Source: a virus. From it: a DNA stretch of 64,000 bases. The translations under genes were made by a program, and so were the position numbers. The notes beneath the pieces were generated by a model, which was given only the letters and a program-made list of their open reading frames with translations, had not been told where the DNA came from and searched no databases. Positions 1 through 64,000 of the stretch are shown one piece after another. The stretch is from positions 5,929-69,928 of the IMG/VR virus record IMGVR_UViG_2710264501_000005. The stretch is one strand, 5' to 3'. How positions within the stretch are numbered: the stretch's first letter is position 1; every line of letters starts with the position of its first letter.

Positions 1-1
1 C

Positions 2-214
2 AAGCTCACCAAGTTTCTCGCCACCAGAGACAGTCTGACTTTGAACGTGTTTGAAGACGGCAAGTGGACCTACCGGCTAGCTGAGTTTGTCGGCCGGGCT
101 TGGACACCTGAAGCGAAACCCCCGAGAAAAAACGTATCGGCCTACCTGAACCCCAGGCCAGAAGAACTCAAGGGGACGCCGATGGAAGCTTGGACGGAGA
201 TCCTTTGCCGATGA
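2..214 (+). CDS. 3' end of a hypothetical protein (partial)
   Basis: Open frame from the window edge (KLTKFLATRDSLTLNVFEDGKWTY...WTEILCR*); its stop overlaps the next ATG (ATGA at 211-214). Confidence 0.55.
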   Translation, partial: KLTKFLATRDSLTLNVFEDGKWTYRLAEFVGRAWTPEAKPPRKNVSAYLNPRPEELKGTPMEAWTEILCR

Positions 215-918
215 TTGAAATTGTGTCCCATTGTTTTCGCTACTGGAAAAGCTGGAGCTATCAGGCTTCCGCATTGATTCTCTTCCCGCCCCGATGCAAG
301 GTAAAACTGACCCTCTGTTATACTGAGGCGGATGAGCGGTCTGCTGAGTTTGTTCCGTTTTTTCAAGATCAGTTCAAAGCTGTGGATACTGTTGACTTTT
401 CCCCGATGCACCTTGAGCCGTCCCGGTTGTTTCGTCGGGCGATTGGCCGGAACATCGCCGCGAAGTTGACAGAGGCCGATCTGGTATTGTTCACCGATGC
501 GGACTACATTTTTCGGGATGGGTGCCTTGATGCGTTGGTAGAGCGGTTTTCGCGTGATTACGTGCTCGCGTGCCCGAGCGTGGTACGCAAGTGCCCGCAC
601 TCGGAGGGCGATAGGCTTATTGAAGCCGCGTCGGTTCCGGGTGTCAGGGATATTCCGGTTGATAAATTCGAGATCGCAAGATTGCGGGTTGCAATCGGCG
701 GGTTCCAGTGTGTGACGGGCGAAACGGCAAGGAAGTTTGGATATTTAGACGGGCATCGGAGGTTCCAGCGTCCGGCGATTCGCTGGCAGAGGACGTTTGA
801 GGACACAAGGTACAGACGGGCTATCAAGGGCGGAAGGGGCGTGCCTTTGGATATTCCGGAGGTATATCGGATTCGTCATAGTCTGTATGGACGTGAGCAC
901 GAGAACTGCGAGAACTAG
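211..918 (+). CDS. GT-A fold glycosyltransferase (GT2/GT7-like)
   Basis: GRNIAAKLTEADLVLFTDADYIF has the R-N-x-A and DxD motifs; the ATG is coupled to the upstream stop. Confidence 0.8.
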   Translation: MIEIVSHCFRYWKSWSYQASALILFPPRCKVKLTLCYTEADERSAEFVPFFQDQFKAVDTVDFSPMHLEPSRLFRRAIGRNIAAKLTEADLVLFTDADYIFRDGCLDALVERFSRDYVLACPSVVRKCPHSEGDRLIEAASVPGVRDIPVDKFEIARLRVAIGGFQCVTGETARKFGYLDGHRRFQRPAIRWQRTFEDTRYRRAIKGGRGVPLDIPEVYRIRHSLYGREHENCEN

Positions 919-919
919 C

Positions 920-1522
920 ATGAAGGTCAAGCAAAAGCTGTTTTTGTTGCGTCATGGTGCCAGAGTAGACGCCCACAATCCCAATTGGCGAAAATTTGCG
1001 GAACGCCCATACGATCCTCCGTTGGCCCCTTACGGCTACGAACAGGCAAGGATGGCAGCGGATACGATCCAAGAGCACCTTGCAGACCGATCCCATGACG
1101 AGTTTTGCGTCCTTTCTTCTCCGTTTCTTCGATGCGTCCAAACGGCCGAGATCGTAGCCGGGACATTGGGTTGCACTTTCGGGCTGGAATACGCCCTGTG
1201 CGAAAGGCTGCACCCCAGATTCATTTACGGCGACAAGATCGAATGGCTAAACGAAAAGGAGTTAGAGCGGCACTATCCGCATTTTGAGCGTGATATGCAC
1301 ACGTCATTTTGTACTCCGACGCCTCCGGATGAGGGCCGGTCGGAAGTTAGGCGACGTTGCCAGTCAGCGGTTAAGCGGATTGTTTTTGAGGAGTGGGGCG
1401 GGCCGTGGATTTTGATAGGCCACGGGTTCACCATGAAAGACGCTGGGTTACTGTTTGGCGGATCTGGAAAGATTCCCAAAAAGGGCGAGTTGCGATTGTT
1501 TGAAGTCGAAGTTGAAGAATAG
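920..1522 (+). CDS. histidine phosphatase (phosphoglycerate mutase-like) family protein
   Basis: LFLLRHG, SSPFLRCVQTA and late GHG motifs; ATG at 920. Confidence 0.9.
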   Translation: MKVKQKLFLLRHGARVDAHNPNWRKFAERPYDPPLAPYGYEQARMAADTIQEHLADRSHDEFCVLSSPFLRCVQTAEIVAGTLGCTFGLEYALCERLHPRFIYGDKIEWLNEKELERHYPHFERDMHTSFCTPTPPDEGRSEVRRRCQSAVKRIVFEEWGGPWILIGHGFTMKDAGLLFGGSGKIPKKGELRLFEVEVEE

Positions 1523-1636
1523 GGGCAAGGTCATGTCGTGTGATACGGAAACTCTGGCTCAACTGGTGGCCAATCTGATGGCACGGATCGAAGAACTGGA
1601 AGAGTGGCGGGATAAATCTGAACAGGAGAAAGAACC

Positions 1637-2074
1637 ATGCCAAGTAGACGCGATGTAATCAAGGCGACGGCCGCGGCGGCAGTTTCAGGCTTGCCGCTGT
1701 TGAGTATCGGACAACACGACAGGTCGGTCAAGCCAAGCCATTCCCTCAAGCCGGGCGACGTGGCGGTTTGGGATTGGGAGACGTTAGAAAAGCTGATTGT
1801 TCGGCACGATGGCCATTACGACGTGAAATTCATGCGACCATCCACGGTAAATTACGAGGTTTTCGACGCGGAAACCGGCGAGCCCGTGGAGTACGTGATG
1901 CGTTACGATGCCAGAACCCAAGTGGTCGAAAGAATCGAGATCGAATCGGACGGCAACATTCGGCATAAGGTTTTTGTGGCGGGCCATGCTTGGAAATGTT
2001 CTACGATCATGGAACATCGGCCTTGCATCGTCCGCGAAATCCCCAGGGAGCCAAGCTATGCGAAAGTTGGTTAA
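1637..2074 (+). CDS. hypothetical protein with Tat-like (twin-arginine) N-terminus
   Basis: MPSRRDVIKATAAAAVSGLPLL; AGGAG upstream. Confidence 0.6.
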   Translation: MPSRRDVIKATAAAAVSGLPLLSIGQHDRSVKPSHSLKPGDVAVWDWETLEKLIVRHDGHYDVKFMRPSTVNYEVFDAETGEPVEYVMRYDARTQVVERIEIESDGNIRHKVFVAGHAWKCSTIMEHRPCIVREIPREPSYAKVG

Positions 2075-2234
2075 GTACGGAGTTGAACTGACCGTGAACG
2101 ATCAGGGCCGAGTGGTTGCCTATCGGGATACGGCATTTTTTGGAACTCCCTGCACCATTGAAAACGGGCGGCTCGCGGAATATTGGGAGCATATCGACGT
2201 TAGGCGGCTGGAGCCTGTGACGTGCGAAAGCTAG
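2058..2234 (+). CDS. small hypothetical protein
   Basis: Fills the gap between neighbours with short overlaps. Confidence 0.45.
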   Translation: MRKLVKYGVELTVNDQGRVVAYRDTAFFGTPCTIENGRLAEYWEHIDVRRLEPVTCES

Positions 2235-2743
2235 AGATTGGGCCCGGCAATTCGATCATGCCCGGCTGGGATACGCTCGATTGCGTTGACCGGCCGGGCA
2301 TTACCTATTTAGCGAAATGGGGAGAGGATCGGTTGCCGATTGAAGACGGGACATACAATGAGGTCCGCAGTAGCCATTCATTGGAGCATATCCCGTGGTA
2401 TCGCACGGTTGATGCACTCCTCGAAGTCTATCGTGTTTTGAAGCCAAGCGGGGTGTTCTGTGTTTTTGTGCCGGACTTTGCCCGCTTGTGTGAAGACTAT
2501 CTTGCACGGCGTTGCGGGGATCGCTGGGGCAAGTTCGGAGCCAAGGGCAATCCAATGCTGTGGTTCATTGGCCGAACCCTGGGATATGGACCGGAGTACA
2601 ACTGGCATAAGTGCCTTTTCGATTGGGAGCATTTGCAAGACTGTTTGCAGCAGGCGGGTTTTCGGGACATTACCCGATTGAATGTGGACCCGTTGAAGCG
2701 GCGGCAGCACTATCCGAACCTTGGAGCGAGGGCGTTGAAATGA
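2222..2743 (+). CDS. class I SAM-dependent methyltransferase (Methyltransf_11-like)
   Basis: LEIGPG motif I; SHSLEHIP and EVYRVLKPSG motifs. Confidence 0.85.
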   Translation: MRKLEIGPGNSIMPGWDTLDCVDRPGITYLAKWGEDRLPIEDGTYNEVRSSHSLEHIPWYRTVDALLEVYRVLKPSGVFCVFVPDFARLCEDYLARRCGDRWGKFGAKGNPMLWFIGRTLGYGPEYNWHKCLFDWEHLQDCLQQAGFRDITRLNVDPLKRRQHYPNLGARALK

Positions 2744-3090
2744 GCGAAGAATGGGACGATACCGAATATTCTGAAGAGTCTGAATCGTCCTCTGATGATG
2801 GGGAATACTCACGTTCTTTTAGTAGCTTTTCAGAAACCAGTTCGGAACTGCGAAAGTACCCTCCGAAAAAACTTGAATCTAACGCAACCGTTCGCTTTAG
2901 GATCGTGGCGGGACTACTAAAGAGAAGGTTTGCCAGATCGCTATTAAATAGTGCATCATTCAATCACGTTGAATGTACGTATCAAGAGATCAAGGGGTTT
3001 CTCGAATCCGAGTTCCTTGTTACCGCGACCGGGACTCTCAAAAACCTATCGGACTTCCTAGACCGGGTACAAGGTGCTGAACGTGAATAA
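2740..3090 (+). CDS. hypothetical protein with Ser/Asp/Glu-rich N-terminus
   Basis: ATGA overlap with the upstream gene; MSEEWDDTEYSEESESSSDD. Confidence 0.55.
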   Translation: MSEEWDDTEYSEESESSSDDGEYSRSFSSFSETSSELRKYPPKKLESNATVRFRIVAGLLKRRFARSLLNSASFNHVECTYQEIKGFLESEFLVTATGTLKNLSDFLDRVQGAERE

Positions 3091-3865
3091 CACTCTAGCT
3101 ATCGTCACCCACTACCGCCGCACAGACAACACACTCAAGCTCGCCGATGCCCTGCTCAGTCAGTCGGAACCTTGCGACGTGGTAATAGTGGACAACGGAC
3201 CTGGGGCTTCCCTGAGTTCAACGGGCAAGATTCCCAGCGGTGTAAAAGACGTTTGGCGGTGGCGAGAAAACGCTGGCCCCGCTTGCCGGTTCGCTCCCGC
3301 GTGGATGATGGGCGAACGGTATCAATACGTTCTCTGCTTAGACGACGACCTATTGCCGGGTCATAATTGCGTGCGGTATCTGTTGTATAGTGCGGACGTG
3401 CTTAAAAACGAGTTCTCGACGCTGGGTCAGATCGGCCGGCGAGTCAGATCCAGGCGGGGCGTCTACTCCTACCGAAAGCGGAACGTGCCACGGTCGGGGA
3501 AGTTTGAGGTTGTGGACATTACCTGCCGGGCTCATTTCTTCCGTGCTGATCTGGCGGGGATTGTGGCGATGGCCCGATCCCAGATGATCGCTTCCAAAGC
3601 CAAACCAGAGTTCTACCGGCATGACGATCTGCAACTATGCCTCGGATTGCAGAAGGCTACCGGCTGGTCTAGCTACCTGATTCCGGCTTGCCCTCCAAGT
3701 GCTCAGATGATCGCTCAGAACCTAGACGATGGGGTATCTCGGGGCGTGCCGTCTGTTTCTTCGGTTCCGACGCATGTTCAGGACAGAACAGAACTGATCC
3801 AGTTGTTCGCCAGTTTGGGTTGGAAACCAATTCGACCGGAGGTGATTGATGAAAACGATGAATGA
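3074..3865 (+). CDS. GT2-family glycosyltransferase
   Basis: VVIVDNG, LCLDDDLLP (DxD) and HDDL motifs. Confidence 0.8.
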   Translation: MLNVNNTLAIVTHYRRTDNTLKLADALLSQSEPCDVVIVDNGPGASLSSTGKIPSGVKDVWRWRENAGPACRFAPAWMMGERYQYVLCLDDDLLPGHNCVRYLLYSADVLKNEFSTLGQIGRRVRSRRGVYSYRKRNVPRSGKFEVVDITCRAHFFRADLAGIVAMARSQMIASKAKPEFYRHDDLQLCLGLQKATGWSSYLIPACPPSAQMIAQNLDDGVSRGVPSVSSVPTHVQDRTELIQLFASLGWKPIRPEVIDENDE

Positions 3866-4097
3866 TTTTCGACGCGAGACAGCGGCTCGAAAAACGCTGC
3901 AAGAGGGCCTGAAAGGGGATCGCTGGATGATTGCCGTTTGGAAGGCTACTGATAACGAGGTAACGCTATTGCCTCTGGTCTATCAGAACTGGCCCAATGC
4001 TGCCCTAAATGCTGTTTCGGATTCCCTCCAGCATCAGCTATCGAAGATGGCCCGCAAGCCTGCTTTGATTTTGCCGAACACAGAGATTGCCGAATGA
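3846..4097 (+). CDS. hypothetical protein
   Basis: Overlaps both neighbours in the same operon. Confidence 0.5.
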   Translation: MMKTMNDFRRETAARKTLQEGLKGDRWMIAVWKATDNEVTLLPLVYQNWPNAALNAVSDSLQHQLSKMARKPALILPNTEIAE

Positions 4098-4765
4098 CCT
4101 ACGGATCGACAAAAGAACTCTCCGACCGCCTCCAAGAGGTTTCCTTTGGGAAGTCCTACGCTCAGCACAAGGAAGACTGGCGGCTCTGTCATTGGCTTAA
4201 ACAGATCGGGAGGCTTGAAAACGGCGGGCTAGCTGTGGAGTTTGGGGCAGGAAACGGCTATAAGAACTCCAACATCCGGCTATTCGAGCGGTACGGCTGG
4301 CGGCTGGTCCAATGGGACGCGAAACCGAAAGGGCCTGTCAAGCAAGAGCGGGTGTTGCCGTCAAACGTATGCGAGCTATTCCACAAGTACAAAGTGCCGA
4401 TTGACTTCGATCTGTTGTCAATCGACGTGGACGGGCTGGATCTGTGGATCTGGCACGCCTTGGAGCCGTGGCATCCTCGGGTGGTGATTGTGGAGTACAA
4501 CTCCAATTTTCCGCATGGGGCGTCTTACACTCTGCCATCGGATGAGTCATATTCCGGCTGGGACGGATCGGCCAATTTCGGGGCGAGTTTTGCGGCCCTG
4601 TCAAAGATTGGCGAGCGGAAGGGCTATTGGCTGGTTGAAGAGGTTGCGGGTACGAATCTGATTTTCGTCCGCAAGGACCTGCTTGACTCTGCCCCGGTGG
4701 TTTCTGTTGAGCTACCGAAGCCTGTTCATCGGGGTTTTGATGTGCGGCGGTTTCAGGTGGTCTAG
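4094..4765 (+). CDS. FkbM-like SAM-dependent methyltransferase
   Basis: VEFGAGNG..NSN, DLLSIDVDGLDLWIW and PRVVIVEYN motifs. Confidence 0.8.
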   Translation: MTYGSTKELSDRLQEVSFGKSYAQHKEDWRLCHWLKQIGRLENGGLAVEFGAGNGYKNSNIRLFERYGWRLVQWDAKPKGPVKQERVLPSNVCELFHKYKVPIDFDLLSIDVDGLDLWIWHALEPWHPRVVIVEYNSNFPHGASYTLPSDESYSGWDGSANFGASFAALSKIGERKGYWLVEEVAGTNLIFVRKDLLDSAPVVSVELPKPVHRGFDVRRFQVV

Positions 4766-4938
4766 TGCCCTCAACACCAAGTCGTATTTCGCCACCCATT
4801 CCCGGTGGTGCTGAGGATCGCCAACGTCTGTTGGTTCGACGTCGCCCTGCCAGCCCTCGGGCTTAGATTCCGAATGTCGCGGCACTCCTCGATTATCCGA
4901 ATCGCTTCCGCGGTTTCCGGCCTTGTTAACTGAGCCAC
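4762..4938 (-). pseudogene. frameshifted paralog of ORF 27927-28124
   Basis: One frame from GTG 4938 gives AEAIRIIEECRDI; a second frame gives DVGDPQHHREWVAKYDLVLRAL. Both halves match the intact paralog and about 19 nt are missing between them. Confidence 0.6.
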
Positions 4939-5027
4939 ATCCACACCGCCTTTCCAACGACAGCCAGCACGCCCACCAGGGCCGTGAGAATGGATGCGCC
5001 AACAAGTGCTTGCCGTTCTTCGGTCAT
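4926..5027 (-). CDS. 33-aa single-TM peptide
   Basis: MTEERQALVGASILTALVGVLAVVGKAVWMWLS*; ATGA overlap with the upstream ORF. Confidence 0.45.
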   Translation of the reverse strand: MTEERQALVGASILTALVGVLAVVGKAVWMWLS

Positions 5028-5143
5028 GTCAGCGACTCCATCGTCCTGGTGTAGATCGGGATGATCCCAAACAGGTACCACCCGTCAGTTTCCACGCGGC
5101 GGCCGCTTTCTTCGTACCGCACGACGCTCTTGTAATGAATCAT
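5024..5143 (-). CDS. 39-aa peptide, paralog of 47008-47127
   Basis: MIHYKSVVRYEESGRRVETDGWYLFGIIPIYTRTMESLT; shares GWYLFG(I/L)IP(I/V)Y.R. Confidence 0.6.
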   Translation of the reverse strand: MIHYKSVVRYEESGRRVETDGWYLFGIIPIYTRTMESLT

Positions 5144-5187
5144 GCCCTTGCCTTTCGTTCTGTATCTGCCGACCTACTACTGATCTT

Positions 5188-5548
5188 AATTCGCCCTCTC
5201 CCGGCTACGTTTGACTACAACATTTTCTTCGATGTTTTATCGCACAGGTCGCAGTCATAGTAGCTATCGCTTCCGCCGCTTGGATCGCCGTGCCACGTTT
5301 GTTCGTGGTGCGGACATTCGGCTTGAATGTTTAGCTTATATTGGTTGAGGCGTTTCTTTTCGGCTTCGTGGCGGGTGTCTTCGTCCCGTAGTTCCTGTTG
5401 CAGGCTCCTCATTCGTTTGGTCAGTAATCTCTCTTCCTCGATTACAGCGGCGATGTAGCCCGCTAGATCGCCCCCTTGATACTCTCGGATAAGTCTTTCA
5501 AGTGTTTCTTTTTTCATGCCTCTATACCCAAAATTCGCCCTCTCCCGG
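5188..5548. repeat. 17-bp direct repeat AATTCGCCCTCTCCCGG (5188-5204, 5532-5548) flanking one gene
   Basis: Exact match read from the sequence. Confidence 0.75.
5215..5517 (-). CDS. coiled-coil protein with C-terminal C/H zinc-binding motif
   Basis: MKKETLERLIREY...ECPHH...CDLCDK. Confidence 0.6.
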   Translation of the reverse strand: MKKETLERLIREYQGGDLAGYIAAVIEEERLLTKRMRSLQQELRDEDTRHEAEKKRLNQYKLNIQAECPHHEQTWHGDPSGGSDSYYDCDLCDKTSKKML

Positions 5549-5647
5549 TCCAACACTACTCTGCTGGAAAGTTCCCAGACTACACCGCCTGGGGTTTTTA
5601 GCCGCCATGCAGTAACGGCTATAAACAAGTTGCCGAACCGGGAGAGG
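5539..5647 (-). ncRNA. candidate structured intergenic RNA (closing stem plus three hairpins)
   Basis: CCTCTCCCGG/CCGGGAGAGG 10-bp closure around TAGCCG/CGGCTA, CCCAGGC/GTCTGGG and CCAGCA/TGTTGG hairpins. Confidence 0.4.
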
Positions 5648-5656
5648 TCTGTTTCG

Positions 5657-6190
5657 TTATTGTACCGCCTCCGCTTTCTTTGACTCCCGCCATGCCCGAT
5701 CTTTTTCCGCCAGTTCCGCCAAGACCGCCTTGGCCTCTTCCCCGGAAACCTCTTGGATAAAAATCACCCGCTCCCGACTGGGGCTCGCCATCCAGAGATT
5801 GCCGCCCGTGTCGGTGTTCTCAATCCAGATTCGGTCCCAGTTGTGGCTCAACATAATGCCACGCAAGAGCATGTACTTGGAGTCGTTTGCCCGCGTGATC
5901 TTTTTTAGTCTTTTGACGGCTTGATGGCAGAGGTTGAGATCGGCGTTTCGCTTGGCACTCCAGGCTTTCCATTTTGCGGTCGCGTCGGCAAACTGCTTTG
6001 CTCCGGCCTTTCCGTACCGCTTGCATACTTCCTTGTATTGCTTCATTTTCTCGCGGCGGATTGCAAACTCGCCTTGGATGGACTTAATCAAGGCGTCCAC
6101 TTCGGCTCGGATTTTTTGCACGCCTTCGGGTGTTTTGTCTTGCGGGTCGAATGTTCCGCCTAGGATCTGTTTTTCAAGTTCGCTGGGCAT
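5657..6190 (-). CDS. hypothetical coiled-coil protein
   Basis: Long ORF, co-directional and tightly packed. Confidence 0.6.
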   Translation of the reverse strand: MPSELEKQILGGTFDPQDKTPEGVQKIRAEVDALIKSIQGEFAIRREKMKQYKEVCKRYGKAGAKQFADATAKWKAWSAKRNADLNLCHQAVKRLKKITRANDSKYMLLRGIMLSHNWDRIWIENTDTGGNLWMASPSRERVIFIQEVSGEEAKAVLAELAEKDRAWRESKKAEAVQ

Positions 6191-6386
6191 TGTCTGTCTC
6201 CGCGTTGTCTCTGATCCGGTCCATCTCAATCTCTAACTCAGTGCGAACCCTCGCAAGTTCACCACGCATGGTCAATATGTCAGCAGCCGCATCGCTGTCA
6301 GCCGCAACTCGTCTGCGAAGGCTGAGCATCATATTGCTGACCGTTTCCAGTTTCTTCTTCAGTTCGTGGAGTTCGTTGTAGTTCAT
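6174..6386 (-). CDS. hypothetical coiled-coil protein
   Basis: Heptad-like sequence; operon packing. Confidence 0.55.
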   Translation of the reverse strand: MNYNELHELKKKLETVSNMMLSLRRRVAADSDAAADILTMRGELARVRTELEIEMDRIRDNAETDNAQRT

Positions 6387-6404
6387 GGCTCTGCCTGCTG
6401 GTCA

Positions 6405-6908
6405 TTACGACTTTACGTAGGGCACCGCACGAGTAGCCGCTGGCACGTACAGCGGATGCTTGGGGTGCCCGTCCTTCGTTGTGCCAAGACAATGCAGCAC
6501 CCTACCGGAATGAACTGGCAGGAAGTCCGTCACCGTCCAGGCCCGCCCTAAGTAGTCGCCGTGAAAACCCCATGCGGCTATTACTAACTGTGACTTCTTC
6601 GCGTAGTCAACCAGCGTTGTATCGTTCATCGCTCCTACCGGGAATTCTGCCGCCTTCATGTCCGCGGGCTTCGTCGCCCGAAAGGCAAACAGGTTGAGCA
6701 TGTAAATGCCGCCGTAGCCCCAATCCTTTGCAAACCTGATGCAGCGGCGGATCGTCGGATCATCTTTCGTTTCGTCGGCCGTCGACGGATTCAGCCCTAT
6801 CCACGCCACGAATCCCGCCTCCGGTTCCCACTGTCGCCAAAGAACGTAGCGGTAGGTGCGGCAATCGGAGAACGTGGCTCCGCTGTTTTTTCCCAGGTCA
6901 ATGAGCAT
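6405..6908 (-). CDS. DUF1643 family protein
   Basis: SDCRTYRYVLWRQW, IGLNPSTADETKDDPTIRRC, NLFAFRATKP and HPKHPLY motifs. Confidence 0.9.
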   Translation of the reverse strand: MLIDLGKNSGATFSDCRTYRYVLWRQWEPEAGFVAWIGLNPSTADETKDDPTIRRCIRFAKDWGYGGIYMLNLFAFRATKPADMKAAEFPVGAMNDTTLVDYAKKSQLVIAAWGFHGDYLGRAWTVTDFLPVHSGRVLHCLGTTKDGHPKHPLYVPAATRAVPYVKS

Positions 6909-6911
6909 CTT

Positions 6912-7454
6912 CTACCCTTCCATCAGTTGCTGGTTGCACGTCTGCTCTCTTCGCTCCAAGCACTCCACAGCCGGGAGCAGTGCCAGTACCTTTTCGTCGT
7001 CAACCCCGTAGTCAGCGGCAAGTCTCTCGTAAGCCTGCCTTGCAAGTTGTGCGGTGGTAGGCTTCGGTTTGATCGCTTCGCGGATTTCATCAGCCGTCAA
7101 CGCGGAAACCGGCCGAAACGGAGGCATCATGCGGTTGCCTTCCGAATCGTACAACGACCACGTTTCGCCATCGTAGACCTGCAACTTTATCGCCTGCTTT
7201 GCTTTGGACGCTTCTATCAAAGCTTCTCTCAGCGGATCGGCTGGCGTGTCCTTTTGTAACCCTGTGAAATGCTCTATCAGACAACTTGGGGCTTCGCCCT
7301 GTTCCCAAGTTCGCACCACCCATTGACCGTTCACCTTCTCTTCTAGGGAACATGCATCTTCGTAGCACACAACACGATTCAGTCTTTTTGGCCAACCCGC
7401 TGGCCGGTTCATCATGGCAAGGTATCTTGCTACTGGTGTGTCTCTGTAAAGCAT
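6912..7454 (-). CDS. hypothetical protein
   Basis: 180-aa ORF in the leftward operon. Confidence 0.55.
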   Translation of the reverse strand: MLYRDTPVARYLAMMNRPAGWPKRLNRVVCYEDACSLEEKVNGQWVVRTWEQGEAPSCLIEHFTGLQKDTPADPLREALIEASKAKQAIKLQVYDGETWSLYDSEGNRMMPPFRPVSALTADEIREAIKPKPTTAQLARQAYERLAADYGVDDEKVLALLPAVECLERREQTCNQQLMEG

Positions 7455-7475
7455 CGGATTCCCCCTCTCAGTTAG

Positions 7476-7637
7476 TCACCATTTCGCCGTGAACGACATA
7501 CCGCACTCACAACAGGATATGTCGCAAAATCCGCACTCGGAGCACGGCGTACCCACGTCGTCAAAGTCTCGGGGTGCGGAACACTCATCACACTTGAAAT
7601 CACGACAGCCGCACTCGCAAGATTCATTAGAGCCCAT
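7476..7637 (-). CDS. 53-aa Cys-rich peptide
   Basis: MGSNESCECGCRDFKCDECSAPRDFDDVGTPCSECGFCDISCCECGMSFTAKW*; AGAGGGG RBS. Confidence 0.55.
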   Translation of the reverse strand: MGSNESCECGCRDFKCDECSAPRDFDDVGTPCSECGFCDISCCECGMSFTAKW

Positions 7638-7669
7638 CGCTTTTCCCCTCTGTGAGACTTCTGAACCAG

Positions 7670-7773
7670 GGAGGCGGGCAGGAATTGCACCTGCAACGCT
7701 CCAGCCTTTCCGGAAAGTCCAAAGCGTTTCTCGGCACCACGCGAATCACGTTGGACCGCTGGCCGCCGCCTCC
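7670..7773 (-). ncRNA. tRNA-like RNA (acceptor stem plus T-arm closure)
   Basis: GGAGGCGG...GCAGG-TGCAATT-CCTGC-CCGCCTCC; internal stems; no standard anticodon loop. Confidence 0.55.
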
Positions 7774-7798
7774 GCAATACTTTCATTGTACCGCCAGA

Positions 7799-8686
7799 TC
7801 AGACTTTCCCTGCCAGCACAACGCCCTCGCCGTTGCACTTGTCGCAAACGCACCATTGACGCGGATCAATCAACTCTACGAAACTCTGGATGTACGCTTC
7901 CAGTTTGGCTTTCAGGTCCTTGTAGTTCTCGCCAGCCACTTCGCGGATCTGAATTGCATTGGCTTTGTCGCGGTATTCACCGACGATGGACAGCACCTCT
8001 TTCGTGATGGTTGTTTCAGTGACCGTTTTCCATTTCGGACGACGGGCACCAACACGGGACACGTCTATACGTTCCTTGCGAGGGGCCGTTTTCAGAATGG
8101 CAGTCACTTTAAGCACCTGGATATTGCGGCAGTCGTGAAGCCTGTAAATTTCCGGGTGCTTGTTTACCTCCGCTACAACCGCCTCAGCAACCAGATCGAA
8201 AACCTGCTTCATCGGAACCCGGCATGGGTACTTGTGCTGAACGGCACGGTGGAACTTCAGGTTGGCCGGAAAGTCCACCTCAACATACGGCGGCATTTTG
8301 ACAGGCTCGCAATCGTAGTCGATGACATGGAACTCAACCGGCGTGGTGCCTTGGGGAACGTCCAGATAAACGGGCTGGTACAATTCGGCCCGCTCGCCGG
8401 TCCATTCGGACTCGTCAAAGTCAAATGTAAAGGCATCCGCTGGCAGTTGTTCGGCGATGGTCACAACCCCGACGAACTCTTCTTTCAGGCAAAACCCGAC
8501 TAGCTCTCGCTTGGCCGGAACGATCCTTTCAAGCGAAATCAAGTCGCCTTCCACCATCGCCCAATCGGAGTTTCCGGGGCACAGGACGGGCGGTTTCCCG
8601 TTGACCAAATAGTAGTGCTCGGCGTGATAGCCAAGCTCCACGTAAGACGATCCATCTTTCTTCATCACAATCAGCGGCTTAGCCAT
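7799..8686 (-). CDS. hypothetical protein, C-terminal CxxCxGxG
   Basis: 295-aa ORF ending CDKCNGEG. Confidence 0.65.
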   Translation of the reverse strand: MAKPLIVMKKDGSSYVELGYHAEHYYLVNGKPPVLCPGNSDWAMVEGDLISLERIVPAKRELVGFCLKEEFVGVVTIAEQLPADAFTFDFDESEWTGERAELYQPVYLDVPQGTTPVEFHVIDYDCEPVKMPPYVEVDFPANLKFHRAVQHKYPCRVPMKQVFDLVAEAVVAEVNKHPEIYRLHDCRNIQVLKVTAILKTAPRKERIDVSRVGARRPKWKTVTETTITKEVLSIVGEYRDKANAIQIREVAGENYKDLKAKLEAYIQSFVELIDPRQWCVCDKCNGEGVVLAGKV

Positions 8687-8712
8687 AGCTACGTACTCCC
8701 ATCGCAGTTCAC

Positions 8713-9045
8713 TTAATATTTCAAGATGGCTGGGTTAAGCACCTTGCCAGTTTCGTTGGCGGTTACGCCCTCATCATAAATCTGGGTCTTGAGGTTGTGC
8801 CAGCGGCGAAGTTGCTCGCCATGCTTCCATGTGTGGGACAAAATGGACACCGCACAGCCATACATGAATCCGGTAATACCCTCAGTGTCGGCTTCGCGGG
8901 ATGAGGCATCAGCAATCTCTTCCAGCGGTTTACCGCCCGCCATTTCCAATTGCATCAATCGTGCCCACTGTTCAGCGTAACGCATCACGGCCGCCCCATA
9001 CGGGTCTGTGTTGGATGCAACTGCCTTTTTCCAAGCCCCACTCAT
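8713..9045 (-). CDS. hypothetical phage protein
   Basis: 110-aa ORF in the operon. Confidence 0.6.
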   Translation of the reverse strand: MSGAWKKAVASNTDPYGAAVMRYAEQWARLMQLEMAGGKPLEEIADASSREADTEGITGFMYGCAVSILSHTWKHGEQLRRWHNLKTQIYDEGVTANETGKVLNPAILKY

Positions 9046-9904
9046 ATTCCCGAGCGTCGATATTGAATCGCGGGGATCGCTTGGAAGGCTTTGATCGTTT
9101 CAGAAGAAACAGAGATTCCCAGTCGCAATCCGGGCCACACTCGATAATCCCGCCCGGTAGCTCGCAAAAAGACACACTAGCGGCCCTTAAAACGTGCCTT
9201 GTGGACTCCATAGACGCCCTAGGAAGGTCCGCTACATACTTCCAAGTAAAGGGAGCCTCCTGGGGGTTTTCCGGCTCAGATGCTTCCTCTGAGGTCAAAG
9301 GGTCATCCGACTCGAAAGGTTCGTCAGGCGAGCAAACCCAATCCCTGGAAAACGATACGCCCTTGCCTTGGCGTAAGCAGTTAACCACGGCGTCACGGCC
9401 GATGGAAAGGGCTGTGCACATTGAAACCTCTTCGCAACCTCCGATATCTACGGTAGTTAGAACCGTTTTCGAGAGGTGAGAGGTCTTGGCCCACCAGAAA
9501 AGACCATCTGCCCGGAAGATGCGTTTTTTGACCGCCTCCCAGTTCTCTTCCTCCACTTGGAGTATGTAGAGGGTTTCGTGATCTTCAAGGAAAAAGGCTA
9601 GCCGTTCGATCTGCCATTCTTCCCAAGATTTCCGGCAACCGTCACAGTCTCGCCTCTTGCAGGCTACATGGGTATATCTTTGCCTCCCCGTTTCCGGGTC
9701 TATACAGAGAATTCTCCGGGGTTTTGAGCACTTTGCCGCGTTATAGGACGGCTCTTTCGGGAGCGTCCTGTTTCCCCGTATTGAACACAACGGGGAAGTA
9801 GGACAACAGGGCTTGGAATCTCCGAAAACAGAATCAGCCCTCCGGTGAGAATTACCGTGGGCTGTGTGGTTTGGCTTCGATGGATGTATAATTGTCGTGG
9901 TCAT
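8972..9904 (-). CDS. CxxxxCxxC zinc-finger protein, possibly Rep-like; paralog of 41327-42100
   Basis: ACKRRDCDGCRKSW aligns with RCKVKACEVCGPRW; downstream WEAVKKR/WDAFYQR and VDIGG/HEIGG also align. Confidence 0.5.
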   Translation of the reverse strand: MTTTIIHPSKPNHTAHGNSHRRADSVFGDSKPCCPTSPLCSIRGNRTLPKEPSYNAAKCSKPRRILCIDPETGRQRYTHVACKRRDCDGCRKSWEEWQIERLAFFLEDHETLYILQVEEENWEAVKKRIFRADGLFWWAKTSHLSKTVLTTVDIGGCEEVSMCTALSIGRDAVVNCLRQGKGVSFSRDWVCSPDEPFESDDPLTSEEASEPENPQEAPFTWKYVADLPRASMESTRHVLRAASVSFCELPGGIIECGPDCDWESLFLLKRSKPSKRSPRFNIDAREYEWGLEKGSCIQHRPVWGGRDALR

Positions 9905-9930
9905 GGGGTACTGTTTCTACCTTGTGGCTG

Positions 9931-9972
9931 TAGCCTCTCTGGGATCACCGTCGATTCCCGAGGGGCTTTTTT
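9931..9972 (+). terminator. intrinsic terminator-like hairpin, antisense to local genes
   Basis: AGCCTCTCTGGGA...TCCCGAGGGGCT followed by a T run. Confidence 0.5.
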
Positions 9973-10210
9973 CATGGAAAGAAAGAACTGCACACCAGTT
10001 TACCGCTCTTGAGCCCCGTTGGCAATATCCCAGCCGGGGCGAATTATCGGGGTATACCGGAGTCAGAAAAAAGCATAAGACCGATATGGCGGGGCTAGCT
10101 ATACCAGACGGGCTAGCGTACAATGGGAGTGTCGGGTCAAGCATGTGCAAAGGTTCCTGGGGGCTCTCAAACAATCCTGGGGACGCCTGACGGGCTGGAG
10201 GCCCACTGAA

Positions 10211-10432
10211 CTATGAGCCGCCCCGGATGCAACGGGGCGGCTCTTTTTGTTTCTCCACTTCATCAACAGGTATTCCGTCCAGGCTGCTTTTGACCGGCAG
10301 AACCAACCAAGTGCCGTGGAAAGGCCCCTGTTGCTCGCACCACGCGATGGCGGCTTCTACGCTCTCGAATGGCCCGTAGAGCTTAAAACCATTCAGCAGG
10401 CTGCCACTTGCAGCAACGTAAAGTTCACTCAT
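10211..10432 (-). CDS. hypothetical protein
   Basis: ATGA-coupled to the upstream ORF. Confidence 0.5.
   Translation of the reverse strand: MSELYVAASGSLLNGFKLYGPFESVEAAIAWCEQQGPFHGTWLVLPVKSSLDGIPVDEVEKQKEPPRCIRGGS
10215..10248 (+). terminator. intrinsic terminator hairpin, antisense to local genes
   Basis: Perfect 11-bp stem GAGCCGCCCCG/CGGGGCGGCTC plus TTTTT. Confidence 0.65.
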
Positions 10433-10635
10433 GAGTTCTCACGCTCCCGTTCAATCTCCCGGATCTTCTCCAGCAGACCGCGAATCGACGCCTCTAGCAG
10501 TGCCACCTTGGCCCCTAGCTCCGCAATCTTGCGGTTTGTGGCGTCCTGTGCGGCTTGCCATGCGTCAAGGTCAGCTTCTCTATGTTGCCCGTTTACCCTA
10601 ACTACACAGTTCTCTAAATCGCCCATGTTCTCCAA
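10429..10635 (-). CDS. hypothetical coiled-coil protein
   Basis: Operon packing. Confidence 0.5.
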   Translation of the reverse strand: MENMGDLENCVVRVNGQHREADLDAWQAAQDATNRKIAELGAKVALLEASIRGLLEKIREIERERENS

Positions 10636-10638
10636 CCA

Positions 10639-10692
10639 ATCATTTTTTAAAAATGATCGTTTCCGTAAGTGCTTGATACCAAAGGGTTTGCG
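10639..10692. repeat. 19-bp palindrome plus 29-bp imperfect palindrome, copy 1
   Basis: ATCATTTTTTAAAAATGAT-N6-CGTAAGTGCTTGATACCAAAGGGTTTGCG. Confidence 0.75.
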
Positions 10693-11143
10693 AAAACACG
10701 AAAAAACGGCCTTCCGGGCCTTCCAGTGGTCGCTTTGCTAATAGTTCGGACGTGATAGAATAAGTTTTGTTCATCCTGCTTGGATTTACTGGATCGGTTT
10801 TTAACGCAGCACCTTGGATCTCCTGGATTGCCATCCTTTCGGACAGCGAAAGACCGTCTCGTTTGAGGGAGCCGGGCGGATCGACTTCTTGCCGATCCAC
10901 CCGGCCGCGTCGATGGGAAGCACACAATCTAATCGGGAACTGGAATACTTGCAATATCAGGCTAGCCCGCCTTTTCTGCCGCTGTGTCCTTTGCCCCTCC
11001 GTCTCCCTCTTAGGCCGTTTGCCGTGCCGATAGGGCCAGATAGGGCACTCTTTCGCCGCACAGTGTTTGACCTCTTGCCTCTGCCCTCCGCAACAGTCCA
11101 GGCACTTTGCACGGATGGCCTTGATCGGGGTTAGGTGTTTCAT
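10640..11143 (-). CDS. protein with N-terminal Cys-rich domain
   Basis: KAIRAKCLDCCGG...EVKHC...CPIWPYRHG; the C-terminal extension may not be conserved. Confidence 0.6.
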   Translation of the reverse strand: MKHLTPIKAIRAKCLDCCGGQRQEVKHCAAKECPIWPYRHGKRPKRETEGQRTQRQKRRASLILQVFQFPIRLCASHRRGRVDRQEVDPPGSLKRDGLSLSERMAIQEIQGAALKTDPVNPSRMNKTYSITSELLAKRPLEGPEGRFFVFSQTLWYQALTETIIFKK

Positions 11144-11337
11144 CGCTTCCCCCCAAAGTATCCCATCAGGTCGTCTATAACGCTCCCCTGAGTCGGTGCA
11201 TTAGCAGGCTTGCCCATCTCGAAAGCCTGCTTTACCGACTTACGGAAACTGGCGACGGTTATTTTCATGACGGTATTTTCGTTGGAAAGATGGGGATTCT
11301 TTTCGACAAGGCGGTTCCAAAATTCGTCAAAGGTCAT
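11140..11337 (-). CDS. hypothetical protein
   Basis: ATGA coupling. Confidence 0.5.
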   Translation of the reverse strand: MTFDEFWNRLVEKNPHLSNENTVMKITVASFRKSVKQAFEMGKPANAPTQGSVIDDLMGYFGGKR

Positions 11338-11346
11338 TGGAGTACC

Positions 11347-12372
11347 TCACAGCTTGATTGCCGAATCGTCGGGGCTAGCAGGCTCGCCGTCTAGGACGGA
11401 ATCGGAAGGCATCCCGGCCCGCTCGAATTGAATCACGTCCCGAATAATCGCGTCCAAGTCGTGCAACGGCTCCCAGCCGATCATACTCTTAATCAAGGAA
11501 ATGTCCGGCACTCGCCGGGGCATATCCTCAAACCCCGATCCATACGCCTTTTCGTAGGGGATCAATTCAATCCCCGGATCGCGTCCGACCGCTTTGGCAA
11601 TCGTGCAAGCCAGATCGAAAATCGAAACCTCCTGATTGTTGCCGACATTGACCACCTGTCCTCTGGTTGCCTGATGGGAGTTCATCAGCCCGATCAAAGC
11701 CCTGACAGAATCCAAAACGTGGCAGAAGCAACGGGTTTGCTCCCCGTCCCCGTAAACGGTCAGAACTTCACCACGCAACGCCTGCTGAACCAATCTCGGA
11801 ACCACCATGCCATATCGGCCGGTCTGCCTCGGACCTACGGTGTTGAACAGCCTCGCAATCACCACGGGCAATCCCGAATGGTGCCAGTGTGCCAAGGCTA
11901 GGAACTCATCTAACGCCTTACTCGCGGCGTAGCTCCATCTTCGCCGATGCGGCCCGCCTATCACAATATCCCCATCTTCTGACAGCGGCATTTCCTTTGT
12001 CTTGCCGTATACCTCAGAGGTTGAGGTAATCAATACCGGCTTGCGATACCTTGCACAAGCCGACAAGACAACCGCCGTACCCTCAACGATGGTTTCAATC
12101 GTGCGGATCGGTTCGTCAATGATCTTCTGAACTCCAACCGCAGACGCAAGGTGGTAGACCTGATCTACCTGGGAGACAAGATCGAAAACAATCATCTTCT
12201 CCCGCACGTCCCCATACGCGACCCCCAATCCACGGCCCTCAAGATGCTGAATGTTTTCATTCCGACCTGTCGAGAAGTCGTCTAGGATCGTTACCGCGTG
12301 CCCTAATGCAATAAGGGCCTCGCATAAATGCGACCCGATGAATCCAGCCCCACCAGTGATTAGTATGTTCAT
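11347..12372 (-). CDS. NAD-dependent nucleotide-sugar epimerase/dehydratase (extended SDR)
   Basis: TGGAGFIGSHL, HLASAVG, TSTSEVYG, YAASK and RLFNTVGPRQ motifs. Confidence 0.92.
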   Translation of the reverse strand: MNILITGGAGFIGSHLCEALIALGHAVTILDDFSTGRNENIQHLEGRGLGVAYGDVREKMIVFDLVSQVDQVYHLASAVGVQKIIDEPIRTIETIVEGTAVVLSACARYRKPVLITSTSEVYGKTKEMPLSEDGDIVIGGPHRRRWSYAASKALDEFLALAHWHHSGLPVVIARLFNTVGPRQTGRYGMVVPRLVQQALRGEVLTVYGDGEQTRCFCHVLDSVRALIGLMNSHQATRGQVVNVGNNQEVSIFDLACTIAKAVGRDPGIELIPYEKAYGSGFEDMPRRVPDISLIKSMIGWEPLHDLDAIIRDVIQFERAGMPSDSVLDGEPASPDDSAIKL

Positions 12373-12980
12373 CCTACAATCCATTCCACTTGAAAAGCTT
12401 CCGCAAACTCAACTTCCGCTTGTGCCCCTCTCAACCTAGCCAGTCCCCGGATCGTGTCCGGCTGCATGTAGAGCTTGTGGCATTGGCTCTTGTAGCATTG
12501 TACCGCTCTGCATTTTTTCTCGATATCCGCTTCCGACACAGGAATAAACAGATTAGGCCGAAAACGCACGTTAGAGCGGCAGATTTCATAGCCCGCCAAG
12601 GATATACCCTTAAACGCCCGCCGTGCCTCCTGCAAACAAGTCGTGTGGTCCTGATGCAAGTCCTGGTCTGCCGGGCATAACACAAACGTAGGCTTCCAAT
12701 CCCTTCGCAATCTCTCAAAGGTTCGCAGCAACGCTCCTCGTTCGCTGTGCATGTCGAATACGGAAAAGTCATAGCACTCTGCCTCAAGATTGCCGTTATC
12801 GCAAAGGCATTTCAGTGATTCCGCCACCTCTTCGGTGAACCATTCCGGCTCGCCACGATCTGTTAGGTTTACCGCTAGAACCTTGGATTCAGAGGCAACC
12901 AATCGGGACACTAAGCCTCCCGCTCCGAGTTCTAAATCGTCGGCATGGGGAGCAAGCACAAGCAAGCGGGATAGGTCCAT
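12369..12980 (-). CDS. PIG-L/LmbE family deacetylase
   Basis: LAPHADDLELGAGG, DLHQDH and K..A..CYKSQ motifs. Confidence 0.9.
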   Translation of the reverse strand: MDLSRLLVLAPHADDLELGAGGLVSRLVASESKVLAVNLTDRGEPEWFTEEVAESLKCLCDNGNLEAECYDFSVFDMHSERGALLRTFERLRRDWKPTFVLCPADQDLHQDHTTCLQEARRAFKGISLAGYEICRSNVRFRPNLFIPVSEADIEKKCRAVQCYKSQCHKLYMQPDTIRGLARLRGAQAEVEFAEAFQVEWIVG

Positions 12981-13179
12981 ATAACTCCTATGGCGTCTCA
13001 TGGCTGGTTAGCCGTGCTTTCAATCCCAGGTCTTGAAGCACCAAACTGGTAGGCCAGCCCATGCGTTGGTTCCATTTTTTTCCTGCCTGCACCACCACCA
13101 GCAGGTTTACATCTGCTGGCCTCATGTCGTTCTGCCACGGAGTGGTTACGCAAACATCACACATGCCCATGCCCATGCT

Positions 13180-13344
13180 CTACTCCCCAGGCTGTTTCTT
13201 GGGCACGTAAAGGATCTTCACTTCGCCCGTTTCAGGATCTCGAATGCGAAGCTCCAGGATCTCGTAACCCAGTTCCCGGAGGCGTTCTGCCGTGAACACC
13301 AAACCGCCGATGGACGTGAACACCACTTTGCGAGACTCTGGCAT
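13180..13344 (-). CDS. small hypothetical protein
   Basis: 54-aa ORF below the track cutoff, with GGAG RBS. Confidence 0.45.
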   Translation of the reverse strand: MPESRKVVFTSIGGLVFTAERLRELGYEILELRIRDPETGEVKILYVPKKQPGE

Positions 13345-13360
13345 GGCGACTACTCCCCAG

Positions 13361-13576
13361 CTACTTACCTTCGTTTACGTCCGCTGCGTACTTGGTCAGG
13401 AGTCTCGCGTGGGCAGCCGTAATCTGACTGACGACCTGCCGCATCGCACCGCTCAATTCGCGTTCGTATTCATCGAACACAGTTTCCACTGACACGCTCA
13501 GGCGAAGGCGATTTTGCCGGCTCTGCCCGCCGGGAGTGATCGTCAATTCGCATGGAATCACAATTGGTTCTGGCAT
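13361..13576 (-). CDS. hypothetical protein
   Basis: GGAG RBS; operon packing. Confidence 0.5.
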   Translation of the reverse strand: MPEPIVIPCELTITPGGQSRQNRLRLSVSVETVFDEYERELSGAMRQVVSQITAAHARLLTKYAADVNEGK

Positions 13577-13590
13577 AATCTACTCTCCAC

Positions 13591-13875
13591 CTACTTGCGT
13601 TTGCCTTTCGGAACCCAGATTTTCAACAACCCGCACCCTGGGCACCGCTCCTGCCTGTGGGTCTTCATCATCCTGGCCGCCCAAGAGTGCCACTGCATGT
13701 ATCCGGTCGGGCAGGGCGTGTGCTTAGACTCGTTGGGGCACGGGTCAACCCACTCGACAGTTCTTCCCGTCGAGTTAAAGACAGAGGTCCACCACTTGTG
13801 CTTCCCCGAGTGGCCTTTTTTGAGGCGACACATGACACCGCCGCCTCGGTACTGGCTTTCGCATCGCTCGGCCAT
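13591..13875 (-). CDS. Cys/His-rich hypothetical protein
   Basis: C..L..GHSGKH and CPGC motifs. Confidence 0.5.
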   Translation of the reverse strand: MAERCESQYRGGGVMCRLKKGHSGKHKWWTSVFNSTGRTVEWVDPCPNESKHTPCPTGYMQWHSWAARMMKTHRQERCPGCGLLKIWVPKGKRK

Positions 13876-13878
13876 GCT

Positions 13879-14115
13879 CTATTGCTCCGGTACTTGCGCA
13901 GGGTATGCAGCCGCGTATGCTTCTGCGGGGGCCTTTCTAACGCGATCCAGTGCCTCTCGCAGTTCCTTGTTCTCAGTCTCCAAACGGTCGATTTCCTTTT
14001 TTGCTTCCTCGTATCGCACCCAGTCGCCTTGCAGTCCTGGCATAACATTGTCCTCCCCGAAATCGGGAATCAGTGTTCGGGTGTCCGTGCAGATCCAGTT
14101 CGACCAGCAAGGCAT
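13879..14115 (-). CDS. hypothetical coiled-coil protein
   Basis: GDWVRYEEAKKEIDRLE. Confidence 0.5.
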   Translation of the reverse strand: MPCWSNWICTDTRTLIPDFGEDNVMPGLQGDWVRYEEAKKEIDRLETENKELREALDRVRKAPAEAYAAAYPAQVPEQ

Positions 14116-14265
14116 TGAAACCGCCTTGCGTCAGAATTGCCCCGTCCCTGTCACGAATTGTGCGGCATAGCAGTCGTGCGTTTTCGGCCTCCAGCCGTTC
14201 AAGGCGGGTCTCCAAAGAGCAGTTTGCTTCTCCTGCGGTCATGCGTCACCCTTTCTGCTTGGCTG

Positions 14266-14496
14266 TTAGGTGCTTGTGTCTGTGACGGGGCACCAGGAAG
14301 GGGTTGCCGGGTTGTTGCCGATCAGTCGCCCGCGAGACCGAATCCCCAATACAGTATGCGGCAATCGGTCTGCTTGAGAGTGCAGACACCGATATTCATA
14401 AATCGGATGCAATCCGCTACGTACCATCCTCTGGTCGCACACATCGCACCCGAGGCATGACCGCCGCTTTTCGACAAATGTTGTTGGCCCGATCAT
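14266..14496 (-). CDS. Cys-rich hypothetical protein
   Basis: SCLGC...YRCLH...TPSWCP. Confidence 0.5.
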   Translation of the reverse strand: MIGPTTFVEKRRSCLGCDVCDQRMVRSGLHPIYEYRCLHSQADRLPHTVLGIRSRGRLIGNNPATPSWCPVTDTST

Positions 14497-14511
14497 CTAT
14501 TCACCTCTTAG

Positions 14512-14561
14512 AAAAAAAGCGGCCGGGCCAGCAGAGACAGACAATCCACCAGCCCGACCGC
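14512..14561 (-). terminator. intrinsic terminator downstream of the PDZ gene
   Basis: 13-bp GC stem followed by T7 on the minus strand. Confidence 0.7.
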
Positions 14562-14571
14562 AAACAATGAA

Positions 14572-15078
14572 TCACCTCACGCGGTCCCAAGAGGATTCCC
14601 GATCCAGCCGAACATCGACGCTTATAAGCCCGCGTCTACGCCAGTCCAGTAATAGGATATTCACCGTACCCGTTTCACCTGCCCGCTTTTGGAGTTCCTC
14701 TCCAAGGTAATAGGTCTGATTGTTCAACTCACCGACCTGATAGCCGTTGACGCATAGGATTACATCACCCGGTTCTATCCCAGCCCGATCAGCAGCACCA
14801 CGCGGTACTACCCTTGTAACTCGGCAGCCTGTCTTGCTGTTGGTTGCCCATACCCCAAGCCGCCATTCTCGCGGTCTAAATTGAGGCACCACTGGCCGCC
14901 CGTCGAATCCGATGGCTGGCGGAATATCGGCAGCGTCCGGCATACCCTCTTCGGTTCCTTGTTCAGTTCCCTTCCAAGCATCTTCCCGGTCGCGGTCTTG
15001 AGCTTGCACGGCATACCCAAGTCCAAACAGCAGAGCAATCACACAAACACCTAGCATGGCTTCCAGTCTGAATCTCAT
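14572..15078 (-). CDS. exported PDZ-domain protein
   Basis: Signal peptide ending AVQA; RLGV..., VVPRGAADRAGIEPGDVILCVNG. Confidence 0.8.
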   Translation of the reverse strand: MRFRLEAMLGVCVIALLFGLGYAVQAQDRDREDAWKGTEQGTEEGMPDAADIPPAIGFDGRPVVPQFRPREWRLGVWATNSKTGCRVTRVVPRGAADRAGIEPGDVILCVNGYQVGELNNQTYYLGEELQKRAGETGTVNILLLDWRRRGLISVDVRLDRESSWDRVR

Positions 15079-15212
15079 TGTTAACTCCCTTTCGGTTGTA
15101 AAAAACGGCATGGGGCAGCGTCATTTCGATGTCGCTCTTTCGTCTCCTCGAAAATACCACCCCATGCCGCATAGATCAAAACGCCCGGCCACAAGGTCAC
15201 CTTGGACCGGGC

Positions 15213-15449
15213 TTAGTCCGTCCCTAGAACAGAGATGGCGGATAACGCCCGCTTAATCTCTCCAGTGCTGCCAACCCTGGCAACTGCTCTCAGTATACCA
15301 ACCGCAAGCGAAAATCCTCCTTTTACGTCCAGAGCAATCGCCTTATCCGCTCTTGCTCCAGGTAGGTGGAGTATGACGGCCGGACTTCCTTCAACACGTC
15401 CGGCAGACACGGAAATACAACCGCTATCCAGCGGGATAAAATCCGTCAT
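15213..15449 (-). CDS. hypothetical protein
   Basis: ATGA-coupled to the SSAP gene; followed by a terminator-like hairpin. Confidence 0.5.
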   Translation of the reverse strand: MTDFIPLDSGCISVSAGRVEGSPAVILHLPGARADKAIALDVKGGFSLAVGILRAVARVGSTGEIKRALSAISVLGTD

Positions 15450-16345
15450 TCCTCTTCGCCTTCCTCCAGAAGCTCCTCTGCCGTTGGAAGATCCGGTTCG
15501 GATTCCTCTTCCGCTTGCTTGGCCTTCTCTGTGACACGGCGGACGATTTCCGCTTTGGCAGTTAGCTTCCATTCGATTAGCTTTGCTCCGCTGGCGTATT
15601 TTTCCAAGACCTCATCGGGGACTTCTCCAATAGGCGTACCCGCGTGCGGGCCATCGGGCACGCGGGAATGAGGACCGAATCCCAAAGGAAATTCCCCAGC
15701 GATACCCGTGGCAGAATCCAAGTCCTTGCCTCCTAGCGGCTGTCCTTTCTTTCTCCAGAACAACTTGGGCTTGCCGCTGAAGTCGGAACCTTGATAAGGT
15801 TCGCACCATTCGGCGGTAAAGTTGCGAAGCCATGCAGGAGTCCATAACTCGCGGCCGATGCCGATATCCTTGCAACATCGTCTGAGGCAATCGCTCTTGG
15901 CCCCTTCGATTGCATCCGACTTGTTCATCTGCCGGTTGCCGGGCTGCCATCGACACCCGCCAACAGCACGCGAGATAAAACAACCACGAACCCAGAGCGA
16001 ACCATCGAAACAACACTCGGAAGTCTCGCGGTCATAGAACGGATCGCGTTCCTGCCTCAGTGCCCATTGGCCTGGACCAAAGGCGTTGTCCAGTCGTTGC
16101 CGGATACATCCGACCGGCATGTACACAACACCGTCCTGTCTGACTTCCACTTCGTTTTCTGGATCGACGGCCTTGGTTAGGGCAAGCCGTTCTTCCTTGG
16201 TGATTGTCAGTTGGCTCAATCCGTCCGTGCTACCGGGAGCCAATCCGGTAGGTGCTGCTTTCGGTGGCAGCATCGCGTATTCCCGAGCCGCCGTTTGTTC
16301 CTCATCCTGCGGTTCTGCCACAGTTAACGCATTGTCTTTTGCCAT
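15446..16345 (-). CDS. Rad52/Mgm101-like single-strand annealing protein
   Basis: EVRQDGVVYMP...RQRLDNAFGPGQW, DAIEGAKSDCLRRCCKDIGIGRELW; adjacent to an exonuclease gene. Confidence 0.8.
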   Translation of the reverse strand: MAKDNALTVAEPQDEEQTAAREYAMLPPKAAPTGLAPGSTDGLSQLTITKEERLALTKAVDPENEVEVRQDGVVYMPVGCIRQRLDNAFGPGQWALRQERDPFYDRETSECCFDGSLWVRGCFISRAVGGCRWQPGNRQMNKSDAIEGAKSDCLRRCCKDIGIGRELWTPAWLRNFTAEWCEPYQGSDFSGKPKLFWRKKGQPLGGKDLDSATGIAGEFPLGFGPHSRVPDGPHAGTPIGEVPDEVLEKYASGAKLIEWKLTAKAEIVRRVTEKAKQAEEESEPDLPTAEELLEEGEEE

Positions 16346-16346
16346 G

Positions 16347-17264
16347 TTAGACCTCCACTGGTAACATACTGGAAACGCCCCCATTATACCGCCGTTTGGC
16401 CCATTTCGGCGGCCCGATCTTCGTCAGAACTCCCTGCCCTTCCGCCCGCCAGTTGCCAGTATCGTAGGCTATTTCCAGGTTGCAAAGTGCTTCGCGTAGT
16501 TCCGCTTGGCCTAGCTCCGCAAACTCTGAATCAAGCTCGTAATGATGTACCGGATAGGGAGGAGATTTGCCTACAACCACGAACACGAACAAGCAAGGCA
16601 TCCCCAGTAGAGCTTTGGCAGCGTTGGAGTACAACGCATGTTGCAGGTGGTACTTGAGCCGATAGGCTTGATCGGCAAAACCTTCACCCGGCTTGACGGA
16701 TGTTTTTATGTCCCAAACGATAGGCCGCTTGGAGTTTAAAATCAGCCCGTCGAATCGGCACTTGAGAAGCAAGCCGGTTATCGGGTCACGATACAAGACG
16801 CCCTGTTCGCGGCGGGAAGTCTTGCGGAGTAGCTTGCCCGCGAAGTCGTCTTGCCGGATAGCTTCCGCCATGCCTTCCGCAATCTCGACCCTGGGAAGGT
16901 CCTTTTGTTCGATGATCTCACGCCCGTTGACGGTAGATTGAAACTCGTTCCACACCGCCTTGCCTTCCTTTGTACGGCGGTCGCACTTCGGGCCGAGAAC
17001 ATAGAGGCTATCCCACTTCTCCGGCTCAAGTAGCTTGTAGTGCGTCCAAGTCCCCAGGATCATATCATCCGTGGGCGGCTTGGGTTCTAAGGTTTGCTCT
17101 ACGTATATCGCCCCGTACCTTGACGGCGATTCGATAAACGCCTTGACCATGCTAGTTCCGATGGCATCGAATCGGGAATGGTACTCCTGATTCGTGGAGT
17201 TCCAGAGGGTTGCATGGCCGGGAGGTAAGTCAAAATCATTCGCCCGCAACAAGATTGACACCAC
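16347..17264 (-). CDS. RecE/exonuclease VIII-like PD-(D/E)XK nuclease (DUF3799-like)
   Basis: YHS...IGTSMVK, KCRFDGL, WDIKTS and YHLQHALY motifs. Confidence 0.8.
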   Translation of the reverse strand: MVSILLRANDFDLPPGHATLWNSTNQEYHSRFDAIGTSMVKAFIESPSRYGAIYVEQTLEPKPPTDDMILGTWTHYKLLEPEKWDSLYVLGPKCDRRTKEGKAVWNEFQSTVNGREIIEQKDLPRVEIAEGMAEAIRQDDFAGKLLRKTSRREQGVLYRDPITGLLLKCRFDGLILNSKRPIVWDIKTSVKPGEGFADQAYRLKYHLQHALYSNAAKALLGMPCLFVFVVVGKSPPYPVHHYELDSEFAELGQAELREALCNLEIAYDTGNWRAEGQGVLTKIGPPKWAKRRYNGGVSSMLPVEV

Positions 17265-19068
17265 CTTTCTTTTTCAAAGCGGCCCAAAGTTTCCGGGCCT
17301 TTTCCTTTCCCTTGACGACCTCTTCCCCGATCCCCAAGTCACACCTCAAGCCTGCAAAGCCGCCACGAGGGCCACGGAGAACTTCCGCCTTCACCGTCCG
17401 CTCGACCAGTCGGGCAAACTCTGCCGCTGACTTTTGCTGAGCGTGTCGGATGATTTCTTCCTTACTGTGCTTCCAGCCCCGCTTGGCTAGCTCATCAAGG
17501 ATATGCCTAGCTTCGTCAAAAGAAACGTCGGTAGCGTACCCAAATGCAGCTAGCCTTCTAGCCTGTTTGAACGTGCATGTTCCCTGATCTCTACGCCGGA
17601 AGATTTCGTCGCAGAGTTGCTTTGCTTCGGAGCCGGAAACGCCTTTGGTTTTGACTCCGTTCTCTTCAAGGATTTTCAACTGCTGCTCAGTCGGTGGCTT
17701 TGCTTCAAACCAGCCGGGTAGCTTATGGTCCGGCACGTTGAACAATACAAACGGATCGACTTCGCGGCGTTTCAGTTTCGCCTCTGCCAGGATCATCCTA
17801 CGCTTGGCAGCTTTCAGTTCCTCCGCTTTCTCTGCCGCTTTCAGGAGTTCAGATAGAACGTCGGCATCCATTGAGCCTCTGCGTTCCATTAGTCGGCGGT
17901 TAGCCTCTTCGACTACTTCAGCGTCATACTTGCCCCCGAGAACGTCGGCGGCATGAACTAGCTTATGTCGGCCCGTGCATCCCACAAGATCGACAACGAG
18001 GCAGTCAGTCTTTCCAGGCACCGGACATTTAGGCCCGCCACGCAAGCCACGCCCGATCTGCTGAGCGTAGACCAATCGGGATTTAGTCGGCCGTGCAATC
18101 ACAATACACGAAGTTTGCGGTGCATCGAATCCTTCTGTCAGCACGGCGACGTTTACAAGGAACTGCACATCGCCTGAGTTGTACAACCGAATGGCATCGT
18201 CCCGTTCCTCCTGCTTGTCCTTGCCGCAGATGGAAACCGCCCCACGGTTCGTATACCTGGGAATGATAGCTGCAATCGCCCTTGCAGCGTTGACCGTAGG
18301 AGCGAACACGATAGTAGGTCGATCTCCCGCACACTGAACCGCACCGGATACGATAGCATGGAGCGGCTTTTCCTCCGTGATAATCCGCTCAATGTCCGTA
18401 GGGCTCAAGTCGCCGCTGGCCGTGGTGGAACAACCGGAGAAGTCAAGGTTTTCCACCTCCACAATCTCTTGAATAATCGGACATAACCAGCCGTCCTTCA
18501 TCGCGTCTAAAATATCGTAGTGATGTGCGTCCTGAAAAAACTTCCCTAGGGATATTTCGTCCGTTCGATCAGTAGTTGCGGTCAATCCAAGTATCTTGGA
18601 GTTGACAAAGTGCCCCAAAACCTCAAGGTATGAATCGGCTACAACGTGATGACATTCATCCAGGATTACGCCGCCAAACTCAGCGGCTGAAAACCTCTCG
18701 CGTCGATGCTTCTTGTAAAGAGTTTGAATGGACGCGACAACGATACGGTATTCAGGATGCAAAAGCCCTTCTGTAAACGCCGTTTGTTCCGCCTTTTCGA
18801 TGACGGGCTCGATTCCTGTTGCCTGTTGCAACGCCGTAGCGGCTTGGGTAATCAATTCGTCACGGTGAGCCAGCCAAAGGACACGCTCTGGCCTGCCATA
18901 GTCTTTATGCCTGCCTTTGATCCAGTCGGCAGCAATAGCAGAGCCGACGCGAGTCTTGCCCGTGCCTGTCGGCATGGAAAGAAGAAATTTTTCTATGCCT
19001 TGATCCCACGCATTGAACGTCGCGTTGTGGGCGTCGATCTGGTAAGGCCGTAACTGAATCGTGCTCAA
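17236..19068 (-). CDS. superfamily II DExH helicase (ResIII/IRC3-like)
   Basis: MPTGTGKT, LDECHH, GLTAT, EGFDAP and QQIGRGLR motifs. Confidence 0.9.
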   Translation of the reverse strand: MSTIQLRPYQIDAHNATFNAWDQGIEKFLLSMPTGTGKTRVGSAIAADWIKGRHKDYGRPERVLWLAHRDELITQAATALQQATGIEPVIEKAEQTAFTEGLLHPEYRIVVASIQTLYKKHRRERFSAAEFGGVILDECHHVVADSYLEVLGHFVNSKILGLTATTDRTDEISLGKFFQDAHHYDILDAMKDGWLCPIIQEIVEVENLDFSGCSTTASGDLSPTDIERIITEEKPLHAIVSGAVQCAGDRPTIVFAPTVNAARAIAAIIPRYTNRGAVSICGKDKQEERDDAIRLYNSGDVQFLVNVAVLTEGFDAPQTSCIVIARPTKSRLVYAQQIGRGLRGGPKCPVPGKTDCLVVDLVGCTGRHKLVHAADVLGGKYDAEVVEEANRRLMERRGSMDADVLSELLKAAEKAEELKAAKRRMILAEAKLKRREVDPFVLFNVPDHKLPGWFEAKPPTEQQLKILEENGVKTKGVSGSEAKQLCDEIFRRRDQGTCTFKQARRLAAFGYATDVSFDEARHILDELAKRGWKHSKEEIIRHAQQKSAAEFARLVERTVKAEVLRGPRGGFAGLRCDLGIGEEVVKGKEKARKLWAALKKKGGVNLVAGE

Positions 19069-19235
19069 GGCTTCTTACCCTCCATAACACGCTTGGCAGC
19101 CGGACAGTCCTTGATCTTCTCTCGGATCATATCCCGTAGCAAAGTATTAACGTTTTTTCGGCAAGCGTAGGCTACCTCCCGAAACGCCTCACGCTCTCGT
19201 TCGGGTAGTCTGACAGTTACCATAACGAGCTTCAT
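19065..19235 (-). CDS. ribbon-helix-helix-like small regulator
   Basis: MVTVRLPERE..AF...A......VNTLLRDMIRE. Confidence 0.55.
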   Translation of the reverse strand: MKLVMVTVRLPEREREAFREVAYACRKNVNTLLRDMIREKIKDCPAAKRVMEGKKP

Positions 19236-19408
19236 TGTGTCACCTTTTCGATCTCTTGCAGAATGAATCGGTAGACCTCCGCTACAGCCTTGGCCCTTTC
19301 TCGGGTCGATAGGCGTTTGGCGTGCTTGCTTTGATGTTCCGCCCATCGCAGGCGGTCGGAAAGCTTGTAGCGGATACGGACGATAGGGCTGGAATAACTT
19401 CGGGGCAT

Positions 19409-20341
19409 TCAGGCTACGTTCAGATGGTGTTGGGAAAATTGGGCGTATGTCAGCCAGCCTAGCCCCTTGCAAGATTCACAAGTCTTGATCGGCTTGGGTT
19501 TCTTCTCGCAGTTCGGGCAGGCGGCATAAAACAATGCCTTGTCGATCTCCATGCGGAGTTCCTTCAGTATACCCACGCACACAGAGATATCGACAAAGTT
19601 GGCAGCACCCGAGGGACAGCGGCCCTTAATCGCCTCGATTTTTTCCGCCAGACTGCTCGCGGCGGTTTGCAGCCCTTGAATTAAGATGGTTTCCGCCGCA
19701 ACGTCGCGGAGGAATTCCGGTACCTCATGCCCGCGTCGATCTTTGGGGAGTTTGTCGCCGGTCTTGGCTGCTTTGACGGCCTTGTTCTTTCGGCCTCTCT
19801 TGGTGGGAGGTTTTGGAGGGGAAAGGACCATCGGATCTTCGTCCGGTTCATCTTCAACGGCTTGCAATTCCGGTTGTGATGCAGGCTTTGAAGGCTTTTT
19901 CGTTTCCTGCTTTTTCAGAGCGGAATCGACGGACGCGACCAGACTAATTGAGCAGCCGACATGATCGGCCACTTCCGGCTGACTTTTCTTTTTGCCAAGC
20001 TCAGACTTGCGGCACAATTCGACCGCCCGACGTTTTTCCGCAGAGGACAGCGGCATCCCATGTAGCCGATTGGACCCGGCAGCCAGCCAAGCCACATCCG
20101 CCCTTGTGCCTTTCACAAACTCGACCCTAACAACCTCATCCCCAAGATCAGAATGGGCCGAGTAGGTTTGCAGACCGTCATAGCCCCAATAGGTTTTTCC
20201 GTCGAAAACCGCCTTAATCGGTGGAAAATCATAGCGGCGGATCTTGTCGGTGTAGTCTTCAATGACCTCTTCGCGGCGGCCTCTGGGCAGCAATTCCGGG
20301 TCGAAAACGACCTCTCCGATTCCAACCTGTTTGGTAGGCAT
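19409..20341 (-). CDS. ParB/Srx-like N-terminal domain, HTH and C-terminal zinc finger
   Basis: FPPIKAVFDGKTYWGYDG, SNRLHGMPLS, SQPEVADHVGCS, CPNC/CESCKG. Confidence 0.7.
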   Translation of the reverse strand: MPTKQVGIGEVVFDPELLPRGRREEVIEDYTDKIRRYDFPPIKAVFDGKTYWGYDGLQTYSAHSDLGDEVVRVEFVKGTRADVAWLAAGSNRLHGMPLSSAEKRRAVELCRKSELGKKKSQPEVADHVGCSISLVASVDSALKKQETKKPSKPASQPELQAVEDEPDEDPMVLSPPKPPTKRGRKNKAVKAAKTGDKLPKDRRGHEVPEFLRDVAAETILIQGLQTAASSLAEKIEAIKGRCPSGAANFVDISVCVGILKELRMEIDKALFYAACPNCEKKPKPIKTCESCKGLGWLTYAQFSQHHLNVA

Positions 20342-20441
20342 GTGCGTTTCTCCGGTACAAAAAAACCATCCTCTGGCAGACCTGAACTGCTCAATATTTT
20401 ACCCCGCCTAGTTTCAGTTTGGCCCCCAAAAATGGCAAAAT

Positions 20442-20495
20442 CGTAAACCCTTGCAGCGTAACGATTTACGTCCCAGATCATTTTTAAAAAATGAT
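20442..20495. repeat. 29-bp plus 19-bp palindrome, copy 2 (inverted relative to copy 1)
   Basis: CGTAAACCCTTGCAGCGTAACGATTTACG-N6-ATCATTTTTAAAAAATGAT, in the divergent intergenic region. Confidence 0.75.
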
Positions 20496-20579
20496 AAGAT
20501 AGGCAAGATTGCCCCCGATTTTCTCGTGGTCGGGTATACTTGGGGCCTTCTGGGACTCAGGCCAAACGAGGGCGAGATT

Positions 20580-20828
20580 ATGAGCGAAAAACAAGTAATG
20601 GAAGGCGTAGAACTGGCATGGGAAAACAAGGTATCCGGTCGGCCCGCCGAGTTGTGGCGGATGGTCACGTCGAGGCGGTTTCGTGATAGGGAAATCGAGA
20701 TGGTCCAGTGGTTCGGTGCGTTGTCCGATGCTATGAACTATATGGAATACATGGAGGACAATGGCGGCAAGATAATTTCTCTGGACCATTACAAGAGGGC
20801 TGAACATGGACAAGATGCGAGCAAGTGA
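20580..20828 (+). CDS. hypothetical protein, tandem paralog A
   Basis: ELAWE.K.SG...ELW...V.WFG.L..A..Y..Y.E..GGK..SLD.Y is shared with the next ORF. Confidence 0.7.
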   Translation: MSEKQVMEGVELAWENKVSGRPAELWRMVTSRRFRDREIEMVQWFGALSDAMNYMEYMEDNGGKIISLDHYKRAEHGQDASK

Positions 20829-21051
20829 AGTTTACGAACTGGCGTGGGAGTACAAGATATCTGGCCAGTCGAAGGAGCTTTGGGGTGTAATATCCTCTAT
20901 ACATGTTCCATCGCAGGATCGGTCAATTAATTTGGTCCATTGGTTTGGCTCATTGGCCGAAGCCAGGGAGTATGCCGACTACGTGGAAAACAAGGGCGGC
21001 AAGGTGCTGTCGTTGGATCGGTACGTTAAAGCAGGAGAGGACGCACAATGA
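20806..21051 (+). CDS. hypothetical protein, tandem paralog B
   Basis: Aligns with 20580-20828. Confidence 0.7.
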   Translation: MDKMRASEVYELAWEYKISGQSKELWGVISSIHVPSQDRSINLVHWFGSLAEAREYADYVENKGGKVLSLDRYVKAGEDAQ

Positions 21052-21326
21052 AAGCCATTTCCCTCTGGCAGCCGTGGGCCACACTGATAGCACTTGGCCT
21101 GAAAACAGTCGAGACTCGGAGCTGGCGAATGGATTACCGCGGCCCGCTGGTGATCTGTTCGACCACCGGCAAAAGCCAAAACGAGCGGGCCTTTGGCGAT
21201 TACAGTTCAGGCCGGTATGCGATCCTGACTACGAACTGCCGAAGGTTCGCAGAGCCGTTTCCGGTCAAGGGCAAGCAAAAGCTGTTTGAAGTGGAACTAC
21301 CGAAGCGGTTAGAATATGCCGTATGA
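21048..21326 (+). CDS. ASCH-domain protein (short)
   Basis: MKAISLWQPWATLIALGLKTVETRSW..YRGPL and PFPVKGKQKLFEV. Confidence 0.8.
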   Translation: MKAISLWQPWATLIALGLKTVETRSWRMDYRGPLVICSTTGKSQNERAFGDYSSGRYAILTTNCRRFAEPFPVKGKQKLFEVELPKRLEYAV

Positions 21327-22018
21327 ATCGCCGCAAGCGTCAAGCAACCGCAGAGCTAGCCGACCAAGAGCCGCCGAATAATCCAGAGATGGAGCAGGAG
21401 GTATTAGGCTGCATTATGGTTTGGGCTCAAGTGTTTGGCGGATCTTCGCACGGGTACGTCAGAGACGCGATCCAAACATTGGAGCCAGCGGACTTCTACG
21501 ATCATATGAGGCGTAAGATTTTCGAGGCTATCGTGGCTGGCAAACATGCCGTGGGGACTGTGGGTCTCACCTTGGAAAGACTAAAGCGGGCCGGGCTATA
21601 TTCCCCGAAAGAACTCACGGCCAAGGACCTAACCAAGCAAGTTGACGCGGCGTATCTCCACACAGTCATGGGCAAGGCGGCTTTGCCACCCTATCTACCT
21701 TTTTACTGTTGTTCACTGAGGAGGTTAAGGCTAGAGAGGGAGGCACGGCGACTATCTTGGGAAATCGTAGTTTCGTCCCACAATCAAGACGTGGTACAAT
21801 GGGCACAACATGCTTGCGACCGGATCGAAAAGCTCAAGGCGATGGCGGAAGTGAACGACGCGAAGATTAAAGAAATAGAATCGAAAGCGGAAGAAATCCG
21901 CATAGAATCCAGAGCGAAAATCAAACAGCAAGAGCAGGGCGATGCGGCTGTTAAACCCAATGGGCGAAATGGAGGGCCGAACGATGGCAAAGCGACCGCT
22001 GACAACCGTACCGCTTGA
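21323..22018 (+). CDS. DnaB helicase N-terminal domain only
   Basis: PPNNPEMEQEVLGCI...LEPADFYDHMRRKIFEAI; no RecA-type motor motifs. Confidence 0.65.
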   Translation: MNRRKRQATAELADQEPPNNPEMEQEVLGCIMVWAQVFGGSSHGYVRDAIQTLEPADFYDHMRRKIFEAIVAGKHAVGTVGLTLERLKRAGLYSPKELTAKDLTKQVDAAYLHTVMGKAALPPYLPFYCCSLRRLRLEREARRLSWEIVVSSHNQDVVQWAQHACDRIEKLKAMAEVNDAKIKEIESKAEEIRIESRAKIKQQEQGDAAVKPNGRNGGPNDGKATADNRTA

Positions 22019-22199
22019 CGACCTGTACGAGGGAGACAAGATCCGATTAACCACTCAGCGTAAAGCCCGCTACACCGGGCAATTCGTTCGGATAGAAAAA
22101 GAGCATCGGAGCTATTGGTTGTATCTGGTGCTCAAGGGCGGCAGCCGTCTGCACGCGGTCAAGACCTCGGACATTGTTTTGATCGAGAGGGTCAAGTAG
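21984..22199 (+). CDS. small beta-rich hypothetical protein
   Basis: GGAGG RBS. Confidence 0.5.
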   Translation: MAKRPLTTVPLDDLYEGDKIRLTTQRKARYTGQFVRIEKEHRSYWLYLVLKGGSRLHAVKTSDIVLIERVK

Positions 22200-22383
22200 T
22201 GGATAGTATGAGATTGGGAACCGTTCGCGTGTATGCTCCGGTAGTACGGGCACCGTGGCGGTTCCCTTTTCATGCTGGCGTATGTGGTTACAGGGAAGTA
22301 TCCGATAGAAAATCGCCCCCGATATGCTTGATTGAAAACAAGCCGATAGATCGGGACGGGAACACGGGAAGAAAACGTGAATA

Positions 22384-22836
22384 ATGGGATTACCCAAGGG
22401 ACTTATCACCGGCAAGACGGCCAAACTGCCGACTAGTGCGGAACTCAAAACCGAACCGCCTCCAACGCGAGGATTGCGTGCCACTACATGGACGCTGGCG
22501 ATACCCGGCTGGATGCCTACGCCGCTGAACAAGATCGTTACCAGCCACTACGGCAAGGCTCACCGGATGAAAAACAAGGACAAGGAAATCATCGGACTGG
22601 CCGCGATGGTCTACGGTGTTCCCGTCGCAGATCGGAAGCGGAAGGTGTCCTTGCTGATCGTGTTATCCAAGGGCCAGCGGGCACCAGACCCTGATGCGTT
22701 ATGGAAGTCACTCAATGACGCCCTGGTTCACTGTGGAAGCCTGAGGCAAGATTCTCACCTGTGGGTAGAATTAGGTCCTGTGGAATATGCTCGCGGTGAG
22801 AGGCTGTGTACGTTCGTGACAATCGAAGAGTTCTAG
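22384..22836 (+). CDS. RusA-like Holliday junction resolvase
   Basis: PTPLN, DPDALWKSLNDAL...QDS motifs. Confidence 0.65.
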   Translation: MGLPKGLITGKTAKLPTSAELKTEPPPTRGLRATTWTLAIPGWMPTPLNKIVTSHYGKAHRMKNKDKEIIGLAAMVYGVPVADRKRKVSLLIVLSKGQRAPDPDALWKSLNDALVHCGSLRQDSHLWVELGPVEYARGERLCTFVTIEEF

Positions 22837-22848
22837 GAGACAGACAAG

Positions 22849-25152
22849 GTGAATGAGGATCAGTACAGAGAGTTTCTGAGCAACAAGTATCGTCTTATGC
22901 AGCCAGTAGGCTTTGAGACAGACGAAACAAAGTTCCCGTCGAAATTGTTTCCTTGGCAAGCCGATCTTGTCCGGTGGACTTGCCGGATAGGACGAAGCGG
23001 GCTGTTTGCTGATACTGGACTGGGAAAGACGCCCATGCAACTAGCGTGGGCAGAGCAGGTCGTAAGACACGAGAACAAGCCCGTCATTATACTGTGTCCT
23101 CTCGCAGTTGCACAACAGACCGTGCAGCAGGCGGATAAGTTTGATATTGGAGTCAAAGTGTCCGTATGTCGGGAAATGGCCGACATTGAAAAGCACAAGC
23201 CGGATGTTGTGGTCACAAACTATGACAGGCTTCACCTGTTCGATGTGGATGATTTTGTCGGCGTGGTTTTAGACGAAGGAAGCATTCTGAAAAACTATGC
23301 CGGGAAAACGCGGACACTGCTGATAGACAGGTTCAGGAAAACGAAGTATCGACTCATAGCTACGGCGACACCAGCCCCGAACGATCATAACGAGCTAGGC
23401 AACCATGCGGAGTTTTTGGGCGTTTTGACACGCTTGGAAATGCTCGCAAACTGGTTTAAGCATGATTCAGGAGAAACGCAAAAGTGGCGGCTACGAGGTC
23501 ACGCTGAAAGAGACTTCTGGAGATGGCTCGCCTCGTGGGCAGCGTGTATAACGGCTCCGTCTGATTTAGGCTATCCTGACGATGGCTTTGCACTTCCCGA
23601 ATTAAAGAGACACGTTCACGAAGTATCGGCTGACAACTGCCCGCCACCGGAGGGCCAGTTCTGGCACACGGATAGCGTGTCAGCCACCAAGATGCACGGT
23701 GTCAAGCGTCTTACGGCGGACGCACGGGCCGCGAAGGTAGCCGACCTGATAAACGGCGATGATGAGCAGTGGTTGATATGGGTGGATACCGACTACGAGG
23801 CAGATGCAGTCAAGCGAGCAGTTGAAGATGCCGTTGAAGTAAGGGGCTCGCACAAGACGGAAAAGAAAGAAGAGGCGTTGTTTGGATTCGCCAACGGACA
23901 AATCAAAAGGCTGATTACCAAGCCTGAGATTGCAGGGTATGGGTTAAACCTGCAAAACTGCAACAGGATGGCTTTTGCTGGCATGTCGTTCAGTTTCGAG
24001 AGAACGTATCAGGCTATCAGGAGGTGTTGGAGGTACGGTCAGACCAGACCCGTAGACGCCCACTTTATCACGAGCGATGCGGAGTCTACGGCCCTTAGTG
24101 CCGTCGAGTCAAAGGAGTGTGCGTTCAAAGAGACCCGAAAAAAACTGATCGAGTCAGTTCGTGAACATCAGAAGGCGAACATATACCGAAAGCCGCGTAA
24201 GCAGGAGACAAAGCCAGTGGAGACACACGAAGGAAACGGTTGGACCTTGCACCACGGCGACGTTGTGGACGGAATAAAACTAATTCAGGATGAATCGGTA
24301 GGGTTCTCTATTTACAGCCCGCCGTTCGCAACGCTGTTTACATATTCGGATAGTCACGAAGACATGGGCAACTGCCACAATTACGAGGAGTTCTTCGATC
24401 ATTTTGCGTTTCTCGTTCCTGAGTTGTATCGGGTAATGATGCCAGGACGGACAATGGCTGTCCATTGCATGGACCTGCCGACCACAAAGCAACACGACGG
24501 TTTTATCGGAGCAAGGGACTTCCCTGGCGATCTTATTCGTAGTTTTCAGTCAGCAGGGTTCATTTACCATGCTCGTATTTGTATCTGGAAAGACCCGCTG
24601 CTAGCAGCAGTGCGGACGCACACTATCGGGCTTGCTCACCAGCAATTAGTCAAGGATTCCGCCATCTGTCGGACAGGATGGCCTGACTACATAGTTGTCA
24701 TGAGGAAGCCGGGAGAAAATCCGAAGCCGATATCGCATCCGGACGGACTTACACACTACACCGGCGAGATCGATCCTGGTGCTGAAGCTCAAGGCGAGAA
24801 GCGGTCACATCATCGTTGGAGAGGATACGCTTCTCCTGTGTGGATGGACATTAGGCAAACGAGGACTCTGAACGGAGAGTTGGGAAAACGAGAGGCACGC
24901 GACGAAAAAGACGAAGCCCACGTTTGCCCTCTTCAACTGGACGTAATCGAGCGTTGCCTAGAGTTGTGGTCTGCTGAGGATGATCTGGTATTCAGCCCGT
25001 TTACGGGTATCGGGTCAGAGGGTTATTGTTCGGTTCGTATGGGACGGCGGTTTGTGGGGTGCGAGTTAAAAGACTCATACGTTAATGTCGCTGTCAAAAA
25101 TCTTCGGCAGGCCGAAGCCGAGGCGAAAGAGATCAACAGGACTCTTTTTTAA
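22849..25152 (+). CDS. SNF2-like helicase fused to an N4/N6 DNA methyltransferase
   Basis: ADTGLGKT, LDEGS, ATATP, QAIRRCWRYGQ; C-terminal YSPPF and FSPFTGIGSEG. Confidence 0.9.
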   Translation: MNEDQYREFLSNKYRLMQPVGFETDETKFPSKLFPWQADLVRWTCRIGRSGLFADTGLGKTPMQLAWAEQVVRHENKPVIILCPLAVAQQTVQQADKFDIGVKVSVCREMADIEKHKPDVVVTNYDRLHLFDVDDFVGVVLDEGSILKNYAGKTRTLLIDRFRKTKYRLIATATPAPNDHNELGNHAEFLGVLTRLEMLANWFKHDSGETQKWRLRGHAERDFWRWLASWAACITAPSDLGYPDDGFALPELKRHVHEVSADNCPPPEGQFWHTDSVSATKMHGVKRLTADARAAKVADLINGDDEQWLIWVDTDYEADAVKRAVEDAVEVRGSHKTEKKEEALFGFANGQIKRLITKPEIAGYGLNLQNCNRMAFAGMSFSFERTYQAIRRCWRYGQTRPVDAHFITSDAESTALSAVESKECAFKETRKKLIESVREHQKANIYRKPRKQETKPVETHEGNGWTLHHGDVVDGIKLIQDESVGFSIYSPPFATLFTYSDSHEDMGNCHNYEEFFDHFAFLVPELYRVMMPGRTMAVHCMDLPTTKQHDGFIGARDFPGDLIRSFQSAGFIYHARICIWKDPLLAAVRTHTIGLAHQQLVKDSAICRTGWPDYIVVMRKPGENPKPISHPDGLTHYTGEIDPGAEAQGEKRSHHRWRGYASPVWMDIRQTRTLNGELGKREARDEKDEAHVCPLQLDVIERCLELWSAEDDLVFSPFTGIGSEGYCSVRMGRRFVGCELKDSYVNVAVKNLRQAEAEAKEINRTLF

Positions 25153-25160
25153 AGTAAGTT

Positions 25161-25529
25161 TTGACCGTGACACGAAACACAGACAAATACAAACGCCTAC
25201 GGGAAAAGATGGTTGACTCCATGTGGGAGCGATTTTGCAGGCTTGCCGACCCAAGTAAGATCCGGCGTGAAAGGTTCGCAAGCACCCGCACGGTGGACGG
25301 CAAGGTTGCGATGCTGACTAATTGGCTAGTGACGTTGCCGCCCGGATGGTATTGGGAATCTCCGTTAGAGCAGGCTTTGATGCTGCAAGACGAGAATGTA
25401 TCCCTGAAGCCATGCGTTCCAACCAGGGCACGGCCGGGGACGCCGGAAAAGATCGACGTGCTTGCGGAAAGAGTCTTGAAGGGCTACGAGTCTCACCATC
25501 CCCAGGACGCGACCTACGGCAGCCCATGA
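25161..25529 (+). CDS. hypothetical protein
   Basis: PTRARPGTPEKIDVLAERV; operon packing. Confidence 0.55.
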   Translation: MTVTRNTDKYKRLREKMVDSMWERFCRLADPSKIRRERFASTRTVDGKVAMLTNWLVTLPPGWYWESPLEQALMLQDENVSLKPCVPTRARPGTPEKIDVLAERVLKGYESHHPQDATYGSP

Positions 25530-25846
25530 AGCTAACGGCACGTCAACGCAAGGGAGCAGCGAACGAGCGGCGTAGGCGGCTCAAGGACAAGTACCTTGTT
25601 TGGTCTGAAACCAACGCCTGGATGGCTTCCGATCCTTGGCAACTGTCTCCACTCTGGCAGGCTATCAGGAAATCGGACATAGGCACGGACGCCTATTTAT
25701 CTCTCTGGGAAATCGCGTTGGATCATTACGATCTTTCTACGGTAGACGCGATGCTAGCCGCGATGGAGCGGCAAGTTACCGGCCTTTGGGCAAAGCCCAA
25801 AAGGCAAGGCAAGCAACTATACTGGAATAGTACGGCATACCGTTAG
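25526..25846 (+). CDS. hypothetical protein
   Basis: ATGA coupling. Confidence 0.5.
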   Translation: MKLTARQRKGAANERRRRLKDKYLVWSETNAWMASDPWQLSPLWQAIRKSDIGTDAYLSLWEIALDHYDLSTVDAMLAAMERQVTGLWAKPKRQGKQLYWNSTAYR

Positions 25847-25904
25847 GGCTAACTCTGGCCTGTGCGGTTGTTGTGTTAGTTCGGAGTGGGGCTAGCCTTA
25901 TGGT

Positions 25905-26468
25905 ATGAAGAAGCTCTTTTGGCTAGCTCTGGCGATCTTTCTGGTTGTGCTTGTCGGCTTGGGGACGCTTTCTAGTCTGCCCGATCCTCAGCCCGATCCG
26001 CCTGCCCCAGAACCGGAGCCGCCGAAGCCGCCTGGACCTGTTCCACCAGTTCCACCAAACCCGCAGCCGGAACCCGACCCAGAGATCATAGGCGGGAAGG
26101 TTTGGGGCGTTGTCTCTTCTGTGATGTTTCGCATATCGCAAGGGCTGTGGGGCAAGGAAACGGTCTTGTTACGCGGGTGCGAGGCTCCTGATCCCCAAGG
26201 GCCACATTTCAAGCCTGCTAAGCAGTTCCTTGCACGATGGATTGAGAACCGCCGCGTCGATATCAAGGTCTATGACCGGGTGGATGGTTTTGTAATCGGT
26301 GACGGGATGGTAGGCGGTTTTGATATCGCGTCTGAAGTCTTACGCGAAGGATGGGCACGATTGCAGGAAGGTCGGGGAACTCCTCAGCAGAGAGCCGCAC
26401 AGGAAGAGGCTAGGTCTGCTAGACGAGGTATCTGGAGCGATCCGAGCAATTGGGGAGAGGAAGCATGA
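25905..26468 (+). CDS. membrane-anchored thermonuclease (SNase-like) with Pro-rich linker
   Basis: N-terminal TM, (P/D/E)-rich linker, LRGCEAPD, EVLREGWA and AQEEARSARRGIWS. Confidence 0.8.
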   Translation: MKKLFWLALAIFLVVLVGLGTLSSLPDPQPDPPAPEPEPPKPPGPVPPVPPNPQPEPDPEIIGGKVWGVVSSVMFRISQGLWGKETVLLRGCEAPDPQGPHFKPAKQFLARWIENRRVDIKVYDRVDGFVIGDGMVGGFDIASEVLREGWARLQEGRGTPQQRAAQEEARSARRGIWSDPSNWGEEA

Positions 26469-27118
26469 TCGACCCGACCCCGATTGTTCAACTTCTGGAA
26501 ACTGCAAGCCCCGGCTGGTGGCTGACTGTGATTGGTTCGTCCGTGCTCCTAATCTGGGCGATGAATCTAGACTCATGGAAGGGGACGGTTGCGGTTGTCG
26601 TGATAGCCTCTGCCGGATTGATCTTTTTCGGCAACACCAAGGCATACTTTGCCGTCCTATTCAATCTTCCATTGATGGGCTTTGCTACCGGGGTCTATCT
26701 TGTTGTCGGTGCAATCTGGTCAGTGATTCGCTGGATTGTCTTCGTCTATGACTCTCTCTCAGCCTATGCGGAAGAAAAGTTAGAGTGGCTTAACCGCAAG
26801 GGACTAACCGGAGTAGACGAGATCCCCGAAGGGCTCAAAGCGGAATGGACGGAATATTTACGGGCAGGCAGCCAATGGGTGCGGAAGGTTTGGGACACGG
26901 ACAAAGGCACTTATCGCCTTGACATATCGGTGATTCCGAAGCTTTGGGACCATGCGAGCCGGGCGACGTTATGGGGCTCGTTTTGGCCTTGGAGTTTGTT
27001 GCAGACTGCGGGGCGGTTTCTGTTGCGTTTACTGTGGCGGTACGTGATACGCAAAATATACGAATGGATTGATTCGATGGTAGGGAGGCTGTTTCGAGAG
27101 CCAAACGATCTAGCTTAG
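26465..27118 (+). CDS. multi-TM membrane protein, paralog of 30109-30699
   Basis: Hydrophobic N-half; shared G..W...W and W...WPWS motifs. Confidence 0.7.
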   Translation: MIDPTPIVQLLETASPGWWLTVIGSSVLLIWAMNLDSWKGTVAVVVIASAGLIFFGNTKAYFAVLFNLPLMGFATGVYLVVGAIWSVIRWIVFVYDSLSAYAEEKLEWLNRKGLTGVDEIPEGLKAEWTEYLRAGSQWVRKVWDTDKGTYRLDISVIPKLWDHASRATLWGSFWPWSLLQTAGRFLLRLLWRYVIRKIYEWIDSMVGRLFREPNDLA

Positions 27119-27129
27119 GGGGTTCTGAA

Positions 27130-27930
27130 ATGAAACGGGGGAAGATTCTTTTTGCGGCCGTTCTAATGGCCGCTGTTGTGTGCCAGGGTGCGGAGCGGAT
27201 AACCAGCCCGCCTCCAGGTGATTTCCAGATTGATACTGGTACGTTTTCCAAGCCGGGGCCTAGCGGTCCTGTTGCGAGGATCAGCGGACCAACGACGGTC
27301 AACGCGGGCGATCTTGCCGTCATGCGGTCTGATGGATCGGCCGGAAAACTGAAGTGGTTACTGGTTCCGAAAAACGCTCTTGATCGAACGATGGAGGGAT
27401 CTAACGGCGAGCTAGCCTTTGCCAGTGCAACGCCAGGGACTTATACGTTTATCCTGATATCCGTAGACGGGGACAAGTTAGCATGGGCGATGCACGAATT
27501 GCAGAACGGGGGCGGCCCCGGACCCGGACCCACTCCCCCTGGTCCGGACCCTCCGGGGCCAACCCCGCCTCCTGATCCTCCAAACCCTGATGATCCGTTC
27601 GCCGATCTTATCAGGGTATCGCGTGAGGGAGCCGCTAAGGTAGACACGATCAACAAAGCGGAAGAGGCAGGAAAGCTTGCCCGTGCTACAAAAGCACAAG
27701 CGGCGGCAATTATGGCCGGTGCTTACAGTTCCGCCAAGGAAATCCGCGAGGCGTGGCGGGATGCCAACCATCAGGCGATAGGGTTTGAGTCTACGGGAAA
27801 GTGGTTGCCCTGGGCTGAAGCTGTTGGAAACGCCATTCAAGGTTTGGATTCGAGTGGCAAATTGAAAGAGTACAAGAGCTACGCACAAGCCTTTGAGGCT
27901 GTAGCGAAGGGATTGGAGGGTGTGCAGTGA
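27130..27930 (+). CDS. exported protein with Pro/Gly-rich linker
   Basis: Signal peptide; GPGPGPTPPGPDPPGPTPPPDPP linker. Confidence 0.7.
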   Translation: MKRGKILFAAVLMAAVVCQGAERITSPPPGDFQIDTGTFSKPGPSGPVARISGPTTVNAGDLAVMRSDGSAGKLKWLLVPKNALDRTMEGSNGELAFASATPGTYTFILISVDGDKLAWAMHELQNGGGPGPGPTPPGPDPPGPTPPPDPPNPDDPFADLIRVSREGAAKVDTINKAEEAGKLARATKAQAAAIMAGAYSSAKEIREAWRDANHQAIGFESTGKWLPWAEAVGNAIQGLDSSGKLKEYKSYAQAFEAVAKGLEGVQ

Positions 27931-28124
27931 GCGAAAAAGCCGAGGCGATTGCCATAATTGAAGAGTGCCGAGAGATCCACAAACAATGGGCAGACTGGCA
28001 GGATTCCAAAGGCGACTGGAAAGCAGAGACAAAGCCCGATGATGTAGGCGGGCCGGAATATCATCGGGAATGGGTTGCGAAGTACGAAAAGGTCTTGCGA
28101 GTATTGAAGGGGAAGTCGGAATGA
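27927..28124 (+). CDS. small hypothetical protein
   Basis: Coupled to both neighbours; has a frameshifted paralog at 4762-4938. Confidence 0.65.
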   Translation: MSEKAEAIAIIEECREIHKQWADWQDSKGDWKAETKPDDVGGPEYHREWVAKYEKVLRVLKGKSE

Positions 28125-30094
28125 GTCAGCAACCGCCATGGGAATTGATGGGCTGGTCGAAAGACCACGAAAAGGAAGCCTTTGAGCAGATCGTCCGAGC
28201 GAACCTTGTAATTCCGTTTGTGATTCAAGGACAGGGCAACGATAAGCCGGGCGTGCCGATCTGGGAGTTTGCCAAGCGGGTAAACGGCGGGCAGCACTTG
28301 CCGACGTTGAAGCAAGAGATAGGCGACTGCGTGAGCTTCGGGTGTGCTCAAGCAGGCATGTACATGAGTGCTTTTGAAATCGCATGGGCAGGCCAAGAGG
28401 AAGAGTTCAAAAGATGGTATCCGCCGTATATCTACGGCATGAGCCGCGTAGCTCCTGACCTTGGCAACGGTCGGCTTGGCAACAGCGACGGATCGACGGG
28501 AGCATGGGGAGCGGGAGCGTTGCAGAAGTACGGGGTACTGTTTGCGGACGATCAGGGCGTTCCTGCTTATTCCGGTTCGGTGGCGAAACAATGGGGCCGA
28601 TCAGGACCGCCCCGCGAGTTTCAGGAGATGGCCAAGGATAACCCGGTGAAGTCTGTTGCCAAGCTATCGAGCGTCGAAGAGATCAGAGACGCATTGATTA
28701 ACTACCATCCTTGCACAATTGCGAGTATGCGAGGGTTTGAGATGCAGCCCAAGGAATACAAAGGGCGGCATGTATTTATTCCGAGTGGTTCGTGGCCCCA
28801 CCAAATGTGTATGATCCAATGGCAAGACGATCCGTTTCCTGCGGCGTATCGCCTGAACTGCTACGACAACGAAACGGATGTGTTGACCGATCAGGGGTGG
28901 TTCCGATTCTCCGAGTTACCAGAGGATGTTCGTATAGCCACCTTGAATCCCGAGACGTTAGCTGTTGAGTATCATTCGCCAATCAGCCGAGTTGCATCGC
29001 AGTACGAAGGAGAGATGATCCATTTCAAGGCCAAAGGCGTCGATCTTCTGGTAACACCGAACCACAATATGTGGATAGCAGGAAAGTGGCCGGACCACGC
29101 GAAGTTCTCCAGATGGAAGTTTGCTACAGCCGAGACGGTTCCATCAGTGTTTGCAATAAGGAAAAATGCTGCACCTGTTGTTCAAAACGACGTACAGTCT
29201 ATCGTAGTAGCCGGTCATGAGATTTCGATGGATGATTGGCTTGAGTTCCTTGGCTGGTTTTTATCAGAGGGTTGGGCGTCTTGCCGAACAAGGATGAGGG
29301 CTAGAGCAGGAAGCAAAAAGACCGGAGGACCTTACGAGGTCGAAGAGACTGACTACTACATTGGGATTGCCAACAGCAACGAAGAACACTGCGACCGGAT
29401 ACGATCCATGCTTGGCAGATTGCCGTTTAACTTCAATGAGAAAAAGTACGGCAGATGCACACAGTTTGTTTGCTACAGTCGGGACTTAGGCAAAGAATTG
29501 GTTCCCTTTGGAAAGGCACCCCAGAAGCGAGTCCCTAATTACGTATGGGAAACTTCCGCACAGCAGCAAATGTTGCTTCTCAAGACTCTTGTAGCGGGTG
29601 ACGGTCAATGCGATGAGAGCGGATATATGAGATACAGTACCGTGTCTGTTCAACTAGCCGATGACGTTCAGAGGCTCGCGTTGAATGTTGGATTGTGTGC
29701 GGACATTACGAACATGCACACCAAGGGGAAAAAGTTTGGCAAAGCCAAGTCAAACTACGACCTATTAAAAGTATCTATCCGAGGAACGCGGTTATTGTCA
29801 ACACGAGGCGGCAAACCGTGGCATCCAGAGCGGGTTCCATACAAGGATATGGTGTATTGTGTGAATGTACCGCCGCATCATATTATCTATGTTCGGCGGA
29901 ATGGAAAAGCTTGTTGGTGTGGCCAGTCTTGGGGCGAATCGGCACATGGAAGCCCGCTAAACGGCGAGCCCGCTGGAGGTGCCTGGAATCGAGCGGAGGA
30001 TTTAGAGCGTGAGCTACGGTCGGGCGATGTGGAGGTCTACGCCCTCAGTGCTTTTGAGGGATTTCCTGGTCGGGCGAATTTCTCGCCGATTTAA
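28121..30094 (+). CDS. papain-like (C1-type) cysteine peptidase precursor containing an intein
   Basis: QEIGDCVSFG (Gln/Cys), HQMCM (His), and N|SWG split by the insert. Confidence 0.8.
   Translation: MSQQPPWELMGWSKDHEKEAFEQIVRANLVIPFVIQGQGNDKPGVPIWEFAKRVNGGQHLPTLKQEIGDCVSFGCAQAGMYMSAFEIAWAGQEEEFKRWYPPYIYGMSRVAPDLGNGRLGNSDGSTGAWGAGALQKYGVLFADDQGVPAYSGSVAKQWGRSGPPREFQEMAKDNPVKSVAKLSSVEEIRDALINYHPCTIASMRGFEMQPKEYKGRHVFIPSGSWPHQMCMIQWQDDPFPAAYRLNCYDNETDVLTDQGWFRFSELPEDVRIATLNPETLAVEYHSPISRVASQYEGEMIHFKAKGVDLLVTPNHNMWIAGKWPDHAKFSRWKFATAETVPSVFAIRKNAAPVVQNDVQSIVVAGHEISMDDWLEFLGWFLSEGWASCRTRMRARAGSKKTGGPYEVEETDYYIGIANSNEEHCDRIRSMLGRLPFNFNEKKYGRCTQFVCYSRDLGKELVPFGKAPQKRVPNYVWETSAQQQMLLLKTLVAGDGQCDESGYMRYSTVSVQLADDVQRLALNVGLCADITNMHTKGKKFGKAKSNYDLLKVSIRGTRLLSTRGGKPWHPERVPYKDMVYCVNVPPHHIIYVRRNGKACWCGQSWGESAHGSPLNGEPAGGAWNRAEDLERELRSGDVEVYALSAFEGFPGRANFSPI
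28859..29926 (+). mobile_element. 356-aa intein with LAGLIDADG-type homing endonuclease, ending in Gln
   Basis: Block A CYDNETDVLT, block B VTPNHNM, endonuclease motifs FLGWFLSEG and LLKTLVAGDG, block F VYCVNVP, end WCGQ|S. Confidence 0.85.
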
Positions 30095-30108
30095 CGAAGG
30101 GGGTTGAT

Positions 30109-30699
30109 ATGTTTGCCGAGTGGATTGTATTGGGTTCGCTGTTGTTCTGGATTCTTTTGGGCCTAATCAGTTTGTTGCTGATTATGTTTGTCGAAGAAGA
30201 AGCCGGAGGTCCTGGGGCGTTTGTGCTTGGATTGTTTTTGGTCGCATGGCTTTTGGTTGGCGATCTACCGGAACTGATAACCACTAAGCCTTGGCATATC
30301 GCTGGGTTAGCGGTCGGGTACATCGCAATTGGGGTCGCATGGTGTTGGCCTAAGTGGCTGTTTCTTCTCAATCGTTTGCGTATTGAGTACAAGAACGAAC
30401 TAGCTAGGTTTCTAAAACGGAACAATGCCGAAGAGGTTACAGAAGAGTTGCGGGAATCATGGTCTAGTATCGTTGAGTCTTCTTGGAAATGGAACTATGG
30501 TATGTCTTTCTCGGCAGAGACAGGCAAGCTAACCCCGCCATCGTTTGAGAAGAACCGAAGCCGCTTGATTGTATGGGCTGCCTACTGGCCTTGGAGTATG
30601 TTCTGGACGCTGCTACGCGACCCGATCAAGTGGATTGTAGACTTGTGTGGCGAGTTGTTTCAAAAGACCAGCGAATGGATGTTTCGCGGGTTTGAATGA
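30109..30699 (+). CDS. multi-TM membrane protein, paralog of 26465-27118
   Basis: Three N-terminal hydrophobic helices; WAAYWPWSM. Confidence 0.7.
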   Translation: MFAEWIVLGSLLFWILLGLISLLLIMFVEEEAGGPGAFVLGLFLVAWLLVGDLPELITTKPWHIAGLAVGYIAIGVAWCWPKWLFLLNRLRIEYKNELARFLKRNNAEEVTEELRESWSSIVESSWKWNYGMSFSAETGKLTPPSFEKNRSRLIVWAAYWPWSMFWTLLRDPIKWIVDLCGELFQKTSEWMFRGFE

Positions 30700-30707
30700 G
30701 GTGGATT

Positions 30708-31319
30708 ATGTTCAACGCAACGTGGCGGATAACGGTCTTGGCAATCGTGGTTGCCGCTGTGGTTTTGTTGCACGTTGCGGGGGTGTTTGGTTCCGATTGG
30801 GCACCTCTGCGAGAAAGCGATTGGACGCCTCTTCCAACGGTCCAAACCACTAAGCAGCAATATGCGGCAGCCCTGGAAGAGTACCAACGCGGGCGGCCTA
30901 TGCTGATTTACTATACGGCCAAGTGGTGTGCTCCATGCCGAAAGGTCAAGCCGTTGCTGCCACGGCTCCGCAAGATGGGCGTATTGGTAGAGATCGACAT
31001 AGACGAAGAGAAGTGGGCCAGAAAAGGGATGGTTCAGGCGGGCATCCCCCAAGTCGTGATCTTCTACAAGTCGGGATCGGAGAACGTGCGTTTGTCTTGG
31101 GTCGGAGTGCCCGAGATAACCGACCGCTTGCAGCGTTTCGAGGCGGAGGGGATCTACTATGACGGATCAGCCAAGATTCAGACGAGTCAATCGCGGGTGT
31201 TGTGGTCTGTCCGTGAGACGTACATTGTGCCGGGTCCGGTGAGCTATCGCCCGGCATGGGAGTTTGGAGCACGTCCGGTTTCAGGTTTTCCGATGGCCGA
31301 TTGTGGGCCTAGTGGATGA
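30708..31319 (+). CDS. exported thioredoxin-fold protein
   Basis: Hydrophobic N-terminus; YYTAKWCAPCRK and GIPQ cis-Pro motif. Confidence 0.8.
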   Translation: MFNATWRITVLAIVVAAVVLLHVAGVFGSDWAPLRESDWTPLPTVQTTKQQYAAALEEYQRGRPMLIYYTAKWCAPCRKVKPLLPRLRKMGVLVEIDIDEEKWARKGMVQAGIPQVVIFYKSGSENVRLSWVGVPEITDRLQRFEAEGIYYDGSAKIQTSQSRVLWSVRETYIVPGPVSYRPAWEFGARPVSGFPMADCGPSG

Positions 31320-31354
31320 GGTTAAGGGAGGCCGCTGGTTCAGCGGTGTTGAGT

Positions 31355-31726
31355 ATGAGCGGAATAGTAAACGACAAGGCGGCATACTGGGAGGGCTACG
31401 GAGCCGCAAGGGACGGCATCCCTGACAGTGCCAATCCGCACCAGTTTGGCAGCCCGCAATACGAGTCATGGGCCAATGGGTACACCAAGGGCAAGACGGA
31501 GAAGGTAGCCGATCCGAAGCCGGTATTCTTCTCCAAGTCCTTCTGGTCGGGCGTGGTTGTTACGCTCATGTCGATCTTGAGCTACTTCCAAGACCTGATA
31601 GCAAACAATCCCGGCAAGGCGGCAGCGATTGGGACGGGGATCGGGGTACTGATGATCGTGCTCCGGTTTCTGACCGATCAGCCCGTGACGCCCAACGTGA
31701 CGATCAAAAAGTTCGAGCCGAAGTAA
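31355..31726 (+). CDS. holin-like 2-TM protein with N-terminal Rmf/CrpP-like motif
   Basis: AYWEGYGAA..G.....NPH......ESWANGY; KPVFFSKSFW followed by two TM segments. Confidence 0.5.
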   Translation: MSGIVNDKAAYWEGYGAARDGIPDSANPHQFGSPQYESWANGYTKGKTEKVADPKPVFFSKSFWSGVVVTLMSILSYFQDLIANNPGKAAAIGTGIGVLMIVLRFLTDQPVTPNVTIKKFEPK

Positions 31727-31738
31727 TCGGTTTCTCTC

Positions 31739-31747
31739 TGGTATAAT
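31739..31747 (+). promoter_or_regulatory. extended -10 promoter (TG-n-TATAAT) upstream of csf1
   Basis: TGGTATAAT ends 27 nt before the csf1 ATG. Confidence 0.6.
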
Positions 31748-31774
31748 GGTGCCGTCACACCAATCGAGGGCGAT

Positions 31775-32497
31775 ATGATGACGGCAACCACTCTATTTGC
31801 ACTAGCCAGGGGGCTCCCCGTGCCCGCTGGTAGTCACCGATGCTTTTACTGCCTAGCTCCATGTACGGAAAAGCACCCGGCCGCACATCACGTGAAAAAA
31901 TCTTTTACCTCACGCGATACCGTGGGCGGCGGCAACTACGTATGCGGTGGTTGCGTGGCGGCGATGGACGAAAAGGCCACGGTAACTTTGCCGGACGGGA
32001 CGGTAAGACACCGGCAAAAGGTTCGTTGCTATTCGTGGATTGTTACAGAAAACGAAGCGATTGCTGCAACAAAGTCTCACCGGAAGTACCTGTTTGAAAG
32101 GTGCCTTAATCCTCCGCTACCGCCGTTCGTGATCTGCATTTCAGACAGCGGGCAGAAGCATCTGCTGTATCGTTCTGCCGTATGTCACTCTCAGGACACG
32201 ATCACGATATCTTTAGAGGCGGAGCCCGTTTCCTGCAGACCAGTCGATCTAGAGAAACGTGTCTTGCTTTGCAATCGCTTGTCGGCTGCTATCGGCAAGC
32301 CCGCTCTGACGTTGCCGTTGACGGTTTCAGCACAGATACGAGTAGCAGAATATCACCAGGACGAATCGTTAGTTGCGGAGTGGCTATCCGTACAAGCCCA
32401 ACCGTTATCCAGGCTAGCCATCTGGTTCGCTCTTTCCAAAAAGGAAGCTGAAAGTGAAATCCGACCAAAAGCCGCTGTTGGGAGAATTGACTACTGA
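31775..32497 (+). CDS. csf1: type IV CRISPR-associated large subunit Csf1 (Cas8-like)
   Basis: CFYC and CGGC zinc motifs, SGQKHLLY, and position ahead of Csf2 and Csf3. Confidence 0.78.
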   Translation: MMTATTLFALARGLPVPAGSHRCFYCLAPCTEKHPAAHHVKKSFTSRDTVGGGNYVCGGCVAAMDEKATVTLPDGTVRHRQKVRCYSWIVTENEAIAATKSHRKYLFERCLNPPLPPFVICISDSGQKHLLYRSAVCHSQDTITISLEAEPVSCRPVDLEKRVLLCNRLSAAIGKPALTLPLTVSAQIRVAEYHQDESLVAEWLSVQAQPLSRLAIWFALSKKEAESEIRPKAAVGRIDY

Positions 32498-32942
32498 GGA
32501 GTTCAGGCTGCGTCTTGCCTGCCTGATTGACCCGCATGAAAAGATCGCTTCCGATCAACGTGCGATTATTAAAGATTTGGCTATCCAGTTTGCAGCCGAA
32601 TTGCCAGCATTGTTTGGGGAAACACTAGACAGAGTAACGATGTGGGACAGAATAGGCAGCGGTTTGCAATCTGCGTTCGCAAAAAGTGCGGGTGCCGATT
32701 ATGAGTTTTTTGTCAATGATGTTCTAGACCACATAAAGGCTTCGCCATCTCAAGCATCTGCGAATGAGAATATTGAAGTAGTTCTCTCTACGCTGGATGG
32801 ATGGAGTATCTCTGACCGGCAGGCTTGGCTATCGTATTTTCACACACATCTAATTCCTGTTCTGGTTCGCGCTCGATCTGCATGGGCGAACAAGAAGAAG
32901 TCAAGTAAGAAGTCAGCACACGTTTCGGAGGGCGGCAAATGA
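32454..32942 (+). CDS. cas11: alpha-helical small subunit (Cas11-like)
   Basis: About 160 aa, all-helical, between csf1 and csf2 as in type IV-B. Confidence 0.55.
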   Translation: MKSDQKPLLGELTTEEFRLRLACLIDPHEKIASDQRAIIKDLAIQFAAELPALFGETLDRVTMWDRIGSGLQSAFAKSAGADYEFFVNDVLDHIKASPSQASANENIEVVLSTLDGWSISDRQAWLSYFHTHLIPVLVRARSAWANKKKSSKKSAHVSEGGK

Positions 32943-33787
32943 ACACCTATACGATTCAGTGCATCAGCACCGCGATTAGCCCGCTTACCCACATGAGCGG
33001 CACTGCTGGCAACGTGGCGATGATCGCTCGCGAACCCGTGAATACTGACACCGGAATTGTATGGCTGCCGTTTTTGTCTGGAAACGCACTACGGCACCGA
33101 TGTATCCGAGAGCCCGGAATCATGTGGTTGATTTACGAATACGATTTAGCAGGCAAGTTATCGCTTCCGCAGTTGAACTTCCTGTTGCATGGAGGCAATC
33201 TTACGGAGTCCAATGCTCACGAAAATACGAAGCGGATTGCCGAAATGCATCGCACATGGCCACTGTTGCGTCTACTTGGGGCATCGCTTCCGAACCAGAT
33301 TTTGGCAGGCAGTCTGGATGTTTGGCGTGGCACGATGGTCTGCGAGGAAAACCGTCGATCATTGGCGATGGTTATGGACATGCCACCGGAACGACTGTGT
33401 TCGGCAGAGCGTTTTGTGGGCGAATACCAGTACACCCGCAGCGACGCCGGAAAACGAGCATTGGAGAAGAGCCCGGATGCGTTGCCTGCTACAACGAACT
33501 TGATGATATTTTCTGGCCAATGCGTCCAGCGAGGTGCCGTGTTCCATCACGGTTTTGTCGCAAAGCATGTTTCGGAAATTGAGTTAGGAGCGTTACTGTG
33601 GTCGCTGAGGCTGTGGCAATACAATGGCGGGACTATAGGTGGCCAAGCGGCACGAGGGCATGGGCGACTGAGGTGTGAGCTGATGGCAGGCACGTTTGAC
33701 CAATCCGGTATGTGCCAGCAGTATATTGAATACGCCAGAGGGGTAAAAGATGACGCAATCGCATGGCTCTACGATGCGTGGAAGTAG
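32939..33787 (+). CDS. csf2: type IV Cas7-like backbone RAMP Csf2
   Basis: TAISPLTH, PFLSGNALRH, LLHGGNL, LRLLGASL, G-rich loop IGGQAARGHGR. Confidence 0.85.
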   Translation: MNTYTIQCISTAISPLTHMSGTAGNVAMIAREPVNTDTGIVWLPFLSGNALRHRCIREPGIMWLIYEYDLAGKLSLPQLNFLLHGGNLTESNAHENTKRIAEMHRTWPLLRLLGASLPNQILAGSLDVWRGTMVCEENRRSLAMVMDMPPERLCSAERFVGEYQYTRSDAGKRALEKSPDALPATTNLMIFSGQCVQRGAVFHHGFVAKHVSEIELGALLWSLRLWQYNGGTIGGQAARGHGRLRCELMAGTFDQSGMCQQYIEYARGVKDDAIAWLYDAWK

Positions 33788-34451
33788 TTACCTGAAAATC
33801 ACTGCACACTTAGCTTCACCGATTGTTGGCGACGTACCATTCCTGGATGCGATCCTTGAATACGAAATGGCCCAACGGTTGGGCCTGGCAGGCAAGATTC
33901 AGCGTCATGAAGTGGCACCGCCTTATGGACAAGTGCATATTCCCATGCTTCGCAGGCGGATTGGCGGTATGCTTGTGCCAAGCTGTTCCTCGCCGATATG
34001 TGCTCCGCAGCACGAGGCGGTGGAGTACTTCGCAAAGCGGTTCGCAGTCGAACAGGCTGGATTATTGGATGAAAAGAAACGGCTTGTCGTGGCGATGAGT
34101 AACAGTACGTACAAGAGCTATCGTCTGCCGCTTCACATGCGGGCTTGTGATCGAGTGGTGTGGTTTGCGGCTGCCCATCGTCGGCCGGTTCTCAAACTGT
34201 TGAAGTCTGTTAATTCGCTAGGGAAAAAACGGAGTTACGGATACGGACGAGTGGCCAGATGGGAGGCCGAACCTTGGCACGAAGACTGGTCGTGGTGGTT
34301 AGTTACAGAGAAAGGGTCGGTATTGATGCGTCCGCTGCCATTATGCGACGATCTGCCCTCAGACCTAATCGGCTATCGGCGAGATTTCGGTGCTTGCCAG
34401 CCGCCGATGTGGCATCCCGACAGGTATTGTGAGAGGGTAGTACCATGCTAA
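33774..34451 (+). CDS. csf3: type IV Cas5-like RAMP Csf3
   Basis: LKITAHLASP, LDAIL, G-rich loop LGKKRSYGYGRV, C-terminal RPLP...PPMWH. Confidence 0.82.
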   Translation: MRGSSYLKITAHLASPIVGDVPFLDAILEYEMAQRLGLAGKIQRHEVAPPYGQVHIPMLRRRIGGMLVPSCSSPICAPQHEAVEYFAKRFAVEQAGLLDEKKRLVVAMSNSTYKSYRLPLHMRACDRVVWFAAAHRRPVLKLLKSVNSLGKKRSYGYGRVARWEAEPWHEDWSWWLVTEKGSVLMRPLPLCDDLPSDLIGYRRDFGACQPPMWHPDRYCERVVPC

Positions 34452-34999
34452 GCAATCTGGACATAATGACTTCGGATCTTCCATTCGGCAAGGTCGATGC
34501 AATCTACACTGATCCGCCGTGGGGATCGGCAAACCTGAAATACTGGCGGACGATGAACGGCGAGCGAGGTGCAGCAGTAGATTGGCAAGCGTTTTTAAAT
34601 CGCTTGTTCACGATATTCAAGACTCACTGCCCGTTTGGTCCCTGGTATATTGAGACTGGCACAAGGTTCGTGACGGATGTAATTGATGCATCGCCGATAT
34701 CTTGCTCAAAGCGATGGAAATGCAGATACCGAGCTGGATCAAAGTGGTTGCCGAATGTGCTGCTTTTGTTCGGCGGAGTAGAGCCAAAAGCCACACTTGC
34801 AGAGTCCAAGAGAACCGGATTGCCGCTTGTGCTGTGGGCATTAGGCGATATGCCGCCCGGATCGACGGTCCTAGATCCTTGTTGCGGACTAGGAACAACC
34901 GCCAAGGCGTGCCTTCGGTTGGGTCTGAATTTTTGCGGAAACGAACTCAATCCGAACCGGCTGGAGCGAACCCGCAAGATTTTGGAGCGAAGACAGTGA
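34445..34999 (+). CDS. amino-methyltransferase (DPPW type)
   Basis: IYTDPPWG (motif IV) and VLDPCCGLGTT (motif I). Confidence 0.8.
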   Translation: MLSNLDIMTSDLPFGKVDAIYTDPPWGSANLKYWRTMNGERGAAVDWQAFLNRLFTIFKTHCPFGPWYIETGTRFVTDVIDASPISCSKRWKCRYRAGSKWLPNVLLLFGGVEPKATLAESKRTGLPLVLWALGDMPPGSTVLDPCCGLGTTAKACLRLGLNFCGNELNPNRLERTRKILERRQ

Positions 35000-35901
35000 T
35001 TATCTTAGGCACACCGTTCAACGCCAAGGTGAAACGAATTCAGGACCACGTTGCCGATACGGGAGCAAAGCGGGTCGTGGTCTTGTCGCCTAGCAAATTC
35101 CAAATGGACATGCCAGAGGAATGGGATGTTGTCGAGTGGTCAGATATCATTATGTACCGCACATTCTACCGCCTCTTGCAAGAGATCGACCCTGCGACTC
35201 TCCTGGTCATTAATGAGTGTCTTAGGGTGAGCAATCGGAGTGACCTGACGTACAACTGTATCAGGCACTTTGCCGCACAGACCAGAAATGTTTTGGTGTT
35301 CCAATATCTGCCGATCATCGACGATCTTGCAGATTTCATGACGCTGGTTGACTTCGTAACAGGCAGCAGGTTTAAGGGTCTTCCGTGGTCCAGTGAGGTT
35401 GCTAAAGCCGTCACCATCACAGGCAGGGAGGTGCCCGTTCAATTTCGAGAGATCCGCGTAGAAGCAAGCCAGAAGACGCGAGCGACCTATCAGCGTGAAC
35501 GTGATAGAGCGTTCGAGCAACTGGGTGCGAAAGACCCGCACACAATCCCAAGGAACCTCTATCAGATTACAGGCAGGGATCGATTGGCTGCGACAACTGA
35601 TCGGGATCTGGTAGGGCGAAACAACCGATTTAAGATAAGCCGGATGCAGCTTTTTCGTGACAGGTCTTTCCGCACTCCGAGTACGATTTTCGAGGTGTCT
35701 CATTCGATCAGAGATGTTGTGGATTTCTTGAGTTTGTCTGAACAAGAGGACATTCCGTTTATCGCTACGGATGTAAAAGTAGACCAGTGGTACTACCAAC
35801 AAACGCGAGCATGGGAGGGTCGACTTCGTGAAGCCTACGCAGCGATACGATCAGCGAACCGTCCTGGAAGCTTCTATCCAGAGGATATCGCTGCTGTTTG
35901 A
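34996..35901 (+). CDS. degenerate SF2/SNF2-like helicase-fold protein
   Basis: LLVINECLR in place of DExx; no Walker A; GTG start overlaps the upstream stop. Confidence 0.5.
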   Translation: MIILGTPFNAKVKRIQDHVADTGAKRVVVLSPSKFQMDMPEEWDVVEWSDIIMYRTFYRLLQEIDPATLLVINECLRVSNRSDLTYNCIRHFAAQTRNVLVFQYLPIIDDLADFMTLVDFVTGSRFKGLPWSSEVAKAVTITGREVPVQFREIRVEASQKTRATYQRERDRAFEQLGAKDPHTIPRNLYQITGRDRLAATTDRDLVGRNNRFKISRMQLFRDRSFRTPSTIFEVSHSIRDVVDFLSLSEQEDIPFIATDVKVDQWYYQQTRAWEGRLREAYAAIRSANRPGSFYPEDIAAV

Positions 35902-36961
35902 CATGTATGACAACCTGATTGTGTCTGTCAGCGGCGGCAAGGACAGTACTGTACTAGCCGCGTTAGCTTTGGAAGAGGCGTCACGGCGGCGACGGAAGAT
36001 CGGGCTGTTTTTTCTGGACGAAGAGGTTGTCTATCAGGCGACGGTCGATCAGGTCGAATACCTCATGTCGATCTTCCCGGAATGGACTAATCGCTTGTGG
36101 CTTCAAGTCGAGTTCAACCTGACCAACGCCACTTCTGCCACGGAGACTCAGTTACTTTGTTGGGAGGAGGGTAAGCATAAGCAGTGGATGCGATCGAAGG
36201 GCAAAAACAATATTGTTGCACCACCTTGGGGACGCGGCAGTGAAGTAACGATCCGGGATAAAAGAAAAGGGTTTGGTTTTTACGATGTGATAGACAACTT
36301 CGAGGCTTGTTACAGCGATACAGCATTTTTAATAGGGTTGCGAGCAACGGAAGGCCCCAATCGGTTCAGGGCTGTGTCCAAAAATCCGGTCGTCAAAAAC
36401 GGCGTATCGATCTATTACGGCACGTCGAAACCGCATGGAAATGCGGCGTTTTATCCGATCTATGATTGGAACTTCCATGACGTTTGGAAGTTCATTTATG
36501 ACCGCAAGCTTCGATACAACAAAATCTATGACATGCAATTCCGCAAGGGATTGCCGCTGGCACAGATCCGATGTTCGTCACTGATTCACGAGCGGTCTTT
36601 TAAGAGCCTTTGCGAACTCCCGGAGTTTGAGCCGAAGACGTATGCAAAGCTTCTCAAGCGGGCAAAGGGAATTGGACTGGCCCAAGAGACTGGCAAAAAC
36701 GCCAAGATGTTCGCGGCAAGGAAGCTTCCGAAAAACTATACGTCGTGGAGAAGATACAGAGATGTACTATTGGCGACTCATCCAGATCCGCTTGGAAAAG
36801 ATGTGCTTGCAAAGCGGTTCTCGAAGCAACTAGACAACGAATATGTAGCCAGACAGCAGTGTCGGCAGTTGATTCTTAACGACTACGAAAACAATGTCGG
36901 CATAGACAACCGCCCGGACCCACGCGAAGAACTTATAGAGTACTACAGGAGTGTGCTGTGA
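35828..36961 (+). CDS. ibrA: PAPS-reductase-like PP-loop protein, IbrA/DUF3440-like
   Basis: VSVSGGKDS, FFLDEE, IGLRATEGPNR, FYPIYDWNFHDVW. Confidence 0.78.
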   Translation: MKPTQRYDQRTVLEASIQRISLLFDMYDNLIVSVSGGKDSTVLAALALEEASRRRRKIGLFFLDEEVVYQATVDQVEYLMSIFPEWTNRLWLQVEFNLTNATSATETQLLCWEEGKHKQWMRSKGKNNIVAPPWGRGSEVTIRDKRKGFGFYDVIDNFEACYSDTAFLIGLRATEGPNRFRAVSKNPVVKNGVSIYYGTSKPHGNAAFYPIYDWNFHDVWKFIYDRKLRYNKIYDMQFRKGLPLAQIRCSSLIHERSFKSLCELPEFEPKTYAKLLKRAKGIGLAQETGKNAKMFAARKLPKNYTSWRRYRDVLLATHPDPLGKDVLAKRFSKQLDNEYVARQQCRQLILNDYENNVGIDNRPDPREELIEYYRSVL

Positions 36962-37524
36962 TTGATACACTAGATGAATTAAGGAATCAGATTGGCTTGC
37001 GAAGTGTGTTCGTCGGTCAAATCAAGATCCCGTGCATGAACGTTATGTTAGTAAATCGGGATTTAGTTGTTGCCAATACGTACAACCCCAATTCCGTTCC
37101 TCCCGACAGGCTGGAGTTGCTTCGCGTTTCGATTCTTTCCAACGGATTTTGTTTTCCGGTTGTCACGATATGGGATGACGACCTCGAAAAGCTTGTCATT
37201 GTCGATGGGTTTCATCGTTATCTATTAACAGGGCCAGACTGGTTGGACATGCGGCACGTGCCTGTAGTAGTACTGGAACACGGCCCGAGCCAGCGTATGG
37301 CTGCAACTGTTCAGTTCAACAAGGCAAGAGGTGTTCATCAGATCGATCTAGACGCCGATATCGTGCGTGCACTGATAGAACAGGGCATCGACGAAAGGGA
37401 GGTAGCAGAGCAGCTTGGCATGGACTTGGATGCGGTCCATCGTTACAAGCAAGTCACGGGAATTGTTGAGCTATTCAAAGGTGTGCAGTACTCCGCAGCT
37501 TGGGAGATTGCCGATGCTGATTGA
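36958..37524 (+). CDS. ibrB: ParB/Srx-domain protein, IbrB-like
   Basis: ANTYNPNSVPP, SILSNGFCFPVV, IVDGFHRY, TVQFNKARGVH. Confidence 0.8.
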   Translation: MIDTLDELRNQIGLRSVFVGQIKIPCMNVMLVNRDLVVANTYNPNSVPPDRLELLRVSILSNGFCFPVVTIWDDDLEKLVIVDGFHRYLLTGPDWLDMRHVPVVVLEHGPSQRMAATVQFNKARGVHQIDLDADIVRALIEQGIDEREVAEQLGMDLDAVHRYKQVTGIVELFKGVQYSAAWEIADAD

Positions 37525-38278
37525 GTCTCCAAGACACACACCAGCAGACCTCAACTTGTGGGTTGACCACGAAGAGGCCGATTTACAACACAGCATGTCA
37601 CGGCGGGAGCAGGAAGCAAAGGAGGCGATTGTACAGTTTACAGACCAGTTGCCGTGTTATGCGGGCGTTTCGTGGGGCAAGGATTCTGTTGTGATAGCCC
37701 ATCTCTTGCGACGCTACGCTCCGGATGTTTCGTTAATGCACTTGCGGCCTACCAACCACAATCCAGACTGTGATGCGGTGCGAGACATCTATTTTGATTT
37801 GTTTCCCGGCCAAGCATATGAAGAGGTTTTCGTGTCTTATGATGGCTTAGATCGGACGATGCTTGATCGTGGCAGTTTAGACCGGCTCACAGACCAGCGG
37901 TGGTATGCAGCGATACGAGAATACGGAAAGGAGTTCCGCCAAAGGCACATCTTGGGTATACGTGCAGAAGAATCGACCGGCCGGCGATTTCGTGTAATGC
38001 GTTGGGGGTTGGCATCTCCTAATGCCTGTGCTCCTATCGGTAGGTGGAGCACTGCGGATGTGTTTGCCTATCTCGCGTGTCACGGCTTGCCGGTCCACCC
38101 GGCGTATGCGATGCTTGGGGGCGGCAGGTGGCGACGCGACCGAATCCGGGTGGCTGAGATTGGTGACACTCACGGCACGGGGTCCGGCCGTGAAGAGTGG
38201 GAGCGGGAGTATTACGGCGACGTACTGAGGAGGTTAGAGTGTCGATCAAGGATCGTGTCAAGGAATTGCGGCGAGTGA
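37514..38278 (+). CDS. CysH-like PP-loop protein (type IV-B-associated type)
   Basis: VSWGKDSVV, LGIRAEESTGR, PIGRWSTADVFAYL. Confidence 0.8.
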   Translation: MLIESPRHTPADLNLWVDHEEADLQHSMSRREQEAKEAIVQFTDQLPCYAGVSWGKDSVVIAHLLRRYAPDVSLMHLRPTNHNPDCDAVRDIYFDLFPGQAYEEVFVSYDGLDRTMLDRGSLDRLTDQRWYAAIREYGKEFRQRHILGIRAEESTGRRFRVMRWGLASPNACAPIGRWSTADVFAYLACHGLPVHPAYAMLGGGRWRRDRIRVAEIGDTHGTGSGREEWEREYYGDVLRRLECRSRIVSRNCGE

Positions 38279-38835
38279 AGGCTTCGGAATTGGTGCCACA
38301 CCCCGGCAACTACCGGAGGCATCCAGAGATACAAAAACACGCCCTAGCTGGCGTTTTGGCGGAACTTGGCTACTGTTCCGCCTTGGTAGCCAGGGAGCTT
38401 CCAGACGGCCGTTTGGGGCTGCTAGATGGCCATTTACGGGCTGACCTGACGCCAGACGAAGAGGTGCCGGTTGTGGTGGTGGACTTGACGGAGGAAGAGG
38501 CCAAAAAGTTCCTTGTCACGTTCGACCCTTTGACCAGCCTAGCGGAAACCGATCAGGAGATATTGGACGGGCTGCTAGAGGGCTTGGGGGGCGGTCCAGA
38601 GTTCCAGGTGAGTTTGACGGAGTTGTGGCCGGATGCTTTCAAGGAATCGATCCCAGAGCCGCCAGCGGAGCCTTTCGAGGGCGACAAGATCGACTGGTCG
38701 AGGCCGTTGATGCTGACTGCCGAGCAGCGTGCGATAGTAGATCAGGCGATTGCCAAGATTCGGACGATGGAGAATGATGCAGGAATAGCAGAGGGCCGCT
38801 GTATTGAGCTTGCGTTAGCCGACTGGCTGAGCTAG
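38239..38835 (+). CDS. ParB/Srx-domain protein
   Basis: LVPHPGNYRRH, LLDGHLRA, EVPVVVVDL. Confidence 0.78.
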   Translation: MSIKDRVKELRRVKASELVPHPGNYRRHPEIQKHALAGVLAELGYCSALVARELPDGRLGLLDGHLRADLTPDEEVPVVVVDLTEEEAKKFLVTFDPLTSLAETDQEILDGLLEGLGGGPEFQVSLTELWPDAFKESIPEPPAEPFEGDKIDWSRPLMLTAEQRAIVDQAIAKIRTMENDAGIAEGRCIELALADWLS

Positions 38836-39092
38836 TCGTTCAGGAATAGTGGCATTTCGCCATGCGGTCTGACTAGCCTGCCTTCCACGAACATTCGGCA
38901 ACGCTCGTTTTCGATCCCGTTTCTGGGGATCAAGGCATGTAGGAACGAGTCTTTTTTGTTGCACTCTTCATAGTTGTGGAGCATGTGTAGCATCCAGACT
39001 TGGCAGGGCTCATCCGGTTGATTGTGGACGCATCGGCTGCACCACTTTTCGGCGTAGATATCGCCTTCAGTTCCGTTTGCGAAGTACCCCAT
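38832..39092 (-). CDS. Cys-rich hypothetical protein
   Basis: MGYFANGTEG...CSRCVH; converges on the cas operon. Confidence 0.6.
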   Translation of the reverse strand: MGYFANGTEGDIYAEKWCSRCVHNQPDEPCQVWMLHMLHNYEECNKKDSFLHALIPRNGIENERCRMFVEGRLVRPHGEMPLFLND

Positions 39093-39140
39093 ATCAGAGT
39101 TCCCTTTAAACCGTCCAAGGGTAGCAAAAAACAGCCCCAA

Positions 39141-39159
39141 ATCAATTTTAAAAAATGAT
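39141..39159. repeat. 19-bp palindrome, copy 3
   Basis: ATCAATTTTAAAAAATGAT. Confidence 0.75.
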
Positions 39160-39187
39160 TTGTTAGCTACGTTTCGGGGTTCGATGC

Positions 39188-39487
39188 TTACCCGTTTTGC
39201 TGGCCGTTGATCCCTAGCAGTTTGAGGCTTTCGGAGTCGTTTCCGTGCAGTTCTCGGATACGTTCAACGCACTCGTCAAAGCCCTTTGTGAACTGGTAAT
39301 AGGCACGCTGTCCCGATTCGATCTTGGAGAAAATTTCGGAGAGGTGCTTGCGGATACGTTCCGATTCGTCGGCTATGGCATCGTCGATGATTTCATCGGG
39401 TGTGGCGTCGATCAGAACGAAGTCGTCTACCACGCTAGACCAGACGGCGTAGAGTCCGTTTGGCTGTTTGACGATCTGCCTACCCAT
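39188..39487 (-). CDS. hypothetical protein
   Basis: MGRQIVKQPNGLYAVWSSVVD. Confidence 0.6.
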   Translation of the reverse strand: MGRQIVKQPNGLYAVWSSVVDDFVLIDATPDEIIDDAIADESERIRKHLSEIFSKIESGQRAYYQFTKGFDECVERIRELHGNDSESLKLLGINGQQNG

Positions 39488-40694
39488 TGGCTTTCTCCCT
39501 TGCTTCTTTTTCTTTCAGGGCTTCGACGGCGGCCTTGAGGATATCAAGTTCTTTTGCAGACACGGCGGAACTGGCGGGGTACAGACGAAGATTGGCTTCT
39601 AACGACGCGAACAGCTTTTCCGCTTCTGCCGATGTGGGCTTCGGGGGCTTGGTGGCATCGCGGATTACAGTGGGGGCGTCTGCGAGGTTATCGACCACAC
39701 AGCAAAATCTGGTAAGCCCTTCGTCATGGTCGATGTTGGCGATATACCACGAACCATCGTCGCGGCGGGCAAACTCCCATTCGTGCTTGCCGGCGTCGGC
39801 GGCTTCCTGTAGTGCCTCCGCCAGTGTGTCCTCATGGTGCGAGCGTAGCCGGATGATTCGAGTAGTGAACCAGTTGCCTAGTTCGCTGACGTTTACCGGG
39901 TCTGCAACCCATTCGGCAACCCACTCGGCTGCAAGTTCTTTTGCTGTTTTGCGGTCGATCCTGTCTCTGGCTTTCTGATCTGACAGCAGTTGGGCCAATC
40001 GGTTGCCTTGTGACACGTATTGATTCGTGACTTCGGCAAGTTCCCGTTGCAGTGCCGTTACCTTTTCGATCAGCAGGCCGACAACTTCGGCGGCTTGCAA
40101 CGTGAATTGTTCGTCGAATTCATCGAACACAGCCTCGCCTAAATCGGTGGTTTTGTATCCTTTCCAGTCTTGTGTAACCTGCTTGGCGAGTTCCTTGAAC
40201 CATTCTGGTAGTTCTTTCACGGGTTTACCCTTTCTGGTTTTTTTCTCGTTCGCCTCAGCGATGGCCGCTCGAACAACACTCAAAACGGCATCGTCGAAAT
40301 CACAACGACCGTGATTCGTCCAAGTGGACTCAATCTGCCGCAGAGCCAGAAGATCCCTTTCCTGCTCGAAGTTACCACGCTCAATGCTTCCATGCGTGGT
40401 CATGTGTACGTCCAGAGCGAGCGTCAACACAGAGCGATCATCCAATATGTCAGCAACCCATTTTTCCCGGTACATATCGTCTTTCCGTTCAGGGAGGTTG
40501 TGCAGCACACAGAAAGGGCAGGCGTTTCCGAACCCGTCGCCGCCTTTCGGCGTTAGTCTGTCAGCCTCTTGCCAACCAGCTAGCCAGTTCTTCCAGAGCA
40601 TGGAGCCTGCTTTGTAGGGGTTGCCCTCGACGGGCACCCCGTCGTCGCGTCGGGCTTCGTAGCCTGTTTGGAATCCCGGTGGTTTGTCGCTCAT
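39480..40694 (-). CDS. mosaic coiled-coil protein with N-terminal Rmf/CrpP-like motif
   Basis: GYEA....P...NPY.......WLAGWQEA followed by helical segments. Confidence 0.55.
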   Translation of the reverse strand: MSDKPPGFQTGYEARRDDGVPVEGNPYKAGSMLWKNWLAGWQEADRLTPKGGDGFGNACPFCVLHNLPERKDDMYREKWVADILDDRSVLTLALDVHMTTHGSIERGNFEQERDLLALRQIESTWTNHGRCDFDDAVLSVVRAAIAEANEKKTRKGKPVKELPEWFKELAKQVTQDWKGYKTTDLGEAVFDEFDEQFTLQAAEVVGLLIEKVTALQRELAEVTNQYVSQGNRLAQLLSDQKARDRIDRKTAKELAAEWVAEWVADPVNVSELGNWFTTRIIRLRSHHEDTLAEALQEAADAGKHEWEFARRDDGSWYIANIDHDEGLTRFCCVVDNLADAPTVIRDATKPPKPTSAEAEKLFASLEANLRLYPASSAVSAKELDILKAAVEALKEKEAREKANG

Positions 40695-41330
40695 GCTACG
40701 CCTTCTACTTGTTCGATGGCTTCCCTTAGTTGCTTGGCTAGTGGGCTGTTTTCCCACTGGTCATTCTCGCAGTCTTCCAGGGCGGCTTTGCAGGCGGCGA
40801 GCAATACATCAAGGTTGCTATCCTGCACCTGCCACCAGAGGAGGCAATCTAAACAGGGGCAGTCGCGGCGTTTGTGAGGTTTGGACTTCATGCCACCTTC
40901 TTTTTTTGTCCGTGTCATGCCTACTCTCCTGTCTTGATGTACTGGTCACGCCTAGCTTCTAGAAACAGCCCGGCGTCACAAGAGTTTTTGAACCGGGCAA
41001 TCGCCTTGGGTTCTTTTTCCGCATCGCAGATGACATAGGGATATGTTTCGTGCAGTTTGCCAGTGTAGCAGTAGAACCGCAGCCGGGCGGTCTTTTGTCG
41101 TTCGGTGGCTCTGACTCTTAGGGTCATGGTTCGTCGTCCCTTTCAAAAACATACGTAACCACCCAAAGCGGCTTGCGAAACCACGTCAATGGATTCCACC
41201 AGCGTGGAACGCGAACCACTCTGCCATTGATGAGTTTCAGATGGTATCCGCCCAACGTAAGACCTTCGTGCAATTCGTTTAAGCAGTCGGCTTCCTTGAG
41301 GTGCTGAAATACTAGATCATCGTCGCTCAT
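40691..41330 (-). CDS. three small hypothetical ORFs (40691-40918, 40921-41127, 41124-41330)
   Basis: Co-directional and closely coupled. Confidence 0.5.
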
Positions 41331-42100
41331 GCCACCCTCCTTTCCCTTGCTAGTAGTTTCCTCAATTCCCGGTCTACCGCTTCCCCGTACTCTCTGGGGT
41401 ACTCACGAACTAAGTTTCCATCGGGGTAGCTTTTCTCAGTGAATACAGCCCCCACAAGGATTAACGCCTCAAGTTCCATCTCGGCCGTGACTCCCATCAA
41501 TTTTATCGCCTTCCCAATAGTCTCCTCTGATTCCCTCTGAAGTTTTTTCGGGATCGGCCAGTATCGACCTGGAAGAAGAGTCCTACCGGGTACGTTACGG
41601 GCGTAGTTGAGCAAGGACCGCAAAAGCCGCGTAGCTTGGTCATGAGTCCTTACCGATCCTCCGATTTCATGGGAGGTAATCACGGCGACTTGTTCCGGTG
41701 CGAAGCGAATACCCACGAACGAAAACTGTTTGCGGCGGTATCGCCTCTGGTAGAAAGCATCCCATCGGTCATAAGGCAATCGCAACCATTCCAGATGATC
41801 CGATGCTATGATGTGAGGCTCGAAAGTAGCATACCGCTCGTCTGCCCAACGCGGGCCGCACACCTCGCAAGCCTTGACCTTGCATCGCGTGAAAACGGTT
41901 CGGATTGCCCTCTCGAAAACCTGTTTAACCCGAATACGATTCGGGCAGAGCAAAGGAGTTAGTCTAAGGGTTTCTAGAGATTGGGTTGTCTTAGAGCAAG
42001 TCTTTTGCTCCCCGTCACCCTCCCGGTGGCGGGTTGCGTCAATTGTATCCGACACGATATAATTAGCCTCTAGCATAAGACGAGCCGCACAGCCGACCAA
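41327..42100 (-). CDS. CxxxxCxxC zinc-finger protein, possibly Rep-like; paralog of 8972-9904
   Basis: RCKVKACEVCGPRW; true start uncertain. Confidence 0.5.
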   Translation of the reverse strand: MVGCAARLMLEANYIVSDTIDATRHREGDGEQKTCSKTTQSLETLRLTPLLCPNRIRVKQVFERAIRTVFTRCKVKACEVCGPRWADERYATFEPHIIASDHLEWLRLPYDRWDAFYQRRYRRKQFSFVGIRFAPEQVAVITSHEIGGSVRTHDQATRLLRSLLNYARNVPGRTLLPGRYWPIPKKLQRESEETIGKAIKLMGVTAEMELEALILVGAVFTEKSYPDGNLVREYPREYGEAVDRELRKLLARERRVA

Positions 42101-42127
42101 GCATCCGGCCCGTCAATCCTCTCGATA

Positions 42128-42161
42128 CCCGGTCTGGTCCGTTCCAGGCCGGGTTTTTTTC
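42128..42161 (+). terminator. intrinsic terminator upstream of the repressor promoter
   Basis: CCCGGTCTGG/CCAGGCCGGG stem plus T7. Confidence 0.65.
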
Positions 42162-42196
42162 GCCCTCAACTCCCCCCAATATACAAAAAATCCCTA

Positions 42197-42224
42197 TTGG
42201 AATCAATCGGGCCGCCGATACAAT
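42197..42224 (+). promoter_or_regulatory. sigma70-like promoter of the repressor with operator ATCGG-N4-CCGAT
   Basis: TTGGAA-N16-TACAAT; palindrome at 42206-42219. Confidence 0.6.
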
Positions 42225-42246
42225 ATGTCAGAAGGAGGCGACGAAC

Positions 42247-42498
42247 ATGATAAAACAGCCTGATAGCTTCGGGAAACGTCTAAGGGCCGCTATGGGGGGG
42301 CGTACACAGGTAGAGGTAGCCTCGATATCGGGGGTCCGACAAAGCATCATCAGCGAGCTATTGTCCGAAAAATACCAGCCTACCCTGTCAACCGCTGCCG
42401 CTTTGGCCCGTTCTCTGGGCGTTTCCGTGGATTCGCTGGTTCCCGAGCCGGAAAAACGGTCAAAAACGACCGCTCACAGAAAAAAATCGGCGGTCTAA
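42247..42498 (+). CDS. XRE/Cro-CI family HTH repressor
   Basis: FGKRLRAAM..TQVEVASISGVRQSIISELLSEKYQPTLSTAAALARSLGVSVDSL; GGAGG RBS. Confidence 0.9.
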   Translation: MIKQPDSFGKRLRAAMGGRTQVEVASISGVRQSIISELLSEKYQPTLSTAAALARSLGVSVDSLVPEPEKRSKTTAHRKKSAV

Positions 42499-42552
42499 CC
42501 CCTTATTTTTCTAGGGCTTACGAGAAAACCCAAAAATTTTCCCGTTCCCCTA

Positions 42553-42580
42553 TTGACTTTCCTATCGGAAAACCGATAAT
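42553..42580 (+). promoter_or_regulatory. sigma70-like early promoter with second operator ATCGG-N4-CCGAT
   Basis: TTGACT-N16-GATAAT; palindrome at 42564-42577. Confidence 0.7.
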
Positions 42581-42892
42581 GATATCAGACTGAGAGTGAC
42601 GCTCATTGACAACTTGAACGCGACCGAGCCCCGAGGGGGAGAGTGATCGAACCCGAAGGCCGCCGAAAACAACTCCTCATAAGGCCCTGCCGACCTGGGG
42701 AGGAGAAGAGTAAGCGGAGATCAATAGCCGGACCTGTGAGCCGGAAACAGTACCGGGGACCAAGCCTGAAAGAATGGCGACGGTGGCGTGGCTGGAATGA
42801 AACAAACCCCACTTGCTTAGGCAGGTGGGCTTGAGGGCCGCTAGACTGCGACCCTCTGGCCCGCTTACCCCCAAACCTTAGGAGACTGAACG

Positions 42893-43174
42893 ATGTATTA
42901 CGAAGCGACTATCAAGGGCAGCAACGGCGGATTTGGTGAGTACGACCAGCAGTTCTTCGATTTTGGCGAGGGCTGGGAAGACGAACAAGACCTGATAAAT
43001 GAGTGCTACCAAAACGTCAACGGCGACCTGTACGAACTTGGTGTGGACGAATTGCCGGACGGGCTCGACGATATCCGCGGCTCGATCCACAACCAGGACG
43101 GCCGGATTTTTGGCTGGCTCGACGACCGGGGCGAACCGCACTACTTCGCCATTGTGTGCCAGGACGGAAAGTGA
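42893..43174 (+). CDS. highly acidic small protein (candidate DNA mimic)
   Basis: By hand count 22 D/E versus 5 K/R in 93 aa; first gene after the early promoter. Confidence 0.65.
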   Translation: MYYEATIKGSNGGFGEYDQQFFDFGEGWEDEQDLINECYQNVNGDLYELGVDELPDGLDDIRGSIHNQDGRIFGWLDDRGEPHYFAIVCQDGK

Positions 43175-43250
43175 TCACCCCGCGACCCTCTTCCAGCCCG
43201 GCAATCGTGCCGGGCTTTGCTTTTGGACCCCCAAACAGGAGACAGACCCG

Positions 43251-43556
43251 ATGATTACCAGAAACAAAGCGGACGGCAGAATCACCGTCAAGACGAACAA
43301 CGGTGATTTTGACCTGGAGTATTTCATGAGTGCCGCTTGGGAGCCTTCGACCGGTGACGGCTGGAGTTCTCCGCGAATCCCCGAACACTGGGAACTGGAT
43401 GATCCAGAGCCCGATACAGTGATCTTCACCGACCGCAAGGGCCGCCAGCGGGTCAAGCCGGTCAAACGCGGCAGCCTGCTATATCGCCTGCTGTGTAACT
43501 GGCTGGATGCGGCTGAGTTTCAATCGCTGTGCGATGGCTGCACAGTGCCAGAATGA
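43251..43556 (+). CDS. small hypothetical early protein
   Basis: AGGAG RBS in a repeated spacer. Confidence 0.65.
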   Translation: MITRNKADGRITVKTNNGDFDLEYFMSAAWEPSTGDGWSSPRIPEHWELDDPEPDTVIFTDRKGRQRVKPVKRGSLLYRLLCNWLDAAEFQSLCDGCTVPE

Positions 43557-43730
43557 CTCCATGGCCTCCGGGCCCGCCTCCGCTCTCCCGACTGGAAAGC
43601 GACCTGACTGAGTGGACGATCTGGCACAGCCAACAGGACGCCAGACGACGTGCTCAGAGGCGAGTGAGTACGAGATCAGAGAGTGGAGGCGGTTTCGAAT
43701 TCCCTAACCCGAGAATTGATGAGGTGTAGC

Positions 43731-43910
43731 ATGGCCGAAACCACAACCTGGAAGGTGACGACACTCGGAAAGCCAGTGTTTGACTCGGAGGCCGGGCCTA
43801 ACATTGGGTACGAAGGAGGCGAGCAATACACGATTGAAGCCACCGACGAGGAGGCCGCCGAGTTCTTTGCCGACCACTACGAGACGGTGGCTCGACTTGA
43901 GCGAGCCTAG
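43731..43910 (+). CDS. small acidic early protein
   Basis: GAGGTG RBS. Confidence 0.6.
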   Translation: MAETTTWKVTTLGKPVFDSEAGPNIGYEGGEQYTIEATDEEAAEFFADHYETVARLERA

Positions 43911-44000
43911 CCCCACCGCCCCGAGCGCCGCGCCCTCCGGACACTCCCGAGGGCGCCCGCCCGCGGCGTTCGCGGGAATAACCCCTAGAAACGAGGTGCG

Positions 44001-44267
44001 ATGATGACGACGACCGTAACCAAAGTGATTGAGATCGTGACGGCAGCCGCGGAGGAAAAGCTGCGTGGGTCCGTCGCGCAGTGGAGCACGGTAGGGCTCT
44101 ACATCACGCCGGAGGAGCAGCGTGCGATCGAAGAGGGTTTGCAGTATTACCTGCGACACATCGAGTATCACGACAGGCCGAAGTACACGGTGCGCGACGT
44201 GGTAGCGAAGGCTCTGGCGGGTCGCATGAAGCCCGAGACTCGCGAGCGGCTGAACCCGATGGCCTGA
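44001..44267 (+). CDS. small early protein
   Basis: GAGGTG RBS. Confidence 0.65.
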   Translation: MMTTTVTKVIEIVTAAAEEKLRGSVAQWSTVGLYITPEEQRAIEEGLQYYLRHIEYHDRPKYTVRDVVAKALAGRMKPETRERLNPMA

Positions 44268-44377
44268 CCCTTTTCGCCCCAGGCCCCCGGCAGGTCTCCC
44301 CGGACTGTGCCGGCGGCCCGTGGCGCCGGGTGTGCCGGTGTGCGGGAATGTAACCCTGAGAATTGTGAGGTGACGAG

Positions 44378-44614
44378 ATGGCGAAGATTAGCATTTACCG
44401 CGACGGAGTATGGGCAGGGGATGGCGAGCTGCGAAACGGCACTATCGAGGATTGCCCCGCAATCCTGGGTGCCGACCAAGATGCGAGCGACGAAACCTAC
44501 GAGGCTATCGAGGACGCGATCGCCGACGAACCGCAGGACGAGGGCCGCTACACCGGCACCGGATCGGTGGAGCGTCCGGATGGCGTCTATTCTTGGACGA
44601 TTGACCCCAGCTAG
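44378..44614 (+). CDS. highly acidic small early protein
   Basis: By hand count 19 D/E versus 5 K/R in 78 aa; GAGGTG RBS. Confidence 0.65.
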   Translation: MAKISIYRDGVWAGDGELRNGTIEDCPAILGADQDASDETYEAIEDAIADEPQDEGRYTGTGSVERPDGVYSWTIDPS

Positions 44615-44728
44615 GGGCGGGTTACCCCGAAAAGCCCGGGCGGCGTTTCACCTCCCGCCCGGGCCCGCTGGGCTTCCTCTGATGCCGGAAGGCGATACCA
44701 ACTTCAACCCTGTTTCTGGAGGTGAGCC

Positions 44729-45028
44729 ATGAAAGTCCGAGTGCGATACTGGCGGGGAACGACTCAGCAGGAAGGCACCGCGACCACCTACGCTGGAGCG
44801 ATGCGAATTGCCAGCAAGAACGCCAACGCCTACGGCCCGAGCTTTTGGGACGAGCACGGCGAGCAGCTCCACGATGATGGAGCAGGGCTGGCCTACGAGG
44901 AAACGGAGGAGGATCGGCAGACTGGGATTCGGCGGTACGCTGTCCAGGTCGCTAAGCACCCCGCCCCCACCGGCCGCCTCACCAGCGGCCGAGAGGGACT
45001 GGGTGTTGAGACTGAACCTGTAACCTGA
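44729..45028 (+). CDS. small early protein
   Basis: GGAGGTG RBS; the ORF reads on through the next spacer. Confidence 0.6.
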   Translation: MKVRVRYWRGTTQQEGTATTYAGAMRIASKNANAYGPSFWDEHGEQLHDDGAGLAYEETEEDRQTGIRRYAVQVAKHPAPTGRLTSGREGLGVETEPVT

Positions 45029-45040
45029 GACTGGAGGTGG

Positions 45041-45310
45041 ATGATGGGATTTTCAGACGAAATGGCCGCCGAACAGACAAACGATCTGTCGAACGGCGTG
45101 ATGCAGCAACTCGCCGAGTATCAGGCAATCCATGCTCGTGCCGTGGAGTATGGGGCACAAGACGTAGAGCCCCGAGGGCATGGGACGCCTGTGCTGGAGT
45201 GGCCTGCGGACCCTGAACGCGTGAGCTTGGAGCGGATCACGTATTGGCAGGAGAGTGGCGAGTTTTCCGGCTGGTCGCTTCGTACCGTGCCGGAATGGAC
45301 GCAGAAGTAG
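45041..45310 (+). CDS. small acidic early protein
   Basis: GGAGGTG RBS. Confidence 0.65.
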   Translation: MMGFSDEMAAEQTNDLSNGVMQQLAEYQAIHARAVEYGAQDVEPRGHGTPVLEWPADPERVSLERITYWQESGEFSGWSLRTVPEWTQK

Positions 45311-45402
45311 TCGCCCTCCACCCCCGCCGGGTCGGCTTCCGCTGACTGCGGCGCGGGCGGGTGGCGTGATGAGAACTGAACCCAAGCAAGAGAGGTGAAG
45401 AG

Positions 45403-45606
45403 ATGAACGCGACTGAAATCATTACCAACCACAAAGTGCAGCACGATCCCAGCGGCGTAGGCCATGCGTGGCGGGCGGTCGTCGCAGACGACGTGCCAGC
45501 CAACATCGCGGAGGAAATTGCCTGCTGGATTATCGAGGAAGAACCAGAGTCTGGTGACGAGTTCACCGCGATGAACGGGCTGCATTACCGTTTGCCGCCC
45601 AGCTAA
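45403..45606 (+). CDS. small acidic early protein
   Basis: GAGGTG RBS. Confidence 0.65.
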   Translation: MNATEIITNHKVQHDPSGVGHAWRAVVADDVPANIAEEIACWIIEEEPESGDEFTAMNGLHYRLPPS

Positions 45607-45653
45607 CTCAGGGAGGAAGCTAAACCCTCTGAACTACTGAAATACGGCCCAAA

Positions 45654-45672
45654 ATCAATTTTAAAAAATGAT
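45654..45672. repeat. 19-bp palindrome, copy 4
   Basis: ATCAATTTTAAAAAATGAT, identical to copy 3. Confidence 0.75.
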
Positions 45673-45718
45673 TTTGTACCTCTGTGCTGCAAGCTAACCC
45701 CTACCCGAAAGGATTGCC

Positions 45719-46003
45719 ATGACAGACGACAAAAGAGCAGTAAAAATCGCCCGCCAAGCCCGCAAGCTAAGGGCGGTGCAAGAGCAGATAAGGGAGCTTT
45801 ACGCCCTCCGCGATGAACTGGAAGAGTCGATCTTGAAGGCCCTCCCGGTTGGCGAATCGCTGGAGATCGGCGGGGGCTATCAGGTTGAGAGCGTCGATAA
45901 CTTCGCCACGAAAAACGTCTGTTTCGGACACGGCCCGGTTCGGCGTTTCGAAGCGAAGTTGTCCAGGGTAAAGGCACCCGTCAAACCGGGAGAGGCAAAG
46001 TAA
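45719..46003 (+). CDS. hypothetical protein with N-terminal coiled coil
   Basis: AAAGGA RBS. Confidence 0.6.
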   Translation: MTDDKRAVKIARQARKLRAVQEQIRELYALRDELEESILKALPVGESLEIGGGYQVESVDNFATKNVCFGHGPVRRFEAKLSRVKAPVKPGEAK

Positions 46004-46042
46004 GTCAACGATTCGGGTAATCCAATATTCCATGAAGGAATA

Positions 46043-46441
46043 ATGCACATGCTAACCTCACGACAGATCAGAAATCAGATGCTCAGACAGATCGGGATTC
46101 AACCATCGGAATCCTATCACAACAACGTAGGGCCTGGAGATCGTGTCCAGGTCCTTATCGTGGAAGAATCAGCCGTAGTGCCATGCTTGGCAATCGGAAC
46201 CATTCAGACGGTGCATGACCACGGCTGGTATTCAATCGTGGAACTTCATCAGGAAAACGGGACCGTGCGGAAGATACAGTTATTCCGCGACGGCCCGCAA
46301 GACTACGGCGTAGTGGAGTGCCGCATACTGGAAAAGCGGCACCAGAGGCTACAGCCCGACAGGGATAGGGACGGCTACGAATGGCAGAAGCTCGAAAGGA
46401 AAAGGAGGCGGCAAAGCAGGCTGAAAAACGCCAGTGCGTGA
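46043..46441 (+). CDS. hypothetical protein
   Basis: GAAGGA RBS. Confidence 0.5.
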   Translation: MHMLTSRQIRNQMLRQIGIQPSESYHNNVGPGDRVQVLIVEESAVVPCLAIGTIQTVHDHGWYSIVELHQENGTVRKIQLFRDGPQDYGVVECRILEKRHQRLQPDRDRDGYEWQKLERKRRRQSRLKNASA

Positions 46442-46569
46442 TACAATGGGGCGTAATCACTGAAGCTTTTTGAACCCGTTAAGTGAAAGAAAGGGGGTGT
46501 GTATGAGCGGCTAGAACACAACAGAACCCTTCTCCACTACGCGGTGCCGGTTTCATCCGGTGCCGCCTG

Positions 46570-46702
46570 GGAGCGGCCCGTTGCAGCGGGAGTAAGTTGG
46601 CGTGGAAGAATGAGCCACAATATCGCACAGCGATAGCCAAGCGGACTGCAAGCCGTTATATCGACCACCCCAGCAAAGCAGGCTCGCTACCTGCCCGCTC
46701 CA
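46570..46702 (+). ncRNA. tRNA-like RNA (acceptor stem plus T-arm closure) with expanded core
   Basis: GGAGCGG...GCAGG-CTCGCTA-CCTGC-CCGCTCC-A with four internal hairpins, in a 290-bp intergenic gap. Confidence 0.55.
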
Positions 46703-46730
46703 CTCACTCTAACTTATGGAGGATTAAAAC

Positions 46731-46982
46731 ATGGCTACCTGTAAGCGGTGCGGAAAAGACTACGAGTACAACGACGACAAGGGGTATTCGGAGGATATCT
46801 GCGGCCCTTTCTGTGATGGCGTGCTATCGCAGCAATCCAAGATTACGAAGCTGCAAGCCGAATCGGACGCTTTGAAGGCAGCACTTCAGAAGATCGCAGA
46901 CTATGACCATGACGGCACGGGATGTTGCGTCTATGGATGTGACACCCCGTCAATCGCCAAGCAAGCGTTATCGGGGCGATGA
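46731..46982 (+). CDS. Cys-rich hypothetical protein
   Basis: GGAGG RBS; CKRC and CGPFC motifs. Confidence 0.55.
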   Translation: MATCKRCGKDYEYNDDKGYSEDICGPFCDGVLSQQSKITKLQAESDALKAALQKIADYDHDGTGCCVYGCDTPSIAKQALSGR

Positions 46983-47007
46983 GCCCTCAAACCAGAAAGG
47001 GCAAACC

Positions 47008-47127
47008 ATGCTTGTGTACAAGGAATGGACGGAAAGGTCAAACGGCGGATTGACGCTGATTCGCTGTCAAGGCTGGTATCTGTTCGGCTTGATACCAGTC
47101 TACGTAAGGCGGTTTTACGTGAAGTGA
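47008..47127 (+). CDS. 39-aa peptide, paralog of 5024-5143
   Basis: GWYLFGLIPVYVR. Confidence 0.6.
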   Translation: MLVYKEWTERSNGGLTLIRCQGWYLFGLIPVYVRRFYVK

Positions 47128-47178
47128 ACGACAGCCGGGACCGGCACCATTCAAACCCCAAACTCCGAGGACAGACCA

Positions 47179-47385
47179 ATGAGAGATCAAGGCTTTTATT
47201 ACGTGCGGCTCAAGGGTCGCAAGCATTGGACAATCGCATACTTGAGGAAATTCACCCGCCCCGCTCGTTCTGTTTGGCGTCTAGTCGGATGTGCCGACAA
47301 CTTCACAGAGGATGAGTTTGCAGAGATTGGCGAGCGTGTGCCGTTTCGTGACGAAGCAAAGCAGATGCGGGGGGGGGGCATATGA
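47179..47385 (+). CDS. small protein, family of 58517-58831 and 63134-63376
   Basis: GFYYVRL...W.IA......W.......EIGERVP. Confidence 0.6.
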   Translation: MRDQGFYYVRLKGRKHWTIAYLRKFTRPARSVWRLVGCADNFTEDEFAEIGERVPFRDEAKQMRGGGI

Positions 47386-48881
47386 TGGACCTAATCACAC
47401 AACTCAAGCACGCTCGACGTGCATCCGTGCCACTCGTGGCAATCCAAACAGCCGACCCAGGGGCAACCATCCGGCAGATTGCTCAGTCGATCAACGGCGG
47501 GGCAGAGATGGTCGCTTGGGACGTGGTTCGCGGAACCCGTCCAGTCACCGAAAACGCGGTAGCGATTGCCCATGAAATTGAGGGCCGCGAGCCGACAATT
47601 GGCAACCCCGTCGGCTTTCTGGCAGGGCTGGTCGAAGCCTTGCCGTCCAGGTGCATCGCCTTCATGCAAAACGCCCACGACTACCTTGAGGGCCAGCAGC
47701 AAAACCCGTCTGTTATCCAGGGAATATGGAACCTCCGCGACGAACTGAAGCACGACGCCCGAACGCTGATCCTGCTTGCCCCGATCCTCAATATCCCGCT
47801 CGCGTTGCATGACGACGTTGTGGTATTGGACGAGGCTTTGCCGGACGAAGATCAGCTAAAGGCAATCGTCAAGGACCTGGATACATTGGCCACGGAAGCC
47901 AAGCCCGACCGACCGGCGATAGCCGAAAAAGAACTTACCCGAGCGGTAGAAGCCGTCACGGGCCTGTCTGCCTTCGCGGCAGAGCAGGCGATTGCGATGG
48001 CCATCAGGCCCGATGGAATCGACTTGGATCATGTCTGGCAGAGTAAGATTAAGCAGATTGAACTCACCAGAGGGTTGTCTGTGCATCGCGGCGGCGGGAA
48101 ATTCTCCGACTTGGGAGGCTTGGAGCAGATCAAGCAATACCTATCGCGGCTGATGACAGGACGACGGCCGCCAAAGGTTATCGTTTGGCTGGATGAGATC
48201 GAAAAAACCGGACTAGCCGCAAGAGAGGACATGAGCGGCGTGAATCAGGATCAGGAGGGAACGCTACTCCAATTCATGGAGGATAACGACGTATACGGAG
48301 TGTTTTTGCTTGGCGTCCCCGGCTGTGGAAAATCGCAACTCTGCAAGGCGGTCGGTTCGGAGTTCAACCGGATCGTGCTGAGGATCGACCTAGGGGCGAT
48401 GCAGGGAAGTTTGGTTGGCGAAAGTCAACAGACGCTTCGTGCTGCCCTCAAGGTGGTGTCAGCGGTCGGCGGAACTGAGGCCCTGTGGTTGGCAACCTCC
48501 AACAGTAACGACGGCCTAAGCGGTGCCATGAGGTCGAGATTCACAGATTGCTTCTTCTTCGATCTTCCCGACAAGTCCGAACGAGAACCCATCTGGCAAG
48601 TGTGGCTAGACAGGTATGAACTAGACGACAAGCCCCACAAGGATGATGAAGGTTGGGTTGGCCGGAACATTAAAAAATGTTGCGAGAAGGCTTGGCGGAT
48701 GGACCTTCCGATTAAGGAAGCGGCGGCATACATCACGCCGGTTGCCGTGACGGAGAAAGAGGAGATCGAGCGTCTACGGCGGCAAGCCAATCAGCGGTAT
48801 CTGTCCGCCAGCAAAGCGGGACTCTACCGCCAGCCAAGCCCGACTACCAATCGCAAGACACGAGCGATAGGCCACGGGTAG
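47382..48881 (+). CDS. AAA+ ATPase, Ycf46-like
   Basis: FSDLGGLEQIKQY, LLGVPGCGKSQLCKAV, IDLGAM, ATSN, RF...FFFDLP. Confidence 0.85.
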   Translation: MMDLITQLKHARRASVPLVAIQTADPGATIRQIAQSINGGAEMVAWDVVRGTRPVTENAVAIAHEIEGREPTIGNPVGFLAGLVEALPSRCIAFMQNAHDYLEGQQQNPSVIQGIWNLRDELKHDARTLILLAPILNIPLALHDDVVVLDEALPDEDQLKAIVKDLDTLATEAKPDRPAIAEKELTRAVEAVTGLSAFAAEQAIAMAIRPDGIDLDHVWQSKIKQIELTRGLSVHRGGGKFSDLGGLEQIKQYLSRLMTGRRPPKVIVWLDEIEKTGLAAREDMSGVNQDQEGTLLQFMEDNDVYGVFLLGVPGCGKSQLCKAVGSEFNRIVLRIDLGAMQGSLVGESQQTLRAALKVVSAVGGTEALWLATSNSNDGLSGAMRSRFTDCFFFDLPDKSEREPIWQVWLDRYELDDKPHKDDEGWVGRNIKKCCEKAWRMDLPIKEAAAYITPVAVTEKEEIERLRRQANQRYLSASKAGLYRQPSPTTNRKTRAIGHG

Positions 48882-48923
48882 ATAAACCAAACCCCGACAT
48901 TCTAAACAATGGGAGGCCCACCC

Positions 48924-49823
48924 ATGACGGAGAACAATGGAAACAAGCTGATAAGTGAAAGCGTGATTTTAGACGTGACCTTCAAGCGGCCTGGAATCCG
49001 TCGCCGGGCGGACATATCCAAGGTGACATGCGAAGCGGATAAAGAGATGCTTGGATTGTCCAAAGCAATTCTGGACTCGGAGGAATACCGCGTCATTCAA
49101 ACCGTGGTCCGCCAGTTCCGATCCTACGTCGAAGCCAAGGCGTTAGACTGCCCGCTCAAACGAGGCAGCTACATGGTCCCGCTTGCCGTGCTTGAGGATG
49201 TTTACGGTAAGCTGGAGCAAGCGGAAATAGAGTTCAATGCGGCGGTAGAGCAGTTCATCGACGCATATCCGCAACGCAAGGCAGAGGCCGAGGTGAGGCT
49301 AAAGGATCAGTTTCGAGACGCTGACTATCCCGAACCGGAACAACTCCGCGAAGCCTTTGAAGTCGTTTCCCGGCTGGTTGACTTTTCGCCACCGGGAGAA
49401 GGCAAGATCGGTCAAGCCTTGAGCCAGAAGGCTCGCCAGAAATTCGAGCAAGACTTAAAGAACGCCAGCGAAGAGATCCAGGCGGCACTACGCGAGGCGT
49501 TTGCCGGACTGGTCAAGCATCTCCGCGAGCGGCTGGAGTCGATCAGCGGGGGCGGGAAGAAGATCCTTGCTCCGTCTGCCGTAGATAACCTCTTGGAGTT
49601 CATTGACAACTTCAAACACAGAAACCTTTGCGAAGATGCCGAGCTTGAAGGTCTGGTCGCACAGGCGAAAAACGTATTGGCCGGTAAGGATTCAGGCTTG
49701 CTCAAGTCCAACGGCAAGGCTACCGCTGAGGTATTAGGAGAGATGAAGCGGTGCGAAGAGGCACTGTCTAAGCTGGTCAAGGACCGACCTACGCGGCTGA
49801 TTTCATTCGGGGAGGATGACTGA
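48924..49823 (+). CDS. DUF3150-like helical protein
   Basis: GSYMVP, F..A...FI..YP and DYP....LR.AF motifs; follows the AAA ATPase. Confidence 0.6.
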   Translation: MTENNGNKLISESVILDVTFKRPGIRRRADISKVTCEADKEMLGLSKAILDSEEYRVIQTVVRQFRSYVEAKALDCPLKRGSYMVPLAVLEDVYGKLEQAEIEFNAAVEQFIDAYPQRKAEAEVRLKDQFRDADYPEPEQLREAFEVVSRLVDFSPPGEGKIGQALSQKARQKFEQDLKNASEEIQAALREAFAGLVKHLRERLESISGGGKKILAPSAVDNLLEFIDNFKHRNLCEDAELEGLVAQAKNVLAGKDSGLLKSNGKATAEVLGEMKRCEEALSKLVKDRPTRLISFGEDD

Positions 49824-50035
49824 TGGCAAACAGCATCAAGCGGCGTATTACAAAGGCGATGGAAGCCGAGAAGCGAAAACGGCTGTTGTGGGCCTTGGAT
49901 GAGTCCCGCAAGATCCTGAACGGGACCAGCAATATTGAGCACGTTCCACAAGACCGGGAAGGCCGATACGCTTATGCGGTCGGCTGGTTGCAAGAGGCAA
50001 TCACCATCTACCTGGATGTGGAGCGTCCGAGGTAA
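49823..50035 (+). CDS. hypothetical protein
   Basis: TGATG overlap with the upstream gene. Confidence 0.5.
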   Translation: MANSIKRRITKAMEAEKRKRLLWALDESRKILNGTSNIEHVPQDREGRYAYAVGWLQEAITIYLDVERPR

Positions 50036-50049
50036 TGGTGTCGGGGTTG

Positions 50050-50121
50050 CCGGGCGGTCGGTACGCGGGAAAGCCAAGAATTCCCGCTGAGTCTAACGAC
50101 GGCTGGCCGCCCGGTTTTTTT
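50050..50121 (+). terminator. terminator-like hairpin with large structured loop
   Basis: CCGGGCGGTCGG/CTGGCCGCCCGG plus T7; inner GCGGGAA/TTCCCGC stem. Confidence 0.55.
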
Positions 50122-50160
50122 CTCAAGGTACAATAAGCCAAACAAGATTGGAGGTGGATC

Positions 50161-50613
50161 ATTTCACACGTCGCAACCGTCGAACTGGAGATCACCAGCC
50201 TGGAAGCCCTGGAAGCCGCCTGTAAGGCGATGGGGCTGGAGTATGATCGGGACGCGAGTCGATGGAGGTGGTATGACTCTTGGCAAGACGATTACTCCCG
50301 AGCCGATGCCGCCTACCTCAACGGAATCCCGGTTGACCGCTACGGCACTTCGGACGCTGGGGTTATCAGAGTCTCTGGTGCCAGTTATGACATCGGGATT
50401 TATAAGCACCCGTCAAAGCCGGGCGTATTCGTGCCGGTTTACGATAACTGGAACAACGGCATGGGGCTCGAAACGGCTTGTGGCCCCGGCTTGGGGAAAC
50501 TCAAGCAACAATACGCGACACAAGTGACCAAGCGGCAGCTATCCCGTCAAGGCTTCCGCGTGGTGCAACAGCAAGTGCCGGGAGGTAAGGTTCGATTAGT
50601 CGCAGTGAGGTAA
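50161..50613 (+). CDS. DUF1257 (Ycf35)-like protein with apparent ATT start
   Basis: GGAGGT-N5-ATT TCA CAC GTC gives (M)SHVATVELEITSLEALEAACKAMG, matching the family N-terminus. Confidence 0.65.
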   Translation: MSHVATVELEITSLEALEAACKAMGLEYDRDASRWRWYDSWQDDYSRADAAYLNGIPVDRYGTSDAGVIRVSGASYDIGIYKHPSKPGVFVPVYDNWNNGMGLETACGPGLGKLKQQYATQVTKRQLSRQGFRVVQQQVPGGKVRLVAVR

Positions 50614-50639
50614 GGTTTTCACAAGGGAGGGAAAGACCC

Positions 50640-50819
50640 GTGCTAGTGCTAACAAGGAAGGCCAGAGAGGAGATCGTCATTGGGGACGATATCCGAGTCA
50701 TTGTGAAACAGATCAGCGGCCGTCGCGTTTCCATTGGGGTTATCGCTCCACCGGAAACGACTATCCGCCGCAAGGAAATTCAGAAAGGAACCGGCGATGC
50801 CCGAACAGGTAATTGTTGA
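50640..50819 (+). CDS. csrA: carbon storage regulator CsrA homolog
   Basis: MLVLTRK..EEIVIGDDIRV......RVSIGVIAPPE..I.RKEI; missing from the ORF track. Confidence 0.85.
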   Translation: MLVLTRKAREEIVIGDDIRVIVKQISGRRVSIGVIAPPETTIRRKEIQKGTGDARTGNC

Positions 50820-50988
50820 GATCGACGAGCAGGGCAATTCCACAGTCACGGTTAAGGGCGTGGCGGGGATATCCTGCAAGTCGATTACAGAGGACCTTGA
50901 GAAGGCTCTTGGCAAGGTGACGGAGGATAAGAAGACCTCTGACTACTACCTGCCAGAGCCGTCTGTCAGACAGCAGGTTAGGAGGTGA
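50797..50988 (+). CDS. DUF2997-like protein
   Basis: IDEQGNSTVTVKGVAGISCKSITEDLEKALG...KTSDYY. Confidence 0.75.
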   Translation: MPEQVIVEIDEQGNSTVTVKGVAGISCKSITEDLEKALGKVTEDKKTSDYYLPEPSVRQQVRR

Positions 50989-50991
50989 TTC

Positions 50992-52387
50992 ATGGGACTA
51001 CCTAGAACATGTTGGTATCAGCGTGCCCCGTACCGGAAAGACTTGGCTCCGTGGCGTGGCGGCATAGTTCACGCATGGGGCACGGACAACCAGAGTGATG
51101 AGGTTTCCATGCCGATCCCCGTAGGCGTGGTCGAAGATGACAAGACGGGGACGGTTCACAGCGTCTACGTGGAACGTATCTGTTTTGCGTCCGTGCCACC
51201 CGGAGAGATAGACAGGAGCTAACATGGCCCGCAAGACATACCGCCTCCGTGAGATCCTTACAGACGGAGAGCGGACAGCCTACCGGGAAACGCTATTCTA
51301 TGCCGCCGATCTTGTCGAACTGGAGGTGCTCTATCACAAGTACCTCAAGGGCATGATCTTGGAAGACAAGATGGAGGTCAGGGTGCTTGGCGATTCTTCT
51401 TCGTTCAACGCGGTTGCCGAATATCTGTACTCGTTCGACGGCCCGCAAGGTCCTTTGCTTTCGTGGTTGATCGAAAAGGGTTTCATCACGAAAGACGAAG
51501 CTGCCGAAGCGATGGACCGCGAGACGTTCACGGACTGGCCGAGCGAACCACAGCCAGATGAAGATCCCCGAGCGTTATTCGAGGCATGGGCTAGCTCCCA
51601 CGGTATCGACCTATCAAGGGATCGGATCATCCGGGAGCACTACGCGGAGAAGGCAACGCAACTCGCGTGGGATGCGTTTCAACTAGCACTGGAGATATAA
51701 GGACAGATACATGCGAAGAGAAGACTTTATGGACGAAGCCTGCAAAGCCATCGGCTTACTAGACAAGCAGGCAAAGGACGGTCCGGGCGTTTTGCCGGAT
51801 TACGCCGTGGATGCTATCACGCACGCGGCAGCCACATGGACTAGCATGGGAGAAGTCCTGCCGGCGACGAAGTTGCTAGAAATGATGGTTGCCGTTCTCA
51901 AGCAGATTTACCGGGCTGGTTACAATGACGGAGTAAACAACACACTGGCACAGTTCAAGCACGGCAGAGGCTAAACTACCGCCTAACCTTTTTCGATGGG
52001 AGACAGACAATGCCGTACACCCCGGACTATGATACGGCGATAGACACCAGAACGATTGTCGAAAAGTTGCCCACAATTCATCGGGTAGGCATTGATTGGA
52101 ACTACCCATTCGATGATCCCGAACATTGGGCGTGCCTTTGTTGCAACGAAGAAGGTAAGGCACACGAGCGGGAAAAGATCGTCGGATACCTTCGGACTTG
52201 TGAAAAGCCGGGAGCTGTTGCAAGCAACTACGGTGGATGGCCACGAATATGGCATCGCGTTTTTAAGGTTTGCATGGCCAGTCATTGGCCGTACTGGACT
52301 CCAAGGCCGACTGTTATCGTAGAAGGTCCGCTAGGCTTGAAGTGGGTTGACTGGCGAAGCTTGACAGGTGCAGAGACCAGAGGCTAA
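50992..52387 (+). CDS. four hypothetical ORFs (50992-51222, 51224-51700, 51711-51974, 52010-52387)
   Basis: Co-directional, most with an RBS. Confidence 0.55.
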
Positions 52388-52399
52388 CAGGTTTGGGGA

Positions 52400-52437
52400 G
52401 CCCGGTCGGGGCTACGGTCCCGGCCGGGCGGGTTTTT
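52400..52437 (+). terminator. intrinsic terminator-like hairpin
   Basis: GCCCGGTCGGGGC-TACG-GTCCCGGCCGGGC followed by GGGTTTTT. Confidence 0.55.
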
Positions 52438-52528
52438 CACACGCTCTGGCTACTCGCAGGACTAAGGGAAAGCACCACAGGGAGAAGGATAAGCGGGGGT
52501 GGGTCAGAGCATTTTTGAAAGGGCGACA

Positions 52529-52831
52529 ATGGACCAGCTAATCATCGACATCGACGAATCGGGCAAGATCCGCTACATCGCAACGCCGGAACTGCAACTA
52601 GGCGGGGAAACGCGGCGAGTGTCCCATGTATTGCCAGTCAATCCGGTTTTGCGGCTCGCCTTCCGACTGTTACGATGGTTTGGCGATGAGGGCCGGGCGG
52701 CAGAGTTCACCCGCTCTTGGCCGTGCATGTGGTCGGCTGAGATTATCGGCGGGCCAAAGCTTGGTGAGTTTTCCTCACGGTCTGAGGCGATTGCTGCTGA
52801 GGTGGAGTGGGTCAACGCAAACTTACTATGA
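52529..52831 (+). CDS. hypothetical protein
   Basis: IDIDESGKIRYI...RRVSHVLP...FSSRSEAIAAEVEW. Confidence 0.6.
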   Translation: MDQLIIDIDESGKIRYIATPELQLGGETRRVSHVLPVNPVLRLAFRLLRWFGDEGRAAEFTRSWPCMWSAEIIGGPKLGEFSSRSEAIAAEVEWVNANLL

Positions 52832-53346
52832 GGGAAAAAACAATGGAAAAGCGATTCATTAAGCCAGATGGGCACTCGTGCAAAGTAAGTACTGGTATTC
52901 ATGGATGTTCGACTTTCGGCACAGGTAAGTTGAGCGACTGTGGATTTTGGGAGAAGCCTTGCTTTGAGTGTGCCCGAGCGTGTGAGAGGCAGTTTCCAGA
53001 GGATGGCCCATGCTGGCCACACACCAGAGAGCAATACGAAAGCATGTTTGCAGGGGAGAACGATGTCTAAAGAATCTAAGCCTCTTGGGGTGTGGATGAT
53101 TAGGTTCACCGGCCTTTGGGAGGGCGTATCTCTTCAAGCTGCCACGTCCAAGCTAGCCGCGATCAAGGCGGTTGAAAACAACTACCCGAGAACGGTAGCG
53201 TTCCGAGTCGAGAAGATCAAGGGGCTTAGCTTCCAAGGCAAGCCGCAAACCGTTTACAGTTACGCGATATCAGGGGACTTGTAAGATGCCGACAAAATCA
53301 AAGTCAGGAGCCTCTGAGCGGTACCGGCCTAGTCGATTGATAACCT

Positions 53347-53718
53347 TTGACGAGTGAGGGCGAGAAGTTGACGGCGAAGATATCCCGCACGGAATGGGGA
53401 AAGCAGTTCGACACCTGTTGGATATGCGGCAAGGGCCACTCCTACGCGGATTGGAGGTGGCTCGAAACTCACGAATGTTGCAGGGGACCTTTTCGAGCGG
53501 CGGCAGTCAAAGAACCCGCTGCATGGCTGAGGGTCTGCAATCACTGCCATGCCGAGAACCTTCCAAGCCTTGCGGGACAGTTAGCCCTTAAAAAGAAGTT
53601 CGACCCGGAGAACTACGATAGAGTAAAGGTCAACCAGCTACGCCACCGTCAACCGGACGCGGTTTCAGAGGAAGAGGTAGATGAGGAACTGAAAAAACTA
53701 CAGGAGAAATTGCGATGA
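53347..53718 (+). CDS. HNH-like zinc-binding protein
   Basis: CWICG...ETHECCRG...LRVCNHCH. Confidence 0.5.
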   Translation: MTSEGEKLTAKISRTEWGKQFDTCWICGKGHSYADWRWLETHECCRGPFRAAAVKEPAAWLRVCNHCHAENLPSLAGQLALKKKFDPENYDRVKVNQLRHRQPDAVSEEEVDEELKKLQEKLR

Positions 53719-53942
53719 TCGCTCAGAACACTGGAACGGTAGAGCCCTATTCGGTCGGTTTGTGCTTTGCGTCGGTCTGCACCGATCTGCCGCCCGAAGA
53801 GGCTGCGAAAGTCTTGAACGAGATGCACCCGACTGGCGTAAGTCCGTGGGTATTGGCTAACGAAGATTTTGCAGACGGCACACCCAACGGCGTAGAGTGT
53901 CCCGAGTGTGCGGGAAAGCGGCATTGGTTGTTCGTATGCTAG
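53715..53942 (+). CDS. hypothetical protein
   Basis: PTGVSPW...FADG.PNGVECP...HWLFVC. Confidence 0.55.
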   Translation: MIAQNTGTVEPYSVGLCFASVCTDLPPEEAAKVLNEMHPTGVSPWVLANEDFADGTPNGVECPECAGKRHWLFVC

Positions 53943-54114
53943 ATAAGAACCGCCCCAAGCCTCCCTGGTGGAAGAACCAGCGAATCAACGGCTGGGAAGG
54001 CAGGGAACTACTCTGCCCCATTCTGGCGATGGCGGAATGTCTACCCGAGCGGGCAATCGAGCGTTTCAAGGCGGCACTCAGGCCCCGTAAGTCAGTGCAG
54101 AAAAGGCTTTTCTG

Positions 54115-55065
54115 ATGCCAAAGGGATTCAACGCCACACTGACGGTAAACGGTCAGGAATACCCCATTTCAGACGCGAAGGTTAGCATGGCAGACTACTA
54201 CAGCACTCCGGTCGGGAAGATCACCGTACACGGTAAAGCGCACACTTGGGAGGCTAAGCTTCTCGCGTGGGAATGGTCCTATGACGGCAAGCTGAGAGTA
54301 CAGACCTCTTTTCACTTGGCAATAATCCCAGACACCCGCCTAACCCTGGAAATCTTCGCCCCGGACTGTGAGCCTGCCACATGGTACGTATCAGAGAACC
54401 ACGGTGACGGCTGGCATACCCTCCGAGTACCCACCAAAGCAGAAAAGCAGGCCATCGGACTCACCAAGGTGGCTCAGGTATTCGCTTCTCAGGGAGTCAC
54501 CACTCAGCAGGCGGTAGATAGCCTAAAGGCAGCCGCCAAGCCGAAAAAGCCTGTCTGCAAGGAATGTGGAAAGGAGTACATCGCCGGCGGCACCGAGCTA
54601 TGCCTCGCGTGCTTGAATACTCAATGGGTGGCCGATTACTACAAAAACTCTCTGGCAGGTATCCCTAACTCTCTGGTAGGAATCCCCACGACAACGAAGA
54701 AACAATCGCCAGCCACGCCACCACGGTGGAAACCGATCTTGTGGCACAACGGCGAAGCTTATCAGGTCCGCATCGACAGAGAATACAACGACGGCATGAT
54801 TGCGGTCGCAGTAGAAAGTTATAAGACGTTCTGCGGGAAAATATGGGACGAGGTGACCCTAGAGCGGCAATCATCGAAAATGTCGCATATGGAGATAACT
54901 GCCATAGTTGGAAATGGTGTTGCCCTAAGACCAAAAGCCACGCCACCGAACACAAGCGGATGGGAGAAGTACAGCAAGACGCCACCCCAAACACAACCCA
55001 AACAGCAGAGCAAGCCACTACAAAAGAACCGCCCCACTAGATGCTTCCGGTTTGACGATGACTAA
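54115..55065 (+). CDS. hypothetical mosaic protein
   Basis: 316-aa ORF with an internal CxxC...CxxC. Confidence 0.6.
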   Translation: MPKGFNATLTVNGQEYPISDAKVSMADYYSTPVGKITVHGKAHTWEAKLLAWEWSYDGKLRVQTSFHLAIIPDTRLTLEIFAPDCEPATWYVSENHGDGWHTLRVPTKAEKQAIGLTKVAQVFASQGVTTQQAVDSLKAAAKPKKPVCKECGKEYIAGGTELCLACLNTQWVADYYKNSLAGIPNSLVGIPTTTKKQSPATPPRWKPILWHNGEAYQVRIDREYNDGMIAVAVESYKTFCGKIWDEVTLERQSSKMSHMEITAIVGNGVALRPKATPPNTSGWEKYSKTPPQTQPKQQSKPLQKNRPTRCFRFDDD

Positions 55066-55129
55066 TGCACATGATAGCATACCCTTAGTCTAACCTACCC
55101 TAATACACTAGCACCAAACCACACTAACG

Positions 55130-55690
55130 ATGAGTACGGCAGTTACCGAACAACTACCCGCATACGCTGATGAGTTCAGCCATTTGCAACACCCTAAAAA
55201 GCGGGCCTTTCTAACCGCGTTCGCTCAGATCGGTATCGTCAGACAAGCCGCTAAAGCAGCCGATATTAACCGGGGTACGCACAACAATTGGCTCAATGAT
55301 CCAAGCCCAGAAGGCGATGAATATCGGGCAGCCTTTGAGCTAGCCAAGCAATACGCCTGCGAGTACCTGGAACTGGAAGCGTTCCGCCGAGCTACACAGG
55401 GCGTAGACGAGCCGATCTATCAAGGCGGGGAACAGGTAGGGATCAGGCGGCGGTATTCGGATACGCTGTTGATCTTCCTGATGAAGGCCGCGATGCCAGA
55501 GAAGTACGCGGATCGCCGCTATGAGCACCGCACGAACATCGAGATCAAGGATCAGCAGATAGAATTAGCGGTAGAGAAGTTGAGCATCGAGCAGTTGCAG
55601 GCCGTGACGAAGCTATTGGAGAACGCGGGGGAAGCGGCGGGCGTGGTTTTGGATGTTGAGAGCAGTGAACCGGGGGAGAGAGATGACTAA
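55130..55690 (+). CDS. terS: terminase small subunit-like protein
   Basis: KKRAFLTAFA...QAAKAA HTH; EAFRRA..G; RYSDTLLIFLMKA..PEKY. Confidence 0.75.
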   Translation: MSTAVTEQLPAYADEFSHLQHPKKRAFLTAFAQIGIVRQAAKAADINRGTHNNWLNDPSPEGDEYRAAFELAKQYACEYLELEAFRRATQGVDEPIYQGGEQVGIRRRYSDTLLIFLMKAAMPEKYADRRYEHRTNIEIKDQQIELAVEKLSIEQLQAVTKLLENAGEAAGVVLDVESSEPGERDD

Positions 55691-56323
55691 GGGCGAGTTG
55701 GTCAAAGCGTTGGAGCAGTTCCAAGACGATCAATTCGTCATGGTTCTGACCGAGCATGGGCAGACGATGATTCAGGGCGTTGTGACTGTCCCGCCGTGGT
55801 ATCCGAGTGCGGACAAGGGGGAGGAACAGTGCCTCATAGCCTTGCGGGTGCATACGCGGAACAAGGAGTTAGGTCCCTGGGATCATGTGACGGCAGAGCA
55901 GAGGGCGTTGCAGGTGGAAAGCCGCATTAAGGAAATTGCGGGCCTCAGATGGGCTTTCAAGTGGTCTACCTTGATTTTTGGGGAACACGGCTCTTAGGAA
56001 ATCTTGGGCGGGGGAGAGCGATGACTGAGAGTGAATGGGTGCGAACGGATCAGGCGGGGATTTACATACGGGAAACAAGCGACAAACCGAAGCCGAAACA
56101 CAGGCTAGGAATCTTGGAGGTAGAGGAGTCAGAGGACCGGGAGGCGGTCAAGGCGGCTTTGTCGGACCTCTTGGATGCCTTGAAGCTATCTGATGGTGTC
56201 GGCGGAATCCGATTGCCGGGAATGGCGGGTCCGGAGAAGCGTAAGGCGTGGTTCGCCTTGTACCGCTACGTCGGAGAGGCTTTGCTGGGGCAGGATTGCC
56301 CAGAGAAAGAGGTTCTAACATGA
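55683..56323 (+). CDS. two hypothetical ORFs (about 55683-55997 and 56020-56323)
   Basis: Co-directional, with RBS. Confidence 0.5.
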
Positions 56324-56631
56324 AGCGACGGGACTTATTCAAGGCTCTTGCGGGAGCGGTGGCCGGGCTTTTAGTGCCGTGGAAGAAATCTCCAGCCAGT
56401 GAAGCGGATCAATCGGTTTTGTCGGCCATGAAAAAGTTGGCCCGTAATCCAGACCTGATTGTATTTGACCGCACGCTTCCTCCCAGAAACGTCAACTGCC
56501 GATGTGTGACGACGTGGGCTCACCATATCGGCCCGATTGAGTTTTACGACGGGCCAGAAATTAAGACTCCACTCCTTTGTGGAGAGATGGACTTTCCGAA
56601 AATCAACGTGACTGTGATGCAAAATGACTGA
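56320..56631 (+). CDS. hypothetical protein with Tat-like N-terminus
   Basis: MKRRDLFKALAGAVAGLLVPW; internal NCRC. Confidence 0.55.
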   Translation: MKRRDLFKALAGAVAGLLVPWKKSPASEADQSVLSAMKKLARNPDLIVFDRTLPPRNVNCRCVTTWAHHIGPIEFYDGPEIKTPLLCGEMDFPKINVTVMQND

Positions 56632-56833
56632 CCCGACCGGCCACAAGATCGACCTGTTCGGCATCCCGATCATTGAGAGCGACACATTAAACCCCGGAGA
56701 ACTCCGGTTAGTCTACTTGCCTCAGATCGACGAAGAGAAACGGCGGCAGATCATTCAGGCATGGGAGGAAGCGTATCGTGGGGTAGGCCAAGGGCAAGCT
56801 ATTTTTCCGGGTATTCCAAGCGGCGAGGGCTAA

Positions 56834-57244
56834 ATGAAACGCCATCTCTTCGATATCCTGATACTCGTTCTGCTGTTGGCCTTTGCTTTGTCTACCTTTG
56901 CTTTGTCTACCTTTGCAGGCGAGTCGGAGTACGAGGCGGCCCATCGGATGGCAGGCAAGTATGGGATCACCAACCCCAGGGAAGAGATCGATGTGAGGCT
57001 TCCCAGCGGCATTGAGGTGGACTATCTGCCGTCCAGTAGCGTCTACGCATACGAGATCGACCGGGCGTCGAAGTTCACAGAGGCGATAGGGCAATCCCTG
57101 GAATATGCTCTTGAGACGAACCGCAAGCCCGCAATCATCTTGCTTGTGAACGGCACAGAGAAGGATCAGTGGTACTTCGGCCGATGCCGCAAGGTATGCG
57201 AGCGGTACGGTATTGCGTTGTTTCAGGAACCGCTGGAGGATTAA
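56834..57244 (+). CDS. exported PD-(D/E)XK-like protein
   Basis: Signal peptide; EVDYL...YEID...EAIGQSLEYA...KPAIIL; 15-nt tandem duplication (FALST twice) at 56881-56916. Confidence 0.6.
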   Translation: MKRHLFDILILVLLLAFALSTFALSTFAGESEYEAAHRMAGKYGITNPREEIDVRLPSGIEVDYLPSSSVYAYEIDRASKFTEAIGQSLEYALETNRKPAIILLVNGTEKDQWYFGRCRKVCERYGIALFQEPLED

Positions 57245-57248
57245 GGGC

Positions 57249-57492
57249 GATGGGAGAGACTAAAAAGAAGGCAGAGAAAGAGTCTGTGTTTTTGCATGAG
57301 CGGCTGACGTGGCTTGTTAAACAGGGATGCTATCCGTGTTTAAGCTATCGTGGCCGCAACGTCTGGCGAGCCCATGTCAACGCATGTGGGAATTTCTGGG
57401 ACGAGGGGGAAACGCCAGCGGTTGCATTGGACAAAGCTCTTACGACGTGGACCAAAGCTGGCCGTCCAATGGACGGCTTGGCAGCAACATAG
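57249..57492 (+). CDS. hypothetical protein
   Basis: ATG at 57249 after AAGGG. Confidence 0.5.
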
Positions 57493-57528
57493 ACACGAGG
57501 GCGACCACCTCTAGCCAAGGGTGCCGCC

Positions 57529-58113
57529 ATGAAACCCTGGGAGGTACTCGACCGGCAGTTTGCCCGGTTGAAATGGTTGCTCGAAGAGGGATACTTGACG
57601 GACAAAGGCTATGAAGCCTCACACTATGACTTATGTAGGGCGATACCTTTTTTGAACGGAGGAACTATGGACCCGGAACCGAAACCGGCAGAGTGCGACG
57701 ATCCCGATTGCCGGGGCGCGAGCTTCGGTATGCATATCGGACATGGAAGGTCGTCTCTAATTCAACGATTTGAGGTATTCGACAATGGCGGTGATCTCTT
57801 GATCCTTCAGCCGGCCCTTGTAGGTGGGCATGACCGCCTGGTAACCCTGGCGGATTTTGGCCATCGGCTCGAGGATCGACTCCCGGATGTAGTTGTCGTC
57901 GACCTCGGCCGAGGTTCCGTCGGCGAAGGTGTGGGTCTCACCGTAGATCCCTTGGAAGGTGGGACCAACCTTGGCGGTGCCGTCGATGCTATGACAGGTC
58001 AGGCAGCCGTGCCGGCGGACCAGTTCGGCGCCCGCCTCGACCGGCGTCATCCGTTCCAGCAGGTTGGCGGCGATGACTGCTGCGAGGATGACAACGGCGG
58101 CTGTTGCGATTGA
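57529..58113 (+). CDS. small phage protein carrying an in-frame 354-bp foreign insert
   Basis: Removing 57719-58072 gives ...ECDDPDCRGDDCCEDDNGGCCD*. Confidence 0.5.
   Translation: MKPWEVLDRQFARLKWLLEEGYLTDKGYEASHYDLCRAIPFLNGGTMDPEPKPAECDDPDCRGASFGMHIGHGRSSLIQRFEVFDNGGDLLILQPALVGGHDRLVTLADFGHRLEDRLPDVVVVDLGRGSVGEGVGLTVDPLEGGTNLGGAVDAMTGQAAVPADQFGARLDRRHPFQQVGGDDCCEDDNGGCCD
57757..58072 (-). pseudogene. coxB: captured 3' fragment of cytochrome c oxidase subunit II (cytochrome c domain)
   Basis: GCLTCHSIDG (CxxCH), VGPTFQG, YIRESILEPMAKIRQGY..VMPTY. Confidence 0.75.
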
Positions 58114-58182
58114 TCCTGAAACAAGGCCCGCCGGGAGCCTTAATCCCGGCCTTTTTCTTACCCTTGTGAGGTATTGCTAGCA

Positions 58183-58236
58183 ATCATTTTTTAAAATTGA
58201 TGGTTTTCGCAAACCCCTGCAGGGCAAGCATTTAGG
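58183..58236. repeat. 19-bp plus 29-bp palindrome, copy 5
   Basis: ATCATTTTTTAAAATTGAT-N6-CGCAAACCCCTGCAGGGCAAGCATTTAGG. Confidence 0.75.
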
Positions 58237-58516
58237 AAAACGCATTTTTTGGGATTTTGCCGAAAAACTACATAGAGTGGACGGGGGACAAACAGTTATG
58301 ACAGGGGAGCTAGTGCACTTGATCGGCGGTCCAGCAAACGGCATAAAGATGACAGTGAGCAGCAAGGCGAGCAAGCTGAAACTGCCATACATCCAGAACC
58401 TTGGTACAGCGAGGCGTCTGATGTGGGCCTTGTATCGCAGGGACGGGGCAGAGCGATACGTGTACGATTCAAGCTCGCGTAGTTCGATGGGGGCCGACTA
58501 ACCTAGGTCCAGAGCG

Positions 58517-58831
58517 ATGAACCCAAAACAACCAATTCCACCCCCGCCCGTAGACTTTTCGCAATACCTGCAACCGGGAGAGGCCGCCACGGAAAGGCCC
58601 GATGCGGTGTCTTTCAGGGTATCGAACGAGACGAGCGGAAGAGATAAGGGGTACTACTGGGTCCTGTACCCTAAGCACGATCCCGAGTGGATTGTGGCCG
58701 AATGGGATGGGGTTAGATGGTGGATGCCGGGACGCGATGATGACGACCTTGACGATTCGTGGTTTGACGAGATAGGACCCAAGGTCCCAAGCCGAGAACA
58801 CCTGGACAATCGAGGGCGATCCGCTTTATAG
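58517..58831 (+). CDS. small protein, family of 47179-47385 and 63134-63376
   Basis: GYYWV...W.VAEW...DEIGPKVPSRE. Confidence 0.65.
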   Translation: MNPKQPIPPPPVDFSQYLQPGEAATERPDAVSFRVSNETSGRDKGYYWVLYPKHDPEWIVAEWDGVRWWMPGRDDDDLDDSWFDEIGPKVPSREHLDNRGRSAL

Positions 58832-58843
58832 AGGAGTAGTGTT

Positions 58844-59665
58844 ATGTCGAAAGTTGACGGAGAACTCGTGCAAAAGGCTCTTAGCCTGTGCGTAACCGAT
58901 CCCGAGCGGGTGACGCCCGTAGAGCGGGAGGTAAAGTCTATCGTCCAGGCGTATCAAGCCCTGGGTGATGAAATCGCCGCTCAGGGCGAAACTGAGGGGC
59001 GTACTGCCCAGTTTTACGCCTACGAACAGGCACTAAGGGATTATGCCTATGGAGGCGTGGCGATCTTCCATGCCGTGCAGGGCCGCAACGAGGCGGCTGT
59101 GAGGGCTGCTGAGGAGGCCGAGAAGATCGAAGTCCGGCTGCGGGCTAACAAGGCCGCCGATAAATTGGTTGAGGCGGCTAAGAGTGCCGTAGCGGAAGAG
59201 ATCAAGACCCATCGGGCCAAGCGTCCGAAGGTCGAGATCGACGAGGCCAGAGAGGAGGTGAGCGATGGACCCGCGACCCCTGCGACTCCACCGGCTGTTG
59301 AAGGAGGCCCGCAAGCTCCTGGCGGCCCTGTGGAAGGTACTAATGGAGTTGATCCGGGAACTACGCCGGTAGACGAACTGGCGGTCTTGGGTGGCGTGAT
59401 TGCAGGCAAGCTCAAGGCGGCTGGCATCACGACAAAGGCAGAGGCTCAGGCCCACTTGGACTCCCAGGGTACGTTTGAGCCGATCCTGAACAAGGCTCGC
59501 AGCGATGCGACGATTGAGGGTTTGGGGCTGACTGTGGCCCCGGTCGAACCCGCTCCCGAGCCCGTTGCAGAGCCGGTTGCCCCCGATGCCCCGGCAGAAA
59601 CTCCTGCTCCCGACAAGCAAGCGGCCGTTGACGCTGCCCTTGCAGAGGAACTTGGGACCGCGTAA
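58844..59665 (+). CDS. Ala/Pro/Glu-rich protein with HhH-like motif
   Basis: GAGGAG RBS; VDELAVLGGVIAGKLKAAGITT. Confidence 0.65.
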   Translation: MSKVDGELVQKALSLCVTDPERVTPVEREVKSIVQAYQALGDEIAAQGETEGRTAQFYAYEQALRDYAYGGVAIFHAVQGRNEAAVRAAEEAEKIEVRLRANKAADKLVEAAKSAVAEEIKTHRAKRPKVEIDEAREEVSDGPATPATPPAVEGGPQAPGGPVEGTNGVDPGTTPVDELAVLGGVIAGKLKAAGITTKAEAQAHLDSQGTFEPILNKARSDATIEGLGLTVAPVEPAPEPVAEPVAPDAPAETPAPDKQAAVDAALAEELGTA

Positions 59666-59824
59666 GACGAGATCGAGGGCGATGCCGATTAAGTCTTGTG
59701 TGGTACACTATAAGGCGGCGGGGTCATATCGGCCCCGTCGCCTTGGTTTTTGTGGAGGGCGAAAGCCGAACAGATGGGCCGTGTGTCCCGTGTGCGGATC
59801 AATAGTAATCAGGAGAGGCAATAA

Positions 59825-60121
59825 ATGATACATGCCAGAAAAGACTACAACCGAATCCAAGACCCGGCCTTAAATGACCCGTCGTTGCTGTCAGAAGGAT
59901 CGACACCGATAGCGGAAGATGAGCCGGTGTTTCTCGTTCGAGCCAGCGACCAGGCATTTGTGGCAACGCTGGAAGCATGGGCCAAAGCTCACAACGAAAA
60001 AGCGGACGACACGTCAATGAGCGATGCGGTGGCTTCGCATATCGAGTTAGCACTGAAGTGGCAGCGGGAAAATCGGATTAAAGTTGCTGATGCACCGCTA
60101 TCTGTTTTGTCCCGGCAGTAA
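59825..60121 (+). CDS. hypothetical protein
   Basis: DEPVFLVRASD...W. Confidence 0.6.
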   Translation: MIHARKDYNRIQDPALNDPSLLSEGSTPIAEDEPVFLVRASDQAFVATLEAWAKAHNEKADDTSMSDAVASHIELALKWQRENRIKVADAPLSVLSRQ

Positions 60122-60263
60122 CAAACAGGCAGCAAGCAAAAAGGAAGGGAGGTGCCAGATGAAGTGAATGCAGAGGCCCGTAGAACCGGCTCCGTTCTGG
60201 TCAGAATCCAAACAGTTGCAAGACCGCAAAAGTAATCCAGGAAGTCCAAGAGGAGCCTATACC

Positions 60264-60602
60264 ATGAGTAGCGTTGCAGACACCATGAAGATCGTAGCCA
60301 AGCACAAGCTGAGAGTTAACGTCAAGTCTCTGGCGGCTGAATCCCGGTTCATCCGGCATGAGATGCGACGGACCCGGAACCCCGAGGTCAAGGCCACGCT
60401 AGCCTGCCATCGGGCCTTGCGGGTGAAACCAGAGGCGAGACTAGCCCATTTAGCTCTGGCGTTCGTCAAGGGCGTGCCATACCGGCACGTCGAACAGAAG
60501 GCCAAGACGGCAGTACAATCAGCGGAACTCGCCAAAAAGGTCGGGAGGTTCGCCTACCTCCCTGACTGCGAAACGGCGGTTCGATCTTGGCTAGAAGAGT
60601 AG
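60264..60602 (+). CDS. hypothetical protein
   Basis: AGGAG RBS; LAHLALAFVKG.PY..VE. Confidence 0.6.
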   Translation: MSSVADTMKIVAKHKLRVNVKSLAAESRFIRHEMRRTRNPEVKATLACHRALRVKPEARLAHLALAFVKGVPYRHVEQKAKTAVQSAELAKKVGRFAYLPDCETAVRSWLEE

Positions 60603-60608
60603 GCGGGA

Positions 60609-60679
60609 GGGCGTTAGCGGCAAGGTGCCGCGATGGGCTTTCAATCCCATTATGGCGGGTTCGATTCCCGCAACGCCCC
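60609..60679 (+). tRNA. atypical tRNA, 8-nt anticodon loop CUUUCAAU (Glu UUC, or UCA)
   Basis: Acceptor GGGCGTT/AACGCCC, D-stem GCGG/CCGC, anticodon stem ATGGG/CCCAT, T-arm GCGGG-TTCGATT-CCCGC; no encoded CCA. Confidence 0.6.
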
Positions 60680-60902
60680 TCAAGGCCCCAGTGGCGATTG
60701 AAATATCTGCGAACGGTAGTCGAAGCACTCCCCGACACAGTGCATGAGCGGAAGTGCCGAGATTGCGGCGTACTGTCTCTCCATGCCGATAGCGTGATGC
60801 CGTATGTACAATGTAGATCATGCGGAAGCAGGGACACGCGAGCGACGAAACGAAAACTTGCACTAGGGTAGGTAACAGGGCAGCAAACACAGGAGAAAAG
60901 CG

Positions 60903-61151
60903 ATGCTTAACGGATTGCCGGTTATCGGGTGGGCAGTTTCGTTCGTGGTGGCCGTTTCCATGTCGGTGCCGTTCTGGCTGGGATGGTCGGTATACGGAAT
61001 TGGACAGAGGTACTTCGGTTTTCTGCCAACACAGTGGCAGTCTATTCCGTTCTGGGATTGTGTATGGCTGGCTATCTGCATTACCATCGTCAAGGCGGTC
61101 ATTGTTCCGAAGCTGGCGAGCGTGAGTCAGTCGAACGAAAAGAATGGCTAA
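60903..61151 (+). CDS. small membrane protein
   Basis: Hydrophobic Trp-rich segments; AGGAG RBS. Confidence 0.6.
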   Translation: MLNGLPVIGWAVSFVVAVSMSVPFWLGWSVYGIGQRYFGFLPTQWQSIPFWDCVWLAICITIVKAVIVPKLASVSQSNEKNG

Positions 61152-61549
61152 CGGGCTAACAGAACTTTAGTACGAGGGCGAAACCATGCCGGTACTCTGG
61201 CACAAACAACCTGGATACGCTGCAACCTGTCAGGGCTGCAAGCACCTGGACTTAGAGGCCAAGCAGTTAGGCCACACGAACCCATGCGGCAAGGTTGGCT
61301 GGTTTGGGGCTTCCCGGTGTTCGCGGCCGACAATTTCGGACGATGGCCGGGAGTGCGACATGCGGGAGGAAGTGCTGTGTCAGATCGAAAGCTAACCGCT
61401 TGGCTATGTGGTGCCGCAATAGGCTGCATGGCTTCCGCGTTGGATATCGGGTTCTGTCAAGCTCCACCACTGGACTGTGCGGTAGGCGTTATTGCCGGTC
61501 TGGTGGTAGGCTGGTTTCTGTTGGACTTCTTGATAGAGGCGGGGTGGTG

Positions 61550-62928
61550 ATGAGTGCCAAAGCTCATTTCCTAGCGTTCGTGGTTTTGTTCGTGGCCAAC
61601 CTTGCGATGTTTTTTGCAACAGACGCATTTAATCGCTTGGAGACGGCGACGATAGCAAGCATCATGTTTGCGGCTGGGTTTATGGCTTGTGCCAGCATGG
61701 CAATCAAGCTGTTTGGAAACGATGACTAGGAAAGAGATTCAATGACCACATGGGACAAGATGCTGGAACTGGTTAGGCGGGGCTACAACTTCGAGGTCGG
61801 CCCCCACTCAGCAGTTCAAGGCTTGACCGGCTTCTATGCTGGAGCCTACCGCGATTCAGAAGTAGAGTTGTGCGATAACTGCGATGGCCGAGCAGATAGC
61901 GGTTGGGGCAACACTCAGCACGCCCACACCGTCGAAGAGGCGATTGAGTTAGCAATCCGAGCGGCGGAAGGTGAGGACATTCCCGTCGTGGAATCGGAAG
62001 AGTTTAGGAGGCAGACGAGAATTGATTAGAAAGGGCGACCCCATGCCGGTCAACGGGTGCAGCAAGTGCGGATCATACTTCGGGGCTCCTCGTCCAGGTA
62101 CGGGGATGATGGCAGACCCAAGCCGTAAGTGGTGGCAGTTTTGGCGTTGTGTACCCTGTGATGGGTGCGATGGTACGGGCTACGCGAAGCCGGGGCCACG
62201 GCCGGAACCACCCCCTGCCCCGCCACCGGTCCTTATAGCCAAGCGAATTTCGGCAGAGATAACCGCCGAGATTAACGCGGCTGTTGAGCGTGAAATGAGG
62301 AAGCGAGGTGTGCGATGACAGACCCGATCTTCGACGCACAGCCCGGCAACAAACTGCCAGCCGATCCAACCCTAAAAGAACTGGTCGAGTACGTCAAAGC
62401 AGAGCACAACGGCCAGTTTTCAGTTGAGGACTTCACCTGCTACAACTGCAAGGGCTGGCGGGACTGTGAGTTTCAATTCGACCTGTACAACACACATGGC
62501 GATTGCCTGATGGAGAAGTGATGAGCGAAGTAATAGATTCTGATGGAAACGAAATTACTTGCGGCCGTTACCTAGTTAGAGACAAACCATCCGACGTAGG
62601 GTGCCGCCTTGTGGAGGTTGTTTTAACTGGAGATACGGCGTGGTGCCGTGATTACGGAACGTCAGGATGGTTTCCTGTATGCAAGCAACTGCCGGGTGAG
62701 GTATGGTATCGGATAACTCATGGTTTAGGTGATTAGATGGGCGTAATGAAAGCCATATCCACCCGCCGCATAAACGATCCTGACCTAGAGGGAAACGATC
62801 CCGAGTCCCGCGTCATGCGGCTATTGTGGCTCCAAGAAAAGAACCGGAACAAACCGGATACCTGGGAGTCGGAGGTCAAGGTAATCAGCCCGCCACGGGA
62901 CGGCTGGAAGCAAGAGAGGATGTTTTGA
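61550..62928 (+). CDS. run of small hypothetical ORFs (about 61550-61729, 61742-62029, 62044-62318, 62315-62521, 62521-62736, 62737-62928)
   Basis: Co-directional, translationally coupled. Confidence 0.5.
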
Positions 62929-63137
62929 TGATCGAAGTTTGGTGGGTGTCGTGCCATAAGTTTACTGTCAAGGTATGCATCCGCGATGAGCGGATCATCG
63001 ACGCGGCTCCGATTGTCAGGCGATTCAAGGGGCAGCCGTTGGATAACCTCTTGTCTTGGATGAAATCTGTCGGCGGTTTGACATTGACGAAGATTGGCGA
63101 GCGGGAGGGTAGCTTTAAACAGCGGAGGATGTTTTGA
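62928..63137 (+). CDS. small hypothetical protein
   Basis: IIDAAPIVRRFKGQPLDNLLSW; ends QRRMF. Confidence 0.55.
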   Translation: MIEVWWVSCHKFTVKVCIRDERIIDAAPIVRRFKGQPLDNLLSWMKSVGGLTLTKIGEREGSFKQRRMF

Positions 63138-63376
63138 TGAGTGATCAAAGGGAACAAGGATACTACTGGGTTCGGCTACGCGATGGGAACGAATGGTGTA
63201 TAGCCGAATGGTTCCCAGAGGAGGGCTATCAATGCTGGTTTGCAGAGGGCATGGAGCAGTCTTTCAGTGACGACTTGTTAGCCGAGATCGGCCCTCGCGT
63301 ACCCACCCGCGAAGAACTCCAAACCATGCGAGACAAGCTAGCCCAATACGTACAGAGATTCGGGCACTTGGACTAG
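63134..63376 (+). CDS. small protein, family of 47179-47385 and 58517-58831
   Basis: GYYWVRL...W.IAEW...AEIGPRVPTRE. Confidence 0.65.
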   Translation: MMSDQREQGYYWVRLRDGNEWCIAEWFPEEGYQCWFAEGMEQSFSDDLLAEIGPRVPTREELQTMRDKLAQYVQRFGHLD

Positions 63377-63379
63377 GAC

Positions 63380-64000
63380 ATGCCACCGCAAAAGATCATA
63401 CTGAGCACAAAAGCCGTCAAGATCGTCAAGCGAAAGCTGGCAGAGAAAAGCCTTCATGAGTTCTGCAAACAGGCGTGGTCCGTAGTTGAGCCGGGCACGG
63501 AGTTCATTGACGGCAATCATATCAGGGTAATCTGTGAGCACCTAGAAGCCGTTACCAGAGGCGAGATTCTCAAGCTCATTATCGCCGTGCCCCCGCGTAC
63601 AATGAAGTCGCTTCTAACGTCCGTTTTCTGGTTTGCTTGGACGTGGATACATGACCCTGAAAGCCGTTGGCTCTACTCTAGCTTCGGCCAAAACCTTGCC
63701 CGCCGCGATAGCCGCAAGTGCCGAGAGGTAATCGAATCGGCTTGGTATCAAGAGAACTGGGGCGACAAGTTCAAACTCAAAGGGGACGCGAACACCGTAG
63801 ACAGATACGAGAACGACAAGCAAGGTTTTCGTATGGCTACCTCCGTAGGATCATCGGCTACTGGTGAAGGCGGCTCGCACATCATAGTCGACGATGCACA
63901 TAAGGCAGATGACCGATTTAGTCCCGTGGCATTGGAGGCGGCTTGTAACTGGTGGACAACCACAATGAGCACGCGGGGCAATACTCCGCAAGCAAGACGG
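63380..64000 (+). CDS. terL: terminase large subunit, 5' part (runs off the window)
   Basis: Translated by hand: HIRVICEHLEAV, LIIAVPPRTMKS (Walker A), ATSVGSSATGEGG, IIVDDAH (Walker B). Confidence 0.92.
   Translation, partial: MPPQKIILSTKAVKIVKRKLAEKSLHEFCKQAWSVVEPGTEFIDGNHIRVICEHLEAVTRGEILKLIIAVPPRTMKSLLTSVFWFAWTWIHDPESRWLYSSFGQNLARRDSRKCREVIESAWYQENWGDKFKLKGDANTVDRYENDKQGFRMATSVGSSATGEGGSHIIVDDAHKADDRFSPVALEAACNWWTTTMSTRGNTPQARR

What the first reader, a model, noticed from the sequence alone, without database searches (positions are those of the whole stretch)
28121..30094. Gln-terminated intein inserted immediately after the catalytic Asn of a papain-like peptidase
Seen: the NSWG motif is split as N|CYDNETD...WCGQ|SWG. 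The 356-aa insert has Hint blocks and LAGLIDADG motifs but ends Gly-Gln instead of His-Asn. Known: most inteins sit in nucleic-acid enzymes, and Gln-ending inteins are a rare variant. Inference: the protease can only be active after splicing, so the intein may act as a conditional timer on a lysis- or virion-associated peptidase; it lies upstream of a holin-like gene.
Basis: partly seen in the sequence, partly recalled or inferred. Interest (0 to 1): 0.65.

Follow-up and report, generated by a model that had tools for sequence, protein, structure and literature searches.

The report
Gln-ended intein in phage papain-like peptidase
A phage cysteine-protease gene is interrupted, exactly after its catalytic asparagine, by a mobile self-splicing protein element (intein) that ends in glutamine instead of asparagine; every relative found at this insertion point shares the glutamine, but nothing shows that the intein acts as a lysis timer.

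Summary
Gene 28121-30094 (+) of a ~78-kb uncultured phage encodes a 301-aa xylellain-type papain-fold peptidase. It is split between Asn246 and Ser of its NSWG motif by a 356-aa class-1 LAGLIDADG intein (28859-29926) that starts with Cys and ends Gly-Gln, followed by Ser.

An allele with 89% identical exteins has the site empty (…YRLN|SWG…).

The penultimate Gly is not special: it is invariant in this large intein family, which normally ends GN. Only the Gln is lineage-specific.
- All 14 inteins found at this site end GQ.
- All 55 inteins found three or four residues downstream (NSWG|S) end GN.
- The site-c inteins lie on one side of a tree branch.

The peptidase family is an intein hot spot with four insertion points. 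These include sites directly before the catalytic Cys and two residues after the catalytic His.

The evidence fits a selfish, splicing-competent element:
- Both exteins are under strong purifying selection.
- The endonuclease motifs are intact.
- The intein has lower GC than its host gene.

The "timer" idea is untested. The lysis or virion link and the "holin-like" neighbour are not supported: relatives sit in nucleotide-metabolism modules. I found no paper on inteins in papain-like peptidases.

The parts
28121..28858 (+). N-extein (aa 1-246) of a xylellain-type papain-fold cysteine peptidase. It carries Gln65, catalytic Cys70 (28328-28330), His227 (28799-28801) and Asn246 (28856-28858), the last residue before the intein.
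   Evidence: phmmer finds 1,051 representative homologues. The family profile aligns His and NSWG with cathepsin H. Fold of intein-free homologue P0005. Near-invariant Q, C, H and N in alignment A1.
28859..29926 (+). Class-1 intein of 356 aa, from Cys1 (28859-28861) to Gly355-Gln356 (CAG, 29924-29926). Block A is at 28859-28900, block B (TPNH) at 29045-29074, block F at 29852-29893 and block G at 29894-29926.
   Evidence: Boundaries from the empty-site allele. Family alignment A2. AF2 and Foldseek match to HEN-inteins. PHROG matches to intein segments of ThyX, RNR and TerL families.
29228..29758 (+). Nested LAGLIDADG homing-endonuclease domain (approximate limits). Motif 1 is LEFLGWFLSEGW (29240-29275, acidic Glu137). 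Motif 2 is LLKTLVAGDGQ (29576-29608, acidic Asp248).
   Evidence: Pfam LAGLIDADG_3 at 5e-07. E137 and D248 are near-invariant in 66 relatives. I-DmoI-like domain matches.
29927..30094 (+). C-extein (aa 603-657 plus stop), starting with the +1 nucleophile Ser603 (29927-29929) of SWG.
   Evidence: The L002 allele is contiguous and closely matches this segment. dN/dS is 0.07.
30109..30699 (+). Listed only to mark that it is not shown to belong to the feature.
   Evidence: No Pfam or PHROG hit. Two N-terminal hydrophobic segments. Paralogue of ORF 26450-27118 at E 7e-10.
30696..31319 (+). Thioredoxin-fold protein with an N-terminal membrane anchor and a WCAPC motif. A thioredoxin gene recurs next to the peptidase gene in some relatives.
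   Evidence: Pfam Thioredoxin at 3.7e-09. A thioredoxin lies directly downstream in L002 and L003, and WCxxC ORFs lie downstream in 8 of 82 loci.

Best explanation
A mobile class-1 intein with a nested LAGLIDADG homing endonuclease has invaded the NSWG active-site motif of a phage xylellain-type C1 cysteine peptidase. It sits between the catalytic Asn (the -1 residue) and Ser (the +1 nucleophile).

Inferred mechanism: the 657-aa precursor cannot form the papain fold's Cys-His-Asn site. Cys1 makes the thioester. Ser+1 attacks it to give the branched ester. The terminal Gln356 cyclises to a glutarimide in place of the usual Asn succinimide, which releases the intein. An O-to-N shift then restores the Asn-Ser bond, giving an active 301-aa peptidase and a free endonuclease that can home into empty alleles.

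The Gly-Gln end is inherited. Gly is the norm for the whole intein family. Gln is fixed in the clade that occupies this exact site. Reverting CAG to AAY needs two base changes through Lys or His (codon table), which may explain why Gln persists. The element is best seen as selfish rather than regulatory.

Shown here: the boundaries, the folds, conservation of the catalytic residues, the empty allele, and the link between site and terminal residue. Inferred: splicing, endonuclease activity, and inactivity of the precursor.
For: - Exact boundaries and an empty site in an allele with 89% identical exteins.
- Intein fold and homologues.
- All family-invariant splicing and endonuclease residues are present.
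- Papain fold and aligned triad of the host.
- 14 of 14 site-c inteins end GQ|SWG, and 55 of 55 site-d inteins end GN|S.
- Site-c inteins lie on one side of a branch, with SH-aLRT 99 in the 116-row tree and 92 in the 186-row tree.
- Spliced exteins of seven site-c hosts aligned keep Cys, His and NSWG.
- Exteins are under strong purifying selection: dN/dS 0.10 for the N-extein and 0.07 for the C-extein, against the L002 allele.
- Intein GC is 0.49 against 0.55-0.59 for the exteins.
- Hosts of site-c inteins share only 28-38% extein identity with the window's host, while close relatives lack the intein.
- Gln-ended inteins are known to splice: Pab and Mma PolII, and CIV RNR (review PMC4031507).
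Against: - No experimental splicing data exist for any member of this clade.
- Some Gln-ended inteins splice slowly, and the penultimate His that assists step 3 is absent (though it is absent family-wide).
- dS between the two alleles is near saturation (1.1-2.0), and the comparison spans time both before and after the invasion. The selection signal therefore does not strictly date to the intein-bearing state.
- The link between site and Gln rests on one inferred origin, so it is a single evolutionary event and not 14 independent ones.
Confidence: 0.8

Rival explanations
1. The Gln-ended intein is a regulatory device. Slow or condition-dependent (redox or temperature) splicing delays activation of the peptidase until a set time in infection.
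For: The insert separates the catalytic Asn from Ser, so activity should wait for splicing (inference). Gln slows step 3 in the Pab PolII intein about 20-fold (PMC4031507). The intein has Cys1, Cys334, Cys352 and Cys354. A thioredoxin gene lies nearby. Gln is retained across a deep clade.
Against: The closest allele and most family members work without any intein at this site. The same intein family invades dozens of unrelated enzymes. The thioredoxin accompanies intein-free alleles too and sits beside RNR genes, its usual client. The CIV RNR intein splices better with Gln than with Asn, so Gln does not imply slowness. No evidence places the peptidase in a lysis or virion module.
Confidence: 0.1
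2. The intein is decaying and no longer splices, or only cleaves. The peptidase gene in this phage is then functionally dead, and Gln is simply a disabling mutation.
For: The terminal Asn and the penultimate His, both helpers of step 3, are absent. No Pfam Intein_splicing hit was found for the window protein.
Against: Gln is shared by 14 diverged inteins (35-39% identical to the window's). In the seven hosts aligned the ORFs are intact and the extein triads are kept. Every family-invariant residue is kept. C-extein dN/dS is 0.07. The endonuclease motifs are intact. The penultimate Gly is shared with inteins in essential enzymes such as NrdD, MCM and ThyX, which must splice.
Confidence: 0.08

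Closest known systems
Gln-terminated inteins: Pyrococcus abyssi and Methanoculleus marisnigri PolII inteins, and the Chilo iridescent virus RNR intein (review PMC4031507)
   Same: A class-1 intein whose last residue is Gln instead of Asn. Step 3 is presumed to go through Gln cyclisation.
   Different: They sit in unrelated host proteins (a DNA polymerase and an RNR) and belong to other intein lineages. Here the Gln is fixed in a whole clade tied to one insertion point, while sister inteins three or four residues downstream all keep Asn. The penultimate residue here is Gly and the +1 residue is Ser.
LAGLIDADG homing-endonuclease inteins with solved structures: TliVMA and PhoVMA (7qsu, 7qss, 7qst), PI-PfuI (1dq3), PI-SceI (1vde)
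   Same: A HINT splicing domain with a nested two-motif LAGLIDADG endonuclease. Foldseek E values run from 1.5e-16 to 1e-11, with TM about 0.6.
   Different: Sequence identity is only 10-16%. The host is a peptidase rather than an ATPase or RNR. There is no penultimate His, and the terminal residue is Gln.
The 'CYDxxTEVLT...YVRRNGKxxWCGN' intein family found here in NAD-dependent epimerases/dehydratases, ThyX, NrdD, MCM, PurD and papain-like peptidases
   Same: The window's intein is a member. It shares 34-40% identity, the same length and blocks, an invariant penultimate Gly and Cys at block F:4.
   Different: It ends in Gln and sits at N|SWG rather than NSWG|S or a site in another enzyme.
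Xylellain-type short C1A peptidases (xylellain, PDB 3ois), reported as horizontally acquired by Caudoviricetes (PMC10380794)
   Same: Best structural match of the host protein: a Q...C...H...NSWG active site, about 300 aa, with an N-terminal region ahead of the catalytic Cys.
   Different: The window protein does not reach Pfam PF00112. That paper's text contains no occurrence of 'intein'. Substrate and role in the phage are unknown.
Inteins in other proteases: Chlamydomonas eugametos chloroplast ClpP and archaeal LonB (cited in PMC4031507 and PMC4760082)
   Same: An intein interrupting a protease. From my own recollection, the ClpP intein also lacks the penultimate His.
   Different: Those hosts are serine proteases of other folds. 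The literature I read does not place the insertion at a catalytic-triad residue.

Membership tests
Intein (class 1) | In-frame insert in a conserved host motif, with intein-free alleles that read straight through | tested here: met
   The L002 allele (89% identical exteins) reads ...AAYRLN|SWG... Dozens of ~300-aa homologues have a contiguous N[ST]WG.
Intein (class 1) | N-terminal nucleophile (Cys/Ser) and block B Thr-x-x-His | tested here: met
   Cys1, Thr66 and His69 are invariant in the 66-sequence alignment.
Intein (class 1) | C-terminal Asn followed by Cys/Ser/Thr at +1 | tested here: not met
   The terminal residue is Gln356 (CAG) followed by Ser+1. This is the recognised Gln variant (PMC4031507), so it does not exclude membership.
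Intein (class 1) | Penultimate His (block G:6) | tested here: not met
   Gly355. This position is invariant Gly in the whole intein family. Inteins without this His are known to splice (references in PMC4031507).
Intein (class 1) | HINT fold | tested here: met
   AF2 pLDDT 94.7. Foldseek hits to TliVMA, PI-PfuI and PI-SceI inteins at E 1.5e-16 to 1e-11.
Intein (class 1) | Protein splicing activity | not testable with these tools
   Needs expression and a mass or Western blot assay.
LAGLIDADG homing endonuclease | Two LAGLIDADG motifs, each ending in an acidic catalytic residue, within the endonuclease fold | tested here: met
   Motifs at intein residues 128-139 (Glu137) and 240-250 (Asp248). 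Pfam PF14528 at 5e-07. I-DmoI-like structural matches.
LAGLIDADG homing endonuclease | Site-specific cleavage of the empty allele | not testable with these tools
   Requires an in-vitro cleavage assay on the NSWG-coding DNA.
Papain family (C1A, xylellain type) | Gln...Cys...His...Asn active-site residues in order, with Asn in the NSWG motif | tested here: met
   Q65, C70, H227 and N246|S603-W-G. The residues are near-invariant in A1, and His and NSWG align with cathepsin H.
Papain family (C1A, xylellain type) | Papain two-domain fold | tested here: met
   Model of intein-free homologue P0005 (pLDDT 93.4) against xylellain 3ois at E 1.2e-11, and against procathepsins B, H and L. This was tested on a homologue with 52% identical exteins, not on the spliced window protein itself.
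Papain family (C1A, xylellain type) | Pfam PF00112 above the gathering score | tested here: not met
   No hit for the window protein or its N-extein. Only 6 of 50 homologues give weak hits. It is a distant branch of the fold.
   The ORF is 196 aa, has no holin or endolysin hit nearby, and is a paralogue of an upstream ORF.

The most novel reading that the evidence does not exclude
The terminal Gln is not an accident. It may be a requirement of sitting directly after an Asn codon.

With a normal Asn end, the 3' junction (…AAY|TCN TGG GG…) would rebuild the −1 Asn codon together with the right half of the homing site, and would create a direct repeat around the element. That could expose the intein to its own endonuclease or to precise deletion. 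At the protein level, the −1 Asn may require a retuned step 3.

If so, this clade is a natural example of insertion-site context dictating intein chemistry. Splicing of a mesophilic Gln-ended intein would then gate a phage protease whose three catalytic residues are all intein targets.
Probability: 0.12. Interest if true: 0.65.

Novelty: new member of a known kind. Interest (0 to 1): 0.45.

Why it matters
Inteins are said to sit in conserved motifs but rarely at catalytic residues (PMC4760082). This phage peptidase family breaks that pattern three times: the catalytic Cys is the +1 residue, the catalytic Asn is the −1 residue, and a third site lies two residues after the catalytic His.

It also offers a clean natural contrast between related inteins. 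Those placed three or four residues apart in the same motif end either always in Gln or always in Asn. That is a ready-made system for asking what Gln cyclisation costs or buys. It could also supply new inteins for protein engineering.

It adds papain-fold proteases to the list of intein hosts. For annotating this phage, it shows that a 657-aa 'hypothetical protein' is a 301-aa protease plus a homing endonuclease.

Tried and rejected
- Pfam and PHROG scans of the N-extein alone gave nothing. phmmer of the N-extein and of the intein against PDB sequences gave only noise. A family profile and structure prediction were needed.
- tblastn of the N-extein against 50,697 GenBank phage records found no match, so there is no annotated cultured relative.
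- The search for related loci with the 50-sequence alignment failed because it had no conserved stretch. With the single protein it found nothing. An 8-sequence alignment gave 80 IMG/VR loci. None had the site-c intein, seven had site a and two had site b.
- I tested the idea that thioredoxin is an obligate partner of the peptidase. Only 8 of 82 loci had a WCxxC ORF downstream, and in L003 it lies beside RNR genes. I kept it as a note only.
- I considered a class-3 intein reading (the WCT triplet) and rejected it: Cys1 is present and block B position 12 is not Trp.
- One paper look-up timed out and succeeded on retry.
- Literature searches for inteins in papain-like or cysteine peptidases found no relevant paper.

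Full report
**What is in the sequence.** The window is part of a 77.9-kb IMG/VR virus record judged 97% complete. ORF 28121-30094 on the + strand encodes 657 aa. Its ATG overlaps the stop of the preceding small ORF (ATGA), and homologue P0002 starts with the same MSQQPPW. Residues 1-246 end ...AAYRLN. Residues 247-602 begin CYDNETDVLT and end ...ACWCGQ. Residues 603-657 begin SWGESAHG.

**The host protein is a papain-fold peptidase.** The N-extein alone gives no Pfam, PHROG or PDB sequence hit. An exhaustive phmmer search finds 1,051 representative homologues, many about 300 aa long with a contiguous N[ST]WG.
- A 50-member alignment has invariant or near-invariant Q, C, H, N and W at the expected spacing.
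- Its profile hits C1 peptidases in the PDB. Cathepsin H scores 1.6e-4, with the His and the NSWG motif aligned to the papain-family His159 and Asn175-Ser-Trp (residue numbers from general knowledge of papain).
- An AF2 model of intein-free homologue P0005 (pLDDT 93.4) matches xylellain (3ois, E 1.2e-11) and procathepsins B, H and L.
- Xylellain-type C1A peptidases in tailed phages are already on record (PMC10380794).
- In the window protein the residues are Gln65, Cys70, His227 and Asn246. The intein follows the catalytic Asn directly.

**The insert is an intein with a homing endonuclease.**
- Pfam finds LAGLIDADG_3. PHROGs match its two ends to the intein parts of ThyX, RNR and terminase families.
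- A database search returns more than 1,000 relatives at 27-40% identity, embedded in NAD-dependent epimerases/dehydratases, ThyX, NrdD, MCM, PurD, PAPS reductases, glycosyltransferases and many papain-like peptidases.
- In a 66-sequence alignment, Cys1, Thr66, His69 (block B) and Gly355 are invariant. Glu137 and Asp248 (the two LAGLIDADG acidic residues) and Cys334 (block F) are near-invariant. The window's intein has them all.
- Its AF2 model (pLDDT 94.7) matches TliVMA, PhoVMA, PI-PfuI and PI-SceI inteins, and its middle domain matches I-DmoI.
- It is the only intein in this phage genome.
- Its GC is 0.49, against 0.55 and 0.59 for the two exteins.

**The empty site.** P0002, whose exteins are 89% identical, lies on a 2.6-kb contig (L002). 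It reads ...GCTTACCGCTTGAAT|TCCTGGGGC..., that is AAYRLN|SWG, without interruption. This fixes the splice junctions. P0002 carries a different mini-intein directly before the catalytic Cys.

**Selection on the exteins.** Nei-Gojobori dN/dS between the two alleles is 0.10 for the N-extein and 0.07 for the C-extein. The part downstream of the intein is therefore kept as coding sequence. The caveat is that dS is near saturation and the comparison covers both lineages.

**The Gly-Gln end.** The penultimate Gly is the family norm. The usual end is ...WCGN followed by Ser, Cys or Thr. The Gln is specific to one group.
- Across two searches I found 14 inteins at exactly N|SWG, and all end GQ.
- I found 55 at NSWG|S or one residue further on, and all end in Asn.
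- Among about 117 inteins in other hosts, five end in Gln.
- On trees built without the terminal residue, the site-c inteins lie on one side of a branch. SH-aLRT is 99 with 116 rows and 92 with 186 rows. The window's intein branches first, and the main site-d group is the neighbour.
- This looks like one origin that has been kept over deep divergence: 35-39% identity between the window's intein and the others.
- The spliced hosts of the seven site-c inteins from the first search (including the window's own) keep the triad. The other six share only 28-38% identity with the window's host. The element is therefore either old or has moved between distant alleles.
- Going from CAG back to AAY needs two base changes through Lys or His (codon table). 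This alone could lock the state in.
- Gln-ended inteins are known to splice. The Pab and Mma PolII inteins do so slowly, and the CIV RNR intein does so better than with Asn (PMC4031507). Gln is therefore compatible with function and does not by itself imply slowness.

**An intein hot spot.** The same peptidase family carries inteins at three further points.
- Site a is GD|C. The catalytic Cys is the +1 nucleophile (P0002, P0003, P0026 and others).
- Site b is HQM|C, two residues after the catalytic His. These inteins all end HN|C (P0004, P0046, P0087 and others).
- Site d is NSWG|S.
- Several proteins hold two inteins.
- Among 80 IMG/VR loci, seven had site a, two had site b and none had site c.
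That fits site a.

- Upstream lie an SNF2-helicase/N6-N4 methylase fusion, an SNase-like protein and membrane or exported proteins. Downstream lie a 196-aa membrane protein, an anchored thioredoxin and a small C-terminally anchored protein.
- The 196-aa ORF has no holin or other family hit and is a paralogue of ORF 26450-27118.
- In other phages the peptidase sits among SSB, glycosyltransferases, thioredoxin, RNR, PhoH and RecA (L003), or among ThyX and RNR (L023).
- A thioredoxin is directly downstream in some loci with and without inteins (8 of 82), but it also adjoins RNR genes.
- Nothing points to a lysis or virion role.

**Verdict.** The best reading is a selfish, probably splicing-competent LAGLIDADG intein of a known variant type (Gln end), in a host and at a position that I could not find described. 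Inactivity of the precursor is a fair inference. A timer function is speculation. The fresh points are the strict link between insertion point and terminal residue, and the targeting of all three catalytic positions of one protease family.

Noticed in passing
window 26450-27118 and 30109-30699: Two paralogous membrane proteins (222 and 196 aa, BLASTP E 7e-10, shared WPWS region) bracket the peptidase gene. Neither has a Pfam or PHROG family.
   Followed up: partly
P0097 and P0112 (homologues; junctions): Some inteins at the catalytic-Cys site of this peptidase family begin with Pro (GD|PFRAGT...) instead of Cys or Ser. One of them ends ...QYQ|C. They may be inteins without an N-terminal nucleophile.
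   Followed up: no
window 30696-31319; L002 1712-2323; L003 9962-10534: A thioredoxin-fold gene (WCxxC) lies just downstream of the peptidase gene in several diverged phages, with or without inteins. In L003 it is followed by RNR subunits.
   Followed up: partly
window 22849-25152: A single 767-aa ORF fuses an SNF2/DEAD helicase with an N6/N4 DNA methyltransferase domain.
   Followed up: no
window 25905-26468 and 27130-27930: An SNase-like nuclease with an N-terminal hydrophobic segment and a 266-aa protein with a signal-like N-terminus and a Pro-rich linker. Together with their neighbours they form a cluster of exported or membrane proteins around the cytoplasmic-looking peptidase.
   Followed up: no
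L070 (IMGVR_UViG_GVMAG-M-3300017991-11_000001): A homologue of the peptidase carrying a site-a intein lies on a contig labelled as a giant-virus MAG, so the family may not be confined to tailed phages.
   Followed up: no
P0183, P0200, P0223, P0304: Isolated Gln-ended members of the same intein family occur in other hosts (one carrying Pfam PF04865, an NAD-dependent epimerase, and others), each nested among Asn-ended relatives. The Asn-to-Gln change has therefore happened several times.
   Followed up: partly

What the first reader, a model, noticed from the sequence alone, without database searches (positions are those of the whole stretch)
31739..38835. Phage-encoded, array-less type IV-B CRISPR-Cas effector in one operon with six accessory enzymes
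Seen: ten overlapping or abutting genes behind their own extended -10 promoter: csf1, cas11-like, csf2, csf3, DPPW methyltransferase, degenerate helicase, IbrA-like, IbrB-like, CysH-like and ParB-like. I found no cas1, cas2, cas6, dinG or CRISPR array anywhere in the window. Known: type IV-B loci lie on mobile elements, lack arrays, carry a cysH-like gene and have no established function; the Mycobacterium type IV-B complex was reported to assemble on heterogeneous RNA. Inference: here the Cas scaffold looks repurposed as an RNA-bound platform that directs nucleic-acid modification or counter-defence. The accessory set is larger than the usual single cysH.
Basis: partly seen in the sequence, partly recalled or inferred. 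Interest (0 to 1): 0.92.

Follow-up and report, generated by a model that had tools for sequence, protein, structure and literature searches.

The report
Phage type IV-B Cas plus IbrAB cassette
A tailed phage from subsurface rock carries a real CRISPR-less type IV-B Cas complex fused into one operon with a common but uncharacterised phage gene cassette (dead SNF2 motor, IbrA, IbrB, methylase), and in related phages the Cas genes take the place of that cassette's live motor, which gives a testable clue to what two unexplained systems do.

Summary
Window 31775-38835 (+) has ten overlapping or abutting genes: csf1, cas11, csf2, csf3, a DPPW methyltransferase, a catalytically dead SNF2-like protein, IbrA (PP-loop plus DUF3440), IbrB (ParB/Srx), a CasCysH-like PP-loop protein and a second ParB/Srx protein. 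All four Cas assignments are strong (PADLOC E 1e-26 to 1e-78; the Csf2 model matches solved type IV Csf2). The 77.9-kb tailed-phage genome, 97% complete, has no CRISPR array, cas1, cas2, cas6 or dinG.

The operon is a composite. A canonical type IV-B module (csf1-cas11-csf2-csf3-cysH, seen alone in about 35 related loci) has a stand-alone phage cassette inserted between csf3 and cysH. That cassette is methylase, dead SNF2, IbrA and IbrB. The combination recurs, often interleaved, in at least five Csf2 lineages.

Stand-alone cassettes carry a live SNF2 ATPase just upstream (19-21 of 23). Csf-linked ones never do (0 of 10 that can be scored). I infer that the Csf complex is an alternative nucleic-acid-engaging front end for a DNA- or RNA-modifying enzyme set. 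That coupling is not shown.

Phage type IV-B is already published. This scan has also noted similar operons and the IbrAB cassette on other DNA. I class it as a new variant of a known kind.

The parts
31739..31747 (+). Extended -10-like motif TGGTATAAT in the 48-nt gap before csf1. A candidate promoter, unverified.
   Evidence: Read directly. It is the only TGNTATAAT in the window, but the chance expectation is 0.53. The scan found no -35. It is not conserved in relatives.
31775..32497 (+). csf1, the type IV Cas8-like large subunit (240 aa). It has CxxC...CxxC zinc-ribbon cysteines.
   Evidence: PADLOC typeIV_Cas8, 2.3e-60. NCBIfam cas8u_csf1, 3.6e-13, below the curated cut-off. Sequence.
32454..32942 (+). 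cas11, the type IV small subunit (about 151-162 aa). The true start may be 32478 or 32487.
   Evidence: PADLOC typeIV_Cas11, 1.4e-26. Homologue alignments begin at residue 7-12.
32939..33787 (+). csf2, the type IV Cas7 backbone subunit (282 aa).
   Evidence: PADLOC typeIV_Cas7, 1.3e-78. Profile against the PDB: Cas7c 11fs_C at 1.2e-10 and Csf2 7jhy_e at 4.4e-5. The AlphaFold model (pLDDT 84.8) best matches type IV-A Csf2 7xg1_F, E 8e-13, TM 0.69.
33750..34451 (+). csf3, the type IV Cas5 subunit (233 aa).
   Evidence: PADLOC typeIV_Cas5, 8.3e-33. phrog_34599, 1.7e-30.
34445..34999 (+). Small beta-class amino-methyltransferase (184 aa). Motif IV is DPPW at residues 23-26 and motif I is CCGLGTT at 146-152.
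   Evidence: Pfam N6_N4_Mtase, 33.5 bits against a 26.7 cut-off, matching the C-terminal part only. DPPW is kept in 30 of 37 cassette homologues, and D.C.G.G is kept in at least 90%.
34996..35901 (+). HelL, a miniature SNF2-fold protein (301 aa). It has no Walker A, and motif II reads NECL. It is a catalytically dead SNF2 paralogue.
   Evidence: Alignment A2 fixes the start at the MI.IG motif and shows the conserved motifs. The model has pLDDT 91.7. PDB matches are INO80, ISWI and SsoRad54 cores, E 8e-9, TMq about 0.6. AFDB match, Atlas match.
35903..36961 (+). IbrA-like PP-loop ATP pyrophosphatase with a C-terminal DUF3440 domain (352 aa). The PP-loop motif is SGGKDS.
   Evidence: Pfam PAPS_reduct 53.1 bits and DUF3440 30 bits, both above their cut-offs. 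phrog_2302, 6.6e-76.
36958..37524 (+). IbrB-like ParB/Srx-fold protein (188 aa) with a DGFHR motif.
   Evidence: phrog_2159 ParB-like, 2.2e-46. NCBIfam parB_part, 0.004. It always follows IbrA in 40 or more loci.
37514..38278 (+). CasCysH-like PP-loop protein (254 aa) with an SWGKDS motif. It has no conserved C-terminal catalytic cysteine motif.
   Evidence: Pfam PAPS_reduct, 36.5 bits. Alignment A4 shows invariant S-x-G-K-D-S, G, R, E and R residues. It is the usual fifth gene of related type IV-B loci.
38275..38835 (+). ParB2, a second ParB/Srx N-terminal-domain protein (186 aa) with an LLDGHLR motif. It is the last gene before convergent minus-strand genes.
   Evidence: phrog_498 at 7e-14 and phrog_620 at 8.9e-12. 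PADLOC ParB-MTase N-terminus, 2.5e-5. Homologues follow the operon in L004 and L006. No pairwise similarity to IbrB.

Best explanation
The ten-gene operon is a composite of two mobile modules of a tailed phage.

Module 1 is a genuine type IV-B effector with no array: Csf1, Cas11, Csf2 and Csf3, plus its PP-loop partner CasCysH.

Module 2 is inserted exactly between csf3 and cysH. It is the widespread phage cassette of DPPW methylase, dead SNF2-like protein, IbrA (PP-loop plus DUF3440) and IbrB (ParB/Srx). A further ParB/Srx gene closes the operon.

In cassettes without Cas genes, a live SNF2 ATPase sits directly upstream of the dead copy. In Cas-linked cassettes that motor is missing and the Csf genes stand there instead.

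I therefore propose the following. The Csf ribonucleoprotein, loaded with non-CRISPR RNA, is not an adaptive immune effector here. It is an alternative front end that binds nucleic acid and opens strands. It presents DNA (less likely RNA) to the adenylating PP-loop enzymes (IbrA, CasCysH), their ParB/Srx partners and the methylase. These enzymes modify the nucleic acid covalently. The most likely target is phage DNA made before packaging, and the likely benefit is protection from host restriction or other defences.

Shown here: the gene identities, the absence of an array, the composite structure, the recurrence, and the exclusivity between Csf genes and the SNF2 motor. Inferred: physical coupling, the substrate, the chemistry and the benefit.
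For: Cas identities.

No array and no adaptation or processing genes in the 97%-complete genome.

The element is a tailed phage, with TerL, portal and head genes.

The canonical five-gene type IV-B module is seen in about 35 of the roughly 42 distinct loci recovered through Csf2 (L002-L044, L090-L093).

The cassette (methylase, HelL, IbrA, IbrB) is conserved in essentially all 44 loci found through IbrA or HelL. 10 of the 38 loci found through IbrA have Csf genes next to it.

Gene orders differ and interleave. Examples are L048 (Csf2-Csf1-CysH-MTase-HelL-IbrA-IbrB-Csf3), L053, L030 and L081.

The Csf2 tree needs at least 5-6 gains or losses of the linkage. The IbrA tree needs at least 4.

Close relatives share the window's order. 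L090 (75% Csf2 identity) keeps nine of the ten genes, lacking only ParB2, with a second csf3 copy inserted. L004 (61%) keeps all ten with extra genes.

A live SNF2 ATPase lies upstream of HelL in 19-21 of 23 distinct stand-alone cassettes and in 0 of 10 informative Csf-linked ones. Fisher p is 3e-7 to 5e-6, or 1e-3 if only 5 independent lineages are counted.

The complete 106-kb Csf-linked phage G001 has no bona fide SNF2 anywhere.

Other cargo in the same operon slot are also modification-type enzymes. L006 has a radical SAM protein and a P-loop ATPase-GNAT. L004 has a GNAT.

Catalytic motifs are conserved in the methylase and in CysH.
Against: There is no expression, binding or modification data. 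No RNA run holds the locus.

Most cassettes lack Csf genes, and most type IV-B loci lack the cassette. L092 lacks it at 75% Csf2 identity. So neither module needs the other.

The window's phage does encode an SNF2-methylase fusion 12 kb upstream, so a motor is not absent from this genome.

Sampling was seeded with this window's proteins, and the loci are related to each other, so the counts are not independent.

The solved type IV-B complex binds heterogeneous RNA with no known target (PMC7937560).

The only reported phenotype of IbrA/IbrB is activation of prophage genes in E. coli. That rests on my own knowledge of Sandt et al. 2002 and on how PMC4490671 names them.
Confidence: 0.45

Rival explanations
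1. Co-location without coupling. The type IV-B module and the IbrAB cassette are independent accessory modules. They tend to land in the same permissive region between the replication and packaging genes. Tight packing in phage genomes makes them look like one operon.
For: About 30 of 44 cassette loci have no Csf genes. About 35 of 42 Csf2-seeded loci have no cassette. L092 lacks the cassette at 75% Csf2 identity. Both modules sit near RusA or the terminase in relatives. The genes flanking the window operon are not conserved.
Against: The cassette lies inside the Cas operon, between csf genes, in several different orders (L048, L053, L057, L030, L081). The junctions are translationally coupled. 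The live SNF2 is missing specifically from Csf-linked cassettes, and a neutral hot spot would not predict that.
Confidence: 0.25
2. RNA-directed counter-defence. The Csf complex captures host small RNAs, such as crRNAs or other guide RNAs. CasCysH and IbrA then adenylate or otherwise modify those RNAs and disable RNA-guided host immunity.
For: The solved type IV-B complex assembles on heterogeneous RNA (PMC7937560). An RNA-inactivating or anti-CRISPR role has been proposed for plasmid and virus type IV-B systems (PMC7038947; bioRxiv 10.1101/2023.08.02.551345). CasCysH has been proposed to AMPylate substrates (PMC13676074, PMC8175902). The PP-loop motif is invariant.
Against: The partners added here belong to DNA-directed families: the SNF2 fold, ParB, and a beta-class DNA methylase family. 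Pinilla-Redondo et al. themselves judged a multi-subunit anti-CRISPR unlikely (PMC7038947). The host is unknown, and so is whether it has CRISPR.
Confidence: 0.15
3. Gene regulation. IbrA/IbrB act as co-activators and the Csf complex acts as a nuclease-free repressor or anti-terminator in the style of CRISPR interference. Together they would time late-gene expression.
For: [quoted passage not shown] Type IV-A works by CRISPRi-like repression without a nuclease (PMC13676074 introduction). The module sits just before the packaging genes in relatives.
Against: There is no array or identifiable guide. The PP-loop and methylase catalytic motifs are conserved, which points to chemistry rather than binding alone. 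In this phage the operon is followed by convergent genes, not late genes.
Confidence: 0.1
4. A decaying remnant. The Cas genes are a non-functional leftover carried along with an active cassette.
For: There is no array, no Cas6 and no nuclease.
Against: All reading frames are intact. More than 410 Csf2 homologues exist, and an alignment of 34 of them has 61% mean column identity and 53 invariant columns. The five-gene order is conserved across phage lineages whose relatives appear in MAGs of many phyla.
Confidence: 0.03

Closest known systems
Subtype IV-B CRISPR-Cas (Csf1-Cas11-Csf2-Csf3 plus CasCysH), for example Mycobacterium sp. JS623, PDB 7JHY (PMC7937560, PMC7038947, PMC8175902)
   Same: Same five gene families. 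No array, Cas6, DinG or adaptation genes. Carried on a mobile element. The PP-loop partner lacks the CysH catalytic cysteine motif.
   Different: It is on a tailed phage rather than an actinobacterial plasmid. It is very divergent: the NCBIfam Csf models score far below their cut-offs. Four extra genes separate csf3 from cysH, and a ParB/Srx gene follows.
Virus-borne type IV-B loci already in print: 'Fuxiviridae' of Bathyarchaeia (PMC10848311) and a Methanoperedens virus (bioRxiv 10.1101/2023.08.02.551345)
   Same: A type IV-B effector plus a cysH-like gene inside a virus genome, with a proposed counter-defence role.
   Different: Those loci carry only cysH, and Fuxivirus also has a mini-array. 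Neither paper reports an IbrA/IbrB, SNF2-like, methylase or ParB partner.
IbrA/IbrB of the E. coli ECOR-9 island, and phage pairs of 'PAPS reductase' plus 'ParB-like' genes, for example Flavobacterium phage FCV-1 gp09 and gp08 (NC_041845)
   Same: PAPS_reduct plus DUF3440 next to a ParB-fold partner. 222 isolated phage records hold an IbrA homologue.
   Different: Here the pair comes with a dead SNF2 and a DPPW methylase, and it is embedded in a Cas operon. The chemistry is unknown in every case.
Type IV-A (CasDinG) and IV-D (RecD) systems
   Same: A Csf complex works together with a superfamily 1 or 2 helicase-fold partner encoded in the same operon (PMC7038947, PMC13676074).
   Different: The helicase-fold partner here is SNF2-like and lacks the ATPase motifs. 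There is no array or Cas6.
DndC of DNA phosphorothioation, and BrxP of type 4 BREX
   Same: These are PAPS-reductase-family PP-loop proteins used in DNA-modification-based systems. IbrA hits DndC weakly (4e-5), and IbrA and CysH hit BrxP weakly (about 1e-4).
   Different: The matches are partial and weak. No DndA, DndD or DndE partners or BREX partners are among the ten genes. It is not a member of either system.

Membership tests
Type IV-B CRISPR-Cas | Csf1 (Cas8-like, zinc-ribbon) large subunit | tested here: met
   PADLOC typeIV_Cas8, 2.3e-60, full length. NCBIfam cas8u_csf1, 3.6e-13 but 49.7 bits against a 140-bit cut-off. CxxC pairs are in the sequence.
Type IV-B CRISPR-Cas | Cas11 small subunit encoded between csf1 and csf2 | tested here: met
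   PADLOC typeIV_Cas11, 1.4e-26.
Type IV-B CRISPR-Cas | Csf2 (Cas7) backbone and Csf3 (Cas5) | tested here: met
   Csf2 at 1.3e-78 and Csf3 at 8.3e-33. Csf2 profile hits in the PDB: 11fs_C and 7jhy_e. Fold match to type IV Csf2, TM 0.65-0.71.
Type IV-B CRISPR-Cas | Associated cysH-like PP-loop gene | tested here: met
   PF01507, 36.5 bits against a 22.5 cut-off. The gene is orthologous (35-64% identity) to the gene that directly follows csf3 in related loci.
Type IV-B CRISPR-Cas | No CRISPR array, Cas6/Csf5, DinG or adaptation module | tested here: met
   Whole 77.9-kb genome searched. The k-mer array scan and TRF found nothing. Cas1, Cas2, Cas6, Csy4 and Csf4 models found nothing real. No dedicated Csf5 model was run.
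Type IV-B CRISPR-Cas | Csf2 falls in the IV-B clade of a reference Cas7 tree | not tested
   No reference set of subtype-labelled Csf2 sequences was available. The profile scores IV-C Cas7c (1.2e-10) better than IV-B 7jhy (4.4e-5), but Csf1 stands in place of a Cas10-like subunit, which argues against IV-C.
Type IV-B CRISPR-Cas | Assembles into a ribonucleoprotein filament on RNA | not testable with these tools
   This needs purification and RNA sequencing.
IbrA/IbrB pair | PAPS_reduct PP-loop domain plus DUF3440 in one protein, with an adjacent ParB-fold partner | tested here: met
   PF01507 at 53.1 bits and PF11922 at 30 bits, both above their cut-offs. IbrB matches phrog_2159 at 2.2e-46. 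The adjacency holds in 40 or more loci.
IbrA/IbrB pair | Co-activation of prophage genes | not testable with these tools
   This phenotype is known only from E. coli.
SNF2-family ATPase | Two-lobe RecA-like SNF2 core fold | tested here: met
   Model pLDDT 91.7. PDB matches to INO80, ISWI and SsoRad54, E down to 8e-9. AFDB SNF2 clusters.
SNF2-family ATPase | Walker A (GxGKT) and motif II (DExH) for ATP hydrolysis | tested here: not met
   None of the 24 aligned family members has a Walker A. Motif II reads NECL, or DGCM/DELM in some. It therefore has the SNF2 fold but is not a working SNF2 ATPase.
Beta-class N6-adenine/N4-cytosine DNA methyltransferase (Pfam N6_N4_Mtase) | Motif IV (D/S-P-P-Y/F/W) before motif I (FxGxG-like) in that order | tested here: met
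   DPPW at residues 23-26 and CCGLGTT at 146-152. The motifs are conserved in 37 homologues. The Pfam score is above the cut-off but covers only the last 38 residues.
Beta-class N6-adenine/N4-cytosine DNA methyltransferase (Pfam N6_N4_Mtase) | Methylates DNA at a defined site | not testable with these tools
   This needs SMRT or nanopore methylome data or an in vitro assay.
Dnd DNA phosphorothioation | DndC together with DndA/IscS, DndD and DndE | tested here: not met
   Only a weak partial DndC match for IbrA (4e-5, about 65 residues). None of the ten genes matches DndA, DndD or DndE in PADLOC, Pfam or NCBIfam.

The most novel reading that the evidence does not exclude
The array-less Csf complex loads the phage's own transcripts. 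It uses them to form R-loops on the phage's own DNA, and so aims the IbrA/IbrB/CasCysH/methylase chemistry at self DNA. This would be an RNA-guided, array-free system that marks self DNA epigenetically. The Cas scaffold would do the job that a live SNF2 motor does in ordinary IbrAB cassettes.
Probability: 0.12. Interest if true: 0.95.

Novelty: new variant of a known kind. Interest (0 to 1): 0.7.

Why it matters
Type IV-B is the one CRISPR-Cas subtype with no known function. A 2026 paper still calls its biology unclear (PMC13676074). The IbrA/IbrB family, which has K-12 paralogues according to earlier scan notes, also has no known chemistry.

Finding the two fused into one operon, repeatedly and with genes interleaved, suggests that they act on the same substrate. 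The Cas genes also stand where a live SNF2 motor otherwise sits.

This yields a concrete experiment: swap the Csf genes and the SNF2 motor and read out nucleic-acid modification. The experiment can be run in laboratory strains.

If the inference holds, type IV-B would be a Cas complex recruited as the substrate-handling part of a modification machine rather than as an immune effector.

Tried and rejected
Searches that found nothing:
- Megablast of the operon against 50,697 phage records.
- tblastn of Csf2 against the same records.
- tblastn of HelL against the same records.
- The first single-protein scan of viral contigs. The profile-based scan then worked.

Pfam gave no hit for Csf1, Csf2 or Csf3, because that copy lacks PF27781 and PF27782. 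The NCBIfam hits were all below their cut-offs. PADLOC and structure settled the identities.

Other dead ends:
- Sequencing-run search found DNA holders only (subsurface and rock metagenomes) and no RNA. Co-transcription could not be tested, and I did not lay reads.
- The extended -10 is not conserved upstream of csf1 in 47 relatives.
- The weak Csf4/DinG hit (11 bits) is a generic helicase motif in the SNF2-methylase fusion, not a DinG.
- I considered stop-codon recoding because ARAGORN gave the tRNA at 60609-60679 a four-base anticodon. Code 4 lengthens frames on both strands without pattern, and the loop reads as CTTTCAA, so it is probably an ordinary tRNA-Glu(UUC).
- The glacial 'IbrA/B plus CRISPR' phage of PMC4490671 turned out to carry a type I-E system with arrays and is unrelated.
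- Literature searches linking type IV-B with IbrA, ParB, DUF3440 or methylases found nothing relevant.

Full report
**What is there.** The window is bases 5929-69928 of a 77,889-bp IMG/VR virus record judged 97% complete. The record encodes a large terminase, a portal protein, head-morphogenesis proteins and a small terminase. It is therefore a tailed phage. Its DNA occurs in subsurface metagenomes and, in a separate study, in a rock metagenome.

From 31775 to 38835 on the + strand, ten reading frames overlap or abut at every junction. Convergent minus-strand genes follow. Upstream lie genes in the same direction and a 48-nt gap. That gap holds TGGTATAAT at 31739-31747. It is the only extended -10 consensus in the window, but a single match is no more than chance. 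The two-hexamer scan did not flag it. It is absent upstream of csf1 in 47 related loci. The promoter is plausible, not shown.

**Gene identities.** PADLOC models match the first four proteins over their full length. Csf1 scores 2.3e-60, Cas11 1.4e-26, Csf2 1.3e-78 and Csf3 8.3e-33. NCBIfam's Csf1, Csf2 and Csf3 models are each the top hit, but they score far below their curated cut-offs, so the proteins are divergent.

A 34-sequence Csf2 profile finds Cas7c of type IV-C (11fs, 1.2e-10) and Csf2 of the Mycobacterium type IV-B complex (7jhy, 4.4e-5) among solved structures. An AlphaFold model (pLDDT 84.8) best matches type IV-A Csf2 chains (E 8e-13, TM 0.65-0.71), and 7jhy also appears.

The other six genes:
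- Gene 5 is a 184-aa beta-class amino-methyltransferase. It has DPPW near the N-terminus and CCGLGTT near the C-terminus, and both motifs are conserved in its family.
- Gene 6, which I call HelL, starts at the GTG at 34996, as shown by the conserved MI.IG N-terminus. Its model (pLDDT 91.7) has the two-lobe SNF2 core fold, matching INO80, ISWI and SsoRad54. The family has no Walker A, and motif II reads NECL.
- Gene 7 is IbrA-like. PAPS_reduct and DUF3440 both score above their Pfam cut-offs, and the PP-loop is SGGKDS.
- Gene 8 is IbrB-like with a ParB/Srx fold.
- Gene 9 is the CasCysH-like PP-loop protein. An SxGKDS motif is invariant, and there is no conserved C-terminal cysteine motif.
- Gene 10, which I call ParB2, is a second ParB N-terminal-domain protein. 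It shows no pairwise similarity to IbrB.

IbrA and CysH are only distant paralogues, 24% identical over 112 residues.

**No array and no missing Cas genes.** A k-mer scan of the whole genome for spaced repeats found nothing, and neither did Tandem Repeats Finder. Rfam found only a tRNA. Models for Cas1, Cas2, Cas6, Cas6f and Csf4 found nothing real.

**The locus is a composite.** Csf2 has more than 410 homologues in metagenomes. I fetched 25 viral contigs, 14 contigs binned into MAGs and 7 further contigs. I mapped the ten window proteins onto them with tblastn and with local iterative HMM searches.

Nearly all of these loci carry csf1-cas11-csf2-csf3-cysH, the canonical type IV-B order. It usually sits between the replication genes (RusA) and the terminase. 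Only six distinct lineages of about 42 add IbrA and IbrB.

Conversely, 38 viral contigs found through IbrA and 6 found through HelL all carry HelL-IbrA-IbrB. The small methylase sits either before HelL or after IbrB. So methylase, dead SNF2, IbrA and IbrB form a self-standing phage cassette. Isolated phages carry the simpler ParB-plus-PAPS-reductase pair: 222 records, for example Flavobacterium phage FCV-1 gp08 and gp09.

In the window the cassette sits exactly between csf3 and cysH. Two relatives share that order:
- L090 (75% Csf2 identity) keeps nine of the ten genes, lacking only ParB2. It also carries a tandem second csf3 copy.
- L004 (61% identity) keeps all ten, with extra genes interspersed.

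L092 (75% identity) has csf3 directly followed by cysH. The genes flanking the window operon are not shared with any relative.

**Evidence that the two modules are linked.** There are three lines.

1. The combination recurs in distant lineages and in different, interleaved orders. Examples:
   - L048: Csf2-Csf1-CysH-MTase-HelL-IbrA-IbrB-Csf3.
   - L053 and L057: Csf1-Csf2-CysH-HelL-IbrA-IbrB...MTase...Csf3.
   - L072: Csf1-Csf2-Csf3-CysH-MTase-HelL-IbrA-IbrB.
   - L030: Csf1-Csf2-IbrB-IbrA-CysH-Csf3.
   - L025: Csf3-IbrA-IbrB-CysH.

   A Csf2 tree needs at least 5-6 changes of the linkage. An IbrA tree needs at least 4.

2. Other cargo in the same operon are also modification-type enzymes. L006, the nearest IMG/VR relative at 68%, has a radical SAM protein between csf2 and csf3, then ParB2 and a P-loop-ATPase-GNAT protein, and no cysH. 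L004 has a GNAT after csf3.

3. This line is new in this analysis. Stand-alone cassettes have a bona fide SNF2 ATPase directly upstream of the dead copy. It has Walker A GTGKT, and Pfam finds SNF2-rel_dom plus Helicase_C. It is present in 19-21 of 23 distinct loci. None of the 10 informative Csf-linked cassettes has one within 8-10 kb. Fisher p is 3e-7 to 5e-6, or 1e-3 if the Csf-linked loci count as only five lineages.

   A complete 106-kb Csf-linked phage has no SNF2 above the Pfam cut-off anywhere in its genome. The window's phage does have an SNF2-methylase fusion, but it lies 12 kb upstream and not in the operon.

**Interpretation.** SNF2 proteins engage and distort duplex DNA. Csf complexes of type IV-A bind dsDNA through an RNA guide and work with a helicase (PMC13676074, PMC7038947). 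The pattern suggests that the Csf complex and the live SNF2 motor are alternative front ends. Each would hand nucleic acid to the same back end: two adenylating PP-loop enzymes, ParB/Srx partners and an N6-adenine-type methylase.

I commit to covalent modification of nucleic acid, most likely phage DNA, as the function. My confidence is about 0.45. Only the anatomy and the comparative pattern are shown. Binding, substrate and chemistry are inferred.

The rivals are independent modules sharing a hot spot (0.25), RNA capture and inactivation as counter-defence (0.15), regulation of phage genes (0.10) and decay (0.03).

An earlier check within this scan on a similar claim (type IV-B paired with DpdA) marked down the 'guided' version. 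The reasons were that there is no array or Cas6 and that the solved complex binds heterogeneous RNA. I therefore keep the guided, self-marking version as the bold case at 0.12.

**Comparison with what is known.** Array-less type IV-B with cysH on mobile elements is established (PMC7038947, PMC8175902, PMC7937560). Virus-borne examples are in print (PMC10848311; bioRxiv 10.1101/2023.08.02.551345). Their function is still called unclear in 2026 (PMC13676074).

In the searchable literature I found no report of IbrA/IbrB, an SNF2-like protein, a methylase or ParB as type IV-B partners. Subscription journals are not covered by that search.

Within this scan, first-stage notes describe similar interleaved operons in two other genomes. 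Fourteen notes describe the SNF2, dead-SNF2, IbrA, IbrB and methylase cassette. So the thing has been seen before on other DNA.

**Verdict.** This is a new variant of a known kind. Interest is 0.7, because it links two unexplained systems and suggests a direct experiment.

Noticed in passing
window 22849-25152 (+): A 767-aa fusion of a live SNF2 helicase (Walker A and DExH present; SNF2-rel_dom plus Helicase_C) with an N6_N4 DNA methylase. It lies 12 kb upstream of the operon. It could serve as the motor that the operon's dead SNF2 lacks.
   Followed up: partly
window 31316-31726 (+) and 39480-40757 (-): Two separate ORFs flanking the operon each give a weak match to ribosome modulation factor (Pfam RMF, 23-25 bits against a 27.9 cut-off). 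One of them is the gene directly upstream of csf1. The matches are unexplained and may be chance.
   Followed up: no
window 28070-30094 (+): A 674-aa ORF with a LAGLIDADG_3 domain and short matches to thymidylate synthase and ribonucleotide reductase PHROGs. It is probably a nucleotide-metabolism gene containing an intein. A thioredoxin-domain gene follows at 30696-31319.
   Followed up: no
window 60609-60679 (+): ARAGORN gives this tRNA an odd four-base anticodon (ttca). The loop reads CTTTCAA, so it is probably tRNA-Glu(UUC). A test with TGA=W gave no sign of recoding.
   Followed up: partly
L006:1219-2547 and L006:3783-4937: In the nearest IMG/VR relative (Csf2 68%), a radical SAM protein sits between csf2 and csf3. 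A P-loop ATPase fused to a GNAT acetyltransferase follows ParB2. No cysH is present. This is a different enzyme cargo on the same Cas scaffold.
   Followed up: partly
L090:10855-12200: The closest full-operon relative (Csf2 75%) has two tandem csf3 paralogues, 34% and 73% identical to the window's Csf3.
   Followed up: no
L047, L048, L053, L057, L072 (Csf2 ORFs of 410-430 aa): In the divergent Csf-linked clades no separate cas11 is detected and the Csf2 ORF is about 130 aa longer. This suggests a Cas11-Csf2 fusion.
   Followed up: no
L051:7923-11186: One 137-kb viral contig carries two tandem IbrA-IbrB pairs after the dead SNF2. The second pair is only about 40% identical to the first.
   Followed up: no
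L049:3482-6441: In one stand-alone cassette the place of the live SNF2 is taken by two homing-endonuclease-type genes (LAGLIDADG_2, and RRXRR with DUF7487). This may mark a mobile-element insertion.
   Followed up: no

Follow-up and report, generated by a model that had tools for sequence, protein, structure and literature searches.

What does an array-less type IV-B CRISPR-Cas effector do in the genome of a tailed phage, and do the genes that share its operon work for it? The question was raised by a 64-kb stretch of viral DNA (the window), in which a first-pass annotation had read ten abutting or overlapping genes behind an extended -10 motif, with six accessory enzymes serving a Cas scaffold. 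The ORF map of the window confirmed ten same-strand ORFs with abutting or overlapping ends at 31775-38835 (+), and profile searches demonstrated that all ten proposed gene identities were essentially right. The features are as follows.

31739..31747, + strand: extended -10 promoter-like element TGGTATAAT, read from the sequence, within the 48-bp gap 5' of csf1
31775..32497, + strand: csf1, type IV Cas8-like large subunit, 240 aa (PADLOC typeIV_Cas8, 2.3e-60, full length)
32454..32942, + strand: cas11, type IV small subunit, 162 aa (PADLOC typeIV_Cas11, 1.4e-26)
32939..33787, + strand: csf2, type IV Cas7 backbone subunit, 282 aa (PADLOC typeIV_Cas7, 1.3e-78)
33750..34451, + strand: csf3, type IV Cas5, 233 aa (PADLOC typeIV_Cas5, 8.3e-33)
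34445..34999, + strand: small beta-class N6-adenine-type DNA methyltransferase, 184 aa (Pfam N6_N4_Mtase, 5.4e-8)
34996..35901, + strand: SNF2-fold protein without Walker A ("degenerate helicase"), 301 aa (AF2 and Foldseek)
35828..36961, + strand: IbrA-like PP-loop ATP-pyrophosphatase, 377 aa (Pfam PAPS_reduct, 5e-14; DUF3440, 5e-7)
36958..37524, + strand: IbrB-like ParB/Srx-fold protein, 188 aa (phrog_2159, 2.2e-46; TIGR00180 parB, 4e-3)
37514..38278, + strand: cysH-like gene (CasCysH), 254 aa (Pfam PAPS_reduct, 6e-9)
38197..38835, + strand: second ParB-like protein, 212 aa (phrog_498, ParB-methyltransferase, N-terminal part, 7e-14; phrog_620 ParB-like, 9e-12)

Two gene starts were reassigned. 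The cysH-like gene was placed at the ATG at 37514 instead of the first TTG at 37415, giving an 11-nt overlap with ibrB, and the SNF2-like gene at the GTG at 34996, giving a 4-nt overlap with the methyltransferase stop. The csf3 and methyltransferase genes overlap by 7 nt, and csf3 may alternatively start at the ATG at 33774. The motif proposed in front of csf1 was found to be the only exact TGNTATAAT in the 64-kb window, with both strands counted (shuffles expect 0.53 per window). No good -35 element accompanies TGGTATAAT, and relatives do not share the motif in front of their csf1 genes; its letters make it a putative promoter. As the upstream genes are tightly packed and on the same strand, read-through from upstream is also possible.

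All four Cas proteins matched type IV models over their full length, and the family profiles of three of them matched solved type IV subunits. Csf1 was additionally recognized by TIGR03114 (3.6e-13); its family profile matched Csf1 in the PDB (8rc3_G, 7e-6), and the four cysteines of its CxxC...CxxC motif (C23, C26, C57 and C60) were invariant in 17 sequences. The small subunit is encoded between csf1 and csf2 in 18 loci and its AF2 model is all-helical (pLDDT 87.6), and neither a PDB profile search nor Foldseek returned a solved type IV subunit for it. The Csf2 profile matched Cas7c (11fs_C, 1.1e-10) and the Mycobacterium IV-B Csf2 (7jhy_e, 2e-5), and 410 homologues were found in metagenomes. 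The Csf3 profile matched a solved Csf3 over its full length (7xfz_B, 1.8e-6), with TIGR03116 at 1.6e-3. The PADLOC and PDB matches thus bear out the earlier assignment of the RAMP ORFs to Csf2 and Csf3.

The genome encodes TerS, TerL, portal and head-morphogenesis proteins, as expected of a phage. Missing CRISPR components were sought over the full virus record (77,889 bp, 97% complete by CheckV). No CRISPR-like spaced repeats and no Cas1, Cas2, Cas6 or DinG-type helicase domain were detected in this record, and the other 115 ORFs gave no strong match to a Cas model among the best 25 of 51 matched families. The absence of cas1, cas2, cas6, dinG and an array, originally claimed for the window, therefore holds for the whole record, and the description of the locus as a phage-encoded, array-less type IV-B effector stands.

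Phage-borne IV-B is already known. The csf1-cas11-csf2-csf3-cysH series is the classical IV-B set and is conserved in a phage-borne family; these five gene families are shared with the subtype IV-B systems of Mycobacterium sp. JS623 (PDB 7jhy) and Rhodococcus plasmids, which are likewise carried by mobile elements and lack an array, cas6, dinG and adaptation genes. The carrier is a tailed phage here and an actinobacterial or archaeal plasmid there, and full-length Csf2 shares only 24-29% identity with the Rhodococcus and archaeal plasmid forms. Orthologues of the CysH-like protein (phmmer E 1e-44 to 1e-106) were found near or directly after csf3 in 17 related loci, immediately 3' of it in most relatives. 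In the window cysH is co-oriented and follows csf3 after a four-gene insert, whereas in the Rhodococcus plasmid examined it is encoded upstream, next to a ParA gene and in the opposite orientation. The CysH-like profile matched CysD (6.5e-9) and PAPS reductases (9e-6) in the PDB. Its PP-loop is intact, with S-x-GKDS and G-x-R-x-x-E invariant in 18 sequences, and no cysteine is invariant among these. The same combination of a retained PP-loop and a non-conserved catalytic cysteine is known from subtype IV-B, where an ATP alpha-hydrolase activity has been predicted for CasCysH (PMC8175902).

What could such an effector do? It might serve as a ribonucleoprotein-type anti-CRISPR, a decoy that sequesters host crRNAs or other small RNAs while the neighbouring genes separately shield the phage DNA from restriction, making a two-pronged anti-defence island. 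The missing array and cas6 agree with this, as does the reported assembly of the Mycobacterium IV-B complex on heterogeneous RNA (PMC7937560), and an anti-restriction or anti-Dnd role has been suggested for phage homologues of PAPS reductase (PMC13551039). Pinilla-Redondo et al. raised the decoy idea for IV-B, but themselves judged a complex anti-CRISPR unlikely (PMC7038947). Moreover, it leaves the near-invariant CysH partner with its intact PP-loop unexplained. The phage sequence showed neither a host CRISPR repeat nor a solitary repeat unit, which may also count against it. We regard this explanation as improbable. Still less probable, in our judgement, is that the Csf complex loads crRNAs of a host or co-resident CRISPR and represses matching DNA of competitors or the host in the manner of type IV-A, with CysH and the neighbouring proteins marking the site. 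A full Cascade-like subunit set is encoded, type IV-A does work by transcriptional repression (PMC11656645), and one IV-B locus of an archaeal virus is reported to include a mini-array (bioRxiv 10.1101/2023.08.24.554615). However, Cas6, array, mini-array and helicase are all absent here, arrays are generally missing from IV-B loci (PMC7038947), and the genes of the relatives abut, with no conserved non-coding space in or beside the operon.

The genes inserted between csf3 and cysH belong to a different set. The methyltransferase has the beta-class order (motif IV before motif I) and a DPPW motif, with xPPW, ahead of motif I, and motif I itself conserved in 35 sequences. Adenine DNA methyltransferases are its closest solved relatives: its profile matched the DpnA-type enzyme 5hek (3e-10), and CcrM and MboIIA as well. 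No obvious target-recognition domain was seen in its 184 aa. The SNF2-like protein has 544 homologues (about 288 aa) and no family in Pfam, NCBIfam, PHROG or PADLOC. Its AF2 model (pLDDT 91.4) found SNF2-family ATPase cores as best Foldseek hits (INO80, ISW1, SNF2h and Chd1; E to 7e-8, TMq to 0.63), and the nearest Atlas clusters are short viral SNF2-related proteins. GKT is absent, and a conserved N-E-C occupies the DExx position. The IbrA-like protein matched phrog_2302 (6.6e-76) and has homologues in 222 isolated phages; SGGKDS is the same in all 23 sequences compared, which have no conserved cysteine. The gene for IbrB, whose profile matched Noc (1e-4) and ParB (0.01) in the PDB and whose invariant columns are D-G-x-H-R and an N-terminal P-C, always lies 3' of ibrA in this cassette. 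Neither the SNF2-like protein nor the ParB-like IbrB is likely to be an enzyme in the conventional sense.

A profile search for the SNF2-like protein recovered 37 IMG/VR contigs; in two of them the locus is cut by the contig end. The other 35, all distinct phage contigs, could be checked at both ends, and in each the gene was accompanied by ibrA, ibrB and the methyltransferase gene, the last placed 5' of the SNF2-like gene or 3' of ibrB. On most cassette contigs csf genes are absent within 10 kb. Accordingly, the four genes form a self-standing, widespread phage module, and since most phage contigs that carry it have no csf genes, the cassette cannot depend on the Cas scaffold. Conversely, about 14 of 17 Csf2-seeded loci contain type IV-B without the cassette, so that neither module requires the other. 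The accessory set is indeed larger than the usual single cysH, but the idea of six accessory enzymes serving a Cas scaffold is not borne out: cysH is the standard partner of IV-B, and four of the others are an autonomous cassette.

The two modules nevertheless meet repeatedly. The csf and cysH genes adjoin the cassette in 11 of the 37 contigs (about 30%), although the sampled loci come from related phages and such counts overstate independent events; they do so as well in the window itself and in metagenome contigs L024 and L026. The neighbourhood survey thus upheld a recurrent linkage of the modules but not a fixed ten-gene order, as at least eight arrangements in both orientations were observed. 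These include convergent modules (L024 and L031) and interleaved ones (L032, and L033 with csf2-cysH-MT-SNF2like-ibrA-ibrB-csf3). On an IbrA tree the csf-linked rows fall in several clades, which requires at least three changes of state. As each set is found separately and the two are often adjacent, we regard the locus as a nested composite of two recurrently linked modules. A literature search found no paper on the linkage of IV-B with this cassette.

Alternatively, the linkage may stem from a variable or anti-defence hot spot that both modules occupy close upstream of the packaging genes. IV-B operon and cassette would then be independent cargo of the region between replication/recombination and packaging genes, with no functional coupling. 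In most loci either module occurs alone, and the csf operon of the relatives immediately precedes HNH, terminase and portal genes, the last two adjoining it, a typical site for methyltransferases and other cargo. The tree is mosaic: L026, whose Csf2 is the closest relative at 75% identity, carries an IbrA of another clade than that of the window. Against this, co-occurrence is enormously enriched, as pattern scans place each module on only tens of 2.9 million viral contigs while about three in ten cassette contigs carry IV-B. Furthermore, the cassette separates cysH or csf3 from the other csf genes in L032, L033 and the window, junctions in the window overlap translationally (csf3/methyltransferase and ibrB/cysH), and the link spans Csf2 lineages only about 40% identical (L019) as well as a second, long-Csf2 lineage. 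The modules are thus joined far more often than chance allows, which favours cooperation, and we consider independent cargo a serious but rather unlikely explanation. Our preferred reading, held with moderate confidence, is a two-module composite in a tailed phage whose modules would cooperate in one pathway of nucleic-acid modification or counter-defence. The recurrent pairing in many phages provides a concrete handle on the role of type IV-B systems.

Known systems indicate how the two modules might work. IbrA/IbrB pairs of prophages and phages (PHROGs 2302 and 2159) contain both families side by side, as here, and occur in isolated Flavobacterium, Mycobacterium, Streptococcus and Arthrobacter phages; the ParB-like and IbrA-like pair is found without csf, for example, in Flavobacterium phage FCV-1. 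Unlike these pairs alone, the pair studied here is always joined by a Walker A-less SNF2-fold protein and a small N6A methyltransferase, and is often linked to type IV-B genes. Against a role in modification, E. coli IbrA has been described as a co-activator of prophage gene expression and not as a modification enzyme (PMC4490671). Dnd, Ssp and BREX type 4 (BrxP) also combine a PP-loop enzyme of the PAPS-reductase family with a ParB-superfamily protein, as in DndC/DndB (PMC10853773; PMC12914056), with weak matches here to the DndC and BrxP models. In contrast to those systems, neither PP-loop protein here has a conserved cysteine, the unit lacks a cysteine desulfurase and a P-loop ATPase (DndD, SspC or BrxC), and its sole NTPase-fold protein has no Walker A motif. 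The missing conserved cysteine in both PP-loop enzymes argues against phosphorothioation. A short phage ParB-like gene beside a DNA-modifying enzyme is also seen in the 5mYOX thymine dioxygenase/ParB activator and DpdA/DpdB systems, in which the ParB-like protein is required for enzyme action on duplex DNA (PMC13229309; PMC12839542). Here the partner is a PP-loop ATPase rather than a dioxygenase or transglycosylase, and its dependence on the ParB-like protein would follow only by analogy.

We hypothesize that Csf1, Cas11, Csf2 and Csf3 form an RNA-bound filament like the Mycobacterium complex, alongside which CysH may act as an ATP alpha-hydrolase or adenylyltransferase; the Cas scaffold as an RNA-bound platform that directs modification, as suggested earlier, is kept as a hypothesis. 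The cassette would act on DNA, most likely the phage's own. Its ParB-like protein and SNF2-like scaffold may place the enzymes on duplex DNA or activate them there, resembling DndB/DndC, DpdB/DpdA and phage ParB/thymine dioxygenase (precedents in PMC13229309, PMC12839542 and PMC10853773). The methyltransferase would make m6A, and IbrA might adenylate a nucleic-acid position at which a nucleophile other than sulfur is then substituted. The two paralogous PP-loop enzymes may do related chemistry within one pathway. Family resemblance suggests both this chemistry and the substrate, DNA or RNA.

The second ParB-like gene is the least conserved member of the operon, since orthologues were placed only after cysH in L002 and after csf3 in L006. 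It closes the unit at 38197..38835, and convergent minus-strand genes come next.

The operon is carried by a 77,889-bp IMG/VR virus record rated 97% complete, of which the window covers bases 5929-69928. Genes for the small and large terminase subunits, a portal and a head-morphogenesis protein are present on the record, indicating a tailed phage. The first-pass annotation had described a ten-gene chain containing csf genes, and this observation was confirmed: the ORFs are co-oriented, their ends abut or overlap, and all ten could be identified. Convergent minus-strand genes lie downstream. Two starts differ from the longest-ORF calls, namely the ATG at 37514 for the cysH-like gene (254 aa) and the GTG at 34996 for the SNF2-like gene. 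The operon and its flanks contain the following features:

30696-31319 (+), thioredoxin-fold protein, hydrophobic at its N-terminus, encoded two genes before csf1
31316-31726 (+), ORF with a ribosome modulation factor-like stretch, below the Pfam threshold (E 8e-5)
31739-31747, TGGTATAAT, within the 48-bp gap 5' of csf1
31775-38835 (+), ten-gene operon: csf1, cas11, csf2, csf3, methyltransferase, SNF2-like, ibrA, ibrB, cysH and ParB-like genes
39480-40757 (-), ORF with a ribosome modulation factor-like stretch, below the Pfam threshold (E 2e-5)

The extended -10 element previously noted before csf1 was found there in its exact sequence. When both strands were searched, the exact TGNTATAAT was unique in the window, against 0.53 occurrences expected per window, and its placement before csf1 is therefore unlikely to be due to chance. 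The element was not conserved upstream of csf1 in the relatives. As the upstream genes are co-oriented, read-through into the operon is also possible. An Rfam search revealed no RNA family near the operon. The thioredoxin-fold gene is not kept next to csf1 in relatives and is thus probably unrelated to the PAPS-reductase-like enzymes.

Matches to the Cas subunits in general libraries were weak, whereas each of the four was matched over its full length by a PADLOC Cas model. Csf1 (240 aa, with CxxC...CxxC) matched typeIV_Cas8 at 2.3e-60 and TIGR03114 at 3.6e-13, and its family profile matched the PDB Csf1 structure 8rc3 at 7e-6; it is a small Cas8-like large subunit in place of a Cas10-like HD protein. 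The separate small subunit Cas11, all-helical in its predicted model, matched typeIV_Cas11 at 1.4e-26. A PDB profile search and a Foldseek search with the good-quality model returned weak Csm2 rows only, and the identity of this protein was settled by the PADLOC type IV Cas11 model. Csf2 matched typeIV_Cas7 at 1.3e-78 (general-library Csf2 match, 2e-4), and a profile of its relatives matched Cas7c at 1e-10 and the Mycobacterium IV-B Csf2 (7jhy) at 2e-5. For Csf3, the match to typeIV_Cas5 reached 8.3e-33 (general library, 1.6e-3), and the profile of relatives matched the PDB Csf3 7xfz at 1.8e-6. The earlier assignment of the two RAMP ORFs to Csf2 and Csf3, and of their neighbors to Csf1 and Cas11, was upheld by these searches. 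Csf2 and Csf3 each have a PHROG entry (22746 and 34599, respectively). The cysH-like product matched Pfam PAPS_reduct at 6e-9. Among 18 CysH sequences the SxGKDS PP-loop is invariant and no cysteine is; the catalytic cysteine is absent, as in IV-B CysH.

The absence of an array, cas1, cas2, cas6 and dinG, originally stated for the window, held when the array search was extended to the whole 77.9-kb record (97% complete): k-mer scan, TRF and a repeat finder detected no CRISPR-like spaced repeats, and no match to Cas1, Cas2, Cas6_C or Helicase_C_2 (DinG-type) domains was obtained on the record. No strong Cas match in the other 115 ORFs was seen among the best 25 of 51 matched families. The operon has the gene content of subtype IV-B, with Csf1, Cas11, Csf2, Csf3 and cysH and with no array, Cas6/Csf5, DinG/RecD helicase or adaptation module.

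Metagenomes yielded 410 Csf2 homologues with 57-75% identity, and the close Csf2 subfamily (E up to 1e-30) formed 103 clusters at 50% identity, which shows a sizeable phage-borne IV-B lineage. The order csf1-cas11-csf2-csf3 was invariant in 17 IMG/VR loci and several metagenome contigs. In these loci an orthologue of the window's CysH followed 3' of csf3, usually directly; with CysH added, these four genes make up the textbook IV-B set. In full-length comparisons the phage Csf2 shared 24-29% identity with the Csf2 proteins of Rhodococcus, Gordonia and archaeal plasmids, on which IV-B is classically carried. When isolated-phage genomes were searched at the nucleotide level and by tblastn, neither the operon nor Csf2 nor the SNF2-like protein gave a match, and the family is known from metagenomes only. 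A single-sequence search of IMG/VR with the locus also gave no match, whereas profile-based searches did recover loci.

One relative, a 106-kb contig with the full ten-gene arrangement (L002, the same contig as L008 and L027), carries a third PAPS-reductase-like gene (3496-4608, 370 aa) about 4 kb upstream of csf1. The same cassette of methyltransferase, SNF2-like, ibrA and ibrB genes is also linked to a second phage Csf lineage, observed at nine IMG/VR loci (L029-L033, L037, L040, L050 and L052). The Csf2 ORFs of this lineage are 330-520 aa long (about 400 aa), most of them with 70-230 residues ahead of the Cas7 domain. A separate cas11 was looked for in this lineage and was not detectable; the long Csf2 may represent either a fusion of Cas11 and Csf2 or an ORF called too long.

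The methyltransferase of the cassette (184 aa) has DPPW at residues 23-26, ahead of motif I at ~144-150, and the two prolines and the tryptophan are conserved. Its profile matched the adenine DNA methyltransferase 5hek in the PDB over nearly the full length (3e-10), and adenine DNA methyltransferases are its nearest solved relatives. With motif IV N-terminal to motif I, the protein has the predicted architecture of beta-class N6-adenine/N4-cytosine DNA methyltransferases. The SNF2-like protein (301 aa) received no assignment from family libraries; its predicted model (pLDDT 91) matches the fold of SNF2-family ATPase cores. A Walker A motif (GKT) is missing, an invariant N-E-C occupies the DExx position, and the protein is far shorter than an ATPase core of ~450 aa. 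It was therefore classed as SNF2-like in fold rather than as an active SNF2 helicase. IbrA matched Pfam PAPS_reduct (5e-14), DUF3440 (5e-7) and phrog_2302 (7e-76) and has an invariant SGGKDS, with no invariant cysteine among 23 sequences. IbrB, a protein of ParB/Srx fold in which DGxHR is invariant, matched phrog_2159 at 2e-46. In all 37 cassette loci ibrA adjoins ibrB. The last protein of the operon is a second ParB-like protein.

Elsewhere in the window, the phage encodes a 767-aa protein in which a complete SNF2 helicase (SNF2-rel_dom, Helicase_C) is fused to a beta-class N6_N4 DNA methyltransferase (22849-25152, +). The possibility that the methyltransferase and SNF2-like pair of the operon is a split paralogue of this fusion was rejected for lack of significant similarity: the fusion has none to the SNF2-like protein, and its likeness to the methyltransferase is at motif level only. 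A full SNF2 helicase of 455 aa (SNF2-rel_dom and Helicase_C) was also observed on an Acidobacteria MAG contig (L025, 6637-8004), directly upstream of an SNF2-like/ibrA/ibrB/methyltransferase cassette; this locus has no csf gene and has an AcrVA2-like gene nearby.

The SNF2-like protein has 544 homologues, and its profile recovered 37 IMG/VR contigs. The gene was accompanied by ibrA, ibrB and the methyltransferase gene in all 35 contigs that could be checked at both ends, the other two being end-cut. The methyltransferase gene lies either 5' of the SNF2-like gene or 3' of ibrB. Most of the 37 contigs lack csf genes within 10 kb, and isolated phages carry a ParB-like and IbrA-like pair without csf, indicating that the cassette is autonomous. 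The first-pass annotation had interpreted the operon as a type IV-B effector with six accessory enzymes; the effector stood, and the accessory status did not hold for this autonomous cassette.

The gene-neighborhood survey that it had proposed for the ten-gene order revealed linkage rather than a fixed order. In 11 of the 37 cassette contigs csf and cysH are adjacent to the cassette, as they are in the window and in the metagenome contigs L024 and L026, although such counts are inflated by related phages. At least eight arrangements of the two modules were found, including:

nested, in the window
methyltransferase gene moved
convergent, in L024 and L031
cassette upstream of csf1, in L052
interleaved, in L032 and L033 (the latter csf2-cysH-MT-SNF2like-ibrA-ibrB-csf3, where MT is the methyltransferase gene)

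The linkage is also present in the second Csf lineage, with Csf2 of ~400 aa. On the IbrA tree the csf-linked sequences are clustered yet spread over several clades, so that at least three changes of state are needed, and the strongly supported branches force at least two changes for the csf-linked group. L026, whose Csf2 is the nearest relative of the window's, has an IbrA from another clade than that of the window, which points to shuffling of modules. Pattern scans placed each module on only tens of 2.9 million viral contigs, and the co-occurrence is therefore far above chance. The composite of the two modules is real and recurrent; each mostly occurs alone, which argues against a strict dependence of either on the other. 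In the IMG/VR loci L058-L062 the SNF2-like/ibrA/ibrB triplet is tandemly duplicated, and L051 and L054 show the same for the ibrA/ibrB pair. Each of these loci has a single methyltransferase gene, and the duplicated copies diverge on the IbrA tree.

Earlier work has reported IV-B loci in phages and prophages (PMC11656645, PMC7038947) and has described one with cysH in an archaeal virus (bioRxiv 10.1101/2023.08.24.554615). Some IV-B loci have been drawn in the literature with an N6-methyltransferase or an ADP-ribosyltransferase. We found no description of the cassette or of its recurrent linkage in the literature on IbrA/IbrB, DUF3440 or ParB with type IV-B. One published phage from cryoconite, for which 'IbrA/B, CRISPR/Cas' was listed, has a type I-E system with arrays, hence a different arrangement. 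Reviews up to 2024 regard IV-B as having no known function and treat CysH as the only clue (PMC8175902, PMC11656645, PMC7038947).

We hypothesize that the two modules cooperate, and we offer the following chemistry as a hypothesis. The cassette would act on DNA, with the ParB-like protein and the ATPase-dead SNF2-like scaffold loading or activating the methyltransferase and the PP-loop enzyme. ParB-like partners have precedents in DndB/DndC (PMC10853773), DpdB/DpdA (PMC12839542) and phage thymine dioxygenases (PMC13229309). The Csf proteins would form an RNA-bound filament, presumably as in the Mycobacterium IV-B complex, which is described as such in PMC7937560. That an RNA-bound platform of this kind may direct the modifying enzymes was the proposal of the first-pass annotation. 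DNA phosphorothioation offers another chemistry, and models of DndC and BrxP did match, although partially and at 1e-4 to 1e-5 only. The PP-loop enzymes of Dnd, Ssp and BrxP are distinguished by conserved cysteines or an Fe-S site, but no cysteine is conserved in IbrA or CysH, and the operon contains no cysteine desulfurase or P-loop ATPase partner; this makes phosphorothioation or thiolation of these types unlikely. The more natural PP-loop chemistry would be adenylation and a subsequent attack by a non-sulfur nucleophile. The chemistry thus envisaged would be adenylation-dependent rather than sulfur-based, and probably on DNA.

It is conceivable, if rather unlikely, that a Csf filament holding RNA or an R-loop serves as the nucleic-acid-binding arm, while the IV-B CysH-like protein (CasCysH) and IbrA, the methyltransferase, the ParB-like loader and the SNF2-like scaffold install a modification protecting the phage from host defence. 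The modification would be non-sulfur and adenylation-dependent. CasCysH and IbrA are paralogous and cysteine-less, and the methyltransferase is TRD-less. Were this true, it would provide the first function for subtype IV-B, and a Cas complex that guides chemical modification instead of cleavage or repression.

Few CRISPR-Cas subtypes are as poorly understood as IV-B. Its Cas genes recur here in one cluster with a four-gene cassette, which adds a second PP-loop enzyme and also encodes an adenine methyltransferase, a ParB-like protein and a dead SNF2-like protein. This linkage directs experiments to specific partners and a specific chemistry, making it a useful entry point to IV-B function, and the ten-gene operons are compact and could be expressed as a whole. 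It also places in a context the large phage families 'IbrA/IbrB' and '288-aa hypothetical', for which no role is known.

Two further features of the phage genome were observed:

60609-60679 (+), tRNA gene with a four-base anticodon 'ttca' according to ARAGORN and no assignable amino acid (Rfam tRNA, 35.3 bits)
28070-30094 (+), 674-aa ORF with a LAGLIDADG_3 domain and short matches to thymidylate synthase and ribonucleotide reductase PHROGs

The odd tRNA and the short downstream ORFs raised the possibility of stop-codon recoding, which was rejected, as neither code 4 (TGA=W) nor TAG=Q lengthened any ORFs. The 674-aa ORF may be an intein-containing nucleotide-metabolism gene.
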